Positions 1-59,113 of a stretch of 59,113 bases of DNA are shown here, in pieces. The first letter of the stretch is position 1. Every line of letters starts with the position of its first letter. Origin of the DNA: an uncultured Lentisphaeria bacterium (lineage in GTDB: Bacteria > Fidelibacterota > UBA8477 > JABMPR01); the NCBI GenBank assembly GCA_964469505.1, contig CAYXZO010000005.1, forward strand, positions 1 through 59,113, in the 5' to 3' direction. Below the pieces are notes generated by a model. The model made no database searches, was not told the DNA's origin, and saw nothing but the letters and a program-made list of their open reading frames with translations. The translations under genes were made by a program, and so were the position numbers.

Positions 1-350
1 ATGGCCACCAGCTGGAAAAGGCGTGCACCTGCTTGTACGGTGTAGGTGAAATCCTTAATGTTATCAACCATTGCGATGAGTTCACCGCGATAGCCGCCGT
101 CAATAAGACCGATTGAATTGGCCATACGTAGGGGAGTTTTGCTAATACTGGAACGGGGGATTAGAAAGTAGGCTCGACCGTCGGCCGGAGCGCAGGCGAT
201 TCCCAAGTGAATTGGCACGGTGCTGCCAGGTTCGATCACGTACTCTTTGGGCACGAAAAGGTCTAATCCGGCGTCACCAGGGTGATAACGGGAGTGATTT
301 TGGTAAAGTTTAGCAATTTCCATCGTAAAAGGGCGGATGAAAAGTTTCAT
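1..350 (-). CDS. dut: dUTP diphosphatase (trimeric dUTPase), 3' end runs off the window edge; missing from the ORF track
   Basis: Manual translation from ATG at 350: MKLFIRPFTMEIAKLYQNHSRYHPGDAGLDLFVPKEYVIEPGSTVPIHLGIACAPADGRAYFLIPRSSISKTPLRMANSIGLIDGGYRGELIAMVDN...RLFQLVA; dUTPase motifs 1-4 (AGLDL, PRSS, GLIDxxYRGE, RLFQLV). Confidence 0.92.
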   Translation of the reverse strand, partial: MKLFIRPFTMEIAKLYQNHSRYHPGDAGLDLFVPKEYVIEPGSTVPIHLGIACAPADGRAYFLIPRSSISKTPLRMANSIGLIDGGYRGELIAMVDNIKDFTYTVQAGARLFQLVA

Positions 351-390
351 GGAGCCTAAAGTATGCACAGTCCGGAGAAGGGCAAGTCAA

Positions 391-1926
391 TCAAGCATAC
401 CAGGCTTGGCGGTCCAAGGTACGATATTGAATGGCTTCACCCACATGTTGGGCCTGGATTTCCGGCACACCTTCCAGATCGGCGATGGTTCGGGATACTT
501 TCAAAATACGATCGTAGGCACGAGCGCTCAAACCAAGCTGGGAAATGGCCTGCCTTAGCAGCTTTTCTCCCGCTTCGTCGATAGTACATATATGCCGGAT
601 CAATTTTGGCGGCATGTCGGCATTGCAGTAGATGTTGGGATAATTTTTAAAACGTTCCAGCTGTCGATCCCTGGCCCGCTGCACCCGCTCCCGGATAATA
701 GCTGAGGATTCCCCCGGCTGACGAGAGGCCAAATCCTCAAAGGGGATGGCCGGGACCTCGATGTGCAAGTCGATGCGATCCAGCAGGGGACCGGAAATCT
801 TGGCCATGTAACGTTGGATTTCGGAGCTAGTACATTCACAGGTGTGACGGGGATCCGTTGCATATCCGCAGGGACAAGGATTCATTGCCGCCAGCAGAAT
901 GAAATTGGCCGGATAGGTGAGGGACATGGCCGCCCGGGAAATGCTCACTTCTCCATTCTCCAGGGGCTGGCGCAGCACCTCCAGCACGTTTTTGCGGAAT
1001 TCAGGTAACTCATCTAGGAAAAGTACCCCGTGATGAGCCAGACTCACTTCTCCAGGTCGGGGAATTCTTCCGCCACCCACCAAGGCGGCGTCGGAAATGG
1101 TATGGTGTGGTGACCGGAATGGTCGGGTGGCTACAATGCCTTCCTGTGAAACCAGGCCCGCGACGGAGTGGATTTTGGTGGTTTCCAGAGCTTCTTCCAG
1201 GGTCATCTGGGGCAAAATGGTGGGAAAGCGTTTGGCTAGCATTGTTTTACCCGAACCAGGAGGGCCGATCATCAGCACGTTGTGCCCCCCGGCGGCGGCC
1301 ACCTCCAGCGCTCGTTTTACGTGAGCCTGTCCCCGCACTTCAGCGAAATCAACAGCATAATTCCGTGCCTGTTTAAAAAGTTCCTCCAATTGGACTTTAA
1401 CGGGCTCCAGTTTCAGTTCACCGTTCAGAAATCTCACCGTCTCTAGCAGTGACCGGGCGGGATATACCGCTACTTCTTCGGTAATGGCGGCCTCGGAAGC
1501 GTTTTCAGCCGGCACCAACAAGCCTCGCTTACCATTGCGACGGGCCCCTATGGCGCAGGGAAGGGCACCTTTGATGCTGCGCAGAGAGCCATCCAGGGAC
1601 AGTTCACCCAACAGGATAAAATTTTCTAGCAAATCGGGGCGGACATAACCCAGCGCTGTTAGAATTCCGATGGCGATGGGCAAATCGAAGGCAGACCCCT
1701 CTTTTTTCACATCAGCAGGAGCCAGATTGACGGTGTAGTTTTTAGGAGGAAAACGGAAACCGGAGCTCTTGATAGCGGTAATGACCCGTTCTTTGCTTTC
1801 TTTCACGGCCGCCTCCGGCAGACCTACTGTAGTGTAGTGGAAAGCGTTGAACTCGACGCTTACCTCCACTTCAACCAAATAGGGTTCAATACCCAAAACG
1901 GCGCTACTATACACCCTGGCTAACAT
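391..1926 (-). CDS. comM: YifB/ComM family Mg-chelatase-like AAA+ ATPase
   Basis: N-terminal ChlI/Lon-like domain ([34 protein letters not shown]), Walker [52 protein letters not shown]. Confidence 0.93.
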
Positions 1927-1964
1927 GACTTCCTCTTGTTTGGTTTTACTACTAACCGATATCT

Positions 1965-2000
1965 AAAAAAACTCCCTGCAGCTTGAACCGCTTAAGGGAG
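1965..2000 (-). terminator. Possible intrinsic terminator between the hypothetical gene and comM
   Basis: On the minus strand CTCCCT...AGGGAG stem followed by a T run (plus strand aaaaaaactccct...agggag). Confidence 0.4.
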
Positions 2001-2002
2001 AA

Positions 2003-2920
2003 TCACATGCAATTTCGGTCGAAAGCGCGTTCTATGATGAGCTTGTTGATGTAGGGCCAGCGGCGCCGTTTTTTCTGCAGCGTATCAAATTCCCGGTTGA
2101 ATTCTTCCATGGAATTAAAACCATGTTTCTGCGCTAATCTTTCCAGAAAGGCTTTGTCCTGGAACCGTTCCGGTGATCGATGGTTAATGCATTCCACTTC
2201 CACTGCCAGGTTGATTATGCGTTCCTCAAGGGAGGTTAAAGTGCTACTGTCTGGAACTAGGGGCTCCAAACTGGCAATGGTGTCCACAGCCGAGGATGAA
2301 TCAAGAAAATCCAGAGCTTCGCTGGTGGCCAGTGCTTTCTGTCGGCGGCGCTGTTCCGCTTCCAGAGAATCGGGTAAGGCCGATTGGCTGCCCAGATACA
2401 GGGCTAAGATGCTCTTATCCTGGGATTTCAGCTTGCGATGGGCATAAAAAAGGGCTTCATAAAACGGCTTCCGCTGGTTGAAATCCACTTCATAGAAGAG
2501 GTCGATCCAACTGATGAATTCCCGGAAGGCTTGGGGATCATTGGTTTGCAATTCCAGGAGCTCTTTCCAAATGGCGAATAGAGCACCCACTTTTTTCCGG
2601 AATTGGTACAACTTCCGTTGGGGAACTCTGATATTACGGTAAGCCAATCCGCGGGCCTCATACATGCTGGCCAGATAGCTGAACAGAAAAACCTGCTTCT
2701 CATCAAAAGAAAGGGTTTTCCAATAAAGGCTTTGGGCGGCGGCTACATAGTTCTCAGCACCCATTTTAGTTTGCGCCAGAGTTGGCATACAACTTATACC
2801 TAGCAGCAAGACCAGCGCCCATGTAGCCGGAAGTTTCAGAATGGAATACTGCTCGATTCTAGCCCCGCTCATAGCTCGATTTGAAATAAAGTTAACCAAC
2901 GACACAAAACATGCTAACAA
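2003..2920 (-). CDS. Hypothetical exported protein (start uncertain)
   Basis: 305-aa ORF filling the gap, signal-peptide-like stretch ATWALVLLLGISCMPTLAQ, two helical regions joined by a Ser/Asp-rich linker. Confidence 0.6.
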   Translation of the reverse strand: MLACFVSLVNFISNRAMSGARIEQYSILKLPATWALVLLLGISCMPTLAQTKMGAENYVAAAQSLYWKTLSFDEKQVFLFSYLASMYEARGLAYRNIRVPQRKLYQFRKKVGALFAIWKELLELQTNDPQAFREFISWIDLFYEVDFNQRKPFYEALFYAHRKLKSQDKSILALYLGSQSALPDSLEAEQRRRQKALATSEALDFLDSSSAVDTIASLEPLVPDSSTLTSLEERIINLAVEVECINHRSPERFQDKAFLERLAQKHGFNSMEEFNREFDTLQKKRRRWPYINKLIIERAFDRNCM

Positions 2921-3024
2921 TTCTTCCCATTGAGGCCACCGGATCTACTGGAAATTCAGGCGTCAGGATTTCTTCAGATAGTGCTTTCCCGTTTAGCTGG
3001 TACAGCTCGAAGTGCCGGTGTTTT

Positions 3025-4947
3025 TCAGGCCGGCTCTTTCCAATCACCGTTGAGCTTGATAATTTCCACCAATCTTTCCAGCGCCTGGGACTCGGGAATG
3101 TGACGGGCTACTATTTCGTGGCCTTTGTATAGGGTTATTAATCCCGGTCCGGCACCGACATATCCGTAATCCGCATCCGCCATTTCCCCGGGACCGTTAA
3201 CAATGCAGCCCATCACGGCAATTTTCAACCCCTTGAGATGTCCTAAACGGCTTTTCACTAGGGCCGTGACTTTTTCCAGGTCGAAAAGGGTGCGACCGCA
3301 GGAGGGGCAGGCGATGAACTCAGTGGTGGTGATCCGTACCCGTGCCGCTTGGAGAATCTGATATGTCAGGCGGCGCAAATAATGCGGCTGGGCTTGGGGA
3401 GCTTCCAGCCATATTCCATCGCCGAAACCTTCCAGCAATAAACCACCGGTTTGAGCCGCGGCGGCCAGGGTTAGACTGTTTTCGTCTAAATCAGCATATC
3501 TTAATTTGAACACTACCGGATAATGATTTTGGGTCTCCACTAGTTTCATTACAGCCCGTCGCAGCTCGTGATACGCGGCGGGGGAGGTTGCTTCCAGTAA
3601 GAGTATCGCCCCGGAAAAATTATTTAATTTTGAAATAACCTCGGTAGTTAAGCCGTCAGCAGTGCACTGCAGGAGAAAAGGCTGGGAGGTGGGAGTTGGT
3701 GGTAATTCTTCGGTAGTGATAATCCTTAGGGCTTGTGGAATGTCGGTAGTATTGGTTCTGTACAGTCCCCATAGCTCGACTGGCCAATCAGACGGAATGT
3801 CGTCTACCAAAGAAATATCCAGAAATTCAACCGCTTGTTCTTCTTTTTGCCAATTGCCCTGTGGGGTTTTTGAGTATCCCAAAGCAGACCAATTGGAGAT
3901 TACGGTATTTTTTCCGCTGAGGAAAACCCGAACCGGTTGAGAGCCTCCTAATGGTCCCACCGCTTTGGTGGGCCGGCGTTGGTAATGATAGGGATCTTTT
4001 AAAACAGATACTTTTTCTGATTCGATCGCTTGGGATTCGAAAGCCTCGACGACAGCCAGCAGCTGACGGGCTACCGGTACTTCGGCCAGGGGGTTTTCTG
4101 TGAGCGATACCCGAATGGTATCGCCTAAGCCGTCGGCCAGCAGAGCTCCGATGCCCACCGCTGATTTTACCCGCCCCTCCAGACCCGACCCGGCTTCGGT
4201 TACACCTAAGTGGAGAGGGTAGCAGGCCGACTTTTCAAGCATTCGCGCCGCCAACAAACGATAGGCGGCTACCATAACCACCGGATTACTGGCTTTTAAG
4301 CTGATAACCAGGTTGTGAAAGCCTTCTGTTCGACAAATCTCGATGAACTCCCAGGCCGATTCCACCATCCCTTCGGGGGTATCTCCGTACCGGTTCATTA
4401 TTCTTTCGGCCAAACTGCCGTGATTGACTCCTATGCGTAGCGCGGTGCCATACTCACGGCAAGTCTCCAGCAAGGGTCTCAGTTTGGCGTGAATGCGTTC
4501 CAGTTCCGCGGCTTCCTCAGCAGGGGAGTAATCGCCTTTGGTTACATGTTTACCCCCCACATAATTCCCGGGATTGATACGTACTTTGGCTACTATGCGA
4601 GCGGCTATCTCAGCCGCTTTAGGGGTGTAATGTATGTCGGCGATCAACGGCACCTGACATCCTTGACGTCGAACTTCCTTTTGGATTTCAGCCAAAGCTT
4701 CCGCGGCTTTCAGATTGGGAGCCGTGATACGGACGTAATCACATCCTGCCCGTGCCAGAGCCACTACCTGCTCTGCTGTGGCCTGGATGTCCAGGGTCGG
4801 GGTAGTAGTCATAGATTGGATGCGAATGGGGTAAGCGGCTCCTAACGGTATTCCTCCAATATCCACGGTGCGAGTGGGGAGGCGCTGCCGTTGATTATAA
4901 TTTACACAGTAAGGAGGGTAATTTGGGGTAACACTGTCCGTCTGCAT
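3025..4947 (-). CDS. ispG: (E)-4-hydroxy-3-methylbut-2-enyl-diphosphate synthase, long form
   Basis: IRIQSMTTT, PLIADIHY, RINPGN, RIGVNHGSL, YPLHLGVTEAG, GDTIRVSLT, CPSCGRT and MGCIVNGPGE [4Fe-4S] motifs; central insertion gives 640 aa. Confidence 0.96.
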   Translation of the reverse strand: MQTDSVTPNYPPYCVNYNQRQRLPTRTVDIGGIPLGAAYPIRIQSMTTTPTLDIQATAEQVVALARAGCDYVRITAPNLKAAEALAEIQKEVRRQGCQVPLIADIHYTPKAAEIAARIVAKVRINPGNYVGGKHVTKGDYSPAEEAAELERIHAKLRPLLETCREYGTALRIGVNHGSLAERIMNRYGDTPEGMVESAWEFIEICRTEGFHNLVISLKASNPVVMVAAYRLLAARMLEKSACYPLHLGVTEAGSGLEGRVKSAVGIGALLADGLGDTIRVSLTENPLAEVPVARQLLAVVEAFESQAIESEKVSVLKDPYHYQRRPTKAVGPLGGSQPVRVFLSGKNTVISNWSALGYSKTPQGNWQKEEQAVEFLDISLVDDIPSDWPVELWGLYRTNTTDIPQALRIITTEELPPTPTSQPFLLQCTADGLTTEVISKLNNFSGAILLLEATSPAAYHELRRAVMKLVETQNHYPVVFKLRYADLDENSLTLAAAAQTGGLLLEGFGDGIWLEAPQAQPHYLRRLTYQILQAARVRITTTEFIACPSCGRTLFDLEKVTALVKSRLGHLKGLKIAVMGCIVNGPGEMADADYGYVGAGPGLITLYKGHEIVARHIPESQALERLVEIIKLNGDWKEPA

Positions 4948-5042
4948 GCCCTATGGTAAGGCTTTTCAGCTTCAGATAAAAAGGAAAGCTGTTAAGCAAC
5001 TTTATATTCATTCTTTGACACTATGCTTTACATTTTGGCCTT

Positions 5043-6374
5043 ATGCAAAAACCGTTAAGTGATCTCCATCGTCGAACATTAGCCACTCGACGTAAAAAAG
5101 TTCTCCGGTCCCTGGAAGGTGGGGTAGCCATTTTAAAAGGTGCACCACCACCCATTCGCTCCCATGACACTGAATACGCGTATCGGCAAGATTCTGATTT
5201 CTTGTATCTAACGGGATATACCGCACCGGGTGCTGCATGTATTCTCAATCCCAATAGCAGCAAACCCTTCACCTTGTTTGTGATGCCGAAAGACCCCGAG
5301 AAAGAAGTCTGGACCGGCCGACGTCTTAGTTTCGAAGAAACCAAAGCGCTCTTTGACGCGGATGAAGTCTTGGATATCGCGGTATTTGAAGAAGCAGCTT
5401 ACCAGGCTATGAAGGGGGCCAGGCGGGTATTTATTCCCTTTAATCACGATCAGGCCTTTCGGCATACCATGGTGGATATGCTGCACCGGGTTCAGCAAGA
5501 ATTACACCGGGTGGGGGAACCTCCCCAAGGTTTGGATCCCCTAGGAGCAATTGTCCACGAAATACGGCTTTTTAAAGACGAATTCGAACTGGAATGTATG
5601 CGTAAAGCAGCCAGGATCTCGGCAGAAGCCCACACTCTGGCTATGGAAGCTGCCCGACCGGGTATGTATGAATATGAATTGGAAGCCCTGATTGACTATC
5701 ATTTCCGGCGTTCAGGAGCTACAGGACCTTCGTACCTCACCATTGTAGCGGCTGGAGCCAATGCCACTGTCTTACACTATGTCCATAATCGGGACCGCCT
5801 GCAATCGGGACAGTTGGTGTTGATAGATGCTGGGGCTGAAGTGGAGGGTTATGCCGCCGACATCACTCGTACTTTTCCTGTGGATACAAAATTCGGCAGT
5901 TCGGCCCGGGCACTCTATGAGGTGGTATTGCGAGCCCAGAAAGAGGTCCTGGAGGCAGCCCGTCCGGGGGTAACCTTTGAGGAACTCCATGAGCTGGATG
6001 TGCGTTTGCTGTGCGAAGGGCTGATAGAACTGGGGCTGCTTGAAGAAAAGCTGGAAACAGCCATTGAATCAGGTAGTTATAAGAAATATTTCATGCACCG
6101 CACCGGCCATTGGTTGGGCTTGGATGTACACGATGTGGGGAATTATCGCTGCGATGGCCAATCGCGTAAACTGCAACCCGGTATGGTTTTCACTGTCGAA
6201 CCAGGACTTTACATCAATGAGGAGGCTGCAGTTCCCGACGAATTCAGGGGATTGGGAATCAGAATCGAAGATGATGTTCATATCACAGATAATGGAGCGG
6301 AGATTTTAACTCTGGGTACTCCTAAAGAAATCAAGGAAATCGAACAGCTGCGGGAGAAAGGATTCTCTGTATGA
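5043..6374 (+). CDS. pepP: Xaa-Pro aminopeptidase (M24B)
   Basis: YRQDSDFLYLTG, VLIDAGAE, ADITRTFP, HRTGHWLGLDVHD, TVEPGLY, GIRIEDD. Confidence 0.93.
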   Translation: MQKPLSDLHRRTLATRRKKVLRSLEGGVAILKGAPPPIRSHDTEYAYRQDSDFLYLTGYTAPGAACILNPNSSKPFTLFVMPKDPEKEVWTGRRLSFEETKALFDADEVLDIAVFEEAAYQAMKGARRVFIPFNHDQAFRHTMVDMLHRVQQELHRVGEPPQGLDPLGAIVHEIRLFKDEFELECMRKAARISAEAHTLAMEAARPGMYEYELEALIDYHFRRSGATGPSYLTIVAAGANATVLHYVHNRDRLQSGQLVLIDAGAEVEGYAADITRTFPVDTKFGSSARALYEVVLRAQKEVLEAARPGVTFEELHELDVRLLCEGLIELGLLEEKLETAIESGSYKKYFMHRTGHWLGLDVHDVGNYRCDGQSRKLQPGMVFTVEPGLYINEEAAVPDEFRGLGIRIEDDVHITDNGAEILTLGTPKEIKEIEQLREKGFSV

Positions 6375-7486
6375 GATACTCCTTTAAACACCTACTGTTT
6401 TTGTTGTTATTCATGATTCCCGGTTTTTATGGTTGTCGTTCCCAACCTCAACCGGGAGCCGATGAAATAATTCTGCTACTGGCCGCCAGCAACAACGGTG
6501 AAATAGATCCCTGCGGGTGAAAGTTTCATCCACTTGGCGGTCTCGCCAGGAAGACAACTCTTTTAAAGCAATACCAGAAAGAAGCTCCTACTTATTTTGT
6601 AGATGCAGGGGATGTCTTTTTCGCCCGTCCCCATTTACCATCTGCTAATCTTGAGTTTGAGATAAAAAAAGCCCGGCGCATTTTGGAAGCCTATAATATC
6701 ATGGGGTGCCGGGTTATGAACGTGGGCGTTAACGATTTAGCGGCCGGGAAAGATTTTATCCTGGAACTCCGGCGTGAAGCCAAATTTCCCTTCATTTCAG
6801 CGAATATTATTGATAAACAGAAACGGCAAGCCCTGTTTCCCCCTTATGAGATCATAGAAACGCCGTTAATGAAAATCGGATTCGTGGGGGTAACGGTTGG
6901 TGGGGGAGGTTTCCCGGATTTCTCCTTTGCCGATCCCATTACTACGGTTAAAAAATATGTGGCCCAGATCCGCCCCGAAGTAGATGTGGTGGTCATCCTG
7001 GCCAATGTCAACGACCGGCTCGAGCAGAGGTTGGCTAATATTGAGGGAGTAGATTTCATAGTTCGGTCCCGCACTCCCCGTTTATCCTCTACTCCGATGG
7101 TAATTAATCATGTGAATGTATTGCGATTAGGGAATCGTGGAAAATATGCGGGAATAGTGCATCTCCGTGAGCATCATCAGGGGCGATATTACCGGGACAT
7201 TTCCAGTAAACGGAACCGGTTGAAATTCATCCAGCGGCGACTAGCACGCCTGAAAAAGGAAATTCCCGCTGAAAAAACGCTAGAAGAATACTACCAGGAC
7301 AATCCGACCCGCTTGCGTCTGGTAAAGAACCTGAAGGGTGAACGGGACAAACTATTGAAGCAGCTTGGAGAAAAGGCTAATACTTTTTGGTTTGAGACGG
7401 TAGGATTGGACAAAAAGATCGCCGATGATCCGCAGATCGACAAACTGCTGAACGACGTTCGTCAACCTAAGTCCAAAACTGAGTAA
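6371..7486 (+). CDS. UshA-like (calcineurin-like fold) selenoprotein, putative lipoprotein; Sec at codon 50 (TGA 6518-6520); 371 aa. ORF track gives only 6683..7486
   Basis: ATG 6371 overlaps the pepP stop (ATGA). Frame is open MRYSFKHLLFLLLFMIPGFYGC...ASNNGEIDPCG-TGA-KFHPLGGLARKTTLL...VDAGDVF... and continues in frame into the 6683 ORF. Hairpin with GUCU loop starts 12 nt after the UGA. Confidence 0.85.
6533..6550 (+). promoter_or_regulatory. Bacterial SECIS-like apical stem-loop
   Basis: CUUGGCG-GUCU-CGCCAGG: 7-bp stem (one G-U), G-first loop 20 nt downstream of the in-frame UGA; resembles the GGUCU apical loop of E. coli fdhF SECIS. Confidence 0.7.
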
Positions 7487-7494
7487 AAACTATT

Positions 7495-7523
7495 TTGCCT
7501 CTGGGAGGGTGGCTAATTATATT
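7495..7523 (+). promoter_or_regulatory. sigma70-type promoter of tRNA-Gly
   Basis: TTGCCT-17 nt-TATATT followed by GC-rich discriminator CCGCCCGC. Confidence 0.6.
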
Positions 7524-7541
7524 CCGCCCGCTTTTTGCCAG

Positions 7542-7614
7542 GCGAGAGTAGCTCAGTTGGTAGAGCACCACGTTGCCAACGTGGATGTCGCGGGTTCGAG
7601 CCCCGTCTCTCGCT
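7542..7614 (+). tRNA. tRNA-Gly (GCC)
   Basis: GCGAGAG/CTCTCGC acceptor stem, D arm GCTCAGTTGGTAGAGC, anticodon arm CCACG-TTGCCAA-CGTGG, T loop TTCGAGC; CCA not encoded. Confidence 0.97.
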
Positions 7615-7638
7615 CGGTAACCAAGAGTCCCTCCGAAA

Positions 7639-7664
7639 GCCTCCCATCTCCGGGAGGCTCTTTG
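7639..7664. terminator. Intrinsic terminator between tRNA-Gly and the convergent XRE gene
   Basis: GCCTCCC-loop-GGGAGGC followed by TCTTTG; preceded by AAA. Confidence 0.55.
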
Positions 7665-7976
7665 TTATAAGGGCTTAACGTGGATTTCTACTTTTACCAG
7701 CTTGTATTGTAAGTTCCGCAAGGCGTCCAGGGCTGCATTGAGTTCCAGCGAATACACCTGCGGTTCCAAATAGCTTAAAAGGCGGGGTACGGTTAATTGA
7801 TAAGCGGCGGCAATTTTTTGCAGCGTTTCGTAGGTGGGGTCCACCTGGCCGCGTTCAATGCGACTGATGGTGCCTGGATGCAGTCCAGCTCTCCGGGCCA
7901 ATTCTTTCTGTCGCAGTTGATGGGCTTCCCGTACCTGTCGGAGAATTTCGCCCACGGGGATAGTGCGTTGTTCCAC
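7665..7976 (-). CDS. XRE-family helix-turn-helix transcriptional regulator
   Basis: GEILRQVREAHQLRQKELARRAGLHPGTISRIERGQVDPTYETLQKIAAA is a classic HTH_3 pattern; purine-rich RBS before GTG. Confidence 0.88.
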   Translation of the reverse strand: MEQRTIPVGEILRQVREAHQLRQKELARRAGLHPGTISRIERGQVDPTYETLQKIAAAYQLTVPRLLSYLEPQVYSLELNAALDALRNLQYKLVKVEIHVKPL

Positions 7977-8113
7977 TTCCTTCCCTCTTCACCTTTTAGG
8001 TTGGTTTCTTAGGCAATATAAGTCAATTTAAAACAAATGACGCCACTTTTCCTCGCAGGCGGAATATATCCGCGACACTCAGCGGGAAAATGGGCTGCCG
8101 ATAAAGGGTTGAA

Positions 8114-8779
8114 ATGGTGAAATCAGCACCACCAGATCGTCTGGGACCGGTTTCCGAAGCCAACCTGGAAATGGTCCGCTCCCAGCTGTTAGCGCGTGGT
8201 ATTCGGGATCGCAGAATACTAAAAGCCTTTCGTCGAATTGATCGGGCGTTTTTTGTACCAAAGGAACACCAATTTGAGGCCTATGAAGATTACCCTTTGC
8301 CCATCGGTTGCGGCCAGACCATATCTCAACCTTATGTAGTGGCTTTGATGCTGGTTTATTTAGATGTTCAGCCGGAACATAAAGTCCTGGAGATTGGTAC
8401 GGGTTCGGGCTACAGCACAGCCTTATTAAGCCAACTGGCACACCACGTTGATAGCGTGGAGTATTACCGGGAATTGCATGAAAGTGCCGGGGCTCGTTTG
8501 AATCGTTTGGGAATCACCAACGTAGATCTTTATCACGGTGATGGCTGGCAAGGGCCGCCCGTGGATAGACAATATGAACGAATTATTCTATGGGCTGCTC
8601 CTCCCAAACCACCGGAAAAGCTAAAAGCGGCTCTTAGCCGGGGGGGATTAATGGTCGCGCCGGTGGGGAAACGTCTGCAGGATTTATGGATCATTCAAAA
8701 GAAGGGAACCGATGAGTTTAAGATTCGGTACAAAGATCCCGTGGCTTTTGTCCCCTTGATTCGGGGAGAACCTTTGTAA
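8114..8779 (+). CDS. pcm: Protein-L-isoaspartate O-methyltransferase
   Basis: AYEDYPLPIGCGQTISQPYVVA, VLEIGTGSGY, HGDGWQG, GGLMVAPVG. Confidence 0.95.
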   Translation: MVKSAPPDRLGPVSEANLEMVRSQLLARGIRDRRILKAFRRIDRAFFVPKEHQFEAYEDYPLPIGCGQTISQPYVVALMLVYLDVQPEHKVLEIGTGSGYSTALLSQLAHHVDSVEYYRELHESAGARLNRLGITNVDLYHGDGWQGPPVDRQYERIILWAAPPKPPEKLKAALSRGGLMVAPVGKRLQDLWIIQKKGTDEFKIRYKDPVAFVPLIRGEPL

Positions 8780-8842
8780 TCCCCCGCGAGAGCTTTACAT
8801 TCTCGTAGTGAATCGGAGATTAAAATAAGGGCCGGATGGAAA

Positions 8843-9463
8843 ATGAAACGCTTATATCGCTCTAAAACAAATAAAGTATTCGCCGGGGTTTGTGGTGGTC
8901 TGGGTGAGTACTTAGGAATAGACCCGCTGATTATTCGGATTTTATGGGTACTTACTACTTTTTTCACCGGCTCGGCGCTGGTGATATATCTGGTGGCGAT
9001 ATTAATTCTACCGGAAGGAGTATCTGAGACTCCTTTGGAATTTGAGGAGTCCAGTGGTAATAAGTTCTGGGGTGTATCACTCATTGTAGTAGGCCTTATC
9101 ATATTACTGAGTCGATTAGATCCTTTCTGGCCCATGTTGAGAAACTTGGGTCTGCTCGGTGCGGGGGTATTTTGGGCCCTGGTATTGATCGCTTTGGGGG
9201 TGTACTTGCTGGTGGGACGTCCTTCATCCAGCGGTGAGAATCCCATGTTCCAGGGTCGGTTACGTAATCGCCGGTGGCGCCGCAATCTGGTGGATGGTCG
9301 TTTAGCCGGAGTGTGCGCTGGTTTAGGTGATTATTTGGATCTGGATCCCAATTTGATTCGCCTACTTTGGGTCCTGTTGGCTTTTACTTCGTTGGGCTTG
9401 GCCGTACTGGCCTACTTCCTTTTCGCCCTTTTTCTGCCCCGCTCGGATGAAATTGAGCTGTAA
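8843..9463 (+). CDS. pspC: PspC-domain membrane protein with two PspC domains
   Basis: KRLYRSKTNKVFAGVCGGLGEYLGIDPLIIR and RRNLVDGRLAGVCAGLGDYLDLDPNLIR; four hydrophobic segments. Confidence 0.88.
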   Translation: MKRLYRSKTNKVFAGVCGGLGEYLGIDPLIIRILWVLTTFFTGSALVIYLVAILILPEGVSETPLEFEESSGNKFWGVSLIVVGLIILLSRLDPFWPMLRNLGLLGAGVFWALVLIALGVYLLVGRPSSSGENPMFQGRLRNRRWRRNLVDGRLAGVCAGLGDYLDLDPNLIRLLWVLLAFTSLGLAVLAYFLFALFLPRSDEIEL

Positions 9464-11120
9464 GCATCTCACTGAACTTAAGAAATCTCCGGCCCTCAGC
9501 TTTTCAACGGCTGTAATTGTAGGAGTACTGTGGTTTGCGACTCCTTCTCAAGCCACTTTACCACCGGAGATCCTTGCGACCTACCCTCAGCTACAGTACA
9601 TTAATTTCATCCAAATCGGCAAATGGAAAGCTTTTATTGCCGGACAGGACGGCGCGTTGGTTTACGATTTGGGCAACGGCCAGTGGCAAAGCACGGTCTC
9701 TCTGACCAATCCTCCCTTTGAAGAACCCGTCTTTTGCATATGGGGTGATGAATTTCGCAATACGGCCTGGCTAGTCACACCTGAAGCGGTCTTTCGCTGG
9801 AATTATCAGAATAACTGGCTGGATAGGCTGGAACTACCGGTTCAGATGCGCTACCGTGATGACTACCGCATAGGCTACACTGAACGCTATGTGGTTATTC
9901 GTACCGAAAGCGAAAACAACGCGCAGGTGTTCTATGATCAAATCAGTGGAGAATACAAATATGTTCCCCCGCGTGGCCAGGAACTGGCCTCCAGGATAGA
10001 GTGGTTGCCTCGGATCGATCCCGCTATTCGGCGCTCGAAACATTTCCCTGCCCTTATCCTGAACGAAGCGGGCAATCTGACATCTGACGGGACTTTGGTG
10101 TTGAACGCTTTCGATGCCTTTCGCGGTGTTCCGGTTACGACTTTCGTACGCAGCGGCAATGGGGAGACTTTTCTGGGAACCTGGGGTTACGGGGTGTTTT
10201 ACTCTTTGCATCGCGGAGAGATTCTCCGCCGATTAGCTTTAGGTTTACTTGATCCGGCGGTGGTAAGCATGGTTGCCGATGATTCTATCCTGGCAGTGGG
10301 AGGTGTTAGAGGAGTTACTTTAGTTAATCCGGCTGGAGAGTTCGATTATGCACCCATTCCGGTACAGGACGTTCCCCTCCGTCCTATGGTCTCAGCCATT
10401 AAACTCGTAAAAGGTGAACTTTGGGGGGCCGTACCGGCCGCAGTTCTGTCATATTCCAGGACCAATCGCAAGTGGGAGGTTGAGGTCAGATTGGAACCGC
10501 TCCAGGGTGAAAAAGTATATGACTTCTGGCGTTATAAAGACCAACTCTACCTGGCGACCGATAGGAGCGTTTTCTGGTCCGGAAAGGGTTCAGTAATTCG
10601 GCTCATTAAATCCCCCAGACCATATCCCTACTATGCAATAACAACCTTCGGTGGAAAAATCTGGGTTGGCGGTTGGGCCGGCTTATATGTGTTGGATCAG
10701 GACACCGTGGGTAGTGGTTTGCATTTCAGCAGTACTGGAGAAAACCTTAATTGGGATGATTGGTCTTACGATCCGGTTTTTCAACTGGTGCCTGTAGGTA
10801 ATCAGATATGGTTTGCCACCGGTTGGGGAGTTGGTAGTTATGATTTGAATCTACAGCAATGGACTGCCATCGTCTTCCCCTGGCAGAATTTCAGGCCACG
10901 TGGATTGGCAGTTAGTAATAAAGCCCTATGGGTAGCCACTGAGAGCGGGATAATGGTTTATTTACGGGAGCGGGGAACCTGGGAGCGCCTGACGATTGCT
11001 GAAGGGCTTCCCAGCAATTTCGTTTCCGCCATAGCGCTGCGGAGTAACGAGCTATGGATAGGCACTGACAAAGGACTTACACGTCTCATCTGGAATAAAT
11101 GGTTGGAGCGTTTTAATTGA
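9447..11120 (+). CDS. Exported beta-propeller protein
   Basis: Signal-like N-terminus; repeated W-x-G/A-T strands, C-terminal EGLPSNFVSAIALRSNELWIGTDKGL typical of sensor/regulator propeller blades. Confidence 0.7.
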   Translation: MKLSCKHLTELKKSPALSFSTAVIVGVLWFATPSQATLPPEILATYPQLQYINFIQIGKWKAFIAGQDGALVYDLGNGQWQSTVSLTNPPFEEPVFCIWGDEFRNTAWLVTPEAVFRWNYQNNWLDRLELPVQMRYRDDYRIGYTERYVVIRTESENNAQVFYDQISGEYKYVPPRGQELASRIEWLPRIDPAIRRSKHFPALILNEAGNLTSDGTLVLNAFDAFRGVPVTTFVRSGNGETFLGTWGYGVFYSLHRGEILRRLALGLLDPAVVSMVADDSILAVGGVRGVTLVNPAGEFDYAPIPVQDVPLRPMVSAIKLVKGELWGAVPAAVLSYSRTNRKWEVEVRLEPLQGEKVYDFWRYKDQLYLATDRSVFWSGKGSVIRLIKSPRPYPYYAITTFGGKIWVGGWAGLYVLDQDTVGSGLHFSSTGENLNWDDWSYDPVFQLVPVGNQIWFATGWGVGSYDLNLQQWTAIVFPWQNFRPRGLAVSNKALWVATESGIMVYLRERGTWERLTIAEGLPSNFVSAIALRSNELWIGTDKGLTRLIWNKWLERFN

Positions 11121-12373
11121 AAAGACTATTCATTTGGCCACTGTTACTTTTGATCTTTGCCTGCGGCCCGCCTGTACGTCGTCCGTCAAAAATTCCTCCG
11201 AAACCCCAATTCTCTTTCGTTACCCAGATGGCCCCGCTGCCGGATCACCAGCGAATGCGGCTTAACATCTTTGTGAAAATCCCGTATAGCGAATTGCAGT
11301 TTACCCGCTTGGGCAAGCAGTACCAGGCACGCTACCAATTGGACATGGTAGTGCGCGGAGCGGACGAAGAACGTATCGCCGGTAAAGTATTTAAAGGCAA
11401 ACTGTTGGTATCAACCTACCAAGAAGCCAGGCACCGACATAGATGGGCTTATTTCAAACATAGCTTCATCGTAAAAGCTCAGAAGATTAAAGTCGAAATA
11501 AGGGCTACAGATTTGTTCACCCACTCGGCCAATCTAAAGGAACGTACCTTGGATTTTTCCCAGTTGTACCAACAGCCGGTTGCTCTGGGAAGTATTATAC
11601 TGGCGGCCGGGCGCAAAGATACACTGGGCCCCAAGAGTCTGGTATTTGGCAACGCCCTTGAAATGAAGGTTGACACTTTGTTTTTCCGGATCCCCATATT
11701 GGCCAGTGGCGGGCCGTACCATCTCAGGTATAAGCTTTTGCATAGCAACGAAGCTCTTTTCAGCCAGGACCTTATTATACCTGAAGAAACTGCTATCGAT
11801 AGCAGTTTAACACTACCGGTTCCCATGAAAAATCTGCCTTATGCGGAATACCAATTGAGGGTCAAGTTTACTAACGCCAGTGGTGCCAGCGTGGTCAGGG
11901 AACAGGTTTTTCAGGTACGGCTAGAGGGAATAAAGTTCAATGTGGGAGATTTGGACGAAGCCATAAAGCAGCTCAGGTACATCGCCTCTCCAGGTGAAAT
12001 CCAACGCATGCTCAAAGCTCCCCTCGATGAAAAACGGGTGATGTTCCGGGAATTCTGGAAAAAGAAAGATCCCTCTCCCAATACCCCTGAAAACGAATTG
12101 ATGGATGAATATTACCGTCGGGTTGCTTATACCATCGAAAATTTCTCCTCGGTCAGGGTGGGGTGGAAAACCGATCGGGGAATGGTATACATCATTTTCG
12201 GTCCCCCCGATGAAGTGGAGAAAGGTCCTTTTGAGCTGGATCGCAAACCGTATGAGATATGGCATTACTTCCGCCTGGGGAGGAAATTTCTATTTGTTGA
12301 TGAAACCGGATTCGGTGATTACCGCCTGGTCAATCCTTCTGGTGAAATTCAAAATTGGAGATTCAGATATTGA
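11117..12373 (+). CDS. GWxTD domain-containing lipoprotein
   Basis: Lipobox IFAC; FWKKKDPSPNTPENELMDEYYRRVAY, GWKTDRGMVYIIFGPPD, YEIWHY, FLFVD. Confidence 0.88.
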   Translation: MKRLFIWPLLLLIFACGPPVRRPSKIPPKPQFSFVTQMAPLPDHQRMRLNIFVKIPYSELQFTRLGKQYQARYQLDMVVRGADEERIAGKVFKGKLLVSTYQEARHRHRWAYFKHSFIVKAQKIKVEIRATDLFTHSANLKERTLDFSQLYQQPVALGSIILAAGRKDTLGPKSLVFGNALEMKVDTLFFRIPILASGGPYHLRYKLLHSNEALFSQDLIIPEETAIDSSLTLPVPMKNLPYAEYQLRVKFTNASGASVVREQVFQVRLEGIKFNVGDLDEAIKQLRYIASPGEIQRMLKAPLDEKRVMFREFWKKKDPSPNTPENELMDEYYRRVAYTIENFSSVRVGWKTDRGMVYIIFGPPDEVEKGPFELDRKPYEIWHYFRLGRKFLFVDETGFGDYRLVNPSGEIQNWRFRY

Positions 12374-12981
12374 AAACTGGTACTGATCTGGGCCGACGTA
12401 TTTACGATTTTCTGGAAGAACATGGTTTTTTCAGCGGTACGGCCGAAAGCTCCACTCGAGAGGCTGTCCGCCGACTGCTGGGATTAGGGGGATCTGGGGA
12501 AACTCATGAGGTACCCCTCATCGATTCGGCCGAAGAGGCGGGGAAAAAGATCTTAACCATCTTCATCGATGGCTCTGCTGATCAGCAAAGTGGGGCGGCC
12601 GGTATTGGTGCTGCTTTTTACTACCGGGGCGAACTGATTCATTCCGTCAGTAAGTCGGTTCCCGGTCTGACGAACAACGAGGCCGAATATGAAGCTCTGA
12701 GGGTTGCCCTGGAACTGGCCCGCCAGTTCCAGGTTGATAAAGTTGAGATAAAGTCAGATAGTGAGCTGTTAATCAGGCAGTTAACTGGAATGTATAAAGT
12801 GCGCAACCCCCGTTTGGCTAAGCGTTTTATGGAGGTGCAAGCATTGGCTAAAGATCTTCCCGAACTGGTTTACCAGCATGTCCCTCGGGAAGAAAATCGT
12901 ACTGCGGATAAACTGGCCCGTACAGCCATGCGCGCTTTACAGGAAAAGCGGAAAAACAGACTGAAAGACAAAGGACGGTGA
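12370..12981 (+). CDS. rnhA: Ribonuclease HI family protein with N-terminal extension
   Basis: IFIDGSA, GAAGIG, TNNEAEYEAL, KSDSELLIRQLTGMYKV, HVPREENRTADKLA; probable TTG start overlapping upstream TGA (ORF track start 12355). Confidence 0.85.
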   Translation: MKTGTDLGRRIYDFLEEHGFFSGTAESSTREAVRRLLGLGGSGETHEVPLIDSAEEAGKKILTIFIDGSADQQSGAAGIGAAFYYRGELIHSVSKSVPGLTNNEAEYEALRVALELARQFQVDKVEIKSDSELLIRQLTGMYKVRNPRLAKRFMEVQALAKDLPELVYQHVPREENRTADKLARTAMRALQEKRKNRLKDKGR

Positions 12982-14048
12982 GCATGAAAGGTTTGGTAAC
13001 AGCCGGTGGTCACGGCACCCGTTTGCATCCGCTGACTCATACCCAGAACAAGCACCTGATTCCCATCGCCAACAAGCCCATGATTTTCTATGCCCTAGAG
13101 TACATGAAAGAAGCGGGTATCACAGAGGTCGGAATTGTCATTAATGCCGGAGACCAATCCTTGCCGGACCTGGTAGGTGATGGATCCCGGTGGGGAATGA
13201 ATATCACCTACTTGGAGCAGGAAGCGCCCTTGGGGTTAGCCCATGTTGTTAAAATCGCTGAGCCGTTTATCGGCACCGAACCTTTTGTGTTTTACTTGGG
13301 CGATAACATTCTGGTAGGGGGTATTAAAACCTTTGTGGAAGCCTTCCAGAGGGAAGGTTCCAACTGTCATCTCGTTCTATCTCGAGTGAAAGATCCGCAG
13401 CGGTTTGGAGTACCGGAATTGCGCGATGGTCGCATCATTTCCATCGAAGAGAAGCCTCAACACCCGAAATCGGAATATGCGGTAACAGGAATATATCTGT
13501 ATGATGCTCACATATTCGAAGCGGTCAACAGCATCAAGCCCAGCGCTCGCGGGGAATTGGAGATTTCGGATGCTCATCAATATCTGCTGGAAAAAGGCTA
13601 CGCCATTAGCTATTCCGAAATTACAGGCTGGTGGAAGGACACAGGTAAACCGGAAGATCTGCTGGAGGCCAACCGCTTAGTGCTGGACAATTTGAAAGAA
13701 GAAATCCGGGGAGAAGTTGATGCCACCAGTGGGATTTTCGGCAGGGTCGTTTTGAGTCCTACGGCCAAAATAAAAAACAGCATCGTCCGGGGGCCGGTGA
13801 TTATCGGCGATAATACCCGAATCGTCGATTGCTACATCGGGCCCTACACTTCCATCGCTGAGAATTGTGAATTACGAAATTGCGAGGTGGAGTTCTCTTT
13901 GATTATGAGCCGGTGCCGCATAAACGATATTGGTATTCGCATCGAGAGCAGTCTATTGGGGAAAGAAGTTCAGATTGTAAAGGCCGCTAACAAACCCAAA
14001 ACCCAACGCTTTATGCTGGGGGATCGGAGCCGGCTGGAGTTAACTTGA
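12978..14048 (+). CDS. rfbA: Glucose-1-phosphate thymidylyltransferase, long form with C-terminal beta-helix
   Basis: GLVTAGGHGTRLHPLT, KHLIPIANKPMI, EEKP, WWKDTGKPEDLLEAN, hexapeptide-like C-terminus. Confidence 0.88.
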   Translation: MSMKGLVTAGGHGTRLHPLTHTQNKHLIPIANKPMIFYALEYMKEAGITEVGIVINAGDQSLPDLVGDGSRWGMNITYLEQEAPLGLAHVVKIAEPFIGTEPFVFYLGDNILVGGIKTFVEAFQREGSNCHLVLSRVKDPQRFGVPELRDGRIISIEEKPQHPKSEYAVTGIYLYDAHIFEAVNSIKPSARGELEISDAHQYLLEKGYAISYSEITGWWKDTGKPEDLLEANRLVLDNLKEEIRGEVDATSGIFGRVVLSPTAKIKNSIVRGPVIIGDNTRIVDCYIGPYTSIAENCELRNCEVEFSLIMSRCRINDIGIRIESSLLGKEVQIVKAANKPKTQRFMLGDRSRLELT

Positions 14049-14217
14049 AGTTATCTCCGAATCTGACTGTCGTACAATAAAGGAAGCGGCGGTAAAGATT
14101 TTAGTTACCCGGCTTTCATTTTATTTACCAAGAACCTACATTTGCCAGTGATTTGAAAGGAGCTGGTGGAACTTTGAAAAATGGGCAAAACTTTGAAGAA
14201 TAATAGTCGAGGATCGT

Positions 14218-15240
14218 ATGCGCCGCCGTTTTCGTGATCTGCTGAATTGGATGGCGGGAGACATTGCCATAGATCTTGGTACGGCCAATACCCTGATTTA
14301 CATCCGGGGACAGGGGGTCGTGTTGAACGAGCCGTCCATAGTTGCCCGCTCTCTGGCGACTGGTAAAGTGATTGCAGTGGGCAACGAAGCCAAAAACATG
14401 CTGGGCAAAACCCACCAGGATATCGAAACCATTCGCCCCCTGAGGGATGGGGTCATCGCCGATTTCGAAATGGCCGACGGTATGTTGCAGGGTTTTTTGA
14501 ATAAACTACCCTTAAGTCGGCTGGCACGGCCCCGAATGGTCATCTGCATCCCTTCGGGTATTACCGAAGTTGAAAAACGAGCCGTTAAAGAATCGGCTGA
14601 AAGGCGTAATGCCAGGGAAGTATATCTCATCGAGGAACCGGTGGCTGCGGCCTTGGGCATCGGACTGGATATAAGCCAGCCTGTGGGCAATATGATTGTG
14701 GATATCGGAGGTGGAACTACTGAAATTGCTGTGATTGCTTTGAATGGGATTGTTGAAAAAGAATCCCTGCGGGTGGCTGGTGATGAGATGGATGAGGAGA
14801 TTATGAAGCATTTCAAAAAGGAGCATAATCTTCTCATTGGTGAGCGGACAGCGGAACAGATAAAATGTACCGTCGGCTCAGCCGTGCGCGGCAGGGAGTA
14901 TAAAATCGCCGTAAAAGGCCACAGCCTTTTGAGAGGTATTCCTAAAACCATCGAGATTTCCTCCGGTGAAATCACCGAGGCCTTGGAAGACCGGCTGAAT
15001 GAAATTATAGATGCTGTTAAACGTTGTCTGGAGCGGACTCCACCGGAATTGAGTTCCGACCTTCTGGATCGAGGTATTATTCTCACCGGTGGCGGCTCCT
15101 TGCTGCGTGGTTTGGATGAATTGATGCGTAATGAAATTGATTTGCCGGTCAACGTGGCCGAGGAGCCGTTGTATTCCATTGTTTACGGTACTGGTAAAGT
15201 CTTAGAGGATATTTCCCACTACCAGGACATCCTCTATTAG
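14218..15240 (+). CDS. mreB: Rod shape-determining protein MreB
   Basis: IAIDLGTANT, RPLRDGVIADF, IEEPVAAA, VDIGGGTTE, LTGGGSLL. Confidence 0.97.
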   Translation: MRRRFRDLLNWMAGDIAIDLGTANTLIYIRGQGVVLNEPSIVARSLATGKVIAVGNEAKNMLGKTHQDIETIRPLRDGVIADFEMADGMLQGFLNKLPLSRLARPRMVICIPSGITEVEKRAVKESAERRNAREVYLIEEPVAAALGIGLDISQPVGNMIVDIGGGTTEIAVIALNGIVEKESLRVAGDEMDEEIMKHFKKEHNLLIGERTAEQIKCTVGSAVRGREYKIAVKGHSLLRGIPKTIEISSGEITEALEDRLNEIIDAVKRCLERTPPELSSDLLDRGIILTGGGSLLRGLDELMRNEIDLPVNVAEEPLYSIVYGTGKVLEDISHYQDILY

Positions 15241-15248
15241 GGGTTGAT

Positions 15249-16043
15249 ATGACCCCTCAGCGTTTTCTCAGTCTTCCTCAGTACAGACTTCTAGTTCACT
15301 TTGTAGGCGCTGTTTTGGCCAGTCTGTTGGTTTTAGGCGCTCAACGTACTCAGCCGGTAGTTATGGTGCGCGATGCTATTTTGGATGTTACTTCTTATGT
15401 CTACTTACCAATTGAGGCTATTCAAAATCTGGTGACCCTGGAAAAACGTTATACGACCCTGCAGCGCAAATACGTACAGGCTCGGATCGAACTAAATCGA
15501 TTGCGCTCAGTGGAGAAAGAAAATCAGCGGCTAAGGCGGATGCTTCATTTCCGTACTGCCCGCAAATACGAAGTAATTCCAGCCCATGTTTTGTCCCAGG
15601 CCGCTAATCAGAGCCTCACCAGCCTTACGGTAGATCATGGCAGTGAAGATGGGGTTCATCTACTGGATCCAGTAATAGATGCTGAAGCCAATCTGGTGGG
15701 TAAAGTTATTGCGGTGGGGAAATCCACGGCCTTGGTGCAAATCCTAAAAGATCGCAATTTCAGAGTTTCGGTACGTAGCCTCCGTAGTCGGGTGACAGGA
15801 ATATTGAGCTATTCCCCCAGGGAGGGATTCCGATTGGGGAATGTACCTTTAAATGCCCCCCTGATGCCCGGCGATTCCATAATTACTTCCGGTTTTAGTG
15901 ATATTTTTCCCCCAGATATTTTCGTTGGTTGGGTGACCGATGTTCAACCGGAGTTAGAGGGCTATGTAAAGTCGGCGGGGGTGCGCCTGGCCACCGATTT
16001 CAACCGCTTAGAAGAGGTTTTAATCCTTGACTGGCATCGTTAA
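15249..16043 (+). CDS. mreC: Rod shape-determining protein MreC
   Basis: TM plus coiled coil (EKENQRLRRMLHF), LTVDHGSEDGV, GDSIITSGFSDIFPPDIFVG; position after mreB. Confidence 0.93.
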   Translation: MTPQRFLSLPQYRLLVHFVGAVLASLLVLGAQRTQPVVMVRDAILDVTSYVYLPIEAIQNLVTLEKRYTTLQRKYVQARIELNRLRSVEKENQRLRRMLHFRTARKYEVIPAHVLSQAANQSLTSLTVDHGSEDGVHLLDPVIDAEANLVGKVIAVGKSTALVQILKDRNFRVSVRSLRSRVTGILSYSPREGFRLGNVPLNAPLMPGDSIITSGFSDIFPPDIFVGWVTDVQPELEGYVKSAGVRLATDFNRLEEVLILDWHR

Positions 16044-16512
16044 ACGCCTATTCCTAATTCTGATAGGTATCGGCTTGGTAGTGCTGCAATGGTTACTACA
16101 GGCTGCCTTAGCAATTTCCGGTAGTACGCCCCATTTTGTAGCCATATTCACCCTTTATCTGGGATTGTTGGAAGGGGGCGCCTTTGCTTTGTGGATCGCT
16201 TTTTTATTAGGTTTGTACTGGGATGCTTTAACCGCTACTGACTTTTTAGGACTGAGTGCCCTAGGGCTGGTTTGTTTGGCATATCTGGGAGCGATCATGC
16301 AAACCCGCCTGAACCGGATCCCACCCATCTGGCAATATCTTTTCCACCTGGTGGCCCTGACCTTTTTCTTCAGTCTGACCCTCTTCATTTATTATCAGAA
16401 CTCCGACTGGAGTGCGGGCCAGATATTCTTCCTAATGATTCTACCGAACACCTTTTACACTTTTTTTGTTTTGATTCCTGCCTTTTTGATTTTGAGGGTA
16501 GGCCAGCAATAA
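16027..16512 (+). CDS. mreD: Rod shape-determining protein MreD
   Basis: 161-aa hydrophobic protein between mreC and mrdA; FLLGLYWDAL motif. Confidence 0.85.
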   Translation: MTGIVKRLFLILIGIGLVVLQWLLQAALAISGSTPHFVAIFTLYLGLLEGGAFALWIAFLLGLYWDALTATDFLGLSALGLVCLAYLGAIMQTRLNRIPPIWQYLFHLVALTFFFSLTLFIYYQNSDWSAGQIFFLMILPNTFYTFFVLIPAFLILRVGQQ

Positions 16513-18294
16513 ATGCTGCAGAACGCCAATGAGGTTTCCCCTTATCGCCGACTAGCCGCTTTTGCCACGGTAGGACTGCTTTTCAGCATTCTATTCCTTC
16601 GCTATTACTGGATAATGATCGTTTCCCACAGTCGCTACGCTGAAAAAGCAGCCGCTAATTACATTCGTGCGGTTCCGGTGCCGGCAGCCAGGGGAATTAT
16701 TTCTGATCGAAAAGGCCGTATTCTCGTGGATAACGTGCCGGCCTACACCGTATCTGTGATCCCCATTGAAGTTAAAAAACATCCCGGCACCCTGACCAAA
16801 CTGGCGGAGATGACCAATACCACCCTTGGAGAGGTGAAGAGATTACTGGAGCGTCATCGCCGGGGACTTTTCACGCCCGCTAAAATCTTCAGCCGAGTAC
16901 CCTTTGACGTTTTTTCCAGATTACAGGAGCATCGCTTGGAATTACCGGGCGTCACCTACAGTATCGAACCTGTACGGGCTTATCCCAGTGGCTTAAAGCT
17001 TTCTCATCTCTTGGGATACACGCGCCAGATTTCACGGGAAGATTTGAATCATTACGAAGGCGATTACCAACCCGGTGATCAGGTGGGATGGAAGGGGCTG
17101 GAAAAAAGTTATGAAGAATATTTGCACGGCCGGCGCGGGTATAGATACCTGGAAGTTGACGCCCGCGGGCAGGAGCTAGGACCCTACGGCGGTAAAGTTC
17201 CCATCCAACCGGTGCCGGGTCATAGCCTGGAGCTGAGCCTGGATGCGGAAATCCAAAAAGCCGCTGAGTGGGCCTTTGGTGATAGCACCGGAGCTTTAAT
17301 AGTGATGGATTATCGTACCGGCGGTGTCTTGGCATATTTGAGCAATCCCAGTTATGATGCTGAACTACTGGCGCGCAAGATTTCGCCTGAAGAATGGTCG
17401 GCTTTGATATCAAATCCCAAAAAGCCTCTCTTTGATCGCGTGATACAGGGGTTGTATCCGCCTGGCAGTACGTTCAAAATCATCGCGGCTGTAGAAGCCG
17501 TGCGTGAAGACTCCACCGCCTGGGAAAAAACTTACCGGTGCCAGGGATCTTATCGATTGGGGAGGCGATCTTTTGCTTGTTGGAAAGCAACCGGTCACGG
17601 GAAGTTGAATTTGATCGGCGCCATAGAACAATCTTGTAATGTTTATTTTTATAATCTGATTCAGTCCATCGGTCTTCCCGCCTGGGCCAACATGGCCCGG
17701 CAATTCAATTTTGGTGAGCTCACTGGCATCGACCTGCCCGGTGAGAAAGCCGGGCTGGTGCCAGATAACGCGTTCATGGATCAAAAATATGGTAAGGGTC
17801 GCTGGACAATCGGTAATTTACTGAATCTAGTGGTAGGCCAGGGGGATTTGTTGGTCACTCCGCTGCAATTAGCATGTTTAGCCTCCACCGTAGCCAACAA
17901 AGGCATCTTATTAAAACCATATGTGGTGGAATCCATTCGAGACGCAAGGCGAAGGGTTGTTTTTACTCACCATAAGGATACGTTGCAAGTGATCCAGCTG
18001 CCAGATCTATCCTGGGAAATTGCCCGGGAAGGTATGCGCCGGGTGGTGAACGGCGAGCATGGTACTGCCAAAGCGGCCCGTAGAAAAGATTTCCTGGTAT
18101 TCGGGAAAACCGGTACCGCTGAGAATCCTCATGGCGAGCCCCACGCCTGGTTCATCGGCTTCGCTCAGGGAGGGCCATATCCTTTTGCTTGGGCAGTTTT
18201 AGTGGAGAATGGTGGCTCAGGAGGGGGTACCGCGGCGCCAGTTATTCGTCGATTCTTTAGGTACCTGATCAGAAATAATGTGAGCTATGAATAA
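16513..18294 (+). CDS. mrdA: Penicillin-binding protein 2
   Basis: ARGIISDRKG, YPPGSTFK (SxxK), QSCNVYFY (SxN), GKTGTAE (KTG). Confidence 0.96.
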   Translation: MLQNANEVSPYRRLAAFATVGLLFSILFLRYYWIMIVSHSRYAEKAAANYIRAVPVPAARGIISDRKGRILVDNVPAYTVSVIPIEVKKHPGTLTKLAEMTNTTLGEVKRLLERHRRGLFTPAKIFSRVPFDVFSRLQEHRLELPGVTYSIEPVRAYPSGLKLSHLLGYTRQISREDLNHYEGDYQPGDQVGWKGLEKSYEEYLHGRRGYRYLEVDARGQELGPYGGKVPIQPVPGHSLELSLDAEIQKAAEWAFGDSTGALIVMDYRTGGVLAYLSNPSYDAELLARKISPEEWSALISNPKKPLFDRVIQGLYPPGSTFKIIAAVEAVREDSTAWEKTYRCQGSYRLGRRSFACWKATGHGKLNLIGAIEQSCNVYFYNLIQSIGLPAWANMARQFNFGELTGIDLPGEKAGLVPDNAFMDQKYGKGRWTIGNLLNLVVGQGDLLVTPLQLACLASTVANKGILLKPYVVESIRDARRRVVFTHHKDTLQVIQLPDLSWEIAREGMRRVVNGEHGTAKAARRKDFLVFGKTGTAENPHGEPHAWFIGFAQGGPYPFAWAVLVENGGSGGGTAAPVIRRFFRYLIRNNVSYE

Positions 18295-19510
18295 ATATTT
18301 GGAACGCAAACTGTCGGATTTTGACTGGGTGCTTCTTATCCCTGTAGGATTACTGCTCACTGCTGGTCTTGTGGCCTTGTACAGTATCCAATTACTACCT
18401 GAAAGCAAGACCGCCGGATACTTGTGGCGTCAAATAATCTGGGCCGGTTTGGGAATGTTATTCTTCGCGGCCGCATTTCTGAGTGCCCGTCGTTTGATCT
18501 TTAATTTAGCCTATGTGTTCTATGCCCTAGCGGTGACCATGCTGGTTTTGACCCTGGTTCTAAACCGGGGGATGCCGGTAAAGCGTTGGTTGATAATCGG
18601 CGGCATTACTTTCCAGTTCTCCGAGCCAGCCAAGATCGCCCTGATCTTGGCCCTGGCTCGTTATCTGTCAGAGAGAAAGCAGCCACTTAGACGAGTGATA
18701 ACGTTACTTCCTGCGCTAGGTATGACCCTGCTGATGGTAGTTCTAGTGGCAGCTCAACCAGACCTCGGCACTGCAATGGTGTATGTAGTCATATTCATCA
18801 CCATGATATTCTGGGCCGGGTTGGATTTGTTGGTCTATTTCCTGCTCCTAGCGCCCGCCTTTTCAATCCTATCCTCATTCTCATTGCCCCTCTTTTTCGG
18901 TTGGATGTTGATTTTCATCGGTGTGTTGTACGTAGCCCGCATATCTTTGGGACTGGGGATATTGAATTTCCTAATAAATCTGGGTGTGGCTGGGATGACC
19001 AACTTACTGTGGGGCATCCTTAAACCCTACCAGCAGCAGCGGATTTTAGCTTCTTTCAACGCCAATGCGGATCCTCTGGGGGCCGGTTATCAGGTTAGCC
19101 AGTCATTAACCGCTTTCGGTGCCGGGGGTGTTTATGGGCGGGGATTCGGTCACGGTACCCAGACCCACCTCCGTTTCCTGCCGGAGCAACACACTGATTT
19201 CATAATGACGGTTATAGGGGAGGAGTTCGGATATATCGCCGTGGTTGCCGTGTTGATTCTTCTGTTAGTATTGATTTCAAGACTGCTGCAGCAAGCCGGT
19301 AACGTTCGTTTTCGTTTCGATGGTTTAGTACTTTTCGGTACCGCCGTTTTCTTTGCTTTTCATGCTTTTACTAATCTGGCAATGATTGTGGGTTTGCTGC
19401 CCGTGACCGGAATTCCCCTTCCGTTTATCAGTTATGGGGGATCTTTTCTGGTCAGTTGTCTCCTGCTATTGGGCATTGGCGAAAACCTTATTAGTAGTCA
19501 GCGATTATAA
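18287..19510 (+). CDS. rodA: Rod shape-determining protein RodA (SEDS)
   Basis: FQFSEPAK, QPDLGTA, GAGYQVSQS, LPEQHTDFI, TGIPLPFISYGGS. Confidence 0.95.
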   Translation: MNKYLERKLSDFDWVLLIPVGLLLTAGLVALYSIQLLPESKTAGYLWRQIIWAGLGMLFFAAAFLSARRLIFNLAYVFYALAVTMLVLTLVLNRGMPVKRWLIIGGITFQFSEPAKIALILALARYLSERKQPLRRVITLLPALGMTLLMVVLVAAQPDLGTAMVYVVIFITMIFWAGLDLLVYFLLLAPAFSILSSFSLPLFFGWMLIFIGVLYVARISLGLGILNFLINLGVAGMTNLLWGILKPYQQQRILASFNANADPLGAGYQVSQSLTAFGAGGVYGRGFGHGTQTHLRFLPEQHTDFIMTVIGEEFGYIAVVAVLILLLVLISRLLQQAGNVRFRFDGLVLFGTAVFFAFHAFTNLAMIVGLLPVTGIPLPFISYGGSFLVSCLLLLGIGENLISSQRL

Positions 19511-19563
19511 ATCAGCGGTAAGTAAAAAAGTTTGATAAAAAAGGGCCAAACCTTAAATTTTCA

Positions 19564-20778
19564 TTGATGTATCCTAATAGAGTCCCCCACCAAAAAATAA
19601 ACCTGATTATCATTCGCGGATTCCTGTTTGGAGTGCTGGTGATCTTTTTAACCGGTTGTGGTAGTAACACGGCCCTTTTGGTAAAGGTCCAGGAAAAACA
19701 AGCCCTCCAAGACAGTACTATGGCCGCTCTGAAGAGCAAAATGAAAGAAGTAGAATCCGAAATGTTGGCTTTACGTGACACTTATGATGAAGACCATAAA
19801 ACGATGGAGGACTTGTATCGCCTCAATGCGGAGATAAAAAAGAGTGTCGCGGCCCTGAAGAAAAATAACAAAGAGCGCATAAACAAACTGGAAACAGCGG
19901 TGGCCCCTGGGGGTACGGTGGAAGCACGTCTGCTTAGTTCTTTGGACTCCTTGCAGAAAGTCGCACAACAGCAGTTTGATACTTTGTTTAAACAGGTTGA
20001 AGAGCGGTTAGCATCCCAGGAGAAAGCTCTTCTAGCTAGCCAGACAAAATTGGACAGCCTGAGTCAATATGGTTTAAGAGCCGGCGGCCCCGGGGCTTCG
20101 GTAGCTGGAGAGGTTTCCACGGATTCCAGCATGGTAGATTTTCGCCTGGCCGTGAATGAACATTTAGCACGGATCGACCAGCGCTTGCGTACCCTGGAAC
20201 AGCACATCCGGCTTCAGGACAGTTCCACTTACGACATCTTGTCGCAACTGGTTTTGCTTGAAAATAAAATCATTTCCCTGACTAATTCTTTTAACACCAT
20301 AATATCCATGACCCCTTCAAGCTCTTCCCAGCCGACCTCAAGAGGAGTCTCCAGTCCCACTGTTTCAACTACCAGCAATTCTTCCCCGGTATCTGGACAC
20401 CTTTCCGTTGACGAATACAGACAGCATTACATTGATGCTCTCAGCCTCTACCAGGCCCGCAATTTCCGTGAAGCTATAAAGAGGTTTGAGAATCTACTGG
20501 CCGTTGATAGGAATAATGAACTGGCTGATAATGCCCAATACTGGATCGGAGAGTGCTATTATGGGCTGGAGGAATACGAACAGGCATTAAATGCTTTCCG
20601 CAAAGTTTTCAATTTCCCGGGATCCAATAAGTTGGAAGCGGCACAGTTCAAGATCGCTTATTGCTATTTGCAGTTGGGACAACGCTCCAAAGCCAGACAG
20701 GAATTGGAGGATTTCCTTCGAAAATATCCCAACAGCGAGTATGTGTCTCGGGTACGTCAGATGTTACAGCAACTTTAA
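19564..20778 (+). CDS. CpoB/YbgF-like coiled-coil TPR lipoprotein
   Basis: Lipobox LTGC, long coiled coils, Ser/Thr-rich linker, C-terminal LADNAQYWIGECYY...KLEAAQFKIAYCY...YPNSEY TPR of the CpoB type. Confidence 0.75.
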   Translation: MMYPNRVPHQKINLIIIRGFLFGVLVIFLTGCGSNTALLVKVQEKQALQDSTMAALKSKMKEVESEMLALRDTYDEDHKTMEDLYRLNAEIKKSVAALKKNNKERINKLETAVAPGGTVEARLLSSLDSLQKVAQQQFDTLFKQVEERLASQEKALLASQTKLDSLSQYGLRAGGPGASVAGEVSTDSSMVDFRLAVNEHLARIDQRLRTLEQHIRLQDSSTYDILSQLVLLENKIISLTNSFNTIISMTPSSSSQPTSRGVSSPTVSTTSNSSPVSGHLSVDEYRQHYIDALSLYQARNFREAIKRFENLLAVDRNNELADNAQYWIGECYYGLEEYEQALNAFRKVFNFPGSNKLEAAQFKIAYCYLQLGQRSKARQELEDFLRKYPNSEYVSRVRQMLQQL

Positions 20779-20790
20779 AGGCCGTTTATA

Positions 20791-21624
20791 ATGCCCACTA
20801 AAGTTTATTTTGTTTCTGCTGAAGTTGGTCCGTTTTCCGGTGTTACCCCTACGAAAGATTTTTCTTATGAAACTGCCGCAGCTTGGCACAGTCATAAACA
20901 TGACGTTAGAATTTTAACTCCCAGATATAATTTCATCAGCGAACGTAAATACGTCATCCGCGAAGTAATCCGTCTGCGGGAGGTTCCGGTACAGCTAAAG
21001 GACAAGGAGCTGGTCGGTTCGGCTAAATCCGCCTTTCTACCCGGCACTAAGGTCCAGGTGTATTTTGTAGATCAGCCGCGAGAATTCGGCAGCAAAAACA
21101 AAGCTATATTTAAAGTGGCCGAGGGGCGATACAATTCACATAATCCCGAGCGATTTTTCTTTTTTTCTAAATTCAGCCTGGAAAATCTCACCTTTTTGTA
21201 CTGGCAACCGGACTATATCCTGTGCAACGATTGGCCCACCGCCCTGGTACCGGTACTGTTGAAGACCGTGTACCGTGAAGACGATTTTTTTTCCGGCATG
21301 AAAACAGTGCTCAACATTGTAAACCCAGATGAGTTTGGCAAGTTTGAGAAAAAGGAATTTCAATTAAGTGGATTGCCATTAGAAGTAACCGAGGGATTTG
21401 AAAATAATCTGCTGGCTTTAGCGGCTGCTTACGCGGATACGGTTACGGTGATTGATCATCCAGAGCTCAAAACCTGGGAACAGTTACAGCGGAATGAGCT
21501 TTTTAGGGAGCAAGTCGAGGCTAAGGGTGATCAGTTTAAGGTATTTAAACTTTCTAATACCGAGTCTGAGGGATGGCGACGGGTTGCGCAGGAGCTGGAA
21601 GATTTTCTGGCAATGGAAGAATAA
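20791..21624 (+). CDS. Stand-alone glycogen/starch synthase N-terminal (GT5) domain protein, probably non-catalytic
   Basis: FVSAEVGPF, DVRILTPRY..ISERKYVIREVIRL, VQVYFVD, WQPDYILCNDWPTALVPVLLK; lacks KTGGL and the C-terminal GT-B domain. Confidence 0.8.
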   Translation: MPTKVYFVSAEVGPFSGVTPTKDFSYETAAAWHSHKHDVRILTPRYNFISERKYVIREVIRLREVPVQLKDKELVGSAKSAFLPGTKVQVYFVDQPREFGSKNKAIFKVAEGRYNSHNPERFFFFSKFSLENLTFLYWQPDYILCNDWPTALVPVLLKTVYREDDFFSGMKTVLNIVNPDEFGKFEKKEFQLSGLPLEVTEGFENNLLALAAAYADTVTVIDHPELKTWEQLQRNELFREQVEAKGDQFKVFKLSNTESEGWRRVAQELEDFLAMEE

Positions 21625-21747
21625 CGGGTTCTAAGGACAAAAATGAAAGTTAAGATCAAGTGTTAATCACTTGATTTTTTTATTTTTTCTACGTTTTATC
21701 CCCCCGCAATGAATTATATGGAACATGAAGCCTAGGACATCGTTGAT

Positions 21748-22869
21748 ATGCATATGAAATCCCATTTGTTGAAGTTAGCCTTGAAATATCTCTGGCCAAT
21801 GGCCTTTATCATCTTTGCTTGTGAACAACCTAAACCCTGGAACGGATCGGAACTAATAGACAGTCCCTTTCAGACGGTTTCGGAAACTCTATTAGTTTCT
21901 CGAGCTCAGGTCAGTGCGATAAACGATTCCTTTCAGTGGTCCGAAGCTGATCGGGTTTATCTAGGTAACTATCGCGGCGCCACTGGAGCTTTTTTCATAA
22001 AATTTTCGGTTCCGGATAGCATCAGAAGTCTGGCTCCCGATAGTATCCGACTACAATTGCGTTTAGGCGTAACATATTACGATAGCAGCATTCTTAATGC
22101 TGATAGCCTTAAAATAATGGTTGTGCTTTTACCTGATTTTAATGATCTCTCCGTATCCCGACTGATCCCGGACAGCGCTTTCACCCATTCCACTTTGCCT
22201 TTATTAAAGCAAATCCAGGTCATTCAGTTTTCTTTGGATACGTTGTCACACTTTACTAGTCGTGACACATTTGCCATTGGCCTATTCTCACCGGATAGCG
22301 GTATGGCTCAGCCACTATTTACCCCTGCAGCGGGAAGTGCTTTTAGACCGTTGATCCACTGGTACACTCAGGTTGACACTGATTCCGCAGCGGTATTTAG
22401 CTTGACCATAGACAGTACCCAGGTGGTATTTCAGGCACCAGAAGGCGCGATGGATTCAGGATTTGTGGTGGATGGACTGGTAGGTACCGGTTTTTCAATC
22501 CAAGCCGATATGGGTAATGACACCTCCCTGTTCGAACATCTACTGGAGGGCAAGCTGGAAATCCAATGGGATTCGGTGGCCAGCTATTTCCCCGCTGCAG
22601 CTGACAGCGGTAAAGTGGCGCTTACAATCGAGCTGCGAGAACCTGTCTACAATGGTAAAATGACGCTGCAATTGGGAGCGGCGGACCTGGACACGGCAGT
22701 TTATGACATAACCAATCTTATCGCTCCGGTGATCACCGGTGGCGATTCTCTGTTGACGGTGGAGGTTCGTCCTGTCAGCTCCTCGATTGCGGTACCCCAA
22801 GCTGTTTTAGCGTCAACTGATTTCCCGGTGAAGATATATCTATCTCTTGCTCAGAGGGTTAAACAGTGA
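21748..22869 (+). CDS. Hypothetical beta-rich lipoprotein (DUF4270-like by position and pattern)
   Basis: Lipobox IFAC; VYLGNY..ATGAFFIKF, DSIRLQL; follows the short GlgA-like gene as in Bacteroidota. Confidence 0.6.
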   Translation: MHMKSHLLKLALKYLWPMAFIIFACEQPKPWNGSELIDSPFQTVSETLLVSRAQVSAINDSFQWSEADRVYLGNYRGATGAFFIKFSVPDSIRSLAPDSIRLQLRLGVTYYDSSILNADSLKIMVVLLPDFNDLSVSRLIPDSAFTHSTLPLLKQIQVIQFSLDTLSHFTSRDTFAIGLFSPDSGMAQPLFTPAAGSAFRPLIHWYTQVDTDSAAVFSLTIDSTQVVFQAPEGAMDSGFVVDGLVGTGFSIQADMGNDTSLFEHLLEGKLEIQWDSVASYFPAAADSGKVALTIELREPVYNGKMTLQLGAADLDTAVYDITNLIAPVITGGDSLLTVEVRPVSSSIAVPQAVLASTDFPVKIYLSLAQRVKQ

Positions 22870-24161
22870 AAACGAAAGCTTTATTAATATCCTGCGCGTT
22901 ATTGATTGGATTCGTCCCTCTCACTCTCCTGGCACAATCACCTCGCAATAGTTTGGCGTACGGTAGTTTTATAGAAAGTACCAATCCCGGGGCTCAGGCA
23001 TTAGGCCATGCCCTTACTGCTTACCATGATTCCATTCAAATCATTGGGGACAATCCGGCGGAGATATACGGTTTCCCGCAAGTAATTGCATTTTTCAGCT
23101 TTGAAAGCCACTCCACTCGTTGGTGGGCGGAAGATCAGGAAATAACCAATGTTGGGGGAGGGTTTGGCTATTTTTCTTTGGCTTTGCCTTTAGGGCAAAG
23201 TGCCGGTGCCCTGTTGAGTGTCGAACCCATCACTGATCTTTCTACCTTGATGAATTACAACGCTGATTCCACGACTAACTTCTCCATGGCTCAAGGGGGT
23301 GGGATTTGGTCAATGGCGGTGGCTTTTGGTTACCGTTTGAACAAAATGACCAGCCTCGGGATGCGGTGGCGGTATCTCTATGGCCTATTTGATCGCCGGG
23401 AAGTTTTGAATTATCCCAACACCCGATATCGCTACAATATTTATCAATTGAAGGGCAGAATCGCCGGGCAGAATCTTCAGCTTGGTATTCAATACGCCTT
23501 TACCCCCCGGTTTAGATTGGGCGGCACTTTTGAATGGGGTTTATCCACGCCAGTATTTGAGGGTAATGCTTATGATTACGATATACCCAGGAGCGCCTCC
23601 AATGACGACTATTTGGAGAAATGGCGCTATTTCCAAGCGGTCGGACAACCGGGTGGCGTAGTTGATACCATACCGTATAACGAGGTCTTAGAGGATTGGC
23701 CTTGGAATGTTGAGATTGGGTTTGCTTATCGCCGAGGTAATGGAGGGCATTTCCTATTGGCGCTGTCTCAACGCTACTTTCCCCAGGAAGCTTTCCGACA
23801 CTCAGAGATTTTCCGTCTACCTGAAGGTTGGCGTGGGATGTCTTCGGGAGCGCTTAAATTCGGATATTACCAAAAGGCTAGGGATGAGGGGAGCCGTTTC
23901 TGGCTTGATCGACTCTCGTGGCGGGTTGGTTTTATTGCCAGAAATCTATACGTAACACCGCGGTCCAACGACTATGTACGGAGTACGCTGATGGCGGTGG
24001 GGTTCTCACTACCGGCTAAACATCACCGGTACCGTATCTCACCAACCTTTGTTTATGAGCACTGGCAAGCTGCCGACGGTTTGCCGGAGGAAAGTCGTTG
24101 GAGTTTAGAGGTTGGGTTATATTTACAAGAAAAATGGTTTGGAAAATTCAGAAGGAGATGA
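22866..24161 (+). CDS. Outer-membrane beta-barrel, FadL/OmpP1-like
   Basis: Signal peptide, PGAQALGHA and NPA plug-like motifs, alternating amphipathic strands, aromatic-rich C-terminus. Confidence 0.7.
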   Translation: MKTKALLISCALLIGFVPLTLLAQSPRNSLAYGSFIESTNPGAQALGHALTAYHDSIQIIGDNPAEIYGFPQVIAFFSFESHSTRWWAEDQEITNVGGGFGYFSLALPLGQSAGALLSVEPITDLSTLMNYNADSTTNFSMAQGGGIWSMAVAFGYRLNKMTSLGMRWRYLYGLFDRREVLNYPNTRYRYNIYQLKGRIAGQNLQLGIQYAFTPRFRLGGTFEWGLSTPVFEGNAYDYDIPRSASNDDYLEKWRYFQAVGQPGGVVDTIPYNEVLEDWPWNVEIGFAYRRGNGGHFLLALSQRYFPQEAFRHSEIFRLPEGWRGMSSGALKFGYYQKARDEGSRFWLDRLSWRVGFIARNLYVTPRSNDYVRSTLMAVGFSLPAKHHRYRISPTFVYEHWQAADGLPEESRWSLEVGLYLQEKWFGKFRRR

Positions 24162-24174
24162 AAGGACACGCGCT

Positions 24175-25458
24175 ATGAAAAGTAGTTGGGGGTCTACCAT
24201 TGGATTATTGACCGCTTCTTTATTTGTGTTGGTAGCCGCTTGTCAACCGCCCAGTCCCAGCCCGGAAGAATTGGCGGCCCAGGAAAAGGCGCGGCGGGAC
24301 TCCTTGCGGCGGGCTAATCAGGGAAAATGTTTTAAATATTTGAGTTTTGCTACCGAGTACTACAAAAACAAGAGTTACCAGGACGCGCTGAATAATTATC
24401 GGCGTCTTTTCCAGCTCTCCTGCATCCAGATTGATAGCTCATTCGCTAAAGACGTATTTGCTTTTGTGGGCAATTGCTTCCGTGAGCTGGGACAAATGGA
24501 CTCGGCTTTATACTACTATGACAAAGGTCTGCTCATCATCCCTGAGGACAAATACTTGCGGCAAAGCAAGATTTTCACCCTTAAAAAGCTTGGAATGGAA
24601 GATTCGGTTCTAATCGAGCAGGCTGAATTGCTCAAATACGATTCGACCAACTTGGCTCTGGCCGGGAAATTGGCCGACGCCTATTTTGAGAATGAGCAGT
24701 TCGAAAAAGCCCGCGATATGGCCCAATTCATCCTGCGTCACGATCCTCACAATCGGGACGCCATGAATATTCTCAGAGAATCTCTCCTTGAGCTGGGTGC
24801 GGATATAATGGGAATCGTTAAGGCTCGCTATGACGAAAATCCAAATGATGTGGATAATGCGTTGGAGTACACCAACCTCTTGATGGATCGTGGAGAGAAC
24901 GAATCCGCTCTTAAAGTGTTAGAGAAAGTCCATCTAGCACATCCCAATAATCTCACCATTCTCCAAAAACTGGCTGATGTGTACAGTGCTATGGGTGACA
25001 CCGAGAAGCTCATTATAACCCTTAAAAAGCAGGAAAAGTTGAATAAAACCGACATCAATGTGAAGTTCGAACTCACCGCTGCGTACATTATGGCTGAGGA
25101 ATATTCCAGGGCCCTGTTCTGGGCTGATAAGGCCATTAAAGCTGACCCCAAAAATGGTCGCGCTTGGTATAACCGGGGAAAGGTTTACGAAGCAGTGGCC
25201 GATGCCTGCACCGGGGCCACCATCAGTTTCGACGATAAGCTGGTGTACCAGATGGCTCTGGAAGATTATCGGAAAGCCCAAAAACTGGGCTATGGCCGCG
25301 CTCAAGCTAAAATCGATTTCTTGAAAGAAGCTCGAGCTCCTCAGAAAGGGGACTGGTTCTTCAACGGACGGGATTATATAGATAAGAAGGGGTATGCCGC
25401 TCCCAAAAAAGACTGTTATAAATGGCTTAAACGCAAGGTGAAAGCACCCAAAGGTTGA
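24175..25458 (+). CDS. Tetratricopeptide-repeat lipoprotein
   Basis: ATG 24175 after AAGGA (ORF track start 24112); lipobox VAAC; multiple TPR pairs (ALYYYDKGL, ALFWADKAIKADPKNGRAWYNRG). Confidence 0.8.
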   Translation: MKSSWGSTIGLLTASLFVLVAACQPPSPSPEELAAQEKARRDSLRRANQGKCFKYLSFATEYYKNKSYQDALNNYRRLFQLSCIQIDSSFAKDVFAFVGNCFRELGQMDSALYYYDKGLLIIPEDKYLRQSKIFTLKKLGMEDSVLIEQAELLKYDSTNLALAGKLADAYFENEQFEKARDMAQFILRHDPHNRDAMNILRESLLELGADIMGIVKARYDENPNDVDNALEYTNLLMDRGENESALKVLEKVHLAHPNNLTILQKLADVYSAMGDTEKLIITLKKQEKLNKTDINVKFELTAAYIMAEEYSRALFWADKAIKADPKNGRAWYNRGKVYEAVADACTGATISFDDKLVYQMALEDYRKAQKLGYGRAQAKIDFLKEARAPQKGDWFFNGRDYIDKKGYAAPKKDCYKWLKRKVKAPKG

Positions 25459-25895
25459 ACAAAAAGGTTATAATCGGCTCCGATCACGCTGGGTTTGCTG
25501 CCAAAGAGCAGCTTAAGCAAATTCTCAGCGGATGGGGGTACACGGTCAAGGACGTTGGCTGCGAGAGTGATACTAGTTGTGACTACCCGGACTATGCCCA
25601 GGCTGTGGCGCGGGGCATTTTGCAGGAGGACTTTGACCGGGGTGTGCTCATCTGCGGGACGGGGATCGGTATGAGCATTGCAGCCAACCGTTTCCCGGGT
25701 ATCAGAGCTGCGCTGTGCACCTCCGAGGAACACGCCCGTCTGAGCCGCTTGCACAATGATAGTAACGTTCTATGCCTGGGAAGCCGTCTTCAAACGGTGG
25801 ACGCAATGCAAAATATTCTGAAGGTCTGGTTGGACACCGCTTTTGCCGGGGGTCGTCACCTGCGACGGATTCAGAAGATTGAGAATAGGGGGTAA
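25455..25895 (+). CDS. rpiB: Ribose-5-phosphate isomerase B
   Basis: [53 protein letters not shown]. Confidence 0.96.
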
Positions 25896-25897
25896 TT

Positions 25898-27202
25898 ATG
25901 AGTGCTTTAGCCCATCTGGCCAATTTTGATCCAGCTGTCTACCGAGCCGTTATGCAGGAGCGGAATCGGGAGCACAGCACTCTGGAAATGATTGCCTCGG
26001 AGAATTTTGTGAGCAGGGCCGTATTGGAAGCGGCCGGAAGTGTTATGACCAACAAATATGCCGAAGGCTACCCCGGCAAACGGTATTATGGCGGTTGTGA
26101 AGCAGTGGACGAAGCGGAAAACCTGGCCCGGGAGCGAGCCAAACAGCTTTTTGGAGTTGAATATGTCAACGTACAACCCCATTCCGGCTCCCAGGCCAAT
26201 ATGGCTGTCTATTTCACTTTTCTCAAGCCAGGGGACACGTTACTGGGAATGGACCTGGCCCACGGAGGCCACCTGACTCACGGCAGCCCGGTAAATTTCT
26301 CAGGTCGGCTGTATAACGTAGTGTTCTACGGTGTCCATCCCGAGACCGGGTATATCGATTACGATCAAGTTCGGGATTTGGCTTTGAAACACCGACCCCG
26401 CTTAATTATTGCCGGCGCCAGTGCCTATCCCCGTTTTTATGATTACGCTCGTTTCCGGGAAATCGCCGATGAAGTGAACGCTTTCCTGATGGCTGATATT
26501 GCCCATCCTGCGGGCTTGATTGCAGCCGGGGTACACCCTGCACCCTTCGAACACTGTCACGTGGTAACCTCCACAACTCATAAGACTTTGCGTGGGCCCA
26601 GAGGGGGATTAATCCTGGTGGGCCAGGATTATGATAATCCGTTCGGAATCGTGGCCCCCAAGAGCGGGCGAATCCGGAAGATTTCTGAGCTGCTGGATTC
26701 CATGGTCATGCCGGGGATTCAGGGCGGCCCGTTGATGCATATAATAGCGGCGAAGGCTGTGGCTTTTGGAGAAGCCCTTAAACCCAGTTTTAAAGAATAT
26801 GCCCGCCGGGTGGTGGAAAATGCGAAGATCCTGGCAGAGGTGCTCTTGGAGCGGGGCTATGAGTTAGTTTCCAAAGGAACCGATAACCACCTCTTGCTGA
26901 TTGATCTCACCAATAAAGGCATATCAGGTAAAAAAGCGGAACGAGTGCTGGAAGCGGCTGGAATTACCGTAAATAAAAATATGGTGCCCTTTGATAAACG
27001 TAGCCCCCTGATTACCAGTGGTATTCGTATCGGTACCCCTGCTTTGACTACCCGCGGTTTCGGACCGGAAGAAATGCGACTGGTGGGCGAGTTTATCGAT
27101 CGGGTGCTTTCAAATCCCGATTCAGAAGAAACCCTCAGCGCAGTTCGCAAAAGGGTGCAAACCCTAGTGAGAGATTTTCCATTGTATCAGGACATCGAAT
27201 AG
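25898..27202 (+). CDS. glyA: Serine hydroxymethyltransferase
   Basis: [61 protein letters not shown]. Confidence 0.98.
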
Positions 27203-27205
27203 GCT

Positions 27206-27649
27206 ATGAACTGTCCCCGGTGTAATGCCGCGGATACTCGAGTAATAGACTCTCGCTCCGCCCAGGAAGGTAAAGCGGTGAGACGCCGACGGCAGTGTAC
27301 TGCCTGCGGGCATAGATTCACCACCTACGAATACGTTGAAGGTCAACCGTTGATGGTTATTAAAAATGACCAACGGCGGGTTCCGTTTGACAGGGAGAAA
27401 ATCCTGCGCAGTGTTTCTATTGCTTGTAAAAAACGGCCGGTCAGTATGGACGACCTGAATCGATTGACGGATGAGATAATCCAGGATCTGAATCTAATAG
27501 GCGTTCCCGAGATAACCACTCGCCAGATAGGTGAAACGGTGTTACGCCACCTCCGGGATCTGGACGAGGTCGCTTATGTGCGTTTCGCCAGTGTGTACCG
27601 CAATTTTCAGGATATCCAGGAATTCAAAAAGGCTCTGGATAACATCTGA
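27206..27649 (+). CDS. nrdR: Transcriptional repressor NrdR
   Basis: CPRC, VIDSR, RRRRQCTACGHRFTTYE, ATP cone, VAYVRFASVY. Confidence 0.97.
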   Translation: MNCPRCNAADTRVIDSRSAQEGKAVRRRRQCTACGHRFTTYEYVEGQPLMVIKNDQRRVPFDREKILRSVSIACKKRPVSMDDLNRLTDEIIQDLNLIGVPEITTRQIGETVLRHLRDLDEVAYVRFASVYRNFQDIQEFKKALDNI

Positions 27650-27658
27650 ACCTCGCAG

Positions 27659-28402
27659 ATGATCGAAATAGAAAACATCCATAAATCTTTCAACAACCAT
27701 GAAGTTCTCCGGGGGATTAGCCTGAGAGTTGAACAGGGTAAGAATACGGTGGTGATGGGGAAGAGCGGGGCCGGTAAGAGCGTTTTACTAAAACTGATTT
27801 TAAGACTTTTATGGCCCGATGAAGGGCGAATCATTGTTGATGGGGTAGATGTTTTCGAGCTCAGCAAAAGGGAACTAAACCGGCTCCGGCTAAAATTCGG
27901 GATGTTGTTTCAGTCAGCGGCACTTTTTGACAGTCTGACGGTATATGACAATGTGGGTATTGGTTTGCGTTTTTTGAAAAGGATGCAAGAAGATGAAATG
28001 CGGGAGAAAATATTACAGTGTCTGGAAATGGTTGAGTTGGAAGATGTGAGCGACAAATACCCGTCCGAACTGAGTGGAGGAATGCGCAAGAGGGTTGGCT
28101 TGGCCCGAGCCATGGCCATGGACCCCCAGTACATACTCTATGATGAACCTACTACGGGGCTGGATCCCATTACCTCTGATGCCATCGCCAATCTAATCCG
28201 CAAATTGCAGCGTGAACTTAAGATCACCAGCGTCATAGTCACCCATGATTTGAGAACCGCTTCCATAGTAGGCGATAAGATCGCTTTGTTAAATGATGGA
28301 GTATTTTGTTTTACAGGCACAGTAGAGGAGATGCTGGAAAGTGATAACCCAATGGTTCAACAATTTGTCCATAGTAAAGAAGGAGTTATAAATGGTCGAT
28401 AG
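27659..28402 (+). CDS. ABC transporter ATP-binding protein, MlaF/Ttg2A-like
   Basis: GKSGAGKS, GMLFQSAALFDSLTVYDNV, LSGGMRKRVGLARA, YDEPTTGLDPI. Confidence 0.88.
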   Translation: MIEIENIHKSFNNHEVLRGISLRVEQGKNTVVMGKSGAGKSVLLKLILRLLWPDEGRIIVDGVDVFELSKRELNRLRLKFGMLFQSAALFDSLTVYDNVGIGLRFLKRMQEDEMREKILQCLEMVELEDVSDKYPSELSGGMRKRVGLARAMAMDPQYILYDEPTTGLDPITSDAIANLIRKLQRELKITSVIVTHDLRTASIVGDKIALLNDGVFCFTGTVEEMLESDNPMVQQFVHSKEGVINGR

Positions 28403-28652
28403 TGGGGTTATATCCCAGGAACTACTGGAAATCATTGTTTGTCCCGAGACTCATCAGGCGCTAAAACTTGCCGATGAAGAACTTCTCAATAGGTTGAATG
28501 CTGATATTAAAGCAGGTAAAATTAAAAACGTGGATGGAGAGCTAGTTTCTGAGCCATTAGAAGCTGGCTTGAGGCGGGAAGATGGTAAACGCATTTATCC
28601 CATTAGAGACGGCATACCAGTGCTCTTGATTGGCGAAGGAATTGACCTATAA
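28392..28652 (+). CDS. Trm112 family protein
   Basis: LLEIIVCPETHQAL ... IYPIRDGIPVLL. Confidence 0.88.
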   Translation: MVDSGVISQELLEIIVCPETHQALKLADEELLNRLNADIKAGKIKNVDGELVSEPLEAGLRREDGKRIYPIRDGIPVLLIGEGIDL

Positions 28653-28692
28653 CACTGCTGTAGACGATAATTGGAACGCGACAGCTTTGAAT

Positions 28693-28721
28693 TTGTCATT
28701 GCCGGGAAGAGGCCCTATATT
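28693..28721 (+). promoter_or_regulatory. sigma70-type promoter upstream of the porV leader
   Basis: TTGTCA-17 nt-TATATT. Confidence 0.6.
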
Positions 28722-28802
28722 CCAGCCACAAGAAAGGAGAACCGCAGAGCCAAAACCGTTAGTTAGATCCCTTTCCCCTTCCAACTGGACAACCACTATT
28801 TC

Positions 28803-28832
28803 AACCGAATGCATCTTCTCATTCGGTTTTTT
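28803..28832 (+). terminator. Intrinsic terminator-like hairpin immediately before the porV RBS
   Basis: AACCGAATG-CATCTTCT-CATTCGGTT (perfect 9 bp) then TTTT; RBS AAGGAG follows at about 28838. Confidence 0.65.
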
Positions 28833-28847
28833 ATTGAAGGAGTACAT

Positions 28848-30146
28848 ATGAGCCTTAAAAAACTTTGCTTGTTAATACTGGTTTTGATGGGTACTTCCCT
28901 GGTGCGAGCCCAGGGGACTGCTAGCGCTATATTTTTACTGATTTCTCCCGGCGCCCGAGCGGGTGGAATGGGTGAAGCTCAAGTAGCCGTGGCTAACGAT
29001 TCCTATGCCAGCTATTGGAATCCTGCCGGTTTGGCGTTTCAAAAAGGAGTTGAGATTTCAGGGATGCACGTTAATTGGCTCCCGGGGCTGGTCAATGATA
29101 TGTACTATGACTTCCTGGCCATACGAGTCCCCGCACCTAGTTATTACGGTGTAGTTGGGGGCCACATCATTTATTTGGATGCTGGAAAACAAACATGGAC
29201 CGATGATCAGGGAAATGAATTAGGAACCTTCAGTACTTATTTTACAGCGGCGGCTCTGAGCTATGCGACTATGTTAAGTGATAACTCATCAATTGGATTC
29301 AATTTCAAGGTGGTCTATCAGCACTTAGCAGATAGAGGTGTGACCGTAGGTTCCGAAAACACCAATCCAATTGCCACCAGCCTTGGCGTGGATATTGGTT
29401 ACCTTAAGCGGCACTGGCTGAGTGACCGATTGGATTTCGGAGTCTTACTTTCCAACGTCGGTCCTAAAGTCACTTTTAATGACAAAGCTCAGGCAGATCC
29501 TATGCCCACCAACCTAAAGGTGGGATGGAACTGGCGGGTGATTAAAGGGCAATACAATACACTGAACCTGGTCTATGATGTGAACAAACTATTAGTAGCC
29601 AGCTATCCCGATATGGATTGGGATGGTGATGGATTCGTAGGCGGCTATGACCAGCATGGCAATAAATACATTGTCAATAACGAGGTTTTACAAGGTGATT
29701 ATAACGCCAAGGGGCAAAGAGAAACAGCCCATACCGATCCATGGTATCTGGCTTTGGTTACTTCCTGGTTGGACGACTGGTACCTGGGTGGGGATCGGGA
29801 TCTGGATAACGACAAGAAAATCGGGGGTTACAATGCCGATACGGTAGCTGTAGCTGGCGGCAAATACAATTCATTGGGGCAATTGGAGGTCGGTAACGCT
29901 AAGCAGAGAAGTTTCAGCGCTGAATTACGTTCACTGGTTCATAACATTGGTCTCGAATACTGGTATAATCAAATGTTTGCTATCCGAGGGGGATTCTATT
30001 ACGACTATGAAGGTAAAATCATTGCTCCGACGCTGGGAATCGGCTTGCGTTACGGCAACTACGGCTTTGACTTCGGCTATATAGTGGAGAAGCAGGATCA
30101 TCCCCTGAACAACACTATGCGCTTTTCGCTGCTCATCAAATTTTAG
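28848..30146 (+). CDS. porV: Type IX secretion outer-membrane barrel PorV family, with EF-hand-like insertion
   Basis: ATG after AAGGAG; AIFLLISPGARAGGMGEAQVAVANDSYASYWNPAGLA, YVNWLPGLVNDMYY-like region, NVGPKVTF, PMPTNLKVG, GLEYWYNQMFAIRGG, HPLNNTMRFSLLIKF with terminal Phe. Confidence 0.85.
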   Translation: MSLKKLCLLILVLMGTSLVRAQGTASAIFLLISPGARAGGMGEAQVAVANDSYASYWNPAGLAFQKGVEISGMHVNWLPGLVNDMYYDFLAIRVPAPSYYGVVGGHIIYLDAGKQTWTDDQGNELGTFSTYFTAAALSYATMLSDNSSIGFNFKVVYQHLADRGVTVGSENTNPIATSLGVDIGYLKRHWLSDRLDFGVLLSNVGPKVTFNDKAQADPMPTNLKVGWNWRVIKGQYNTLNLVYDVNKLLVASYPDMDWDGDGFVGGYDQHGNKYIVNNEVLQGDYNAKGQRETAHTDPWYLALVTSWLDDWYLGGDRDLDNDKKIGGYNADTVAVAGGKYNSLGQLEVGNAKQRSFSAELRSLVHNIGLEYWYNQMFAIRGGFYYDYEGKIIAPTLGIGLRYGNYGFDFGYIVEKQDHPLNNTMRFSLLIKF

Positions 30147-30159
30147 CTCTCGTTTTTAA

Positions 30160-33030
30160 ATGAAACTTCGGCGAGTCCTGTTGGCGGGGGCCGCTATTGT
30201 TGCAGCCCTGGGAAATTCGAAAATCATTGCAGCTCCCCTAAACGCCCAGGAGCTGACAATTGCGGCCATTCGAATTTCATTTCAACCGGATCAGGACCCC
30301 GCAACCGCCGGAAATGGTCTCTTTGTGCTCTCCCCGGATTCACTCCCCGGTTGTTCCGAGCGACGCCTGGATCCGCCCCCACACGATAAAGAATATTTTA
30401 AAGACCACCTGAGAGCAGCCGCATTCTATTGGAGCAAGGTAAGCCGGGGAAACGTGACGATCGATACTTTACACTTGGCAATATTTCCACCTGGTGACAC
30501 TGCAGCCTATCAACTTGCTCATCCAATGTCATATTACCACCCATACATGGATTTGGGGGATACTCTATCCCATCTGGTGGAATTAATCCAGGAAGCGGTA
30601 AATCTGGCAGACGCCGATGTGGATTTCAGTGCCTTTAATACCTTTATTTTCTTTCATGCCGGCTTAGGAGGTGATTTCGCTTTCGTGCTGGATCCCACTC
30701 CCGGCAACATTCCCTCCACCTATTTAAGCCAATCAGATCTCGAAGCTTACGGGGGAATAGCAACTGACGAAGGACCGTTAACGAATGCTATTCTATTACC
30801 CGAAACCCAGAATTTTCTCCAATTTGCGGAAACTCGCACCCTTTTCAATCCCCAACCATGCAATTACCAGTTTGCCCTCAACGGTACGGTAGCGCTGTTG
30901 CTAGGATTCAGAATCGGCCTGACTCCGCTGTATGATCTTTATACCGGGAGAAGTCATGGCGGTCGCTTTGCTTTGATGGATCAGGGTAGCAATAATGCTC
31001 ATGGGCTGGTACCAGCTCCCCCCATGGCCTACAATCGAATTCAGGCCGGATGGGAAGAACCTCAGGTAGCCAATATCGGAGATAGTGTGAGTTTAGATAT
31101 TGATGGTCCACCGGTTAAAATTCCCATCGGTCCCGCGGAATACTATCTCATTGAAAATCGCCAACGCAACCTGGAGCAGCCTATCGGTTGGGAGACCTGG
31201 GTTGACAGCATAACCAGCGACACCTTTTCAGTACAGCTTTCTCCACGAGGGGTAGTGCTCCAGGTTGATGAACAAACGGCAGGACTGCCTGGAAACGGTT
31301 TGTTGATTTGGCATATTGCCGAATTCGCTCGTGGGCCTGATGATAATCCCAACGGCTTGGAACCGTATTTAATCAGCCTGGTGGAGGCCGACGGGGCACC
31401 GGATATCGGCTACCAGAGCCGGATTTTATTTGCCGATTTCCTGGAGACCGGCTGGTGGTTTGATCCCTGGTTTGCCGGAAACCAGGGGTGGTTCGATCTG
31501 AATCGTATCGAACCAGTAATAGGGGACAGTTTGCTGCGATTTACCTCTACCACCCATCCGGCAACCATAAGCAAGCGAGATTACCCAACCTATTTGCGGG
31601 TGGAGAATATCTCGGCTCCCGGGCGGACTATGCACTTCCGCGTTGGCTCCGATCGTGTTGTTCCTTTTCCTGAGGGAGCCGAATTAATTGGAATCGGAAG
31701 CGACTCCACGGGAGAGCCGCTGGTGTGGTTGGATGATGGTCAGGTTTATCTCGTCGGTTACAGTCTTACATCAGATACACTTAAGCCGATTGTTCAATTC
31801 TCCCGGAGACGTGTTTTTAGCTCACCTTCGGATAGTCTGATAGGTTTTTCGGATCCCATATTTGTGATCTTCAATGGCCGGGGTAATGCATTCTATAACT
31901 ATTTGACCGACACGCACATCGAGGATACTACGGGAGGCCCGGTCAAGCAAATTATCCGCACTGAGGATTCGCTTGCATATCTTGTCAGTAAAAACCAATC
32001 CAGTACGATTTTCACCATTCCTGTTGATCTGAGCGCTCCACCGACAGCCCAGGTTACCATTCCTTTGGAAGTGGAGCGTTTCTACCGCTTCGATCCGGAT
32101 TGGGCCTGGGCTACGTCAGATTCGTTGTATACTCCCGTTTCACATCCTTATGCCATTAGTGGAGACGTTTATCAGCCGGTTGAAGTTTTTGAAATGCAAC
32201 CTTCAAGTATGCATCGAACCCCAGTTGGATGGCTGTATGTGGATGAGGATAATCAGTTGGTATTCAGGGCAATAGGGGATACCATTAAAGTTCTGCGGAC
32301 TGCTTTTACCGGCACATTTCTACCTTTTGACATACCCACCGAGCAGGGGCTGGAGGGCATATTTTTTACCACCGGGTATGGTGAGGTCATCAGCAGTAGC
32401 GGTCTAGCGTATTATGGTTCTCCTTTCGTTCTGGATGGTGAACCGTTGGCAAGGCCGGTCATCGTTTCAGCTTTTGATGCTCCAATCGCTTTCTTTTTCC
32501 CTTATGAGGATGGCTATGGGGTTTATGATCTACAGGGTAAGAGGTTGGAAAGAACAATCCTCCCTGAGAGTCCCGCTATTAAAGATGTGTTCTATTCAAA
32601 TCGTGAAACGTTAATAGCTAGCGAATTTTATCTCCTGCGTCTACCCCTTGAGAGTGAATCATCAATTAATCCAAACTTCGCCATAAATTCCCTTCGGGAA
32701 CGAGCAGCTTGGTGGAGTGATTCGTCATTAACTCATGAGGTGGCTTTGATTGAGCCCGGCTCAGGATTCATCTATCCCAATCCGATTCGGGGAAAGACTG
32801 CCACCGTCCGCGTGCATTTAGGGGCGGTAACCTCCTGGCGGATACGCATTTTTACCACTGCGGGCAACGAAGTTATCGATGTTGCCCCTGTGCCCGTTTC
32901 GTCTCATGCTGTAAATGAGTGGCGCTGGGATGTGAGTAATCTCTCCAACGGGCTTTATCTGATACAGCTCGAGGCGGAAGGAAATGGGAAAAAAGAACAG
33001 GTTTTAATCAAAGCGGCGGTGGTGCGGTGA
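30160..33030 (+). CDS. T9SS type A CTD-containing protein with M6 (immune inhibitor A)-like domain lacking HExxH
   Basis: IFFHAGLG, GTVALLLGFRIGLTPLYD in place of GVFAHEYGHxLGLPDxYD, ALMDQGS, EYYLIENRQ, GLLIWHI, LVEADG; C-terminal IYPNP...NGLYLIQL...KAAVVR. Confidence 0.8.
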   Translation: MKLRRVLLAGAAIVAALGNSKIIAAPLNAQELTIAAIRISFQPDQDPATAGNGLFVLSPDSLPGCSERRLDPPPHDKEYFKDHLRAAAFYWSKVSRGNVTIDTLHLAIFPPGDTAAYQLAHPMSYYHPYMDLGDTLSHLVELIQEAVNLADADVDFSAFNTFIFFHAGLGGDFAFVLDPTPGNIPSTYLSQSDLEAYGGIATDEGPLTNAILLPETQNFLQFAETRTLFNPQPCNYQFALNGTVALLLGFRIGLTPLYDLYTGRSHGGRFALMDQGSNNAHGLVPAPPMAYNRIQAGWEEPQVANIGDSVSLDIDGPPVKIPIGPAEYYLIENRQRNLEQPIGWETWVDSITSDTFSVQLSPRGVVLQVDEQTAGLPGNGLLIWHIAEFARGPDDNPNGLEPYLISLVEADGAPDIGYQSRILFADFLETGWWFDPWFAGNQGWFDLNRIEPVIGDSLLRFTSTTHPATISKRDYPTYLRVENISAPGRTMHFRVGSDRVVPFPEGAELIGIGSDSTGEPLVWLDDGQVYLVGYSLTSDTLKPIVQFSRRRVFSSPSDSLIGFSDPIFVIFNGRGNAFYNYLTDTHIEDTTGGPVKQIIRTEDSLAYLVSKNQSSTIFTIPVDLSAPPTAQVTIPLEVERFYRFDPDWAWATSDSLYTPVSHPYAISGDVYQPVEVFEMQPSSMHRTPVGWLYVDEDNQLVFRAIGDTIKVLRTAFTGTFLPFDIPTEQGLEGIFFTTGYGEVISSSGLAYYGSPFVLDGEPLARPVIVSAFDAPIAFFFPYEDGYGVYDLQGKRLERTILPESPAIKDVFYSNRETLIASEFYLLRLPLESESSINPNFAINSLRERAAWWSDSSLTHEVALIEPGSGFIYPNPIRGKTATVRVHLGAVTSWRIRIFTTAGNEVIDVAPVPVSSHAVNEWRWDVSNLSNGLYLIQLEAEGNGKKEQVLIKAAVVR

Positions 33031-36000
33031 AACGACCCCTGGGGTTGTTTTGCATCATTCTGCTACTTGGGGTAAAACTTTCCGCCCAAGCCCGTTTTAC
33101 TCACTCTGAGCTGACCTGGCGTACCTTGGAAGGGGAGCACTTTGTAGTGCATTACCATCAGGGCACCGCCTGGACCGCCACTGAAGTTTTAAATGTGGCG
33201 GAGGACATCTATAAGCCGATAACCGAACTATACCAATACCAACCTGAAAACAAGACTCATCTAATCATCTGGGATACGGATGATTTCAGCAATGGTGCTT
33301 CGTACTACTTTGATAACAAGATAGATATATGGGCCATGCCTTTGGATTACAAGCTAAGGGGCTCTCATTATTGGTTACGTGATGTGGTAACCCACGAGTT
33401 TACCCACATCGTCAGCTTACGAGCGGCCCGGAAATTCAAAGGTTCAATCTCCGCCAGCTATTTTCAGTTCATTCAATACGAACCGGAACGGCGGGACGAT
33501 GTGTTATACGGCTATCCCAACGCCCTGGTATCCTATCCTTTGCCCAGCGTGGTTGTACCCATGTGGTGGGCGGAAGGCGTGGCGCAACATCAGGCCAATG
33601 GAAGCAGATACGATTACTGGGACAGTATTAGGGATATGATTCTCCGGGACCGCTGGTTGCATAAACGTCTTCTGTCCTTTAATGAAATGGATGGTTTCGG
33701 CAAAGGGGGAATAGGCAATGAAAGCGTGTATAACCAGGGGTTCTCTTTTGTGAATTACCTTGCAGAACATTATGGTGATGAAATCCTGGAAAGAATCACG
33801 GAGCGCTTGACGAATCCGTGGAACTATTCGTTTTATAAAGCTCTTTCAGAGCTTACAGGTCGCTCTAAAACGCAACTTTACCGAGACTGGATTGCTTACT
33901 TAACCGAAAGATTCAAAGCCGAGCTACCTAGCACGGATGAACAAACTTCCGTCTCGATTTTTCAAACCCGCGGGTCAGCCAATTTCTATCCGCGACATCA
34001 TTCAGCCTCAGGACGTTTGGCATTCATCTCCAACATGGGGGAGGCCTATTTCGGTAGAACGGCCCTGTTTGTACAACAGCCTGGTGAAGAACCGCGACGA
34101 GTAACCGCTGCTGCCGGTTTTGCTTGGAGTCCAATTACCGACACCCTAGTGGTGGTTAAAAAAAGCTTCTATGACCAGGGAATTCCAGGCGGTTATTCAT
34201 TCAAAGATACAGAAGGGCCCCATTTTTCCTTTTTGCACAAGAAGGTTAAGGCTACGTGGCGATTGCCATTGCAGGGCTCTCGCTATTTTGATCTTTATCT
34301 GTTGCATCCCGATAATCCTGACAAACTTAGAAGGTTGACCAACGGTGCTCGGGCGAAAAACCCGGTTTGGTCACCTGATGGCAAACAAATAGCGTTTATT
34401 AATCTCCGGGATGGCACCAATAACATTTGTATTGTGGAACCGGCTCACCCCGATAGCGTACGGCAGCTAACCCGATTTACCCCCGGTACCCAGATTTACA
34501 CCTTATCCTGGTCTCCTGATGGGAGCCGGCTGTTGTTTGACCGGGCGACAGGGTACAACCGGGATATTTACATGTACGATTTCAGAACGAAGGAAGTGCG
34601 ACCAGTATTTGCCGAGAAGTGGGACGAGCGAAATCCTTTTTGGATCACCGATTCCACCCTGTTGTTCAGCGATGATCGTACCGGAATCTTTAACCTTTAC
34701 TGGGCTGAGCTGAACCTGGGCAAGGTTCGGCAGCTTACCGCCGTTAATGGGGGAGCTTTTCAGGCTGAACTATGGCAGGATACACTTTTTTTCAGCTACT
34801 ATGACAGTTTGGGCTACAAATTAGCCTATCTTCCCTTGAAAAAGGCTTTATGGAAGGCTGCTGAATCAGGTTCTCTTAGCTACTTAAGCAGAATACTTAA
34901 GGCCGACTATGTGCGGGAATTGGCGCCGCGTCAGGGAGTGCCCTATCGTTTCCAGGCCGGCCCCATGTTGATTGCACCTCGGTTACAAGTGGAGTATGAT
35001 GCCGCCAAAGGTAGTACTTATCTCAAACCTGGGTTTTATTTCTTTTCCAGTGAATGGATAAACAAATTCAACCTTCTGGGGGGATTTGATTTCGGGTTTA
35101 ACAAAGATTTGGACTTTTTCTTTCTAGCCGAATATCGCGGTTTTCGCCCCCTCTTACGCCTGGAATTCTACCGACTGGTGCGCAATACACAGGAGGAATT
35201 GAGTTATCTCAATGGTATCTACAAGGTTCAAAGCCGACTTCAGTTTACCATGACTCAGGGGGTAGCGTCCATAGAATTGCCCATTGGCGGCAGCCACAAT
35301 CTTATGGGAGATTTCACGTTAACCAATTATAACACATACCTCGCGCCTCATGTGCTGAACGGACTTCCGCTGGGGGGGATCAGCTATGATTATTTCAAGG
35401 GATGGGATGCCGGTTTGATCTATCGAGGAGACTGGTTGAAACCTGAACCGTCCCAGGACATCAACCCCCAGGGATTGCAGGTGGAGATCGGCGCGCGACG
35501 CAATCATCATTTGTTCTTGAGCGGATATGGCTACAACGAAGATACGGGAAATTGGGGTAATATTTACGACACCTTCGATTATTGGCGATGGAGTTTCAAT
35601 GTTTTCTACGCCCGTTCCTTGCCCGCAATCTTAGGTGGGAAAATTGGTCTGCGGGGAATAGGCGCTGGACTAAGTCGTAATTCAATCGATTCCTTTTTCT
35701 ACGAGTTTGGTGGTGGAGCTCCAGGGCTTAGAGGTTACCCCTACTTTTCCCTTGGTGGAACCAGAAAGTTAATTTTTTCTGGCTTCTGGCGTCGGCCGCT
35801 CTTTCGGGATGCCTATTGGAAGGTAGGGCATTATACATTGAAGGATGTTTATTTCGGTATTCATTGGCAAGTAGGGACGGCATGGGTCCCCGATAGCTCT
35901 TTGTGGAAACCTGGCTTGGATTTCAATGAAAGAGGTCGTGAACTTCTGAGAGATCTTAATCAGGCCTCCTGGTTACAGGATTTTGGATTCAGCTTGCGTG

Positions 36001-36149
36001 TGGGAGGTTTTTCGTTTTACGCCTATCCCACAGCGCTGGAAATCTCCGCATACTACGCACCTGAACAATTAGCTTACCGGGAAGACCCGGATATTAAATA
36101 CGGACAGGAATGGCGCTTTTATTGGAGCCTTTTATTTGCATTCAATTAA
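33027..36149 (+). CDS. Gluzincin-like peptidase plus TolB/PD40 propeller plus C-terminal outer-membrane barrel
   Basis: Signal peptide; VVTHEFTH...WWAEGVAQ; NPVWSPDGKQIAF, LSWSPDGSRLLF PD40 repeats; amphipathic strands ending YWSLLFAFN. Confidence 0.78.
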   Translation: MKRPLGLFCIILLLGVKLSAQARFTHSELTWRTLEGEHFVVHYHQGTAWTATEVLNVAEDIYKPITELYQYQPENKTHLIIWDTDDFSNGASYYFDNKIDIWAMPLDYKLRGSHYWLRDVVTHEFTHIVSLRAARKFKGSISASYFQFIQYEPERRDDVLYGYPNALVSYPLPSVVVPMWWAEGVAQHQANGSRYDYWDSIRDMILRDRWLHKRLLSFNEMDGFGKGGIGNESVYNQGFSFVNYLAEHYGDEILERITERLTNPWNYSFYKALSELTGRSKTQLYRDWIAYLTERFKAELPSTDEQTSVSIFQTRGSANFYPRHHSASGRLAFISNMGEAYFGRTALFVQQPGEEPRRVTAAAGFAWSPITDTLVVVKKSFYDQGIPGGYSFKDTEGPHFSFLHKKVKATWRLPLQGSRYFDLYLLHPDNPDKLRRLTNGARAKNPVWSPDGKQIAFINLRDGTNNICIVEPAHPDSVRQLTRFTPGTQIYTLSWSPDGSRLLFDRATGYNRDIYMYDFRTKEVRPVFAEKWDERNPFWITDSTLLFSDDRTGIFNLYWAELNLGKVRQLTAVNGGAFQAELWQDTLFFSYYDSLGYKLAYLPLKKALWKAAESGSLSYLSRILKADYVRELAPRQGVPYRFQAGPMLIAPRLQVEYDAAKGSTYLKPGFYFFSSEWINKFNLLGGFDFGFNKDLDFFFLAEYRGFRPLLRLEFYRLVRNTQEELSYLNGIYKVQSRLQFTMTQGVASIELPIGGSHNLMGDFTLTNYNTYLAPHVLNGLPLGGISYDYFKGWDAGLIYRGDWLKPEPSQDINPQGLQVEIGARRNHHLFLSGYGYNEDTGNWGNIYDTFDYWRWSFNVFYARSLPAILGGKIGLRGIGAGLSRNSIDSFFYEFGGGAPGLRGYPYFSLGGTRKLIFSGFWRRPLFRDAYWKVGHYTLKDVYFGIHWQVGTAWVPDSSLWKPGLDFNERGRELLRDLNQASWLQDFGFSLRVGGFSFYAYPTALEISAYYAPEQLAYREDPDIKYGQEWRFYWSLLFAFN

Positions 36150-36162
36150 GTTACGGCCCGTG

Positions 36163-37110
36163 ATGAAGTGGTCACCGGTATCCAGGCTAATCCACTCTCG
36201 ATTTAATGTCTCTCCCGGACAAATATATTCTAGAGTCTCTCGACTATTTCGCCCATTCTCAAGGCTGCGTATCTCAAGTGGGGGAAAAGTGGCATCGGTT
36301 GCAATATCAATTTGTCTTTTCATAGTTCCGGTTTTAGGTGGGAATTCACTGGTATTGAAGGGCCGTTCAAAGAACAATATGGGAGGAGTAGCCACTATAG
36401 CCCAAAGCAGGTATCTTTTTCTGGCTGATACTAGTAAAGCCTCCAAAGACAGCACCCTGGGGAAGCGTCCCATGGCATTCCGAGGCCCCAAGGGCAAACG
36501 TTTCCTTTCTTCTCTACTGATACCCGGGTGGGGACAATATCAACGGCAACACTGGTTGCGTGCCGGTTCTTTTGCCCTGGCGGAAGCATTAGGATGGTAT
36601 CTAAATATCACCTTGAATCGAAAAGGTAGTGATTACGAAGAACGTTATATCCAGTATGCCGATGAGCACTGGGACTATAATGCCTGGTTGCAAACGGGGC
36701 AGCAAACCCCAGATGGGGAGCAATACTGCGGATATTATCTTTCCCATGAGATTCCGTACCGAGAAATAAATGGAGTCAAATATCCATACAAAGATCAGCA
36801 TTATTATGAGAATATTGGCAAATACAATGAGTTTTATTGCGGATGGGATGACTACGCTGACCATTGGCGCGACAGCCTAGGTGTGGAATATACTCCCCAT
36901 AAAGTTCAGTACATTGAGTATCGGGATATTTCCAATTCCAGTTATCGGCAGGCCCAGAGAATTCTGTCCTTCATCCTGTTGAATCATTTTGTGGCCGCTT
37001 TTGAGGCCGCTTTCGGGCCCGATTGGAATATCGGTGGTCAGAAGGCCACATTACGGACCTTTTTTGCCCAGGAACTATTCATGCTCCAGTTCAGGATCCA
37101 ATTACCATGA
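36163..37110 (+). CDS. Hypothetical membrane/exported protein (DUF5683-like); start uncertain
   Basis: FLSSLLIPGWGQY, QHYYENIGKYNEFYCGWDD, ILLNHFVAAFEA; stop overlaps next ATG. Confidence 0.65.
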   Translation: MKWSPVSRLIHSRFNVSPGQIYSRVSRLFRPFSRLRISSGGKVASVAISICLFIVPVLGGNSLVLKGRSKNNMGGVATIAQSRYLFLADTSKASKDSTLGKRPMAFRGPKGKRFLSSLLIPGWGQYQRQHWLRAGSFALAEALGWYLNITLNRKGSDYEERYIQYADEHWDYNAWLQTGQQTPDGEQYCGYYLSHEIPYREINGVKYPYKDQHYYENIGKYNEFYCGWDDYADHWRDSLGVEYTPHKVQYIEYRDISNSSYRQAQRILSFILLNHFVAAFEAAFGPDWNIGGQKATLRTFFAQELFMLQFRIQLP

Positions 37111-37865
37111 GAATTAAGAAGTATTTCAGCTTATCCATTGTGTTTGCCTTTCTAGTAGCTTGCGGCAGCCACGAGCCCTTAATGGATGCCAAGGATATCC
37201 CGGGGACCTTCAAGCGCGGGTTGGAATTATTTAAAAAGAAGAATTGGGAGCGGGCGGAGGAGGTTTTCAATTTCGTTTTATATAATGATCCGGCAGGGAA
37301 GTACGCTGATGATGCTCAGTTCTACCTGGCCGAGACCTATTTCAAAAGGGGCGAATACGAAACGGCTATGGACGAGTATGATCGGCTGCTAAACCGCATG
37401 CCCGATTCGCCTTTTGCTGAAAAAGCTTACTGGCGGAAAGCTCAGGCGGCCTACAAAACTTCCCCGGATTACCGACTTGATCAAGAGCCGACCCTGAGGG
37501 CCATTGAAGTGATTCAAAACTTTCTCGCCACTTATCCCAATAGTGAACACCGCTCAGAGGCGGAAAAATGGTTGGCTGCGTTATGGGACAAATTAGCCCA
37601 TAAGCTATATGGAGCGGGGCGGCTGTACGAAAATATGGGTGAATACGAAGCGGCACTCATATACTACCGATCCACCTGGAAGCAATATCCCAACTCGAAG
37701 TATGCCATTAAAAGTCGTCTGCATGCCGCCCGCTGTTTGTTAGAGCTTGGTCAAACCAAAGAGGCTAAGAATCTATTGCGAAGAATCAGCAAAGGTTCTT
37801 TAGATAAAAAGGATAAATACCTGAAAGCCAGACTATTAGCCCGGCTCAAGAGCGGATCCTCATAG
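37107..37865 (+). CDS. bamD: Outer membrane protein assembly factor BamD
   Basis: ATG 37107 (ATGA overlap), lipobox LVAC, ADDAQFYLAETYF, PDYRLDQEPTLRAI, LAHKLYGAGRLY. Confidence 0.88.
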   Translation: MRIKKYFSLSIVFAFLVACGSHEPLMDAKDIPGTFKRGLELFKKKNWERAEEVFNFVLYNDPAGKYADDAQFYLAETYFKRGEYETAMDEYDRLLNRMPDSPFAEKAYWRKAQAAYKTSPDYRLDQEPTLRAIEVIQNFLATYPNSEHRSEAEKWLAALWDKLAHKLYGAGRLYENMGEYEAALIYYRSTWKQYPNSKYAIKSRLHAARCLLELGQTKEAKNLLRRISKGSLDKKDKYLKARLLARLKSGSS

Positions 37866-37866
37866 T

Positions 37867-38481
37867 ATGAAACCTGAGCGCTTGTGTTGCTTCGGCGGTT
37901 CCTTCGATCCTCCCCATAATGCCCATTTCATCATCGCTGATGCCATAAGGGAAATTCTAGCCCTGAACAAGATTTTGTTTATTCCGGCCCTGAATCCACC
38001 CCATAAATACGCCTTGGGGCGGGTAACGCCCATTGAACATCGGCTAGCTATGTTGAAGCTTTGTATCAAAGGCCATCCACATTTTGATATTTCGGAAATT
38101 GAAATCCAGCGCGGGGGTGTATCGTACACTATCGACACTATCCGGCAGATAAAGCAAATCTATGGCATGACCAGGGATAATCTTTATTTCCTAATCGGGA
38201 GCGATTCGCTAATCTCTTTTAAAACCTGGAAAGAGTGGCAAGCAATTCTTGATGAGGCCCAAATTGTAGTGGCTCGTCGCCCGCGGTTCGAGCGGGAAGA
38301 TGTTGCTCCTGACCTGCTGGAAAAGGTGATTTTTCTGGATTTGCCTCGGATTGAAATCTCCAGTTCCGAAATCAGGCGTCGGTTTTATGAGGGGCGTATG
38401 ACTGATTTTTACATCCCCGAAGCTGTGAGTCGGTACATCGCTGAGCATGGTTTGTACCAACACCCAGGGCGAACGCAATAA
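37867..38481 (+). CDS. nadD: Nicotinate-nucleotide adenylyltransferase
   Basis: FGGSFDPPHNAH, PPHK, VSYTIDTI, FLIGSDSL, ISSSEIRRR. Confidence 0.95.
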   Translation: MKPERLCCFGGSFDPPHNAHFIIADAIREILALNKILFIPALNPPHKYALGRVTPIEHRLAMLKLCIKGHPHFDISEIEIQRGGVSYTIDTIRQIKQIYGMTRDNLYFLIGSDSLISFKTWKEWQAILDEAQIVVARRPRFEREDVAPDLLEKVIFLDLPRIEISSSEIRRRFYEGRMTDFYIPEAVSRYIAEHGLYQHPGRTQ

Positions 38482-39458
38482 TGAGTTTAGGTCTTATTCT
38501 AAACCTGTTATTGATCATGGGAGCAGTTTTCATGCTCTTTTTCGGGGCTGAATGGCTGGTGCGAGGGGGGAGCAACATTGCTCGACAATTGGGGGTCAAG
38601 CCGCTGGTAGTAGGGCTCACTATTGTAGCTTTTGGAACCTCAATGCCGGAATTCGTAGTCAGCCTGATTGCCAATGTCTGGCGTGATTCGGCCACGATCG
38701 CCATCGGAAATATCATCGGCAGCAATATCACCAATGTCGGTCTAGTTTTGGGGATGAGCGCCCTCTTTTTCCCCATAAGTGTGCATTTCAGCCATGTAAA
38801 GCGGCAGCTGATATTTATGACGATGACAGGGATATTGCTGTATTTACTCTCTCTTAACGGAATTATCTCCCGTTTCGAGGGGGTGATAATGGTGTCCCTG
38901 CTGATTCTTTATGTATCCTATCTTTATCGCCATCCCGAAGAGGCAGCGGTGGAGACCATCGAAGTTGAAGATGGGTCCATTGTTAAAAACTTGTTTCTAG
39001 TGATTCTGGGTAGTGTGCTATTGTCACTAGGGGCCTGGCTATTTGTTGAGGGCGCGGTTTGGATCGCGGAAGCCCTGGGAGTGCCCAAACTGGTAGTCGG
39101 ACTGACAGTGGTGGCTTTGGGAACTTCGCTGCCGGAACTTGCGGCCTCTTTGGTAGCGGCTTTTCGACGTCATGGAGACATTTCGGTGGGGAATATCATC
39201 GGAAGTAACATATTCAATATTCTATTCATAATGGGTGGGGTAGGGCTGGTTAAACCATTGACTGTCTGGGAGAAAAAAATTGTGGCCGGGCAGGTGGTAA
39301 CCTATTTCCCCCACGCTCAATACTTGATAATGTTAGTTTTCTGCCTGGCACTTTTTCCTCTTACCTTCCACAATCGAATCGGCCGTAAGGCGGGGACCCT
39401 TCTGCTGCTTGGTTATGTAGGCTTTTATTACTATGTGTTCTATGATGCCATGCATTGA
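38481..39458 (+). CDS. Calcium/sodium antiporter (YrbG/CaCA family)
   Basis: Two alpha repeats GLTIVAFGTSMPE...GNIIGSNI and GLTVVALGTSLPE...GNIIGSNIFN. Confidence 0.93.
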   Translation: MSLGLILNLLLIMGAVFMLFFGAEWLVRGGSNIARQLGVKPLVVGLTIVAFGTSMPEFVVSLIANVWRDSATIAIGNIIGSNITNVGLVLGMSALFFPISVHFSHVKRQLIFMTMTGILLYLLSLNGIISRFEGVIMVSLLILYVSYLYRHPEEAAVETIEVEDGSIVKNLFLVILGSVLLSLGAWLFVEGAVWIAEALGVPKLVVGLTVVALGTSLPELAASLVAAFRRHGDISVGNIIGSNIFNILFIMGGVGLVKPLTVWEKKIVAGQVVTYFPHAQYLIMLVFCLALFPLTFHNRIGRKAGTLLLLGYVGFYYYVFYDAMH

Positions 39459-39558
39459 TCAGGATTAAAATCGCCCTAACGGCAGGGTGCCGAATTAAAA
39501 AATGAACTTTAGATCCCTCTATTCTGAAAACCATGATTGAACATATTTGCCAAGCTAC

Positions 39559-40239
39559 ATGCAATACTCGCAGCCGATAATCAGCTTCAACAAGGTCGGT
39601 TTGGACTTTGATGGGCCGCCGATTCTGCGGCGGGTAAGCTTTACCATTGAAAAAGGCGAGTTTGTGTACCTGGTAGGGCCCTCGGGGGCCGGGAAGTCCA
39701 GCTTGCTGAAACTTATTTTCATGGATCTATTTCCTACTGCCGGGGAAGTAAAAGTCTTGAATTATTCTTCCAACACTATCAAGCGTCGACAGATTCCAAA
39801 GCTCAGGCGACGGCTGGGCATGGTTTTCCAGGACTATATGCTACTGGATGATAGGAATGTTTTTGAAAACGTAGCCTTGCCGCTGGAGATAATGGGGGTA
39901 TCTCATAGGGAGATCGAGAGACGGGTCAACCGAGTGCTGGAAGAAGTAGGGCTAACCCATCGGCGCTTTTTCTCGCCCTCGGAATTATCAGGAGGCGAAC
40001 AACAGCGAGTCTCTATTGCCCGGGCGGTGGTGAAAGATCCCATGGTTTTGCTGGCCGACGAACCCACGGGCAATCTGGATATGGCTGTTTCTTTGGAAAT
40101 CCTGGAACTGCTGTGGCGCGTTCAGGAAAAGGGTACCGCGGTTATTATGGCCAGTCATGATATGGAGCTGTTGAAACATCGCCGGGCCCGTATGTTACGC
40201 CTTGTTGAAGGCGAAATCAAAGAGGGCTGGCCGCTGTGA
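39559..40239 (+). CDS. ftsE: Cell division ATP-binding protein FtsE (alternative TTG start 39547)
   Basis: GPSGAGKSSLLK, RRRLGMVFQDY, LSGGEQQRV, LLADEPTGNLD; upstream of ftsX. Confidence 0.93.
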   Translation: MQYSQPIISFNKVGLDFDGPPILRRVSFTIEKGEFVYLVGPSGAGKSSLLKLIFMDLFPTAGEVKVLNYSSNTIKRRQIPKLRRRLGMVFQDYMLLDDRNVFENVALPLEIMGVSHREIERRVNRVLEEVGLTHRRFFSPSELSGGEQQRVSIARAVVKDPMVLLADEPTGNLDMAVSLEILELLWRVQEKGTAVIMASHDMELLKHRRARMLRLVEGEIKEGWPL

Positions 40240-41111
40240 TTTTAGGTTTCATTCTAAGAGAAGGCTTTTCGGCCTATAGGCGGGCTAAACTGCCCTTTAC
40301 TATTTCGATTCTGACCATAGCCCTTTCGGTTACCATGATCGGTGTAGGCATGTTCGCCGTGGATAATATGTTGCTGTTCCTGGAGAATCTACAATCGGAT
40401 TTCGACGTGGAGATTTTCTTCCAGCCGGATGCTTCCGATGGCCAGATTGAATCCGCCGCCCGCAAGATAGCAGCACATCCCTATGTGAGTCGTTTCGTCT
40501 ATATTTCCAAGGAGGATGCTGCGGAAAAGTTTGCCGAAGCTTTCGGAGAGGACGTCTATACTCTCCTGGACTACAATCCATTACCGGCGTCAATTCAAGT
40601 GTTCTTCAAGAAAGTTTATCGTACCCCGACCTATATCGCATCCTTTTTAAGGGAGGTGCAAAAAATGCCCGGGGTGGATGAGATTAATTACAAAAAAGAT
40701 CTAATTGCCCGCCTGCAGAAGGTACTGCACTTTATCATCCTCGCTGGCGGTGTAGTGCTATTTTTCCTATTTCTGGGAGCTGTGTTCCTGACCTCCAATA
40801 CTATTAAGCTTAGCATTATGAGTCGCTTTGATTTTATAGAGACCCTGCGTTTGATTGGGGCTGGTGATTTCACCATTAAGGCTCCATTCTTGTTGGAAGG
40901 CGTGATCCAAGGGTTTCTGGGAGGATTGTTAGCTATCGGTGCACTCTATGGCTTGTTTGTCACCCTTACCAGGTTGTTCCAGGGACAATTCCATTTGGAA
41001 GGAATTCAGGAAGTTCCCCTGGCCGCGCTTGTGCTGCTTTTGTTGGGTATTTTCTTAGGTTACCTGGGAAGCCTGCGCGCCGTAAGACGTTTCGTAAAGC
41101 TTGTTATTTAA
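40236..41111 (+). CDS. ftsX: Cell division permease FtsX
   Basis: YISKEDA, NPLPASI, SNTIKLSI, LIGAGDFTIKAPFLLEG. Confidence 0.93.
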   Translation: MILGFILREGFSAYRRAKLPFTISILTIALSVTMIGVGMFAVDNMLLFLENLQSDFDVEIFFQPDASDGQIESAARKIAAHPYVSRFVYISKEDAAEKFAEAFGEDVYTLLDYNPLPASIQVFFKKVYRTPTYIASFLREVQKMPGVDEINYKKDLIARLQKVLHFIILAGGVVLFFLFLGAVFLTSNTIKLSIMSRFDFIETLRLIGAGDFTIKAPFLLEGVIQGFLGGLLAIGALYGLFVTLTRLFQGQFHLEGIQEVPLAALVLLLLGIFLGYLGSLRAVRRFVKLVI

Positions 41112-41154
41112 TAACTTACGAACCTAATCCACCGTTAAAACTGGGATTTAGACC

Positions 41155-41186
41155 TTGCTTTGATATTGGGGTGAGGATATTATAAT
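41155..41186 (+). promoter_or_regulatory. Probable sigma70 promoter of hrcA
   Basis: TTGCTT-17-TATTAT, overlapping a perfect TATAAT at 41181. Confidence 0.45.
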
Positions 41187-41192
41187 TCCGCC

Positions 41193-42242
41193 ATGGTAAA
41201 GAATAAAAAACAAGCCATATCATCACTATCTGAACGTGATGAACAAGTCCTGGCAGCCTTGATCAGGGATTACGTCAGGAGGGGTGTCCCGGTTGGCTCC
41301 CAACGGATTGTGGATATTAGTAGTTTACCGGTCCGGGCGGCCACCATCAGGGCCATTTTACACCGTTTGGAAGAATCCGGTTTTTTATATCAACCTCATA
41401 CGTCAGCAGGACGAATTCCCACTGCTAAAGGCTACCGTTATTATATCGATTATTTAATGGCCCCACAGAAACCGGGTCCAAGCATGCAGCGCAAATATCA
41501 ACGCTTCCTAAAACGCTTCGCCCGGGATATGGATCGACTCATTGAGCAAACCAGCCGTTTCCTCGGAGCTGAGGCGGCTTCGCTGGTCATTATCAGCAAA
41601 CCGGTATATGCCCTGGCTACCATCAAGAGTGTTCAGTTAGTGGATCTGGATGCCGAACACTTACTTCTGGTAGTACATCTGAATCATGGTTATCTGAAAA
41701 CTACGGCCCTCAAAGTTCGTAATCCCATTCCCCGGTCGGCTCTAAGGGAAGCTGAAGCTATTTTAGAGGATCTTTTCGGGGGTTACACTCTGGAAGAAGT
41801 TATCAACCTGAAAGAGGAACATCGAAAACGGCTACCGGTAGTGAGTAACTCCATGGTAGATCTGGTTTTGACCAATTTGAAGTCGGTGATAGAGAGTTTG
41901 ACTACTCCTCGTTACACTTATTACGGGACCTATCAACTGCTGCAATATCCGGAATTTGCCGAGGCTGAGCGAATAGAGCCGCTGCTGGAACATCTGGAGG
42001 ATCAAACTTTGTACCGGGACTTGCCGGTAGTCACTTCTTACCGTGAACCCCAGGTGTTCATAAGTAGCGAAGCAGGCCGACATTATTTGAAACCTTTTTC
42101 AGTTCTCTCCATCAGATATGCCGGGAACTTTTTTGAAGGAACGATTCATTTGATTGGGCCGATGCGGATGTATTATGAACGGAACTACGGTTGGCTGACG
42201 TATACAGCAGAGGAGATAAGTCGTTTTCTGGGGAGAGTATGA
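41193..42242 (+). CDS. hrcA: Heat-inducible transcription repressor HrcA
   Basis: PVGS, ATIR..L..LEESGFLYQPHTSAGRIPTAKGYRYYID, GTIHLIGPMRMYY; precedes grpE. Confidence 0.92.
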   Translation: MVKNKKQAISSLSERDEQVLAALIRDYVRRGVPVGSQRIVDISSLPVRAATIRAILHRLEESGFLYQPHTSAGRIPTAKGYRYYIDYLMAPQKPGPSMQRKYQRFLKRFARDMDRLIEQTSRFLGAEAASLVIISKPVYALATIKSVQLVDLDAEHLLLVVHLNHGYLKTTALKVRNPIPRSALREAEAILEDLFGGYTLEEVINLKEEHRKRLPVVSNSMVDLVLTNLKSVIESLTTPRYTYYGTYQLLQYPEFAEAERIEPLLEHLEDQTLYRDLPVVTSYREPQVFISSEAGRHYLKPFSVLSIRYAGNFFEGTIHLIGPMRMYYERNYGWLTYTAEEISRFLGRV

Positions 42243-42247
42243 GGATT

Positions 42248-42850
42248 ATGAGCGAGAAAGAACAAACTGCTAAACAAGAAATTGAAACCCATAAATCACG
42301 TAGCATAAAAGAGAGCAAAGCCTCAACAAAAAAGCGTAAAAGTTCCTCTCAAGCAGAGCGAATTAAAGTGTTGGAGGCTGAAATTGAAGAACTTAAGGCT
42401 CGGCTAGAGGAGGCTGAGAAAGCCAAAGCAGCAGCGGAAGATAAGATGCTGCGGGTCGTGGCGGAGTATGAAAACGCTAAAAAGCGCCAGGAACGGGAAT
42501 TACAGCGCTGGCGGGAACGCGAACAGGAACGCCTGGTGCGAGGGTTATTGCCGTTGATTGACAATCTGGAGCGCTCCGCCAAATTCGAAAATGATGGCGA
42601 AGACAAAGAAGGCAGACATAAAATGGGTATTAAGCTGATTCTAGAACAGTTCCAAAAATACTTGAAGGATGAACTGGGAGTGGAGGCCTTCGACCCCCAA
42701 GGGGAGGTTTTTGACCCTGAGCTTCATGAAGCCATGATTACCCGCCACGAGGATGGAGTGGAACAGGGGCGTATCCTGGAAGTTTTTGAGCGGGGATACC
42801 GGATGGGAGAGCGGATAATTCGTCATGCTAAGGTAGTAGTGAGTCAGTAA
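42248..42850 (+). CDS. grpE: Nucleotide exchange factor GrpE
   Basis: ATG after GAGG; [49 protein letters not shown]. Confidence 0.95.
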
Positions 42851-43989
42851 TGCCGCGCGATTATTATGAAGTCCTCGGAGTATCACGAGACGCCACCCAG
42901 GAAGAAATAAAAAAAGCTTACCGCAAGCTGGCGCTGAAATATCATCCCGACCGCAATCCCGGTAATAAGGAAGCGGAGCAGAAGTTCAAGGAAGCGGCAG
43001 AAGCTTATGCCGTCTTAAGCGACGAAGAAAAACGAGCTCAGTACGACCGCTTTGGTCATGCCGGCCTGAAGGGTTCTAACGGTGGACCTTTCACCGGATT
43101 CAGGGATATGGGGATTGAGGATATCTTCAGCCAGTTCCAGGATATTTTCGGCGATTTTGGGGGTTTCTCGGATCTGTTCGGGGGCGGAACCCGGACCAGA
43201 GGGGCTACCCGCAGCCGCGGATCGGATTTAAAGATTCGTCTGAAATTAACTCTGGAGGAAATTGCCACTGGGGTCTCAAAGAAGCTCAAAATTAAGCGCT
43301 GGGAAACTTGCCAAGCCTGCGGTGGAAGTGGTGCGGCTGATTCCAGCTCCATAACTGTTTGCGATACCTGCCAGGGTGCAGGTCGGGTTCGCCATGTGAG
43401 TCGCTCTTTCTTCGGGCAGTTTATTAACGAGCAAATATGTCCCCAGTGCGGCGGTACGGGTAAAATGATTAGGAATCCCTGTCGGGTTTGCCACGGTGAA
43501 GGGCGGGTAAAAACTGATGCCGTAATCACCGCTAAAATACCGGCGGGGGTCTCTACCGGTAACTATCTGACCTTAAGAGGGGAGGGTAACGCCGGTCCCC
43601 AAGGCGGACCTCCAGGGGACCTCATCGTACTGATCGAGGAAAAAGAACATCCTCTTTTTGTGAGACAGGATGACGATATCTATCTGGAAGTGGAGATTCC
43701 TCTACATATCGCAGTAAACGGCGGTAATATCGAGGTTCCAACCCTTCAGGGGAGAGTGAAATTGAAAATCGCGCCGGGTACCCAGTCCGGGAAATTTCTA
43801 CGGCTGCGAGGCAAGGGCATCCCCCACTTGAAGAGTCATTACGTCGGTGATCAGTATGTCAGAATTCAAGTGCGAATTCCCACCAATTTAAGTCGCCGGG
43901 AAAAAGAGCTTTTCAATGAGCTGGAGAAAATTGAAAAAGCTGCCGGGAGGGATAGTATTATAACCCGGAAAATCCCAGAGAGCGGTTAA
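42850..43989 (+). CDS. dnaJ: Chaperone DnaJ
   Basis: J domain with HPD, G/F region, four CxxCxGxG repeats, C-terminal domain. Confidence 0.98.
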
Positions 43990-44388
43990 GTGTTGAATTT
44001 TACTACTCAGGAGCGCCGCATCCTTTTATTCCTGGCAGTATCCCTGCTGTTGGGGGGTATTCTGCGTTGGCGACAAAATCACCAGCAATTACGGGAATTG
44101 GAGGCCATAACTCCAGCACACATTGCACCACCACCCTTACAAATTCTGACTGCACCGCAAGACTCCGACTTGATCGCGAATCCGCTACCCAATTTGATCG
44201 ATATAAATGAGGCTAATGAACGGGAATTGGCAACTCTGCCAGGAATTGGGTTGAAACTGGCGCGTAGAATCGTTACTTATCGCCAAAAGCATGGGAAATT
44301 CAAACATTTGCACGATATTCAGCGCGTTCGGGGAATCGGTCCTGCATTGTACCGCCGGATTGCGCCCCGAATTACAATTTCGAAATAG
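43990..44388 (+). CDS. comEA: ComEA family helix-hairpin-helix DNA-binding protein
   Basis: N-terminal TM; IDINEANERELATLPGIGLKLARRIVTYR, LHDIQRVRGIGPALY. Confidence 0.88.
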   Translation: MLNFTTQERRILLFLAVSLLLGGILRWRQNHQQLRELEAITPAHIAPPPLQILTAPQDSDLIANPLPNLIDINEANERELATLPGIGLKLARRIVTYRQKHGKFKHLHDIQRVRGIGPALYRRIAPRITISK

Positions 44389-44397
44389 GGAGGTCCT

Positions 44398-46620
44398 GTG
44401 GCTAAAGACATTTTCGGCAACCACAAAGTAAATACCGCCATCATCATCGTATTGGCTTTTATGTTTGTCTCAGTCATCTATTTCCCCGATCGAATTTGGA
44501 GACATGAGCGGGAGCTTCGGGATATTGCCCGTTTCAGGATGGAGGCCATCAATCAAGGGGAAAAACTGTTCTATATCTTGACCGAGGAATACACCACTAG
44601 GCCAGATATCCTGTTCCATGTAGTAAACGCTTCCCGCGATAGTGCCCTGGAGAGACTCGGCGATTCCAATGCAACATTCCCAGAGACTCTGCGGTACGTC
44701 TTTCCAGGTAAACAGCTTACCATTAAATACACTCCTGAGTACCGTCAGAAATATGTCGAAGAACACGTAGCCTTATTCAAGAAACTAAAACCCAATCATT
44801 ATTTCCCACCAGAACAGGCCAAAGCCTTCATCGAAACAGTGAAGGTGTACTTCGATCGGGGCAATTTCGTAGGCGAACAATCCGTGCGGCTTGGGAAAGA
44901 CAGTCTGAGATTTACTGTCCCCGACAAGTATGACATCCTTTATCAGAACGGCAAATTTAGGATGTTTAACGTACTCACCGGTAGTGCTACTGAAGATCCT
45001 GGGTTCGCTAATCCATTGGTTAATGCGGTCCTGGATTCCCTGGAACGCAATCCGGATTTAAGTGGAGAGGTCGTATTTACCGGATTGTACCATGAGCCGA
45101 TAACCTTTTCATATACTGTTCCCGACAATTTCTCGCAGCTACTGGAACGCTCTAAAACCCAGCTTAAAAAATTCTTTAAAATCGATCCTCTGGACTCTCT
45201 GGCATACGGTGACACTCTTTACAGCATAGCTCTGGAGAAGTTTTTCACTTTCGACTCCATTCCGGAGCAATTCGAGATTACTTACCGGGATACCACCGGG
45301 GATACTGTGATCGTGAATGTCCCGGTTGATATGGAAGGGATGCAGGACGGTCTTGATAAACGGCGTAACACTCTTTATAAAGCACTCTCCGGTGGCTATC
45401 GCGAGCCCAATCCCATTATCGCTCAGAAAATCATCGATGCCGTCAAGGACTCTTTGGCCAGCGATTCGGTGTTTATCGGCACTCATAAGATTACCCTAGA
45501 CTTGTCTGAAATTCCCTTCAAAATCAGAATTGACCGTACCATTCCGCTGAACCAAATCCAGATCAATAAGGATATGTACACCCGTCTGGAACCGTGGAAG
45601 ATTGGAGTAAATCTGGATTCGGTAGCTGTGGAAGCCGTGGAGTATGTGGCTGATACATTGATGAAGAGCAGGGATTTCAAAGATTGGCAAATCTATGCTG
45701 CTGAAGGGGATTCCCTTAATTTGTTCATCCCCGAAGACTTCCTGAGAATGTACGATGACATGAATCTGCGTTTGTATAAGGCCCTAACCGGTGAATACAC
45801 CAACATTCACGACTATGCATACAATGTGATTCGTAAAGTTGAAGCTTTAGCACAGCAGGACTCCGGTTCTTATTTCGGTGAACATGTGTTAGATATTCCC
45901 GCTGATACGATCGTGGCGCGGGTTGGCTCCGACTATCCGGAAATATATGACTCTACCTTCGTGGTTTATAAAGATACGGTGGTCCAACTTCCCGATAGTA
46001 GTTTTTACGGTGTTTGGTTCCGGCTGCAGAGATATGCCGTACCGGTAGAACAGCCAGACACTCTGCCCTTCGTAAAAGCTGTTGACGGCCAGTTGTATTA
46101 CAATTTCCATCAAGCTGACTCCACCCAGGATTTCATGGTGTTTGAGTTGCGGGATAAACGACACGAAAAGGCCTTCTGGGGGGACAATCGTTATCTGGTG
46201 AGCTTCAACAACGACAGCACTCTGGATGCGGTTTTCCTCTTGATCAGTGACACCACCGGAGCTGATTCCGCCTTGCAAGCTAGTTGGAAACCCTTCACCG
46301 TCGTTTCACCTGAATTCGTGGTGGGGCCGGAAGAAAAGAGTCTGATTATGGCCAAAGACTCTTTCTACGCCTGGGTTGACACAGTTGTAGCTTTAAAGTA
46401 CCGTAAAATTCAGATTAAAAAGCCGTACAAGTTCGCTAATGAACTCAAATACTGTCCTGTGACCGGTTTACCCTTTAGAATTACTGTTAGGTACATGGTC
46501 AACCTGCGGATTGAATCGCCCATCGAGGAGAAAGTCACTTTCAGACGCTATCTGTTCTTCACGGAAGTCGATACCAACCACGGCTATATCCAGGACGGTG
46601 AGCCTAGCTGGTCCAAGTGA
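44398..46620 (+). CDS. Large membrane-anchored hypothetical protein with diverged internal repeats
   Basis: 740 aa, single N-terminal TM, recurring LY(K/N)(A/V)L(T/S)G motifs, C-terminal CPVTGLPF...HGYIQDGEPSW. Confidence 0.75.
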   Translation: MAKDIFGNHKVNTAIIIVLAFMFVSVIYFPDRIWRHERELRDIARFRMEAINQGEKLFYILTEEYTTRPDILFHVVNASRDSALERLGDSNATFPETLRYVFPGKQLTIKYTPEYRQKYVEEHVALFKKLKPNHYFPPEQAKAFIETVKVYFDRGNFVGEQSVRLGKDSLRFTVPDKYDILYQNGKFRMFNVLTGSATEDPGFANPLVNAVLDSLERNPDLSGEVVFTGLYHEPITFSYTVPDNFSQLLERSKTQLKKFFKIDPLDSLAYGDTLYSIALEKFFTFDSIPEQFEITYRDTTGDTVIVNVPVDMEGMQDGLDKRRNTLYKALSGGYREPNPIIAQKIIDAVKDSLASDSVFIGTHKITLDLSEIPFKIRIDRTIPLNQIQINKDMYTRLEPWKIGVNLDSVAVEAVEYVADTLMKSRDFKDWQIYAAEGDSLNLFIPEDFLRMYDDMNLRLYKALTGEYTNIHDYAYNVIRKVEALAQQDSGSYFGEHVLDIPADTIVARVGSDYPEIYDSTFVVYKDTVVQLPDSSFYGVWFRLQRYAVPVEQPDTLPFVKAVDGQLYYNFHQADSTQDFMVFELRDKRHEKAFWGDNRYLVSFNNDSTLDAVFLLISDTTGADSALQASWKPFTVVSPEFVVGPEEKSLIMAKDSFYAWVDTVVALKYRKIQIKKPYKFANELKYCPVTGLPFRITVRYMVNLRIESPIEEKVTFRRYLFFTEVDTNHGYIQDGEPSWSK

Positions 46621-46641
46621 GGACCGGCCCGACGGACAATC

Positions 46642-47583
46642 ATGCTGGGAATTGCCGTCGACAACCAAGCATTGCACTATGCCCAGTTAGTGGACACCGG
46701 CGGGATAACTTCCATTGAAAGTGTTGGTTCGCTCGCACTGACAATTCCCACGGAAGCCTTTCTCACCGCTCCGCTACCGGCTTCATTCACCCATACCTTG
46801 GTCCAGCTTCGGGAAAAACTGGAGTTTCCCGATCGGCGGGTAATCTGCGTACTCCCCATGAGATGGGTGCCCCATTGTTTTCAACGAATGGATAAAGAAT
46901 TACCCGAATCCGATTGGCAGAAATTTTTGGACTGGCAAGGCGGCACCATCATGGAGGTGAATCCCCGTGAATATCGGTTGATACACCAGGAACTTGAGTT
47001 GGACAACGCCACCGACGTAAGGTATTTCATAAGTGTGGCATTGCCCGTAAAACTGCACATCAAACTGAAAAATGCTTTCGAGCAAGCCGATTGGAATCTG
47101 GAAAAACTCATTCTGGAATCGGAGGCGCTTGGTAACTATTTGTTACTGGATTCCATCGAGGCTGAAAGTCAGGATCTCACGGGGCTCTTCAGAACCCGTA
47201 ACCCCCAGGAAGGTCAATTTCTTCTTTTTAAAAACCAAGAATGGGTGGGGGAGACCTACTTGTTTCGTGACGCCGAAGAAACCTGGCGCACTGAGGTTGT
47301 CTGGACGGCCGTGAACGACACCTTCGCCATAGTCGATGAAGTGCGTGATGCCCTTAATGGCTTACCATCCACCCAGGACTCCCCATTTTTAAACTGGTAT
47401 TACCTGTGTCAAGCGGACGATATGCCTGAGTGGCGTGAAAATCTGGAACATTTGGGGGTGGGCCGACCGCTCTTCATGGAAGATTTATTTACGCTCAGAG
47501 ATATGCCGGAGGAAAAGCTCTCTACCTTGGCCGGCGCCATGGGAGCCTTAATTCCTTTATTGCCGTTAAATCATGCGGATTAA
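46642..47583 (+). CDS. PilM-like (actin-fold) protein, divergent
   Basis: MLGIAVDNQALHYAQL and FISVALP...AFEQADWNLEKLILESEAL resemble PilM segments; followed by an INLL-starting gene. Confidence 0.5.
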   Translation: MLGIAVDNQALHYAQLVDTGGITSIESVGSLALTIPTEAFLTAPLPASFTHTLVQLREKLEFPDRRVICVLPMRWVPHCFQRMDKELPESDWQKFLDWQGGTIMEVNPREYRLIHQELELDNATDVRYFISVALPVKLHIKLKNAFEQADWNLEKLILESEALGNYLLLDSIEAESQDLTGLFRTRNPQEGQFLLFKNQEWVGETYLFRDAEETWRTEVVWTAVNDTFAIVDEVRDALNGLPSTQDSPFLNWYYLCQADDMPEWRENLEHLGVGRPLFMEDLFTLRDMPEEKLSTLAGAMGALIPLLPLNHAD

Positions 47584-48595
47584 CCTACTCACCGATAAGG
47601 GTGTTCTGGCGGCAGTCCCTTTTCAGAGGCCGGAAGCCCCGGCTCTACCTGAAATAGAACCGATACCTTCAACAAAACCATCGGTAGCACCCCCTACCAA
47701 AGCGATTCCCTGGCGACTGGTAGCCATAGGTTTCTCTCTGGCTGCGGTTGTATTTCTACTGGTGGGCTATGCAACGAACTGGTTCGATGGAGGGCATTTC
47801 TTTGGCTTGAATCGTCCTTCACAGGAGAGTGGAGAAATAAAGTACGCAACGATCAAACAAGTTCTCCTGGAAGACAGTTTGCGTCATGTTCTAAGAGATA
47901 GAGTGTTACCCGATTCTCTCTTCAATGCTCTATTGCCGCCGCCTTCGAGAGATACGGGATTCATGTACGCTGAGATTCTACTGGAGACCTTGGCAACGAC
48001 AAGCGGACCCGTTGAAACGCAGACCACGGCTCCTAAACCCCAGCCAGTCTACGGAGGTCCCATTTGGCAACAAGAGAATCGCGGATTGCTGCTTTTAGCA
48101 GCCCACCTGGCGCAAACAGTGGATTCTTTGCAAATCCAGGGAAAGGTTAAACTTTCCAAGAGCAGGATAGATTTGCAGTTGACGGTCCCCAATAGCCGCT
48201 CTAAAACCACCCTTGATAGTATTCTCCAGCGTTTTTCAGGGGGACGGTTTGCCTGGCGCCTTGAGGGGGAGACTCTTCGACTGAACCAACCTTTAAACTT
48301 GATTTTACCTCCTTTAGCTTCTCCCGGCTATCATGGAGGCCTTTGGACACTCCTGGATTCGCTGCTCCTGCCGTATGATCGTTGGCTGGAGGCCCTGGAA
48401 GTAGATACGGCGCGGGGAATTGCCAATAACCCGGCTCAGTTCTATTTCCGCATGTCACCCAAAACAGCCGCAGAGATGTTCCGGACTTGGGCTAACAGTC
48501 CTGCTAATTACGCTATTGACTCCCTTTATCTGGTTGTTACTGCCCGCGACCAAAGCGTGACTGTTGCACTTCATTTTCTGCAAGGAGAGCTATGA
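47573..48595 (+). CDS. PilN-like bitopic membrane protein, divergent
   Basis: Starts MRINLL (PilN INLLP PilM-binding motif), Pro-rich linker, single TM, periplasmic region. Confidence 0.5.
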   Translation: MRINLLTDKGVLAAVPFQRPEAPALPEIEPIPSTKPSVAPPTKAIPWRLVAIGFSLAAVVFLLVGYATNWFDGGHFFGLNRPSQESGEIKYATIKQVLLEDSLRHVLRDRVLPDSLFNALLPPPSRDTGFMYAEILLETLATTSGPVETQTTAPKPQPVYGGPIWQQENRGLLLLAAHLAQTVDSLQIQGKVKLSKSRIDLQLTVPNSRSKTTLDSILQRFSGGRFAWRLEGETLRLNQPLNLILPPLASPGYHGGLWTLLDSLLLPYDRWLEALEVDTARGIANNPAQFYFRMSPKTAAEMFRTWANSPANYAIDSLYLVVTARDQSVTVALHFLQGEL

Positions 48596-49140
48596 GTACT
48601 TTCACCGGTGGCAAATGGCATGGTCAACCTCTGCCTTCAGTAGGCAAATTGCGCTTACGTCCCACCAGTAGTCGTGTTCGGAGAGTTCTTTTTGATAGCT
48701 TGGGGGCAGTAGATGGATTTCGGGTTTTGGATCTTTATAGCGGTACCGGCGCCTTGGGGTTCGAGGCCTTAAGTCGGGGCGCCGCCAGTGTGGTCTCCAT
48801 CGATAAATCCTCCAAGGCGATTCTGAAACAGAAACAATGGGCGGAGCAGCATCTACCTGCGGCAGCATACAAAGGGTATGCGGCTTCCCTTCCGGGGGCT
48901 TTGAAGCGCCTCAGTGGGGGTTTTGAGCTGATTATGGCTGATCCTCCGTATTCACAACCACTAAAGAGCGATATGTTAATGTCCCTAGTAGAACTGCTGG
49001 CACCGGAGGGTTGGTTGGTTTATGAAACTGATGTTCACCTCAAAGAAATACCGCAGGCTGAAGGATTAACGCTGGCACGGGATAAAAAGGTGGGGGAGAC
49101 ACGCCTATTGTTTTATCGTAACCAGGGAGTGGGATCATGA
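48592..49140 (+). CDS. rsmD: 16S rRNA m2G966 methyltransferase RsmD
   Basis: LRPTSSRVRRVLF, VLDLYSGTGALGFEALSRGA, ADPPY; adjacent to coaD. Confidence 0.92.
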   Translation: MSTFTGGKWHGQPLPSVGKLRLRPTSSRVRRVLFDSLGAVDGFRVLDLYSGTGALGFEALSRGAASVVSIDKSSKAILKQKQWAEQHLPAAAYKGYAASLPGALKRLSGGFELIMADPPYSQPLKSDMLMSLVELLAPEGWLVYETDVHLKEIPQAEGLTLARDKKVGETRLLFYRNQGVGS

Positions 49141-49613
49141 AAGCTATTTATCCCGGTACTTTCGATCCGATCACTTTGGGCCATATAGATGTAATCGAAC
49201 GGGCAACTTCAATTTTCGATGAAGTGATCGTGGCGGTCGGACATAACATCGGCAAGAAGCCTCTTTTTACCGTTGAAGAACGGATGGATATGATTCGAGA
49301 GACCACCAAACATATTCGCGGTGTTTCGGTGGATTATTTCGACGGCCTGATTGTGGATTATGCCCGTTCCGTAGGAGCTAAAGTGATGATTCGCGGCCTG
49401 CGAGCTATTTCAGATTTCGAGTTCGAATTCCAGATGGCTTTAGTGAACCGTACTCTCTATCCGGAGATGGTCCAGGTGTTTCTGATGCCCCATGAAGCAT
49501 ACACCCACCTTAATTCTACTGTGGTCCGCGAAGTCGCCAGCTTCGGCGGAGATGTCAGTCCTTTTGTGGCTCCGTATGTCGTATTGAAATTGAAGGAAAA
49601 GTTCAGTAAATGA
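49137..49613 (+). CDS. coaD: Phosphopantetheine adenylyltransferase
   Basis: YPGTFDPITLGHIDVI, RGLRAISDFEFEFQMA, LNSTVVREVA. Confidence 0.97.
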   Translation: MKAIYPGTFDPITLGHIDVIERATSIFDEVIVAVGHNIGKKPLFTVEERMDMIRETTKHIRGVSVDYFDGLIVDYARSVGAKVMIRGLRAISDFEFEFQMALVNRTLYPEMVQVFLMPHEAYTHLNSTVVREVASFGGDVSPFVAPYVVLKLKEKFSK

Positions 49614-50596
49614 ACTTTTTAGAACGACTTCAACGACGAGCTGCGGCCTTAAAAAAACATGTGGTTCTTCCCGAAGGAGATGATCCCCGGGTGGTAAAAG
49701 CAGCCCGGGAATTGGTGGATCGCGGAATTTGCCAGGTGACGCTCATTGGTGAGCCCACCACCGTGGGGGCTGCAGCCAATGAAGCCAATGTAAGTCTGGA
49801 TGGAATTCAGCGCCTATCGCCTCGAGAAGATCCTGATTTTTCAAGTCTGGCAGCAAGTTATCATCAATTGCGCCAGGCCAAAGGTGTAAGTCGCCAGACT
49901 GCAGAACAGGAATTGCGGGATCCCGTGTTTTATGCCGCTATGCTGGTGCGGGAAGGTTATATGGACGCGGTAGTAGCGGGAGCGGCCCACGCCACCGCCC
50001 ATGTTCTAAGGGCTGGCTTACGTACCATTGGCGTCAGGGAAGGTTTTTCGGTGGTTTCATCTTGTTTTTTAATGATCAGCCCAGACCATGAACACATTCT
50101 GGGCTATGGGGACTGTGGCGTGATTCCCCGACCCACGCCCCACCAGCTGGCGGATATTGCGTTGAGTACTGCTGATACTTTTCAGTTACTTGCGGAGCGC
50201 CCCCCAAAAGTTGCTTTCCTGAGTTTTTCCACCAAAGGAAGTGCGGAACATGAAGAAATTGAAAGAGTTAGAGAAGCGGTGAAGTTGACTATGAAACGAG
50301 CGCCGCACCTGCCAGTGGATGGAGAGTTGCAAGCTGATGCGGCTTTGGTGCCTTCCGTAGGTCGGAAGAAAGCACCGAACAGTCCGGTAGCAGGTCATGC
50401 TAACATATTGATATTTCCTGATTTAAATGCCGGTAATATTGCTTATAAAATCACCGAGCGGCTGGCTGGCTTTACGGCTCTGGGACCACTATTGCAGGGG
50501 ATGGCCAAACCAATGCATGATTTGTCCCGAGGATGTAAAGCCGAGGATATTGTGAATGTAGCGGCGATTGCGTGTATTCAAGCAGATTCATTCTAA
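49610..50596 (+). CDS. pta: Phosphate acetyltransferase
   Basis: VVLPEGDDPRV, LSFSTKGSA, DGELQADAA, LIFPDLNAGNIAYK, GPLLQGMAKPMHDLSRG. Confidence 0.94.
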   Translation: MNFLERLQRRAAALKKHVVLPEGDDPRVVKAARELVDRGICQVTLIGEPTTVGAAANEANVSLDGIQRLSPREDPDFSSLAASYHQLRQAKGVSRQTAEQELRDPVFYAAMLVREGYMDAVVAGAAHATAHVLRAGLRTIGVREGFSVVSSCFLMISPDHEHILGYGDCGVIPRPTPHQLADIALSTADTFQLLAERPPKVAFLSFSTKGSAEHEEIERVREAVKLTMKRAPHLPVDGELQADAALVPSVGRKKAPNSPVAGHANILIFPDLNAGNIAYKITERLAGFTALGPLLQGMAKPMHDLSRGCKAEDIVNVAAIACIQADSF

Positions 50597-50626
50597 TGTG
50601 TTCGAAGGTAGAAGGAGGATTAAGCC

Positions 50627-50926
50627 ATGCCCATTTACGAATACAACTGTGAAAAATGTGGAAATTTCGAAGTATTTCAGCATATGTCCGATGACCCGTT
50701 GACTAATTGCCCACAGTGTAACAGCCCTGTCCGTCGTTTGATCTCCGGTGGAGTGGGATTGATTTTCAAGGGTTCAGGTTTTTATATCACAGATTACAAG
50801 CGTAATGGTAACGGCGGTTCCAATGGCCAGAAGAGCAGTACTAAAAAGGAAACGACAACGGCAAGCTCCAATTCCAAGGCCACGACCGGGGAATCGTCAG
50901 GGGGAACCACAAAAGCTAAGGAGTAG
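50627..50926 (+). CDS. FmdB family zinc-ribbon protein
   Basis: [12 protein letters not shown]...CPQC...[11 protein letters not shown], low-complexity tail. Confidence 0.9.
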
Positions 50927-50928
50927 TT

Positions 50929-52320
50929 ATGTTCAAGAATTTACAACCACCTACTGATGGTGAAAAAATCCGCAAGGCAGGTGGCGAGTTACAAGTCCCG
51001 GACAAACCGGTTATCCCTTTTATCGAAGGTGATGGGACCGGGCCGGATATCTGGCGCGCCACCCGTAGAGTTCTCGAAGCGGCGGTCGAAAAGGCTTATG
51101 GTGGTAAGCGTAGTATCATCTGGTTTGAGGTTTACGCTGGTGAAAAGGCTTTCCGCAAGTTTGGGGAATGGCTACCGCAGGATACCGTGCAAGCCTTCCG
51201 GGAATATCTAATAGGCATCAAGGGACCGTTGACAACCCCGGTTGGGGGCGGCATCCGTTCTTTGAATGTCGCCCTACGTCAAACTCTGGATTTATACGTG
51301 TGCTTGCGTCCCGTAAAGTATTATGATGGAGTTCCTTCGCCTGTTAAGCACCCCGAATACGTGGATATGGTGATTTTCCGTGAAAATACGGAAGATATTT
51401 ATGCTGGTATAGAGTGGGCGGAGGGCACGCCGGAGGTAAAGAAAGTCATCCGTTTCCTCCAGGAGGAAATGGGGGTTAAAAAGATTCGTTTCCCCGAAAC
51501 CTCTGGTATCGGCATCAAACCGGTTTCGCGGGAGGGTACCGAACGACTGGTCAAGGCGGCCATCGAGTATGCTTTGAAGTACGGTCGCAAGTCGGTGACC
51601 ATGGTTCACAAAGGCAATATCATGAAATTCACTGAAGGCGCCTTCAAGAATTGGGGATACGCTGCAGCTACTCGCGACTATCGCGATAAAGTTGTTACCC
51701 AGCGGGAAGCCTGGATTCTAGACAATCGCGAGCGTTATCCCAATGCCAGCATCGAAGACATCGCCAAGATGATTGAACCAGGCTATGGTATGATGATTCC
51801 CGACAAGCAAGCCGAAATCCGCCGGGAAGTGGAAGAAGGGCTGAAGTTGTGGCCTACCCACGGCGATGGAAAATGGAAAGATAAACTTTTGATTCGGGAT
51901 ACTATTGCCGACATAACCTTGCAGCAAATACTCACCAGAGCCAAGGAATTCGATGTCATTGCAACCTTGAACCTTAACGGTGATTATTTGTCCGATGCCC
52001 TGGCGGCGCAGGTGGGTGGTATCGGCATTGCTCCCGGAGCTAACATCAACTATGAGTCCGGCCACGCCATCTTTGAAGCAACCCACGGCACTGCACCGAA
52101 ATATGCCAATCTGGACAAGGTTAATCCTGGCTCACTGGTACTGTCCGGAGCCTTGATGCTCGAGTACATGGGGTGGACGGAAGCTTCGGAGCTGATCCAT
52201 AAGGCTATGAGCAAAACTATTGCGGCCAAAACCGTGACATACGATTTTCACCGTCTCATGGAAGGTGCTGCCCTGTTGAAATGCTCCGAATTCGGAGATG
52301 CACTAATCGCCAATATGTAA
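50929..52320 (+). CDS. icd: Isocitrate dehydrogenase (NADP, E. coli-type) with insertion
   Basis: [70 protein letters not shown]. Confidence 0.96.
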
Positions 52321-52340
52321 AATCTGCGCTTGGAATCGGT

Positions 52341-52376
52341 AACAAAAAGCCCCGCTTCCTGGCGGGGCTTTTTGTT
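52341..52376. terminator. Bidirectional intrinsic terminator
   Basis: Perfect 15-bp inverted repeat AACAAAAAGCCCCGC-TTCCTG-GCGGGGCTTTTTGTT between convergent icd and the EEP gene. Confidence 0.92.
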
Positions 52377-52395
52377 ATTCTCGACAACACTTAAA

Positions 52396-53421
52396 TCAAT
52401 AATGCCAAGCTATCTTACAGAACACCATCAGATGGTCAGAGTACCCCCCCAAATAATTGCCGCCGGCATACATCCGAAAGGGCCACCCCTTGAAACGTCC
52501 GCTGGTTTGGAGAAGATACGGGCGTAGAAACTGATGAGTTGAATTAGTCACCCAGGAAAAACCCTTATCATCCAGCATGCCTTTGGAGATGATGATCTGA
52601 TCGATGACCACCCATTGGCCGCGGTGCATGTAGGTCCCGGCATCAGGATTCAGATGGAGCGGCCAGGTAGTGTTGTACAGATCCAGGCTCAGCATTTTAT
52701 TATAGCTAGGTCGCGCCCCTAATACCTTCAGAACCGATGCATTGTCGGGATGGTCATTAAGATCGCCCACGATGAGAATATCAGCTGCCGGGTGGGTCTG
52801 CAGAATCACGTTAATACGGGCCCGTAAAACTGCGGCTGCTTTACGACGTTTGGGGTCCGTTTCTTTGGTTCCACCCCAACGGGAGGGCCAGTGGTTGACG
52901 AACACATAAAGTCTGGGGGCGTCCGGTGCATTGCGACGTTCTATGGGGATCAGTACCGCTTCCACGATTTCACGGGTACGATCCCCACCTGCCAGAAGAA
53001 CCGGATGGAAACGTAACTCCTTGAGATAGAATAAGGTAGAATCGTAAATCAAAGCACAATCAATGCCCCGCTCATCAGGCGAATCCCGCTCAATAACCGC
53101 ATAATTTTTCCGCTGGAGATAACCGCGGACCAGCTGCAGGAGAACGGCCTTGTTTTCAATTTCGGCCAGCCCTAAAAGATCGGGATTTACTTCGTTTATT
53201 ACCTGAGCTAAGTGTTCAAACTTGTTTCTCAGGCGTTCTTCCGTCCATTGATATTTGCCGGTAGGAGTGAAGTCCTCATCGCGGGTGAGCGGTTCGTCTA
53301 CCGTATCAAACAGATTCTCGACGTTCCAGAATGCGGCCAGGTATGTCTTTTCTCCTGCATGAAGGGTGATGGACAATCCCGCTAATAAAAGTGAAAGTAC
53401 CCATTTATGAACCTTACGCAT
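52396..53421 (-). CDS. Exported endonuclease/exonuclease/phosphatase (EEP) family protein
   Basis: Signal peptide; FWNVENLFD, LAEIEN, DERGIDCALIY, VNHWPSR, GDLND, DQIIIS, GGYSDHL. Confidence 0.9.
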   Translation of the reverse strand: MRKVHKWVLSLLLAGLSITLHAGEKTYLAAFWNVENLFDTVDEPLTRDEDFTPTGKYQWTEERLRNKFEHLAQVINEVNPDLLGLAEIENKAVLLQLVRGYLQRKNYAVIERDSPDERGIDCALIYDSTLFYLKELRFHPVLLAGGDRTREIVEAVLIPIERRNAPDAPRLYVFVNHWPSRWGGTKETDPKRRKAAAVLRARINVILQTHPAADILIVGDLNDHPDNASVLKVLGARPSYNKMLSLDLYNTTWPLHLNPDAGTYMHRGQWVVIDQIIISKGMLDDKGFSWVTNSTHQFLRPYLLQTSGRFKGWPFRMYAGGNYLGGYSDHLMVFCKIAWHY

Positions 53422-53423
53422 GA

Positions 53424-55283
53424 TTACATTTCCTTTTCAGCAATTAGGAGCTTACCCGGTACGAAACGCGCTGATTTGACCAAATCAGGGGAGACATAAA
53501 CGACTCCCTCTTCATCATGGGGGGCCAGGTACCGGGTATGAACTGATTTCAAACCGCCCATCCAGGCACGTTTATCGGAAATGTACACCAGATCTCCCTC
53601 TTCGGCGGCCATCCGCTCCATATCCTTTTTGGAAAAACGGGCGCCGGAGGAGGGAAGAGTGGCATCCTCCCGCCAGTTGAGCAGTACCTTTTCACCTTCG
53701 CGGTCGTTGGTCGGACCACCTTTGAAGTGTTCACGAGCTTTTTGTAGAGTCCAGGCGGTGAACCCCTGGAGCTTTTCTTCTTTAGGCGGTTTGGTGAGGT
53801 AAGTCGCCACCACTGCCACCGCTAGGCATACAAAAGTATTATACAAGGCACGGATATAGGTATAAGGATGATCGGGGTCCATAGCAATACCATGGGAGAA
53901 AGGTTTAATAAAGATTTCAGGATAATGGTTTCCGAGCCACATCAACGTAGCACCACCTACAAAGGTAGCAATGGCGGCCGGGGTCGTGTATCGTTTCCAG
54001 AAAATTCCTAAGAAAATAGCCACCACTAATGGGGGAGTCATGGTGCTGTGGAAGAAAGCGTGGGCCTCGTACAAGGTGGGGAATTTCATGAAGAAAGTTA
54101 CACTTACGGCGCCCAGAATGGTTGCGAGAGCGGAAACCCCCATGGCGGCTCGCAGGTAGTGTTTATCGGAACGATTTGGCAACAGCGGACGATAGATATC
54201 GTTTATGGTTACGGCTGCAACGGCGTTAATCAGGGTATCCACCGTAGACATCAAGGCTGCCGCCACCGCTGCAATTAGAAAGGCAAATACCGCCTGGCTA
54301 TGGGAAATGAGATAAGCGACTTCGGTGAAAACGTGGTCCGGTTTAATGGCCGGATTCCACTCACCCGGCATCAGATTAGCAATGGCTCTTCCAATCCAAC
54401 CAGCGTTACTGACAACGATGGTGGAGATAGGCAGCAGCACCAGGACATTGAAAGCAGCGGCTTTACGGCCCTCATCTACGGATTTGGTAGCCATGAAGCG
54501 CATTACCAGGCCCTGATTCATAAAAAGGAATCCGATGGAACCGGCCACGCCGTCCTGCCAGAAAATCCCCACGAAGTTGAAGTCAGAGGGCTTATTGAAA
54601 TCTGCCAGCGGTAGCTTGAATTCCGCTGGTAGGGCGCTCCAAAAACGGTGAAAACCGCCTACATGTTGGAGTCCCAACCCTAGAATCAACAAACCGGCAA
54701 AAAGGAGAATAAAGCCCTGGGCTAGGTCGGTAAAAATTACCGCCGTTTGCCCCCCGAATGTGATATAGATTCCGGCTACTAAGGCCACCACCCAAACGAT
54801 TACGTGCAGGTTCCAGCCAAGGATGGGTTCCAGGGTTTTACCCATGGTCAGAAAACCGATTGCGATGTATCCGATCATATAGCCCAGAATAGCGATGGTA
54901 GCCAGAATCCGGGTGACTTTGTTAAACCGGCGTTCAAGGTAGTCGGGAATGGACTGAATCCGGGTGTAGTAGACAATGGGTAACCAACCAAATAGGAAGA
55001 ACGGCATGAAGAACCAATCGTTCATATAGGTCATTGTGGAACTGAAGCCGTACTGGTAGGCTTTAGCGGAATATTTTAAAAATGAGTGACTACCCACACC
55101 GGTGGCTACGATGGACATGGTTATTAGCCACCAGGAGAAGCGACGGCCACTAAAGAAAAAATCGCTGGTTGTTTGGTTATATTTAGAGAAATAAGAACCA
55201 AAACCTAGAATAATGACGAAATAGCCGATAATGATGGCCCAAAAGATTGGCGATGTGTGAATTTCTGGCCCCATAACAATCAC
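53424..55283 (-). CDS. Sodium:solute symporter (SSS) with soluble C-terminal extension
   Basis: FFFSGRRFSWW, YLERRF, GGQTAVIFTDLAQ, AALMSTVDT, many TMs; about 95-aa polar C-terminal domain. Confidence 0.9.
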   Translation of the reverse strand: MIVMGPEIHTSPIFWAIIIGYFVIILGFGSYFSKYNQTTSDFFFSGRRFSWWLITMSIVATGVGSHSFLKYSAKAYQYGFSSTMTYMNDWFFMPFFLFGWLPIVYYTRIQSIPDYLERRFNKVTRILATIAILGYMIGYIAIGFLTMGKTLEPILGWNLHVIVWVVALVAGIYITFGGQTAVIFTDLAQGFILLFAGLLILGLGLQHVGGFHRFWSALPAEFKLPLADFNKPSDFNFVGIFWQDGVAGSIGFLFMNQGLVMRFMATKSVDEGRKAAAFNVLVLLPISTIVVSNAGWIGRAIANLMPGEWNPAIKPDHVFTEVAYLISHSQAVFAFLIAAVAAALMSTVDTLINAVAAVTINDIYRPLLPNRSDKHYLRAAMGVSALATILGAVSVTFFMKFPTLYEAHAFFHSTMTPPLVVAIFLGIFWKRYTTPAAIATFVGGATLMWLGNHYPEIFIKPFSHGIAMDPDHPYTYIRALYNTFVCLAVAVVATYLTKPPKEEKLQGFTAWTLQKAREHFKGGPTNDREGEKVLLNWREDATLPSSGARFSKKDMERMAAEEGDLVYISDKRAWMGGLKSVHTRYLAPHDEEGVVYVSPDLVKSARFVPGKLLIAEKEM

Positions 55284-55284
55284 C

Positions 55285-55515
55285 TCACCAATGCAGGGCT
55301 GCGTAGGTTAAGAATAGATGGATAAAGGCGTAATAGAAGTAGCCGAATAATAGGATTTTCAGCCAAAAGCGGTCCCGTTTTCGGCGTCGATCAAGAGAGC
55401 CCATCTTCAGAATCAATATCATCCCAATAAAGAAGAAAAGTCCACCTACCCCATACAGGTACAAATAGGGGAGCCAGGTTCTGGTAAAAGGCAAGACGAC
55501 AAGCAGTTCATGCAT
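55285..55515 (-). CDS. Small two-TM membrane protein upstream of the SSS gene
   Basis: 76 aa, two hydrophobic helices flanking a basic loop; stop lies 1 nt before the SSS start. Confidence 0.75.
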   Translation of the reverse strand: MHELLVVLPFTRTWLPYLYLYGVGGLFFFIGMILILKMGSLDRRRKRDRFWLKILLFGYFYYAFIHLFLTYAALHW

Positions 55516-55692
55516 AGGCTTCTTCCTTCTTTTTTGAAAGCTGAAATTAAAGGGAGGTCGGGGATTTCAAAGATATATCGTTTTATTCGTCGGAATAATT
55601 GTGGCAATTTCAAAGGTGTTTTAAAGGGGATTGAATTAGCCCCGTTGATAAAAATCTGCATTGCTGGGATGGCAATGTGAAGACCTGATTTG

Positions 55693-55767
55693 TCGGGGTG
55701 AGAGGATTCGAACCTCCGACCTCTTCGTCCCGAACGAAGCGCGCTAACCGGACTGCGCTACACCCCG
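55693..55767 (-). tRNA. tRNA-Pro (CGG)
   Basis: Reverse complement CGGGGTGTAGCGCAGTCCGGTTAGCGCG-CTTCG-TTCGGGA-CGAAG-AGGTCGGAGGTTCGAATCCTCTCACCCCGA. Confidence 0.97.
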
Positions 55768-55788
55768 TACTTCCTTAAAAAGCGGCCA

Positions 55789-55817
55789 ATTATAAACCAT
55801 TACAGTGCGGCAGGCAA
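55789..55817 (-). promoter_or_regulatory. sigma70-type promoter of tRNA-Pro
   Basis: Minus strand TTGCCT-17 nt-TATAAT then GC-rich TGGCCGC; same -35 hexamer as the tRNA-Gly promoter. Confidence 0.65.
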
Positions 55818-55925
55818 ATTGATTTAATTCATTTATTAACTGTGGTTGCGCAGGTATAGGCTCGCAGTTATACTTCCATGTTTTTTGCCAGAGCTAGCAG
55901 AATGAAGCAGGAGGAAAAGAAATAC

Positions 55926-58376
55926 ATGGCAGCTAAAAAATATCCGTTTCTTGACATTGAGCCCAAATGGCAAAAATACTGGCTTGAAAACAAAACCTTT
56001 CGGGCTATCGATAATTTAGAGACAAAACCCAAGTTCTACGTTCTGGATATGTTTCCCTATCCCAGTGGAGCTGGGCTGCATGTGGGGCACCCTGAAGGCT
56101 ACACCGCCACTGATATCGTGGCTCGTTATAAACGCATGCAGGGTTATAATGTGTTGCATCCCATGGGGTGGGATGCCTTTGGTTTACCAGCCGAGCAGTA
56201 CGCCATCGAGACCGGTCGCCATCCCGCCGAGAAAACTGCCGAAAACATTGCCACTTTCAAGCGCCAAATCCAGGCCCTGGGTTTCAGTTACGATTGGGAC
56301 CGAGAGCTGGCCACTACGGATGAGAAATACTACAAGTGGACCCAGTGGATTTTCCTGCAGCTTTTCAAAAAAGGTTTAGCCTACGAGGCTGAAGTACCAG
56401 TGAATTGGTGCCCGGCTTTGGGAACGGTATTAGCCAACGAAGAAGTAATTGATGGCAAAAGTGAGCGGGGAGGATATCCAGTAATCCGCAAACCCATGCG
56501 GCAATGGATGCTGAAAATCACCGCCTATGCCGATCGTTTGCTGGAAGACCTGGATGATCTGGATTGGCCGGAATCGGTCAAAGAAATGCAACGCAACTGG
56601 ATCGGACGTAGCGAAGGGGCGGACGTCTATTTCCCGCTGGAGAGTTTACCGGAGAAGCTGAGGGTTTTTACCACCCGACCGGATACCCTTTTCGGCGCTA
56701 CGTATATGGTCCTGGCTCCCGAACATCCTTTGGTAGATAAGCTCACGACTCCTGAACATAGGAAGGAGATGGAGGCTTATAAGGAGCAGGCCGCCCGGAA
56801 GAGCGATTTAGCTCGTACGGATTTGAACAAAGAAAAAACCGGAGTTTTTACTGGTTCTTACGCCATTAATCCTGTTAATCAGAAGCGGATACCCATCTGG
56901 GTCAGCGATTATGTGCTGATGACCTACGGATCGGGAGCCATCATGGCGGTTCCAGCCCATGATGAACGGGATTATGAATTTGCTAAAAAGTATCAGCTGC
57001 CCATAGTTGAGGTGGTTAAAGGCGGTGATATTGCAAAAGCAGCCTATACCGATATTGAAGAAGGTGCAATGGTAAATTCTACCACACCCGATGGCAGTTT
57101 CAGTATTGACGGGCTTCAACCAAAAGAGGCAATCCCCAAGATTATCAAGTGGTTAGAGGAAACAGGTAAAGGAAAGAAAGCCGTTAACTATAAGCTGAGG
57201 GATTGGCTTTTCTCGCGCCAGCGGTACTGGGGTGAACCGATCCCCATCTTACATGATGAAGACGGTAACGCCATTCCTCTATCCGAAAGTGATTTGCCGC
57301 TGACCTTACCGGTCCTGGATAAAATTAAACCTACCGGTACAGGTGAATCTCCGCTAGCCAACGCGAAAGAATGGCTGCATGTGGTTGATCCTCAGACGGG
57401 TAAAGTGTATCGCCGTGAGACCAATACCATGCCGCAGTGGGCAGGGTCCTGTTGGTATTACCTGCGCTTTATTGATCCCCACAATGACGAACGCCCCTGG
57501 GATCCGGAGAAGGAAAAATACTGGATGCCGGTAGATCTGTATATCGGGGGAGCGGAGCACGCTGTCTTGCATTTGCTATATGCTCGTTTCTGGCACAAAG
57601 TACTGTACGACTTGGGGTACGTGTCCACGAAGGAGCCTTTCCAGAAGCTGGTCAATCAGGGCATGATCCTTGGTGAAGACGGAGAGAAGATGTCCAAATC
57701 CCGGGGGAATGTCATTAATCCTGATCAAGTGATTCGGGAGTACGGAGCCGACACCATGCGTCTGTACGAGATGTTCATGGGCCCCTTGGAGCGCACCAAA
57801 CCCTGGAATACTAAGGGGATCGAAGGTGTGCATCGCTTTTTGAATCGGGTATGGTTTCATAATGTCGATGAAACGGGAGCACTTCGAAACCTGACAAACG
57901 ATGAACCATCCGAAGAAGTACTAAAATCTCTGCACAGGACAATAAAAAAGGTCACTGAAGATATAGAGAATTTAGCCTTTAATACTGCTATCGCGCAGCT
58001 AATGGTATTTCATAATGAATTAAGGCGATTACCAGCTGTCCCACGTAAGGTGCTCGAGATTTTCTTGCAATTGCTGAATCCTTTCGCTCCTCACATCACC
58101 GAAGAATTGTGGAGTAAGTTGGGGCATCAGGAGACTATGGCTTATGAACCATGGCCGACATACGATGAGAAGTATTTGGTTCAAGAACAAGTCACCTATG
58201 CCATTCAGGTCAACGGTAAGTTGCGGGGCTCTCTGGTGATCGATAGGGAAGCGTCGGAAGCGGAAGTTGTGGAACAGGCTAAAAATCTTCCGCGTGTGGC
58301 CCATCACCTTGAAGGTAAACAGATTAGAAAGACAATCTTCGTTCCGCAGAAAATCGTCAACTTCGTAGCAAAGTAA
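55926..58376 (+). CDS. leuS: Leucine--tRNA ligase
   Basis: [23 protein letters not shown] editing domain, [20 protein letters not shown]; ATG 55926 after AGGAGG (ORF track start 55878). Confidence 0.98.
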
Positions 58377-58391
58377 ATAGATACCTCTTTT

Positions 58392-58451
58392 AAACGGCTT
58401 CTGCTTGTCCTATCCGTGGATATTCGGTAGGGAAGCAGAAGCTGTTTTTTT
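58392..58451 (+). terminator. Long hairpin terminator after leuS
   Basis: AAACGGCTTCTGCTT...AAGCAGAAGCTGTTT (15 bp, one G-U) followed by T run. Confidence 0.75.
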
Positions 58452-58590
58452 ACAGAAGGAGGCTTAAGGAGCTTCATTACAGCGGTTCTATATTTTGCAT
58501 ATCTACTACTTGACATAATATATATTAACTGGAATTAATATTTGTGGCTGGAGATGGTCCTAAATAATTATATCGGGTGCAGCAAGCGTT

Positions 58591-58917
58591 CTAACGTTTC
58601 AATTCTCCCGCCAACCAATCCAAATATCCGGGTGAACTGTAACTGGCAGGTATTAGTACTAATTCAGGCGTTTCATAGGAATGATTCAAATTAAAAAAAG
58701 CTTCAATATCGGCTTCTAAACCGGCTTTGGTCTTAAAAAGTACTAAATACTCAATCGACACTTCCAAAGATCCCTGCCACCAATAAAAAGAGCTGATTTC
58801 CGGCAAAACCTGTGCACAAGCCGCTAAACGTTGATTCACCAACTCCCTGGCAAACCGTTGGGCTTCATCTAAGGATTCAAAAGCAGTCAGGCCAATTCTA
58901 AGTTCATCGGCTTGCAT
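58591..58917 (-). CDS. cutA: Divalent-cation tolerance protein CutA
   Basis: ARELVNQRLAACAQV, SSFYWWQG, EYLVLFKT, HSYETPEL, YLDWL. Confidence 0.95.
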   Translation of the reverse strand: MQADELRIGLTAFESLDEAQRFARELVNQRLAACAQVLPEISSFYWWQGSLEVSIEYLVLFKTKAGLEADIEAFFNLNHSYETPELVLIPASYSSPGYLDWLAGELKR

Positions 58918-59113
58918 GGATAATTCCTCCTGCAGGTTAAAACAATATTGCTGTATACACGCGACTCACTTTCCAATATTATTTATGAAAGTAACACACA
59001 CAAATTTCAGACGCATATAATCAGCAATTTATTTCAAATAAGGAATTTATAGATCATTGTAATTATAAATAAGGAATTCAAGTAATGCATTAAGTATCCA
59101 ATACTATGCCGCT

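Follow-up and report, generated by a model that had tools for sequence, protein, structure and literature searches.

The window (the whole stretch of 59,113 nucleotides that was analysed) contains a block of four plus-strand open reading frames encoding proteins of 132, 740, 313, and 340 amino acids (Table 1). An earlier note on this DNA had placed these four frames between dnaJ and the rsmD-coaD genes, and our verification confirmed their coordinates, their strand, and both flanks. The first frame starts with a GTG codon directly 3' of the dnaJ stop codon, and the last one overlaps the gene for the 313-aa protein by 11 nt and rsmD by 4 nt. Hydropathy analysis predicts one transmembrane (TM) segment each for the 132-, 740-, and 340-aa proteins and none for the 313-aa protein.

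Table 1. Features of the four-gene block and of its surroundings in the window.
Feature	Position	Strand	Basis or remark
comM	391-1926	-	~42 kb from the four-gene block
mreBCD-PBP2-rodA			25 kb from the block
Upstream flank			ftsE-ftsX-hrcA-grpE-dnaJ
ComEA-type protein, 132 aa	43990..44388	+	N-terminal membrane anchor; C-terminal HhH DNA-binding domain (residues 69-130)
740-aa bitopic protein, no known family	44398..46620	+	TM residues 11-29
Single 54-residue helix, 740-aa residues 9-62	44422..44583	+	AF2 DSSP H9-62
Seven tandem alpha-beta-beta-alpha repeats, 740-aa residues 66-522	44593..45963	+	periodic AF2 secondary structure
Beta-rich C-terminal domain, 740-aa residues 523-712	45964..46533	+	AF2 strands 522-706
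Conserved tail, 740-aa residues 713-740, and stop codon	46534..46620	+	RRYLFFTQVDSSHGxIxDGExSW
313-aa cytoplasmic PilM-like actin-fold (ASKHA) protein, predicted	46642..47583	+	AF2 and Foldseek; no TM segment
340-aa bitopic protein, plausibly PilN-like partner	47573..48595	+	11-nt overlap; single TM segment
Cytoplasmic N-terminal motif, 340-aa residues 1-17	47573..47623	+	MRINLLTDKGVLAAVPF in the window protein
TM helix, 340-aa residues 49-67	47717..47773	+	hydropathy 2.44 over 19 residues
Periplasmic C-terminal domain, 340-aa residues 165-340	48065..48592	+	conservation
Downstream flank			rsmD-coaD-pta

The same four genes are present, in the same order, in every related locus that we fetched, and we therefore regard them as real genes and not as chance reading frames. 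Their arrangement between dnaJ and rsmD-coaD is kept without exception, which answers the call of the earlier note for a synteny comparison across relatives, while the outer neighbours vary: pta and icd come and go, and glgC/glgA are found instead at some loci. The overlap between the 313-aa and 340-aa genes measures 11 nt in 53/53 loci, the 340-aa gene overlaps rsmD by 4 nt in 49/53, and the gene for the helix-hairpin-helix (HhH) protein lies directly 5' of the 740-aa gene in all loci that reach that far, with a spacing of 9-14 nt in those that were gene-called (the window and loci L005-L011). We saw the block in every SAR406 (Marinisomatota) genome sampled and only in Marinisomatota, in line with the lineage specificity that had been proposed for it. 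The evolutionary rate of the 740-aa protein is low, on a par with FtsX, HrcA, and RsmD, and those of the 313-aa and 340-aa proteins are higher; all three keep their length and are therefore under selection. A scan for promoters and terminators inside the block gave signals at chance level, a CIRCE element was looked for and is absent, and PADLOC reported zero defence-system matches for the block proteins. The sequencing runs that a search turned up were all DNA metagenomes, with none of RNA. An operon that mixes such unrelated housekeeping genes as hrcA, grpE, dnaJ, rsmD, coaD, and pta might in principle also hold four functionally unrelated genes, in which case the structural match described below for the 313-aa protein would reflect a generic ASKHA scaffold. 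We give this explanation little credence, given the invariable 11-nt overlap, the fixed order of the four genes next to changing outer genes, and the complementary topologies of three bitopic proteins and a soluble one.

The HhH domain of the 132-aa protein (HHH_3, PF12836; E 2.5e-20) bears out its designation as ComEA at the level of this domain. The protein passes the ComEA HhH-repeat model TIGR00426 (56.2 bits vs a cutoff of 53.1), and it matches ComEA structures in the PDB (8DSS, 8DFK, 2DUY); the full-length comE model TIGR01259 is failed (61 bits vs a cutoff of 152). The score of its TM segment is weaker in the window protein than in the orthologues, where it is clear. The orthologue is labelled 'helix-hairpin-helix domain-containing protein' at NCBI, and HhH/ComEA-family proteins are widespread.

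The largest gene of the block encodes a protein that is bitopic, as the earlier note had stated, with a single TM segment at its N-terminus. Its homologues fall into 26 clusters with identities of 40-49%; their lengths are about 735-746 aa, apart from a single one with 819 aa. Searches of its sequence against Pfam, NCBIfam, PADLOC, and the PDB gave no match, its NCBI orthologues are labelled "hypothetical protein," and Foldseek with the whole AF2 model (pLDDT 81) found no significant match in the PDB and BFVD. In this model, the TM segment, an invariant P30, and a long amphipathic stretch make up one continuous helix, and the N-terminal helix region contains the further invariant residues H9, N12, W34, E37, R47, M48, E55, and Y59. 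The long helix with a Pro residue after the TM segment is the sole pilin-like trait of the protein. The repeat units that follow span about 55-72 aa each and share the recurrent motifs [FY]xG[ED]..., VP[DE]xF..Y, and LYxxLTG. Non-circular profile-profile tests showed that units 1, 2, 6, and 7 are interrelated (probability 77-94%, E 1e-5 to 1e-7); unit 3 matched unit 5 with a probability of 48%, and unit 4 is divergent. A profile of the repeat unit retrieved nothing from the PDB beyond marginal de novo designed ferredoxins. The beta-rich domain holds a conserved C-x-V-T-x-x-P-[FY]-R-[IV]-T-[IV]-R motif. The tail, disordered in the model (pLDDT 28-43), contains the invariant residues R717, F721, D725, G729, D733, G734, S737, and W738 and is likely to be an element for partner binding or oligomerisation.

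Several known families were considered for the 740-aa protein. A pilin or pseudopilin would carry a class III signal peptide (Gly(-1), Phe/Met(+1), Glu(+5)), and this fails: the family N-terminus reads MxKDVFxNHRxNT…, Gly7 is not conserved, and the TM segment is devoid of Glu. The absence of a prepilin cleavage site, remarked upon previously for the window sequence, thus extends to the family, which has no conserved Gly/Phe-x-x-x-Glu site. HMM searches gave no match to a secretin, MCE, POTRA, LysM, or BON repeat or to a GldM-like component of type IX secretion (T9SS). All of these assignments, that of a pilin included, were also rejected because they misfit the predicted repeat of two strands plus two helices. 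We consider the 740-aa repeat protein a candidate for a new domain family.

The 313-aa protein and eight of its orthologues have no match in Pfam or NCBIfam even at E<=10, and NCBI labels the orthologues "hypothetical protein." A word-indexed homology search returned the protein itself only, an exhaustive search among 1.84 billion proteins found only five representatives, a search with the joined alignment of the 313-aa and 340-aa proteins had zero returns, and its profile found nothing among PDB sequences. The expectation that standard HMMs would miss the 740-, 313-, and 340-aa proteins proved correct for Pfam, NCBIfam, and PADLOC. We modelled the 313-aa protein by template-free AF2, with five sequences as input and five models as output (pLDDT 57 to 78); the model had a pLDDT of 77.6 and a pTM of 0.80. 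When it was compared with the PDB by Foldseek, the ten best matches were all PilM (E 3e-15 to 2e-11, TM 0.56-0.65; 5EOX, 5EOY, 5EOU, 5EQ6, 3JC8, and 2YCH are among the PilM matches), and these ten include the PilM:PilN-peptide complexes 5EOU and 2YCH. FtsA came next (E 5e-10 to 1e-7), followed by EpsL/GspL (3e-8), which leaves FtsA about five and GspL/EpsL about seven orders of magnitude behind PilM. The model therefore agrees with the PilM-like fold that had been proposed from the letters, and it supports the assignment of the 313-aa protein to the soluble actin folds of the PilM/FtsA/cytoplasmic-GspL type, with PilM as the nearest and with a 1C subdomain of the PilM/FtsA kind.

To judge the nucleotide motifs, we mapped an alignment of 30 sequences on the AF2 model, a procedure that differs from a residue-level superposition. 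Mapped in this way, none of the motifs is conserved at >=90%. Strand 1 reads MLAIHIS and the domain-2 strand VVLENR, neither of them with a DxG, and 'STGD' stands where GGGA is expected; the lack of DxG noticed earlier in the window protein is therefore a family trait that extends to GGGA. At the position checked as the equivalent of Thermus K26 (Lys12), most relatives keep Lys, and the window protein has His. By this model-based mapping, the conserved nucleotide-binding residues are lost in the family. The conserved residues that do remain concentrate in the N-terminal half of the protein.

The cytoplasmic domain of GspL does not bind nucleotides, and GspL is a fusion of PilM-like and PilN-like parts. 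A split and degenerate assembly platform of the GspL/GspM type, similar to that of type II secretion (T2SS), might hence take the place of a PilMN pair: the fold match to the EpsL/GspL cytoplasmic domain is significant, the motif loss suggested by the model would parallel nucleotide-free GspL, and in GspL/GspM, too, a nucleotide-free actin-like domain is tied to a bitopic segment. However, GspL ranks below both PilM and FtsA, and it is one fused chain that clamps GspE, whereas the block encodes the two halves by separate genes, in the manner of PilM/PilN, and lies outside a T2SS context, with no GspE/F/D/C or pseudopilin genes near the block. We regard a GspL/GspM-type platform as very unlikely.

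The 340-aa protein begins with a motif that is kept in 30 distinct orthologues (M-[KR]-[IFL]-[DN]-L-[RLK]-x-[DES]-x-G-[ILVM]-L-x4-F; the commonest start is MKIDLRKD). The MRINLL start, which had been equated with the PilM-docking peptide of PilN, is indeed present in the window protein as part of this conserved N-terminal motif, but the exact string occurs in the window genome only: Asn is found there alone, Ile3 and Leu5 are conserved, and the Pro residue of the PilN sequence I-N-L-L-P is present in no family member, so that the family-wide likeness to INLLP shrinks to I-x-L. Judged from the sequence, residues 1-17 are a candidate for the peptide that docks into the PilM-like protein. The cytoplasmic segment is longer than that of PilN, with 48 aa in the window protein and as many as about 90 aa in relatives. 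The family has a basic ETLRRRH stretch before the TM helix, a long variable linker, and a globular domain at the C-terminus. A crude propensity estimate hints at an alternation of helix and strand pairs in residues 165-340. Searches of Pfam and NCBIfam gave no match, the orthologues (each a "hypothetical protein" at NCBI) showed no recurring family at E<=10, and profiles of the full-length protein, of its C-terminal domain, and of its N-terminal 30-mer found nothing in the PDB. Likewise, hhalign detected nothing between the 340-aa and 740-aa families, nor between the 313-aa and 340-aa families and E. coli HofM/N/O/P. The single TM segment and the invariable gene overlap mark a bitopic protein that is translationally coupled to the PilM-like gene, and a PilN-like identity is plausible.

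FtsA, which is likewise actin-like and has a 1C subdomain, binds a peptide at the cytoplasmic N-terminus of the bitopic protein FtsN, and the 313-aa and 340-aa proteins might accordingly be an accessory pair of the divisome or elongasome, in which the actin-fold protein binds the peptide of a bitopic regulator of cell wall synthesis. The fold group of FtsA, second best to PilM and including the FtsA:FtsN(1-29) complex, fits this idea, and the layout of the 340-aa protein (ETLRRRH, variable linker, C-terminal globular domain) recalls FtsN. We nevertheless find such a pair highly improbable: the E-values of PilM are better by about five orders of magnitude, the C-terminus of the 313-aa protein is acidic (…ERFxED) instead of forming an amphipathic membrane-targeting helix, no SPOR or other peptidoglycan-binding domain was matched, and the block lies outside a dcw or mre cluster or any other cell-division gene context.

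The earlier note had also raised the possibility of a competence machine. Neither the 59-kb window nor the flanking 5-6 kb at the related loci contains a gene for a pilin, prepilin peptidase, PilB/T, PilC, PilO/P/Q, or ComEC. While these results agree with the reported absence of pilO/P/Q, they leave the competence machine unsupported so far. The comM gene, cited in its favour, adds nothing, being distant, on the opposite strand, and a member of a widespread family. A literature search on pili or competence of Marinimicrobia found no paper.

Taken together, we estimate a probability of about 0.5 that the block encodes a Marinisomatota-specific, co-expressed envelope complex with a highly diverged PilM-PilN-type pair at its core. 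In such a complex, the four genes would be constitutively co-expressed, and the N-terminal peptide of the 340-aa protein would dock into the N-terminal half of the 313-aa protein (1A/1C side), as PilN1-15 does with PilM, and thereby tether it at the inner membrane. In the periplasm, the 340-aa protein would associate through its C-terminal domain with the 740-aa protein, whose seven repeats might reach out from the long-helix anchor to the beta-rich head and the conserved tail and fill the PilO/PilP connector role of canonical machines; the anchored ComEA-type HhH protein would be placed alongside. The most likely role of this scaffold, we infer, is to capture or handle periplasmic double-stranded DNA, with uptake for nutrition or transformation, and motor and channel components for such uptake would be encoded elsewhere. 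A competence function can only be inferred, since the adjoining ComEA gene is its sole support; adjacency may not equal shared function, because HhH/ComEA proteins are widespread and the block lies in a tightly packed housekeeping operon.

The PilM-PilN-like scaffold might instead have been co-opted for a job unrelated to DNA, with the ComEA-type gene a neighbour through operon packing only. The pair and the 740-aa protein could then form a lineage-specific structure across the periplasm that, for example, tethers the envelope, cages another machine, or organises outer-membrane or T9SS cargo. There is a precedent in Helicobacter pylori, where an orphan pilMNO operon occurs without other pilus genes and PilN/PilO form the flagellar motor cage (PMC10823254; bioRxiv 10.1101/2023.04.27.537399), and the lack of core type IV filament genes nearby, the chance-level internal signals of a block set inside the dnaJ/rsmD/coaD housekeeping operon, and the housekeeping-level conservation of the 740-aa protein fit this explanation as well. 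It has to contend with an HhH gene that is always directly 5' of the 740-aa gene at a narrow spacing, and with a membrane-anchored periplasmic DNA-binding domain for which a non-DNA use is not obvious; on balance, we view co-option as unlikely, though worth serious consideration. Still more doubtful is a reduced, pilus-less or minimal-pilus machine for DNA uptake or another trans-periplasmic use, in which a nucleotide-free PilM-PilN-like clamp would hold the 740-aa protein as an uncleaved, anchored rod. The clamped rod would replace the PilO/PilP connector, perhaps also the retractile pilus, and pass DNA to the anchored ComEA. If true, such a machine would have a new architecture, either belonging to the type IV filament superfamily or derived from it, with the 740-aa protein representing a new fold family.

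In the dark ocean and in oxygen-minimum zones, SAR406/Marinisomatota ranks among the most abundant uncultured bacterial lineages. A module that is universal in this lineage, conserved at housekeeping level, and annotated as 'hypothetical' appears to hold a PilM-PilN-type scaffold beside a ComEA-type DNA receptor, which yields the testable hypothesis that Marinisomatota take up extracellular DNA or build another trans-envelope machine.

Among known systems, the PilM-PilN pair of type IVa pili and of the Thermus DNA translocator (2YCH, 5EOU, 3JC8) resembles the 313-/340-aa pair most: it provides the best structural match to the 313-aa model, the partner gene follows directly downstream and encodes a bitopic protein that opens with a conserved hydrophobic-[ND]-L motif partly resembling INLLP, and the pair stands beside a DNA-uptake-type protein (ComEA). 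Unlike PilM and PilN, however, the two proteins show no detectable likeness in sequence to the PilM_2 (PF11104/TIGR01175) and PilN (PF05137) models, the nucleotide-binding residues are not conserved in the 313-aa family, and the partner has about twice the length, an extended cytoplasmic segment (48-90 aa), and a Pro-less motif. The layout also departs from pilMNOPQ, as no pilO, pilP, or pilQ follows the 340-aa gene and the 740-aa repeat gene precedes the pair. In a DNA translocator, PilM connects the PilMNO platform with the ATPase, a coupling for which PilM does not need to bind ATP (PMC6325625). With the ComEA proteins of Vibrio, Thermus, and Bacillus, the 132-aa protein shares the HhH domain, and with that of Bacillus also the N-terminal membrane anchor; it differs in its shortness, in scoring below the full-length comE cutoff, and in having no comEC neighbour. 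The E. coli HofMNOPQ and Haemophilus ComABCDE operons serve DNA utilisation or uptake, and a link to DNA uptake is also proposed for the block. HofM, like the 313-aa protein, is devoid of an N-terminal DxG (…IGLHL vs MLAIHI), and the HofN start MNPPINFLP (…INFLP) resembles the N-terminal motif of the 340-aa protein; the Hof/Com operons go on to PilO-, PilP-, and secretin-type genes, whereas the Marinisomatota block does not. The H. pylori PilMNO system has a recognisable PilO and a link to the flagellar motor, while the Marinisomatota block contains no PilO-like gene and offers a ComEA-type and a giant repeat protein as partners of the pair. What both have in common are very remote homologues that ordinary annotation overlooks, set among housekeeping genes with no other pilus genes nearby. 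With H. pylori as the first, the block would be the second case of PilMN-type scaffolds that occur apart from canonical pilus operons and escape sequence HMMs, and surveys of type IV filaments may therefore undercount them.

Four open reading frames on the plus strand, which the ORF listing places exactly where the earlier note had put them (see table), lie between ftsE-ftsX-hrcA-grpE-dnaJ on the 5' side and rsmD-coaD-pta on the 3' side. The ORFs for the 313-aa and 340-aa proteins share 11 nt, and the latter shares 4 nt with rsmD. The block had been associated with comM in the same window; that gene is indeed present, but it is located about 42 kb away. A CIRCE inverted repeat (TTAGCACTC-N9-GAGTGCTAA, ≤3 mismatches) for the hrcA-grpE-dnaJ genes of the window was found neither at 41111-41193 nor anywhere in the whole window.

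Coordinates of the four-gene block and of further features in the window
Feature	Position	Strand	Remark
comM	391-1926	-	
Candidate selenoprotein gene	6371-7486	+	in-frame TGA at 6518-6520
tRNA-Gly(GCC)	7542-7615	+	
PspC-domain protein	8843-9463	+	
Orphan	9447-11120	+	557 aa
GWxTD-domain protein	11117-12373	+	
RNase H protein	12355-12981	+	208 aa
Glyco_transf_5 ORF	20791-21624	+	277 aa
ORF 5' of BamG-like ORF	21748-22869	+	373 aa
BamG-like ORF	22866-24161	+	431 aa
PorV	28809-30146	+	
T9SS-dependent M6-like inactivated metalloprotease	30160-33030	+	956 aa; Por_Secre_tail sorting domain
PD40 protein	33027-36149	+	1040 aa; TolB-like beta-propeller repeats
HhH (ComEA-type) protein	43990-44388	+	132 aa; GTG start immediately 3' of dnaJ stop codon
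Repeat protein	44398-46620	+	740 aa
Predicted PilM-like protein	46642-47583	+	313 aa
Putative PilN-like protein	47573-48595	+	340 aa; N-terminus MRINLL
tRNA-Pro(CGG)	55692-55767	-	

Among 185,579 species genomes scanned, 26 loci were recovered, titled Neomarinimicrobiota/Marinimicrobia in 20 cases, 'uncultured Lentisphaeria' in five and 'bacterium' in one. Since both labels, Lentisphaeria and Neomarinimicrobiota, are attached to one and the same contig in NCBI, the former is probably a mis-assignment. The type IX secretion neighbourhood at 28809-36149 (+) fits an organism of the FCB group. An identical locus is present in hydrothermal-vent and microbial-mat metagenomes. At every locus fetched for comparison (seven found by looking up the exact protein, 26 genomic and 16 metagenomic ones, in sets that overlap in part), the order dnaJ-HhH(~150 aa)-~740-~313-(340-415)-rsmD-coaD was constant, and the more distant genes outside this block differed between loci. 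The 11-nt overlap recurred in 53/53 loci and the 4-nt overlap with rsmD in 49/53. The 740-aa protein is 43-50% identical to its counterparts in three relatives, a level comparable to that of FtsX, HrcA and RsmD; for the 313- and 340-aa proteins the values against the same relatives are just 24-28%, and a word-indexed search with the 313-aa protein consequently returned the query alone. When 1.84 billion representatives were searched exhaustively with HMMER, this protein yielded only four others, and 26 homologue clusters of the 740-aa protein were detected among 5.8 billion proteins (40-49% identity; 735-746 aa, apart from a fragment and a single cluster of 819 aa). In one MAG (locus L020, 8154-9547), the PilN-like gene is divided into two ORFs (248 and 185 aa); the gene is genuinely disrupted there, or the split stems from a frameshift or an assembly error.

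Several other features of the window deserve mention. The listed ORF 6683-7486 (267 aa) matches NCBIfam NF041198 (UshA_like_PCGU, 'UshA-like (seleno)protein') from profile position 99 on; its same-frame upstream extension begins with an ATG at 6371 and contains a lipoprotein-like signal (...FYGC) and D-P-C-G-TGA, so that the TGA likely encodes selenocysteine (P-C-G-U) in a selenoprotein gene. Because the three genes at 8843-12373 (+) overlap or abut, they suggest another uncharacterised envelope operon. The RNase H protein, a match to the RVT_3 ('reverse transcriptase-like') model too, is probably an ordinary RNase HI. The 277-aa ORF contains only the starch synthase N-terminal domain, and relatives encode glgA products of ~471-478 aa near the corresponding region; the gene may have been truncated or split. 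The 431-aa ORF gave a full-length, sub-threshold match (E 7.5e-27, 94 bits vs a cutoff of 250) to NF053685 (BamG; beta-barrel-assembly proteins), and the 373-aa ORF directly 5' of it matches nothing. The two tRNA genes were the sole Rfam or ARAGORN matches.

Among the four proteins of the block, only the HhH protein is recognisable by sequence methods. It carries an HHH_3 domain (E 2.5e-20), matches the solved ComEA structures 8DSS, 8DFK and 2DUY, exceeds the cutoff of the ComEA HhH-repeat model TIGR00426 (56.2 vs 53.1 bits) and scores below that of the full-length comE model. Scans of the other three against Pfam, NCBIfam and PADLOC gave zero matches, no family recurred when eight orthologues of each were scanned at E≤10, a PDB sequence search with their family profiles matched nothing, and NCBI annotates the orthologues as 'hypothetical protein'. 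The module is, as had been anticipated, beyond the reach of current HMM libraries.

The 740-aa repeat protein is novel. Its AlphaFold2 model, built from 25 sequences (pLDDT 81), predicts a single helix of 54 residues (9-62) that holds the transmembrane segment and Pro30, which is invariant. Seven alpha-beta-beta-alpha units follow at 66-522 and a beta-rich domain at 523-712, and the tail (713-740) is modelled as disordered yet contains many invariant positions. In non-circular profile-profile tests, repeats 1, 2, 6 and 7 were mutually related (probability 77-94%) and repeats 3 and 5 were related at 48%, with repeat 4 divergent. One lineage possesses an 819-aa form (P0018; L010 6001-8460 and L036 5001-7460), in which an acidic low-complexity insertion of ~80 aa lies within the hairpin of repeat 4, the most divergent repeat. 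No prepilin cleavage motif was found at the N-terminus of the 740-aa protein, in agreement with the earlier note, and whole-model Foldseek searches against PDB and BFVD returned no significant match.

For the 313-aa protein, the PilM-like identity claimed previously is supported by its predicted fold. The AlphaFold2 model drew on the five sequences available and on no templates (pLDDT 77.6, pTM 0.80; a shallow alignment, with the five models spanning pLDDT 57 to 78). It gave 123 PDB matches in Foldseek at E≤0.001, and the ten best were all PilM (E 3e-15 to 2e-11, TM 0.56-0.65), from Pseudomonas aeruginosa (5EOX, 5EOY, 5EOU, 5EQ6), Myxococcus xanthus (3JC8) and Thermus thermophilus (2YCH); two of the ten are PilM:PilN-peptide complexes. 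FtsA (from E 5e-10), the cytoplasmic domain of EpsL/GspL (from E 3e-8) and then generic ASKHA proteins followed, a fold ranking that, together with the genetic context, makes an FtsA-FtsN-like or a GspL/M-like pair less likely. When a 30-sequence alignment was mapped onto the model, as opposed to a residue-level superposition, no conserved nucleotide-binding motif emerged: strand 1 (consensus MLAIHIS) has no Asp-x-Gly, nor has the strand that opens domain 2 (VVLENR), and 'STGD' occupies the GGGA position of actin-like ATPases. This gives the PilM-like protein the look of a nucleotide-free scaffold. Residues conserved to at least 90% fall nearly all in its N-terminal half (AQLV14-17, G21, E26, G29, FPD62-64, WFP75-77, D84, L87, D91, K94, L96, W98, HQ115-116, P135).

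The N-terminus of PilN reads ...I-N-L-L-P. Residues 1-17 of the 340-aa protein follow a conserved pattern among 30 distinct orthologues, M-[KR]-[IFL]-[DN]-L-[RLK]-x-[DES]-x-G-[ILVM]-L-x4-F; however, the exact INLL occurs in this genome alone, its relatives having MKIDLRKD, and the proline is missing. This weakens the PilN-type start proposed earlier. The cytoplasmic N-terminus precedes a single transmembrane helix (49-67). On the far side of the membrane, the chain runs through a linker that is acidic, rich in proline and variable, then through a VLPDxxFNxLMP motif, which is conserved, and ends in a C-terminal domain (~175 aa), likewise conserved, for which a crude propensity profile hints at an alternation of helices and strand pairs. 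Topology, motif and gene coupling plausibly make this protein PilN-like.

Translational coupling connects the soluble PilM-fold protein and the three bitopic ones, and no recovered locus of the phylum has them apart. Most likely, the four make up one complex anchored in the inner membrane. The N-terminal peptide of the PilN-like protein would hold the PilM-like protein at the membrane; the periplasmic part would consist of the 740-aa rod and the HhH domain of the ComEA type. Judged from gene adjacency, DNA capture or uptake is our best guess for its function, and the competence machine of the earlier note is hypothetical; genes for a pilin, ATPase, platform, secretin or comEC were found neither in the 59-kb window nor in the flanks of relatives, and a literature search on pili and competence in Marinimicrobia gave no description of the module. 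A scaffold role unrelated to DNA is a serious rival, since, as Helicobacter pylori shows, an orphan PilMNO set can be recruited by another machine (PMC10823254; 10.1101/2023.04.27.537399).

The module is best classed as a variant PilM-PilN scaffold joined with a novel repeat protein. In Thermus, PilM does not need to bind ATP in order to stimulate the pilus ATPase (PMC6325625). The first DxG is missing from Escherichia coli HofM, as it is from the PilM-like protein, and E. coli HofN begins with MNPPINFLP, a PilN-type start.
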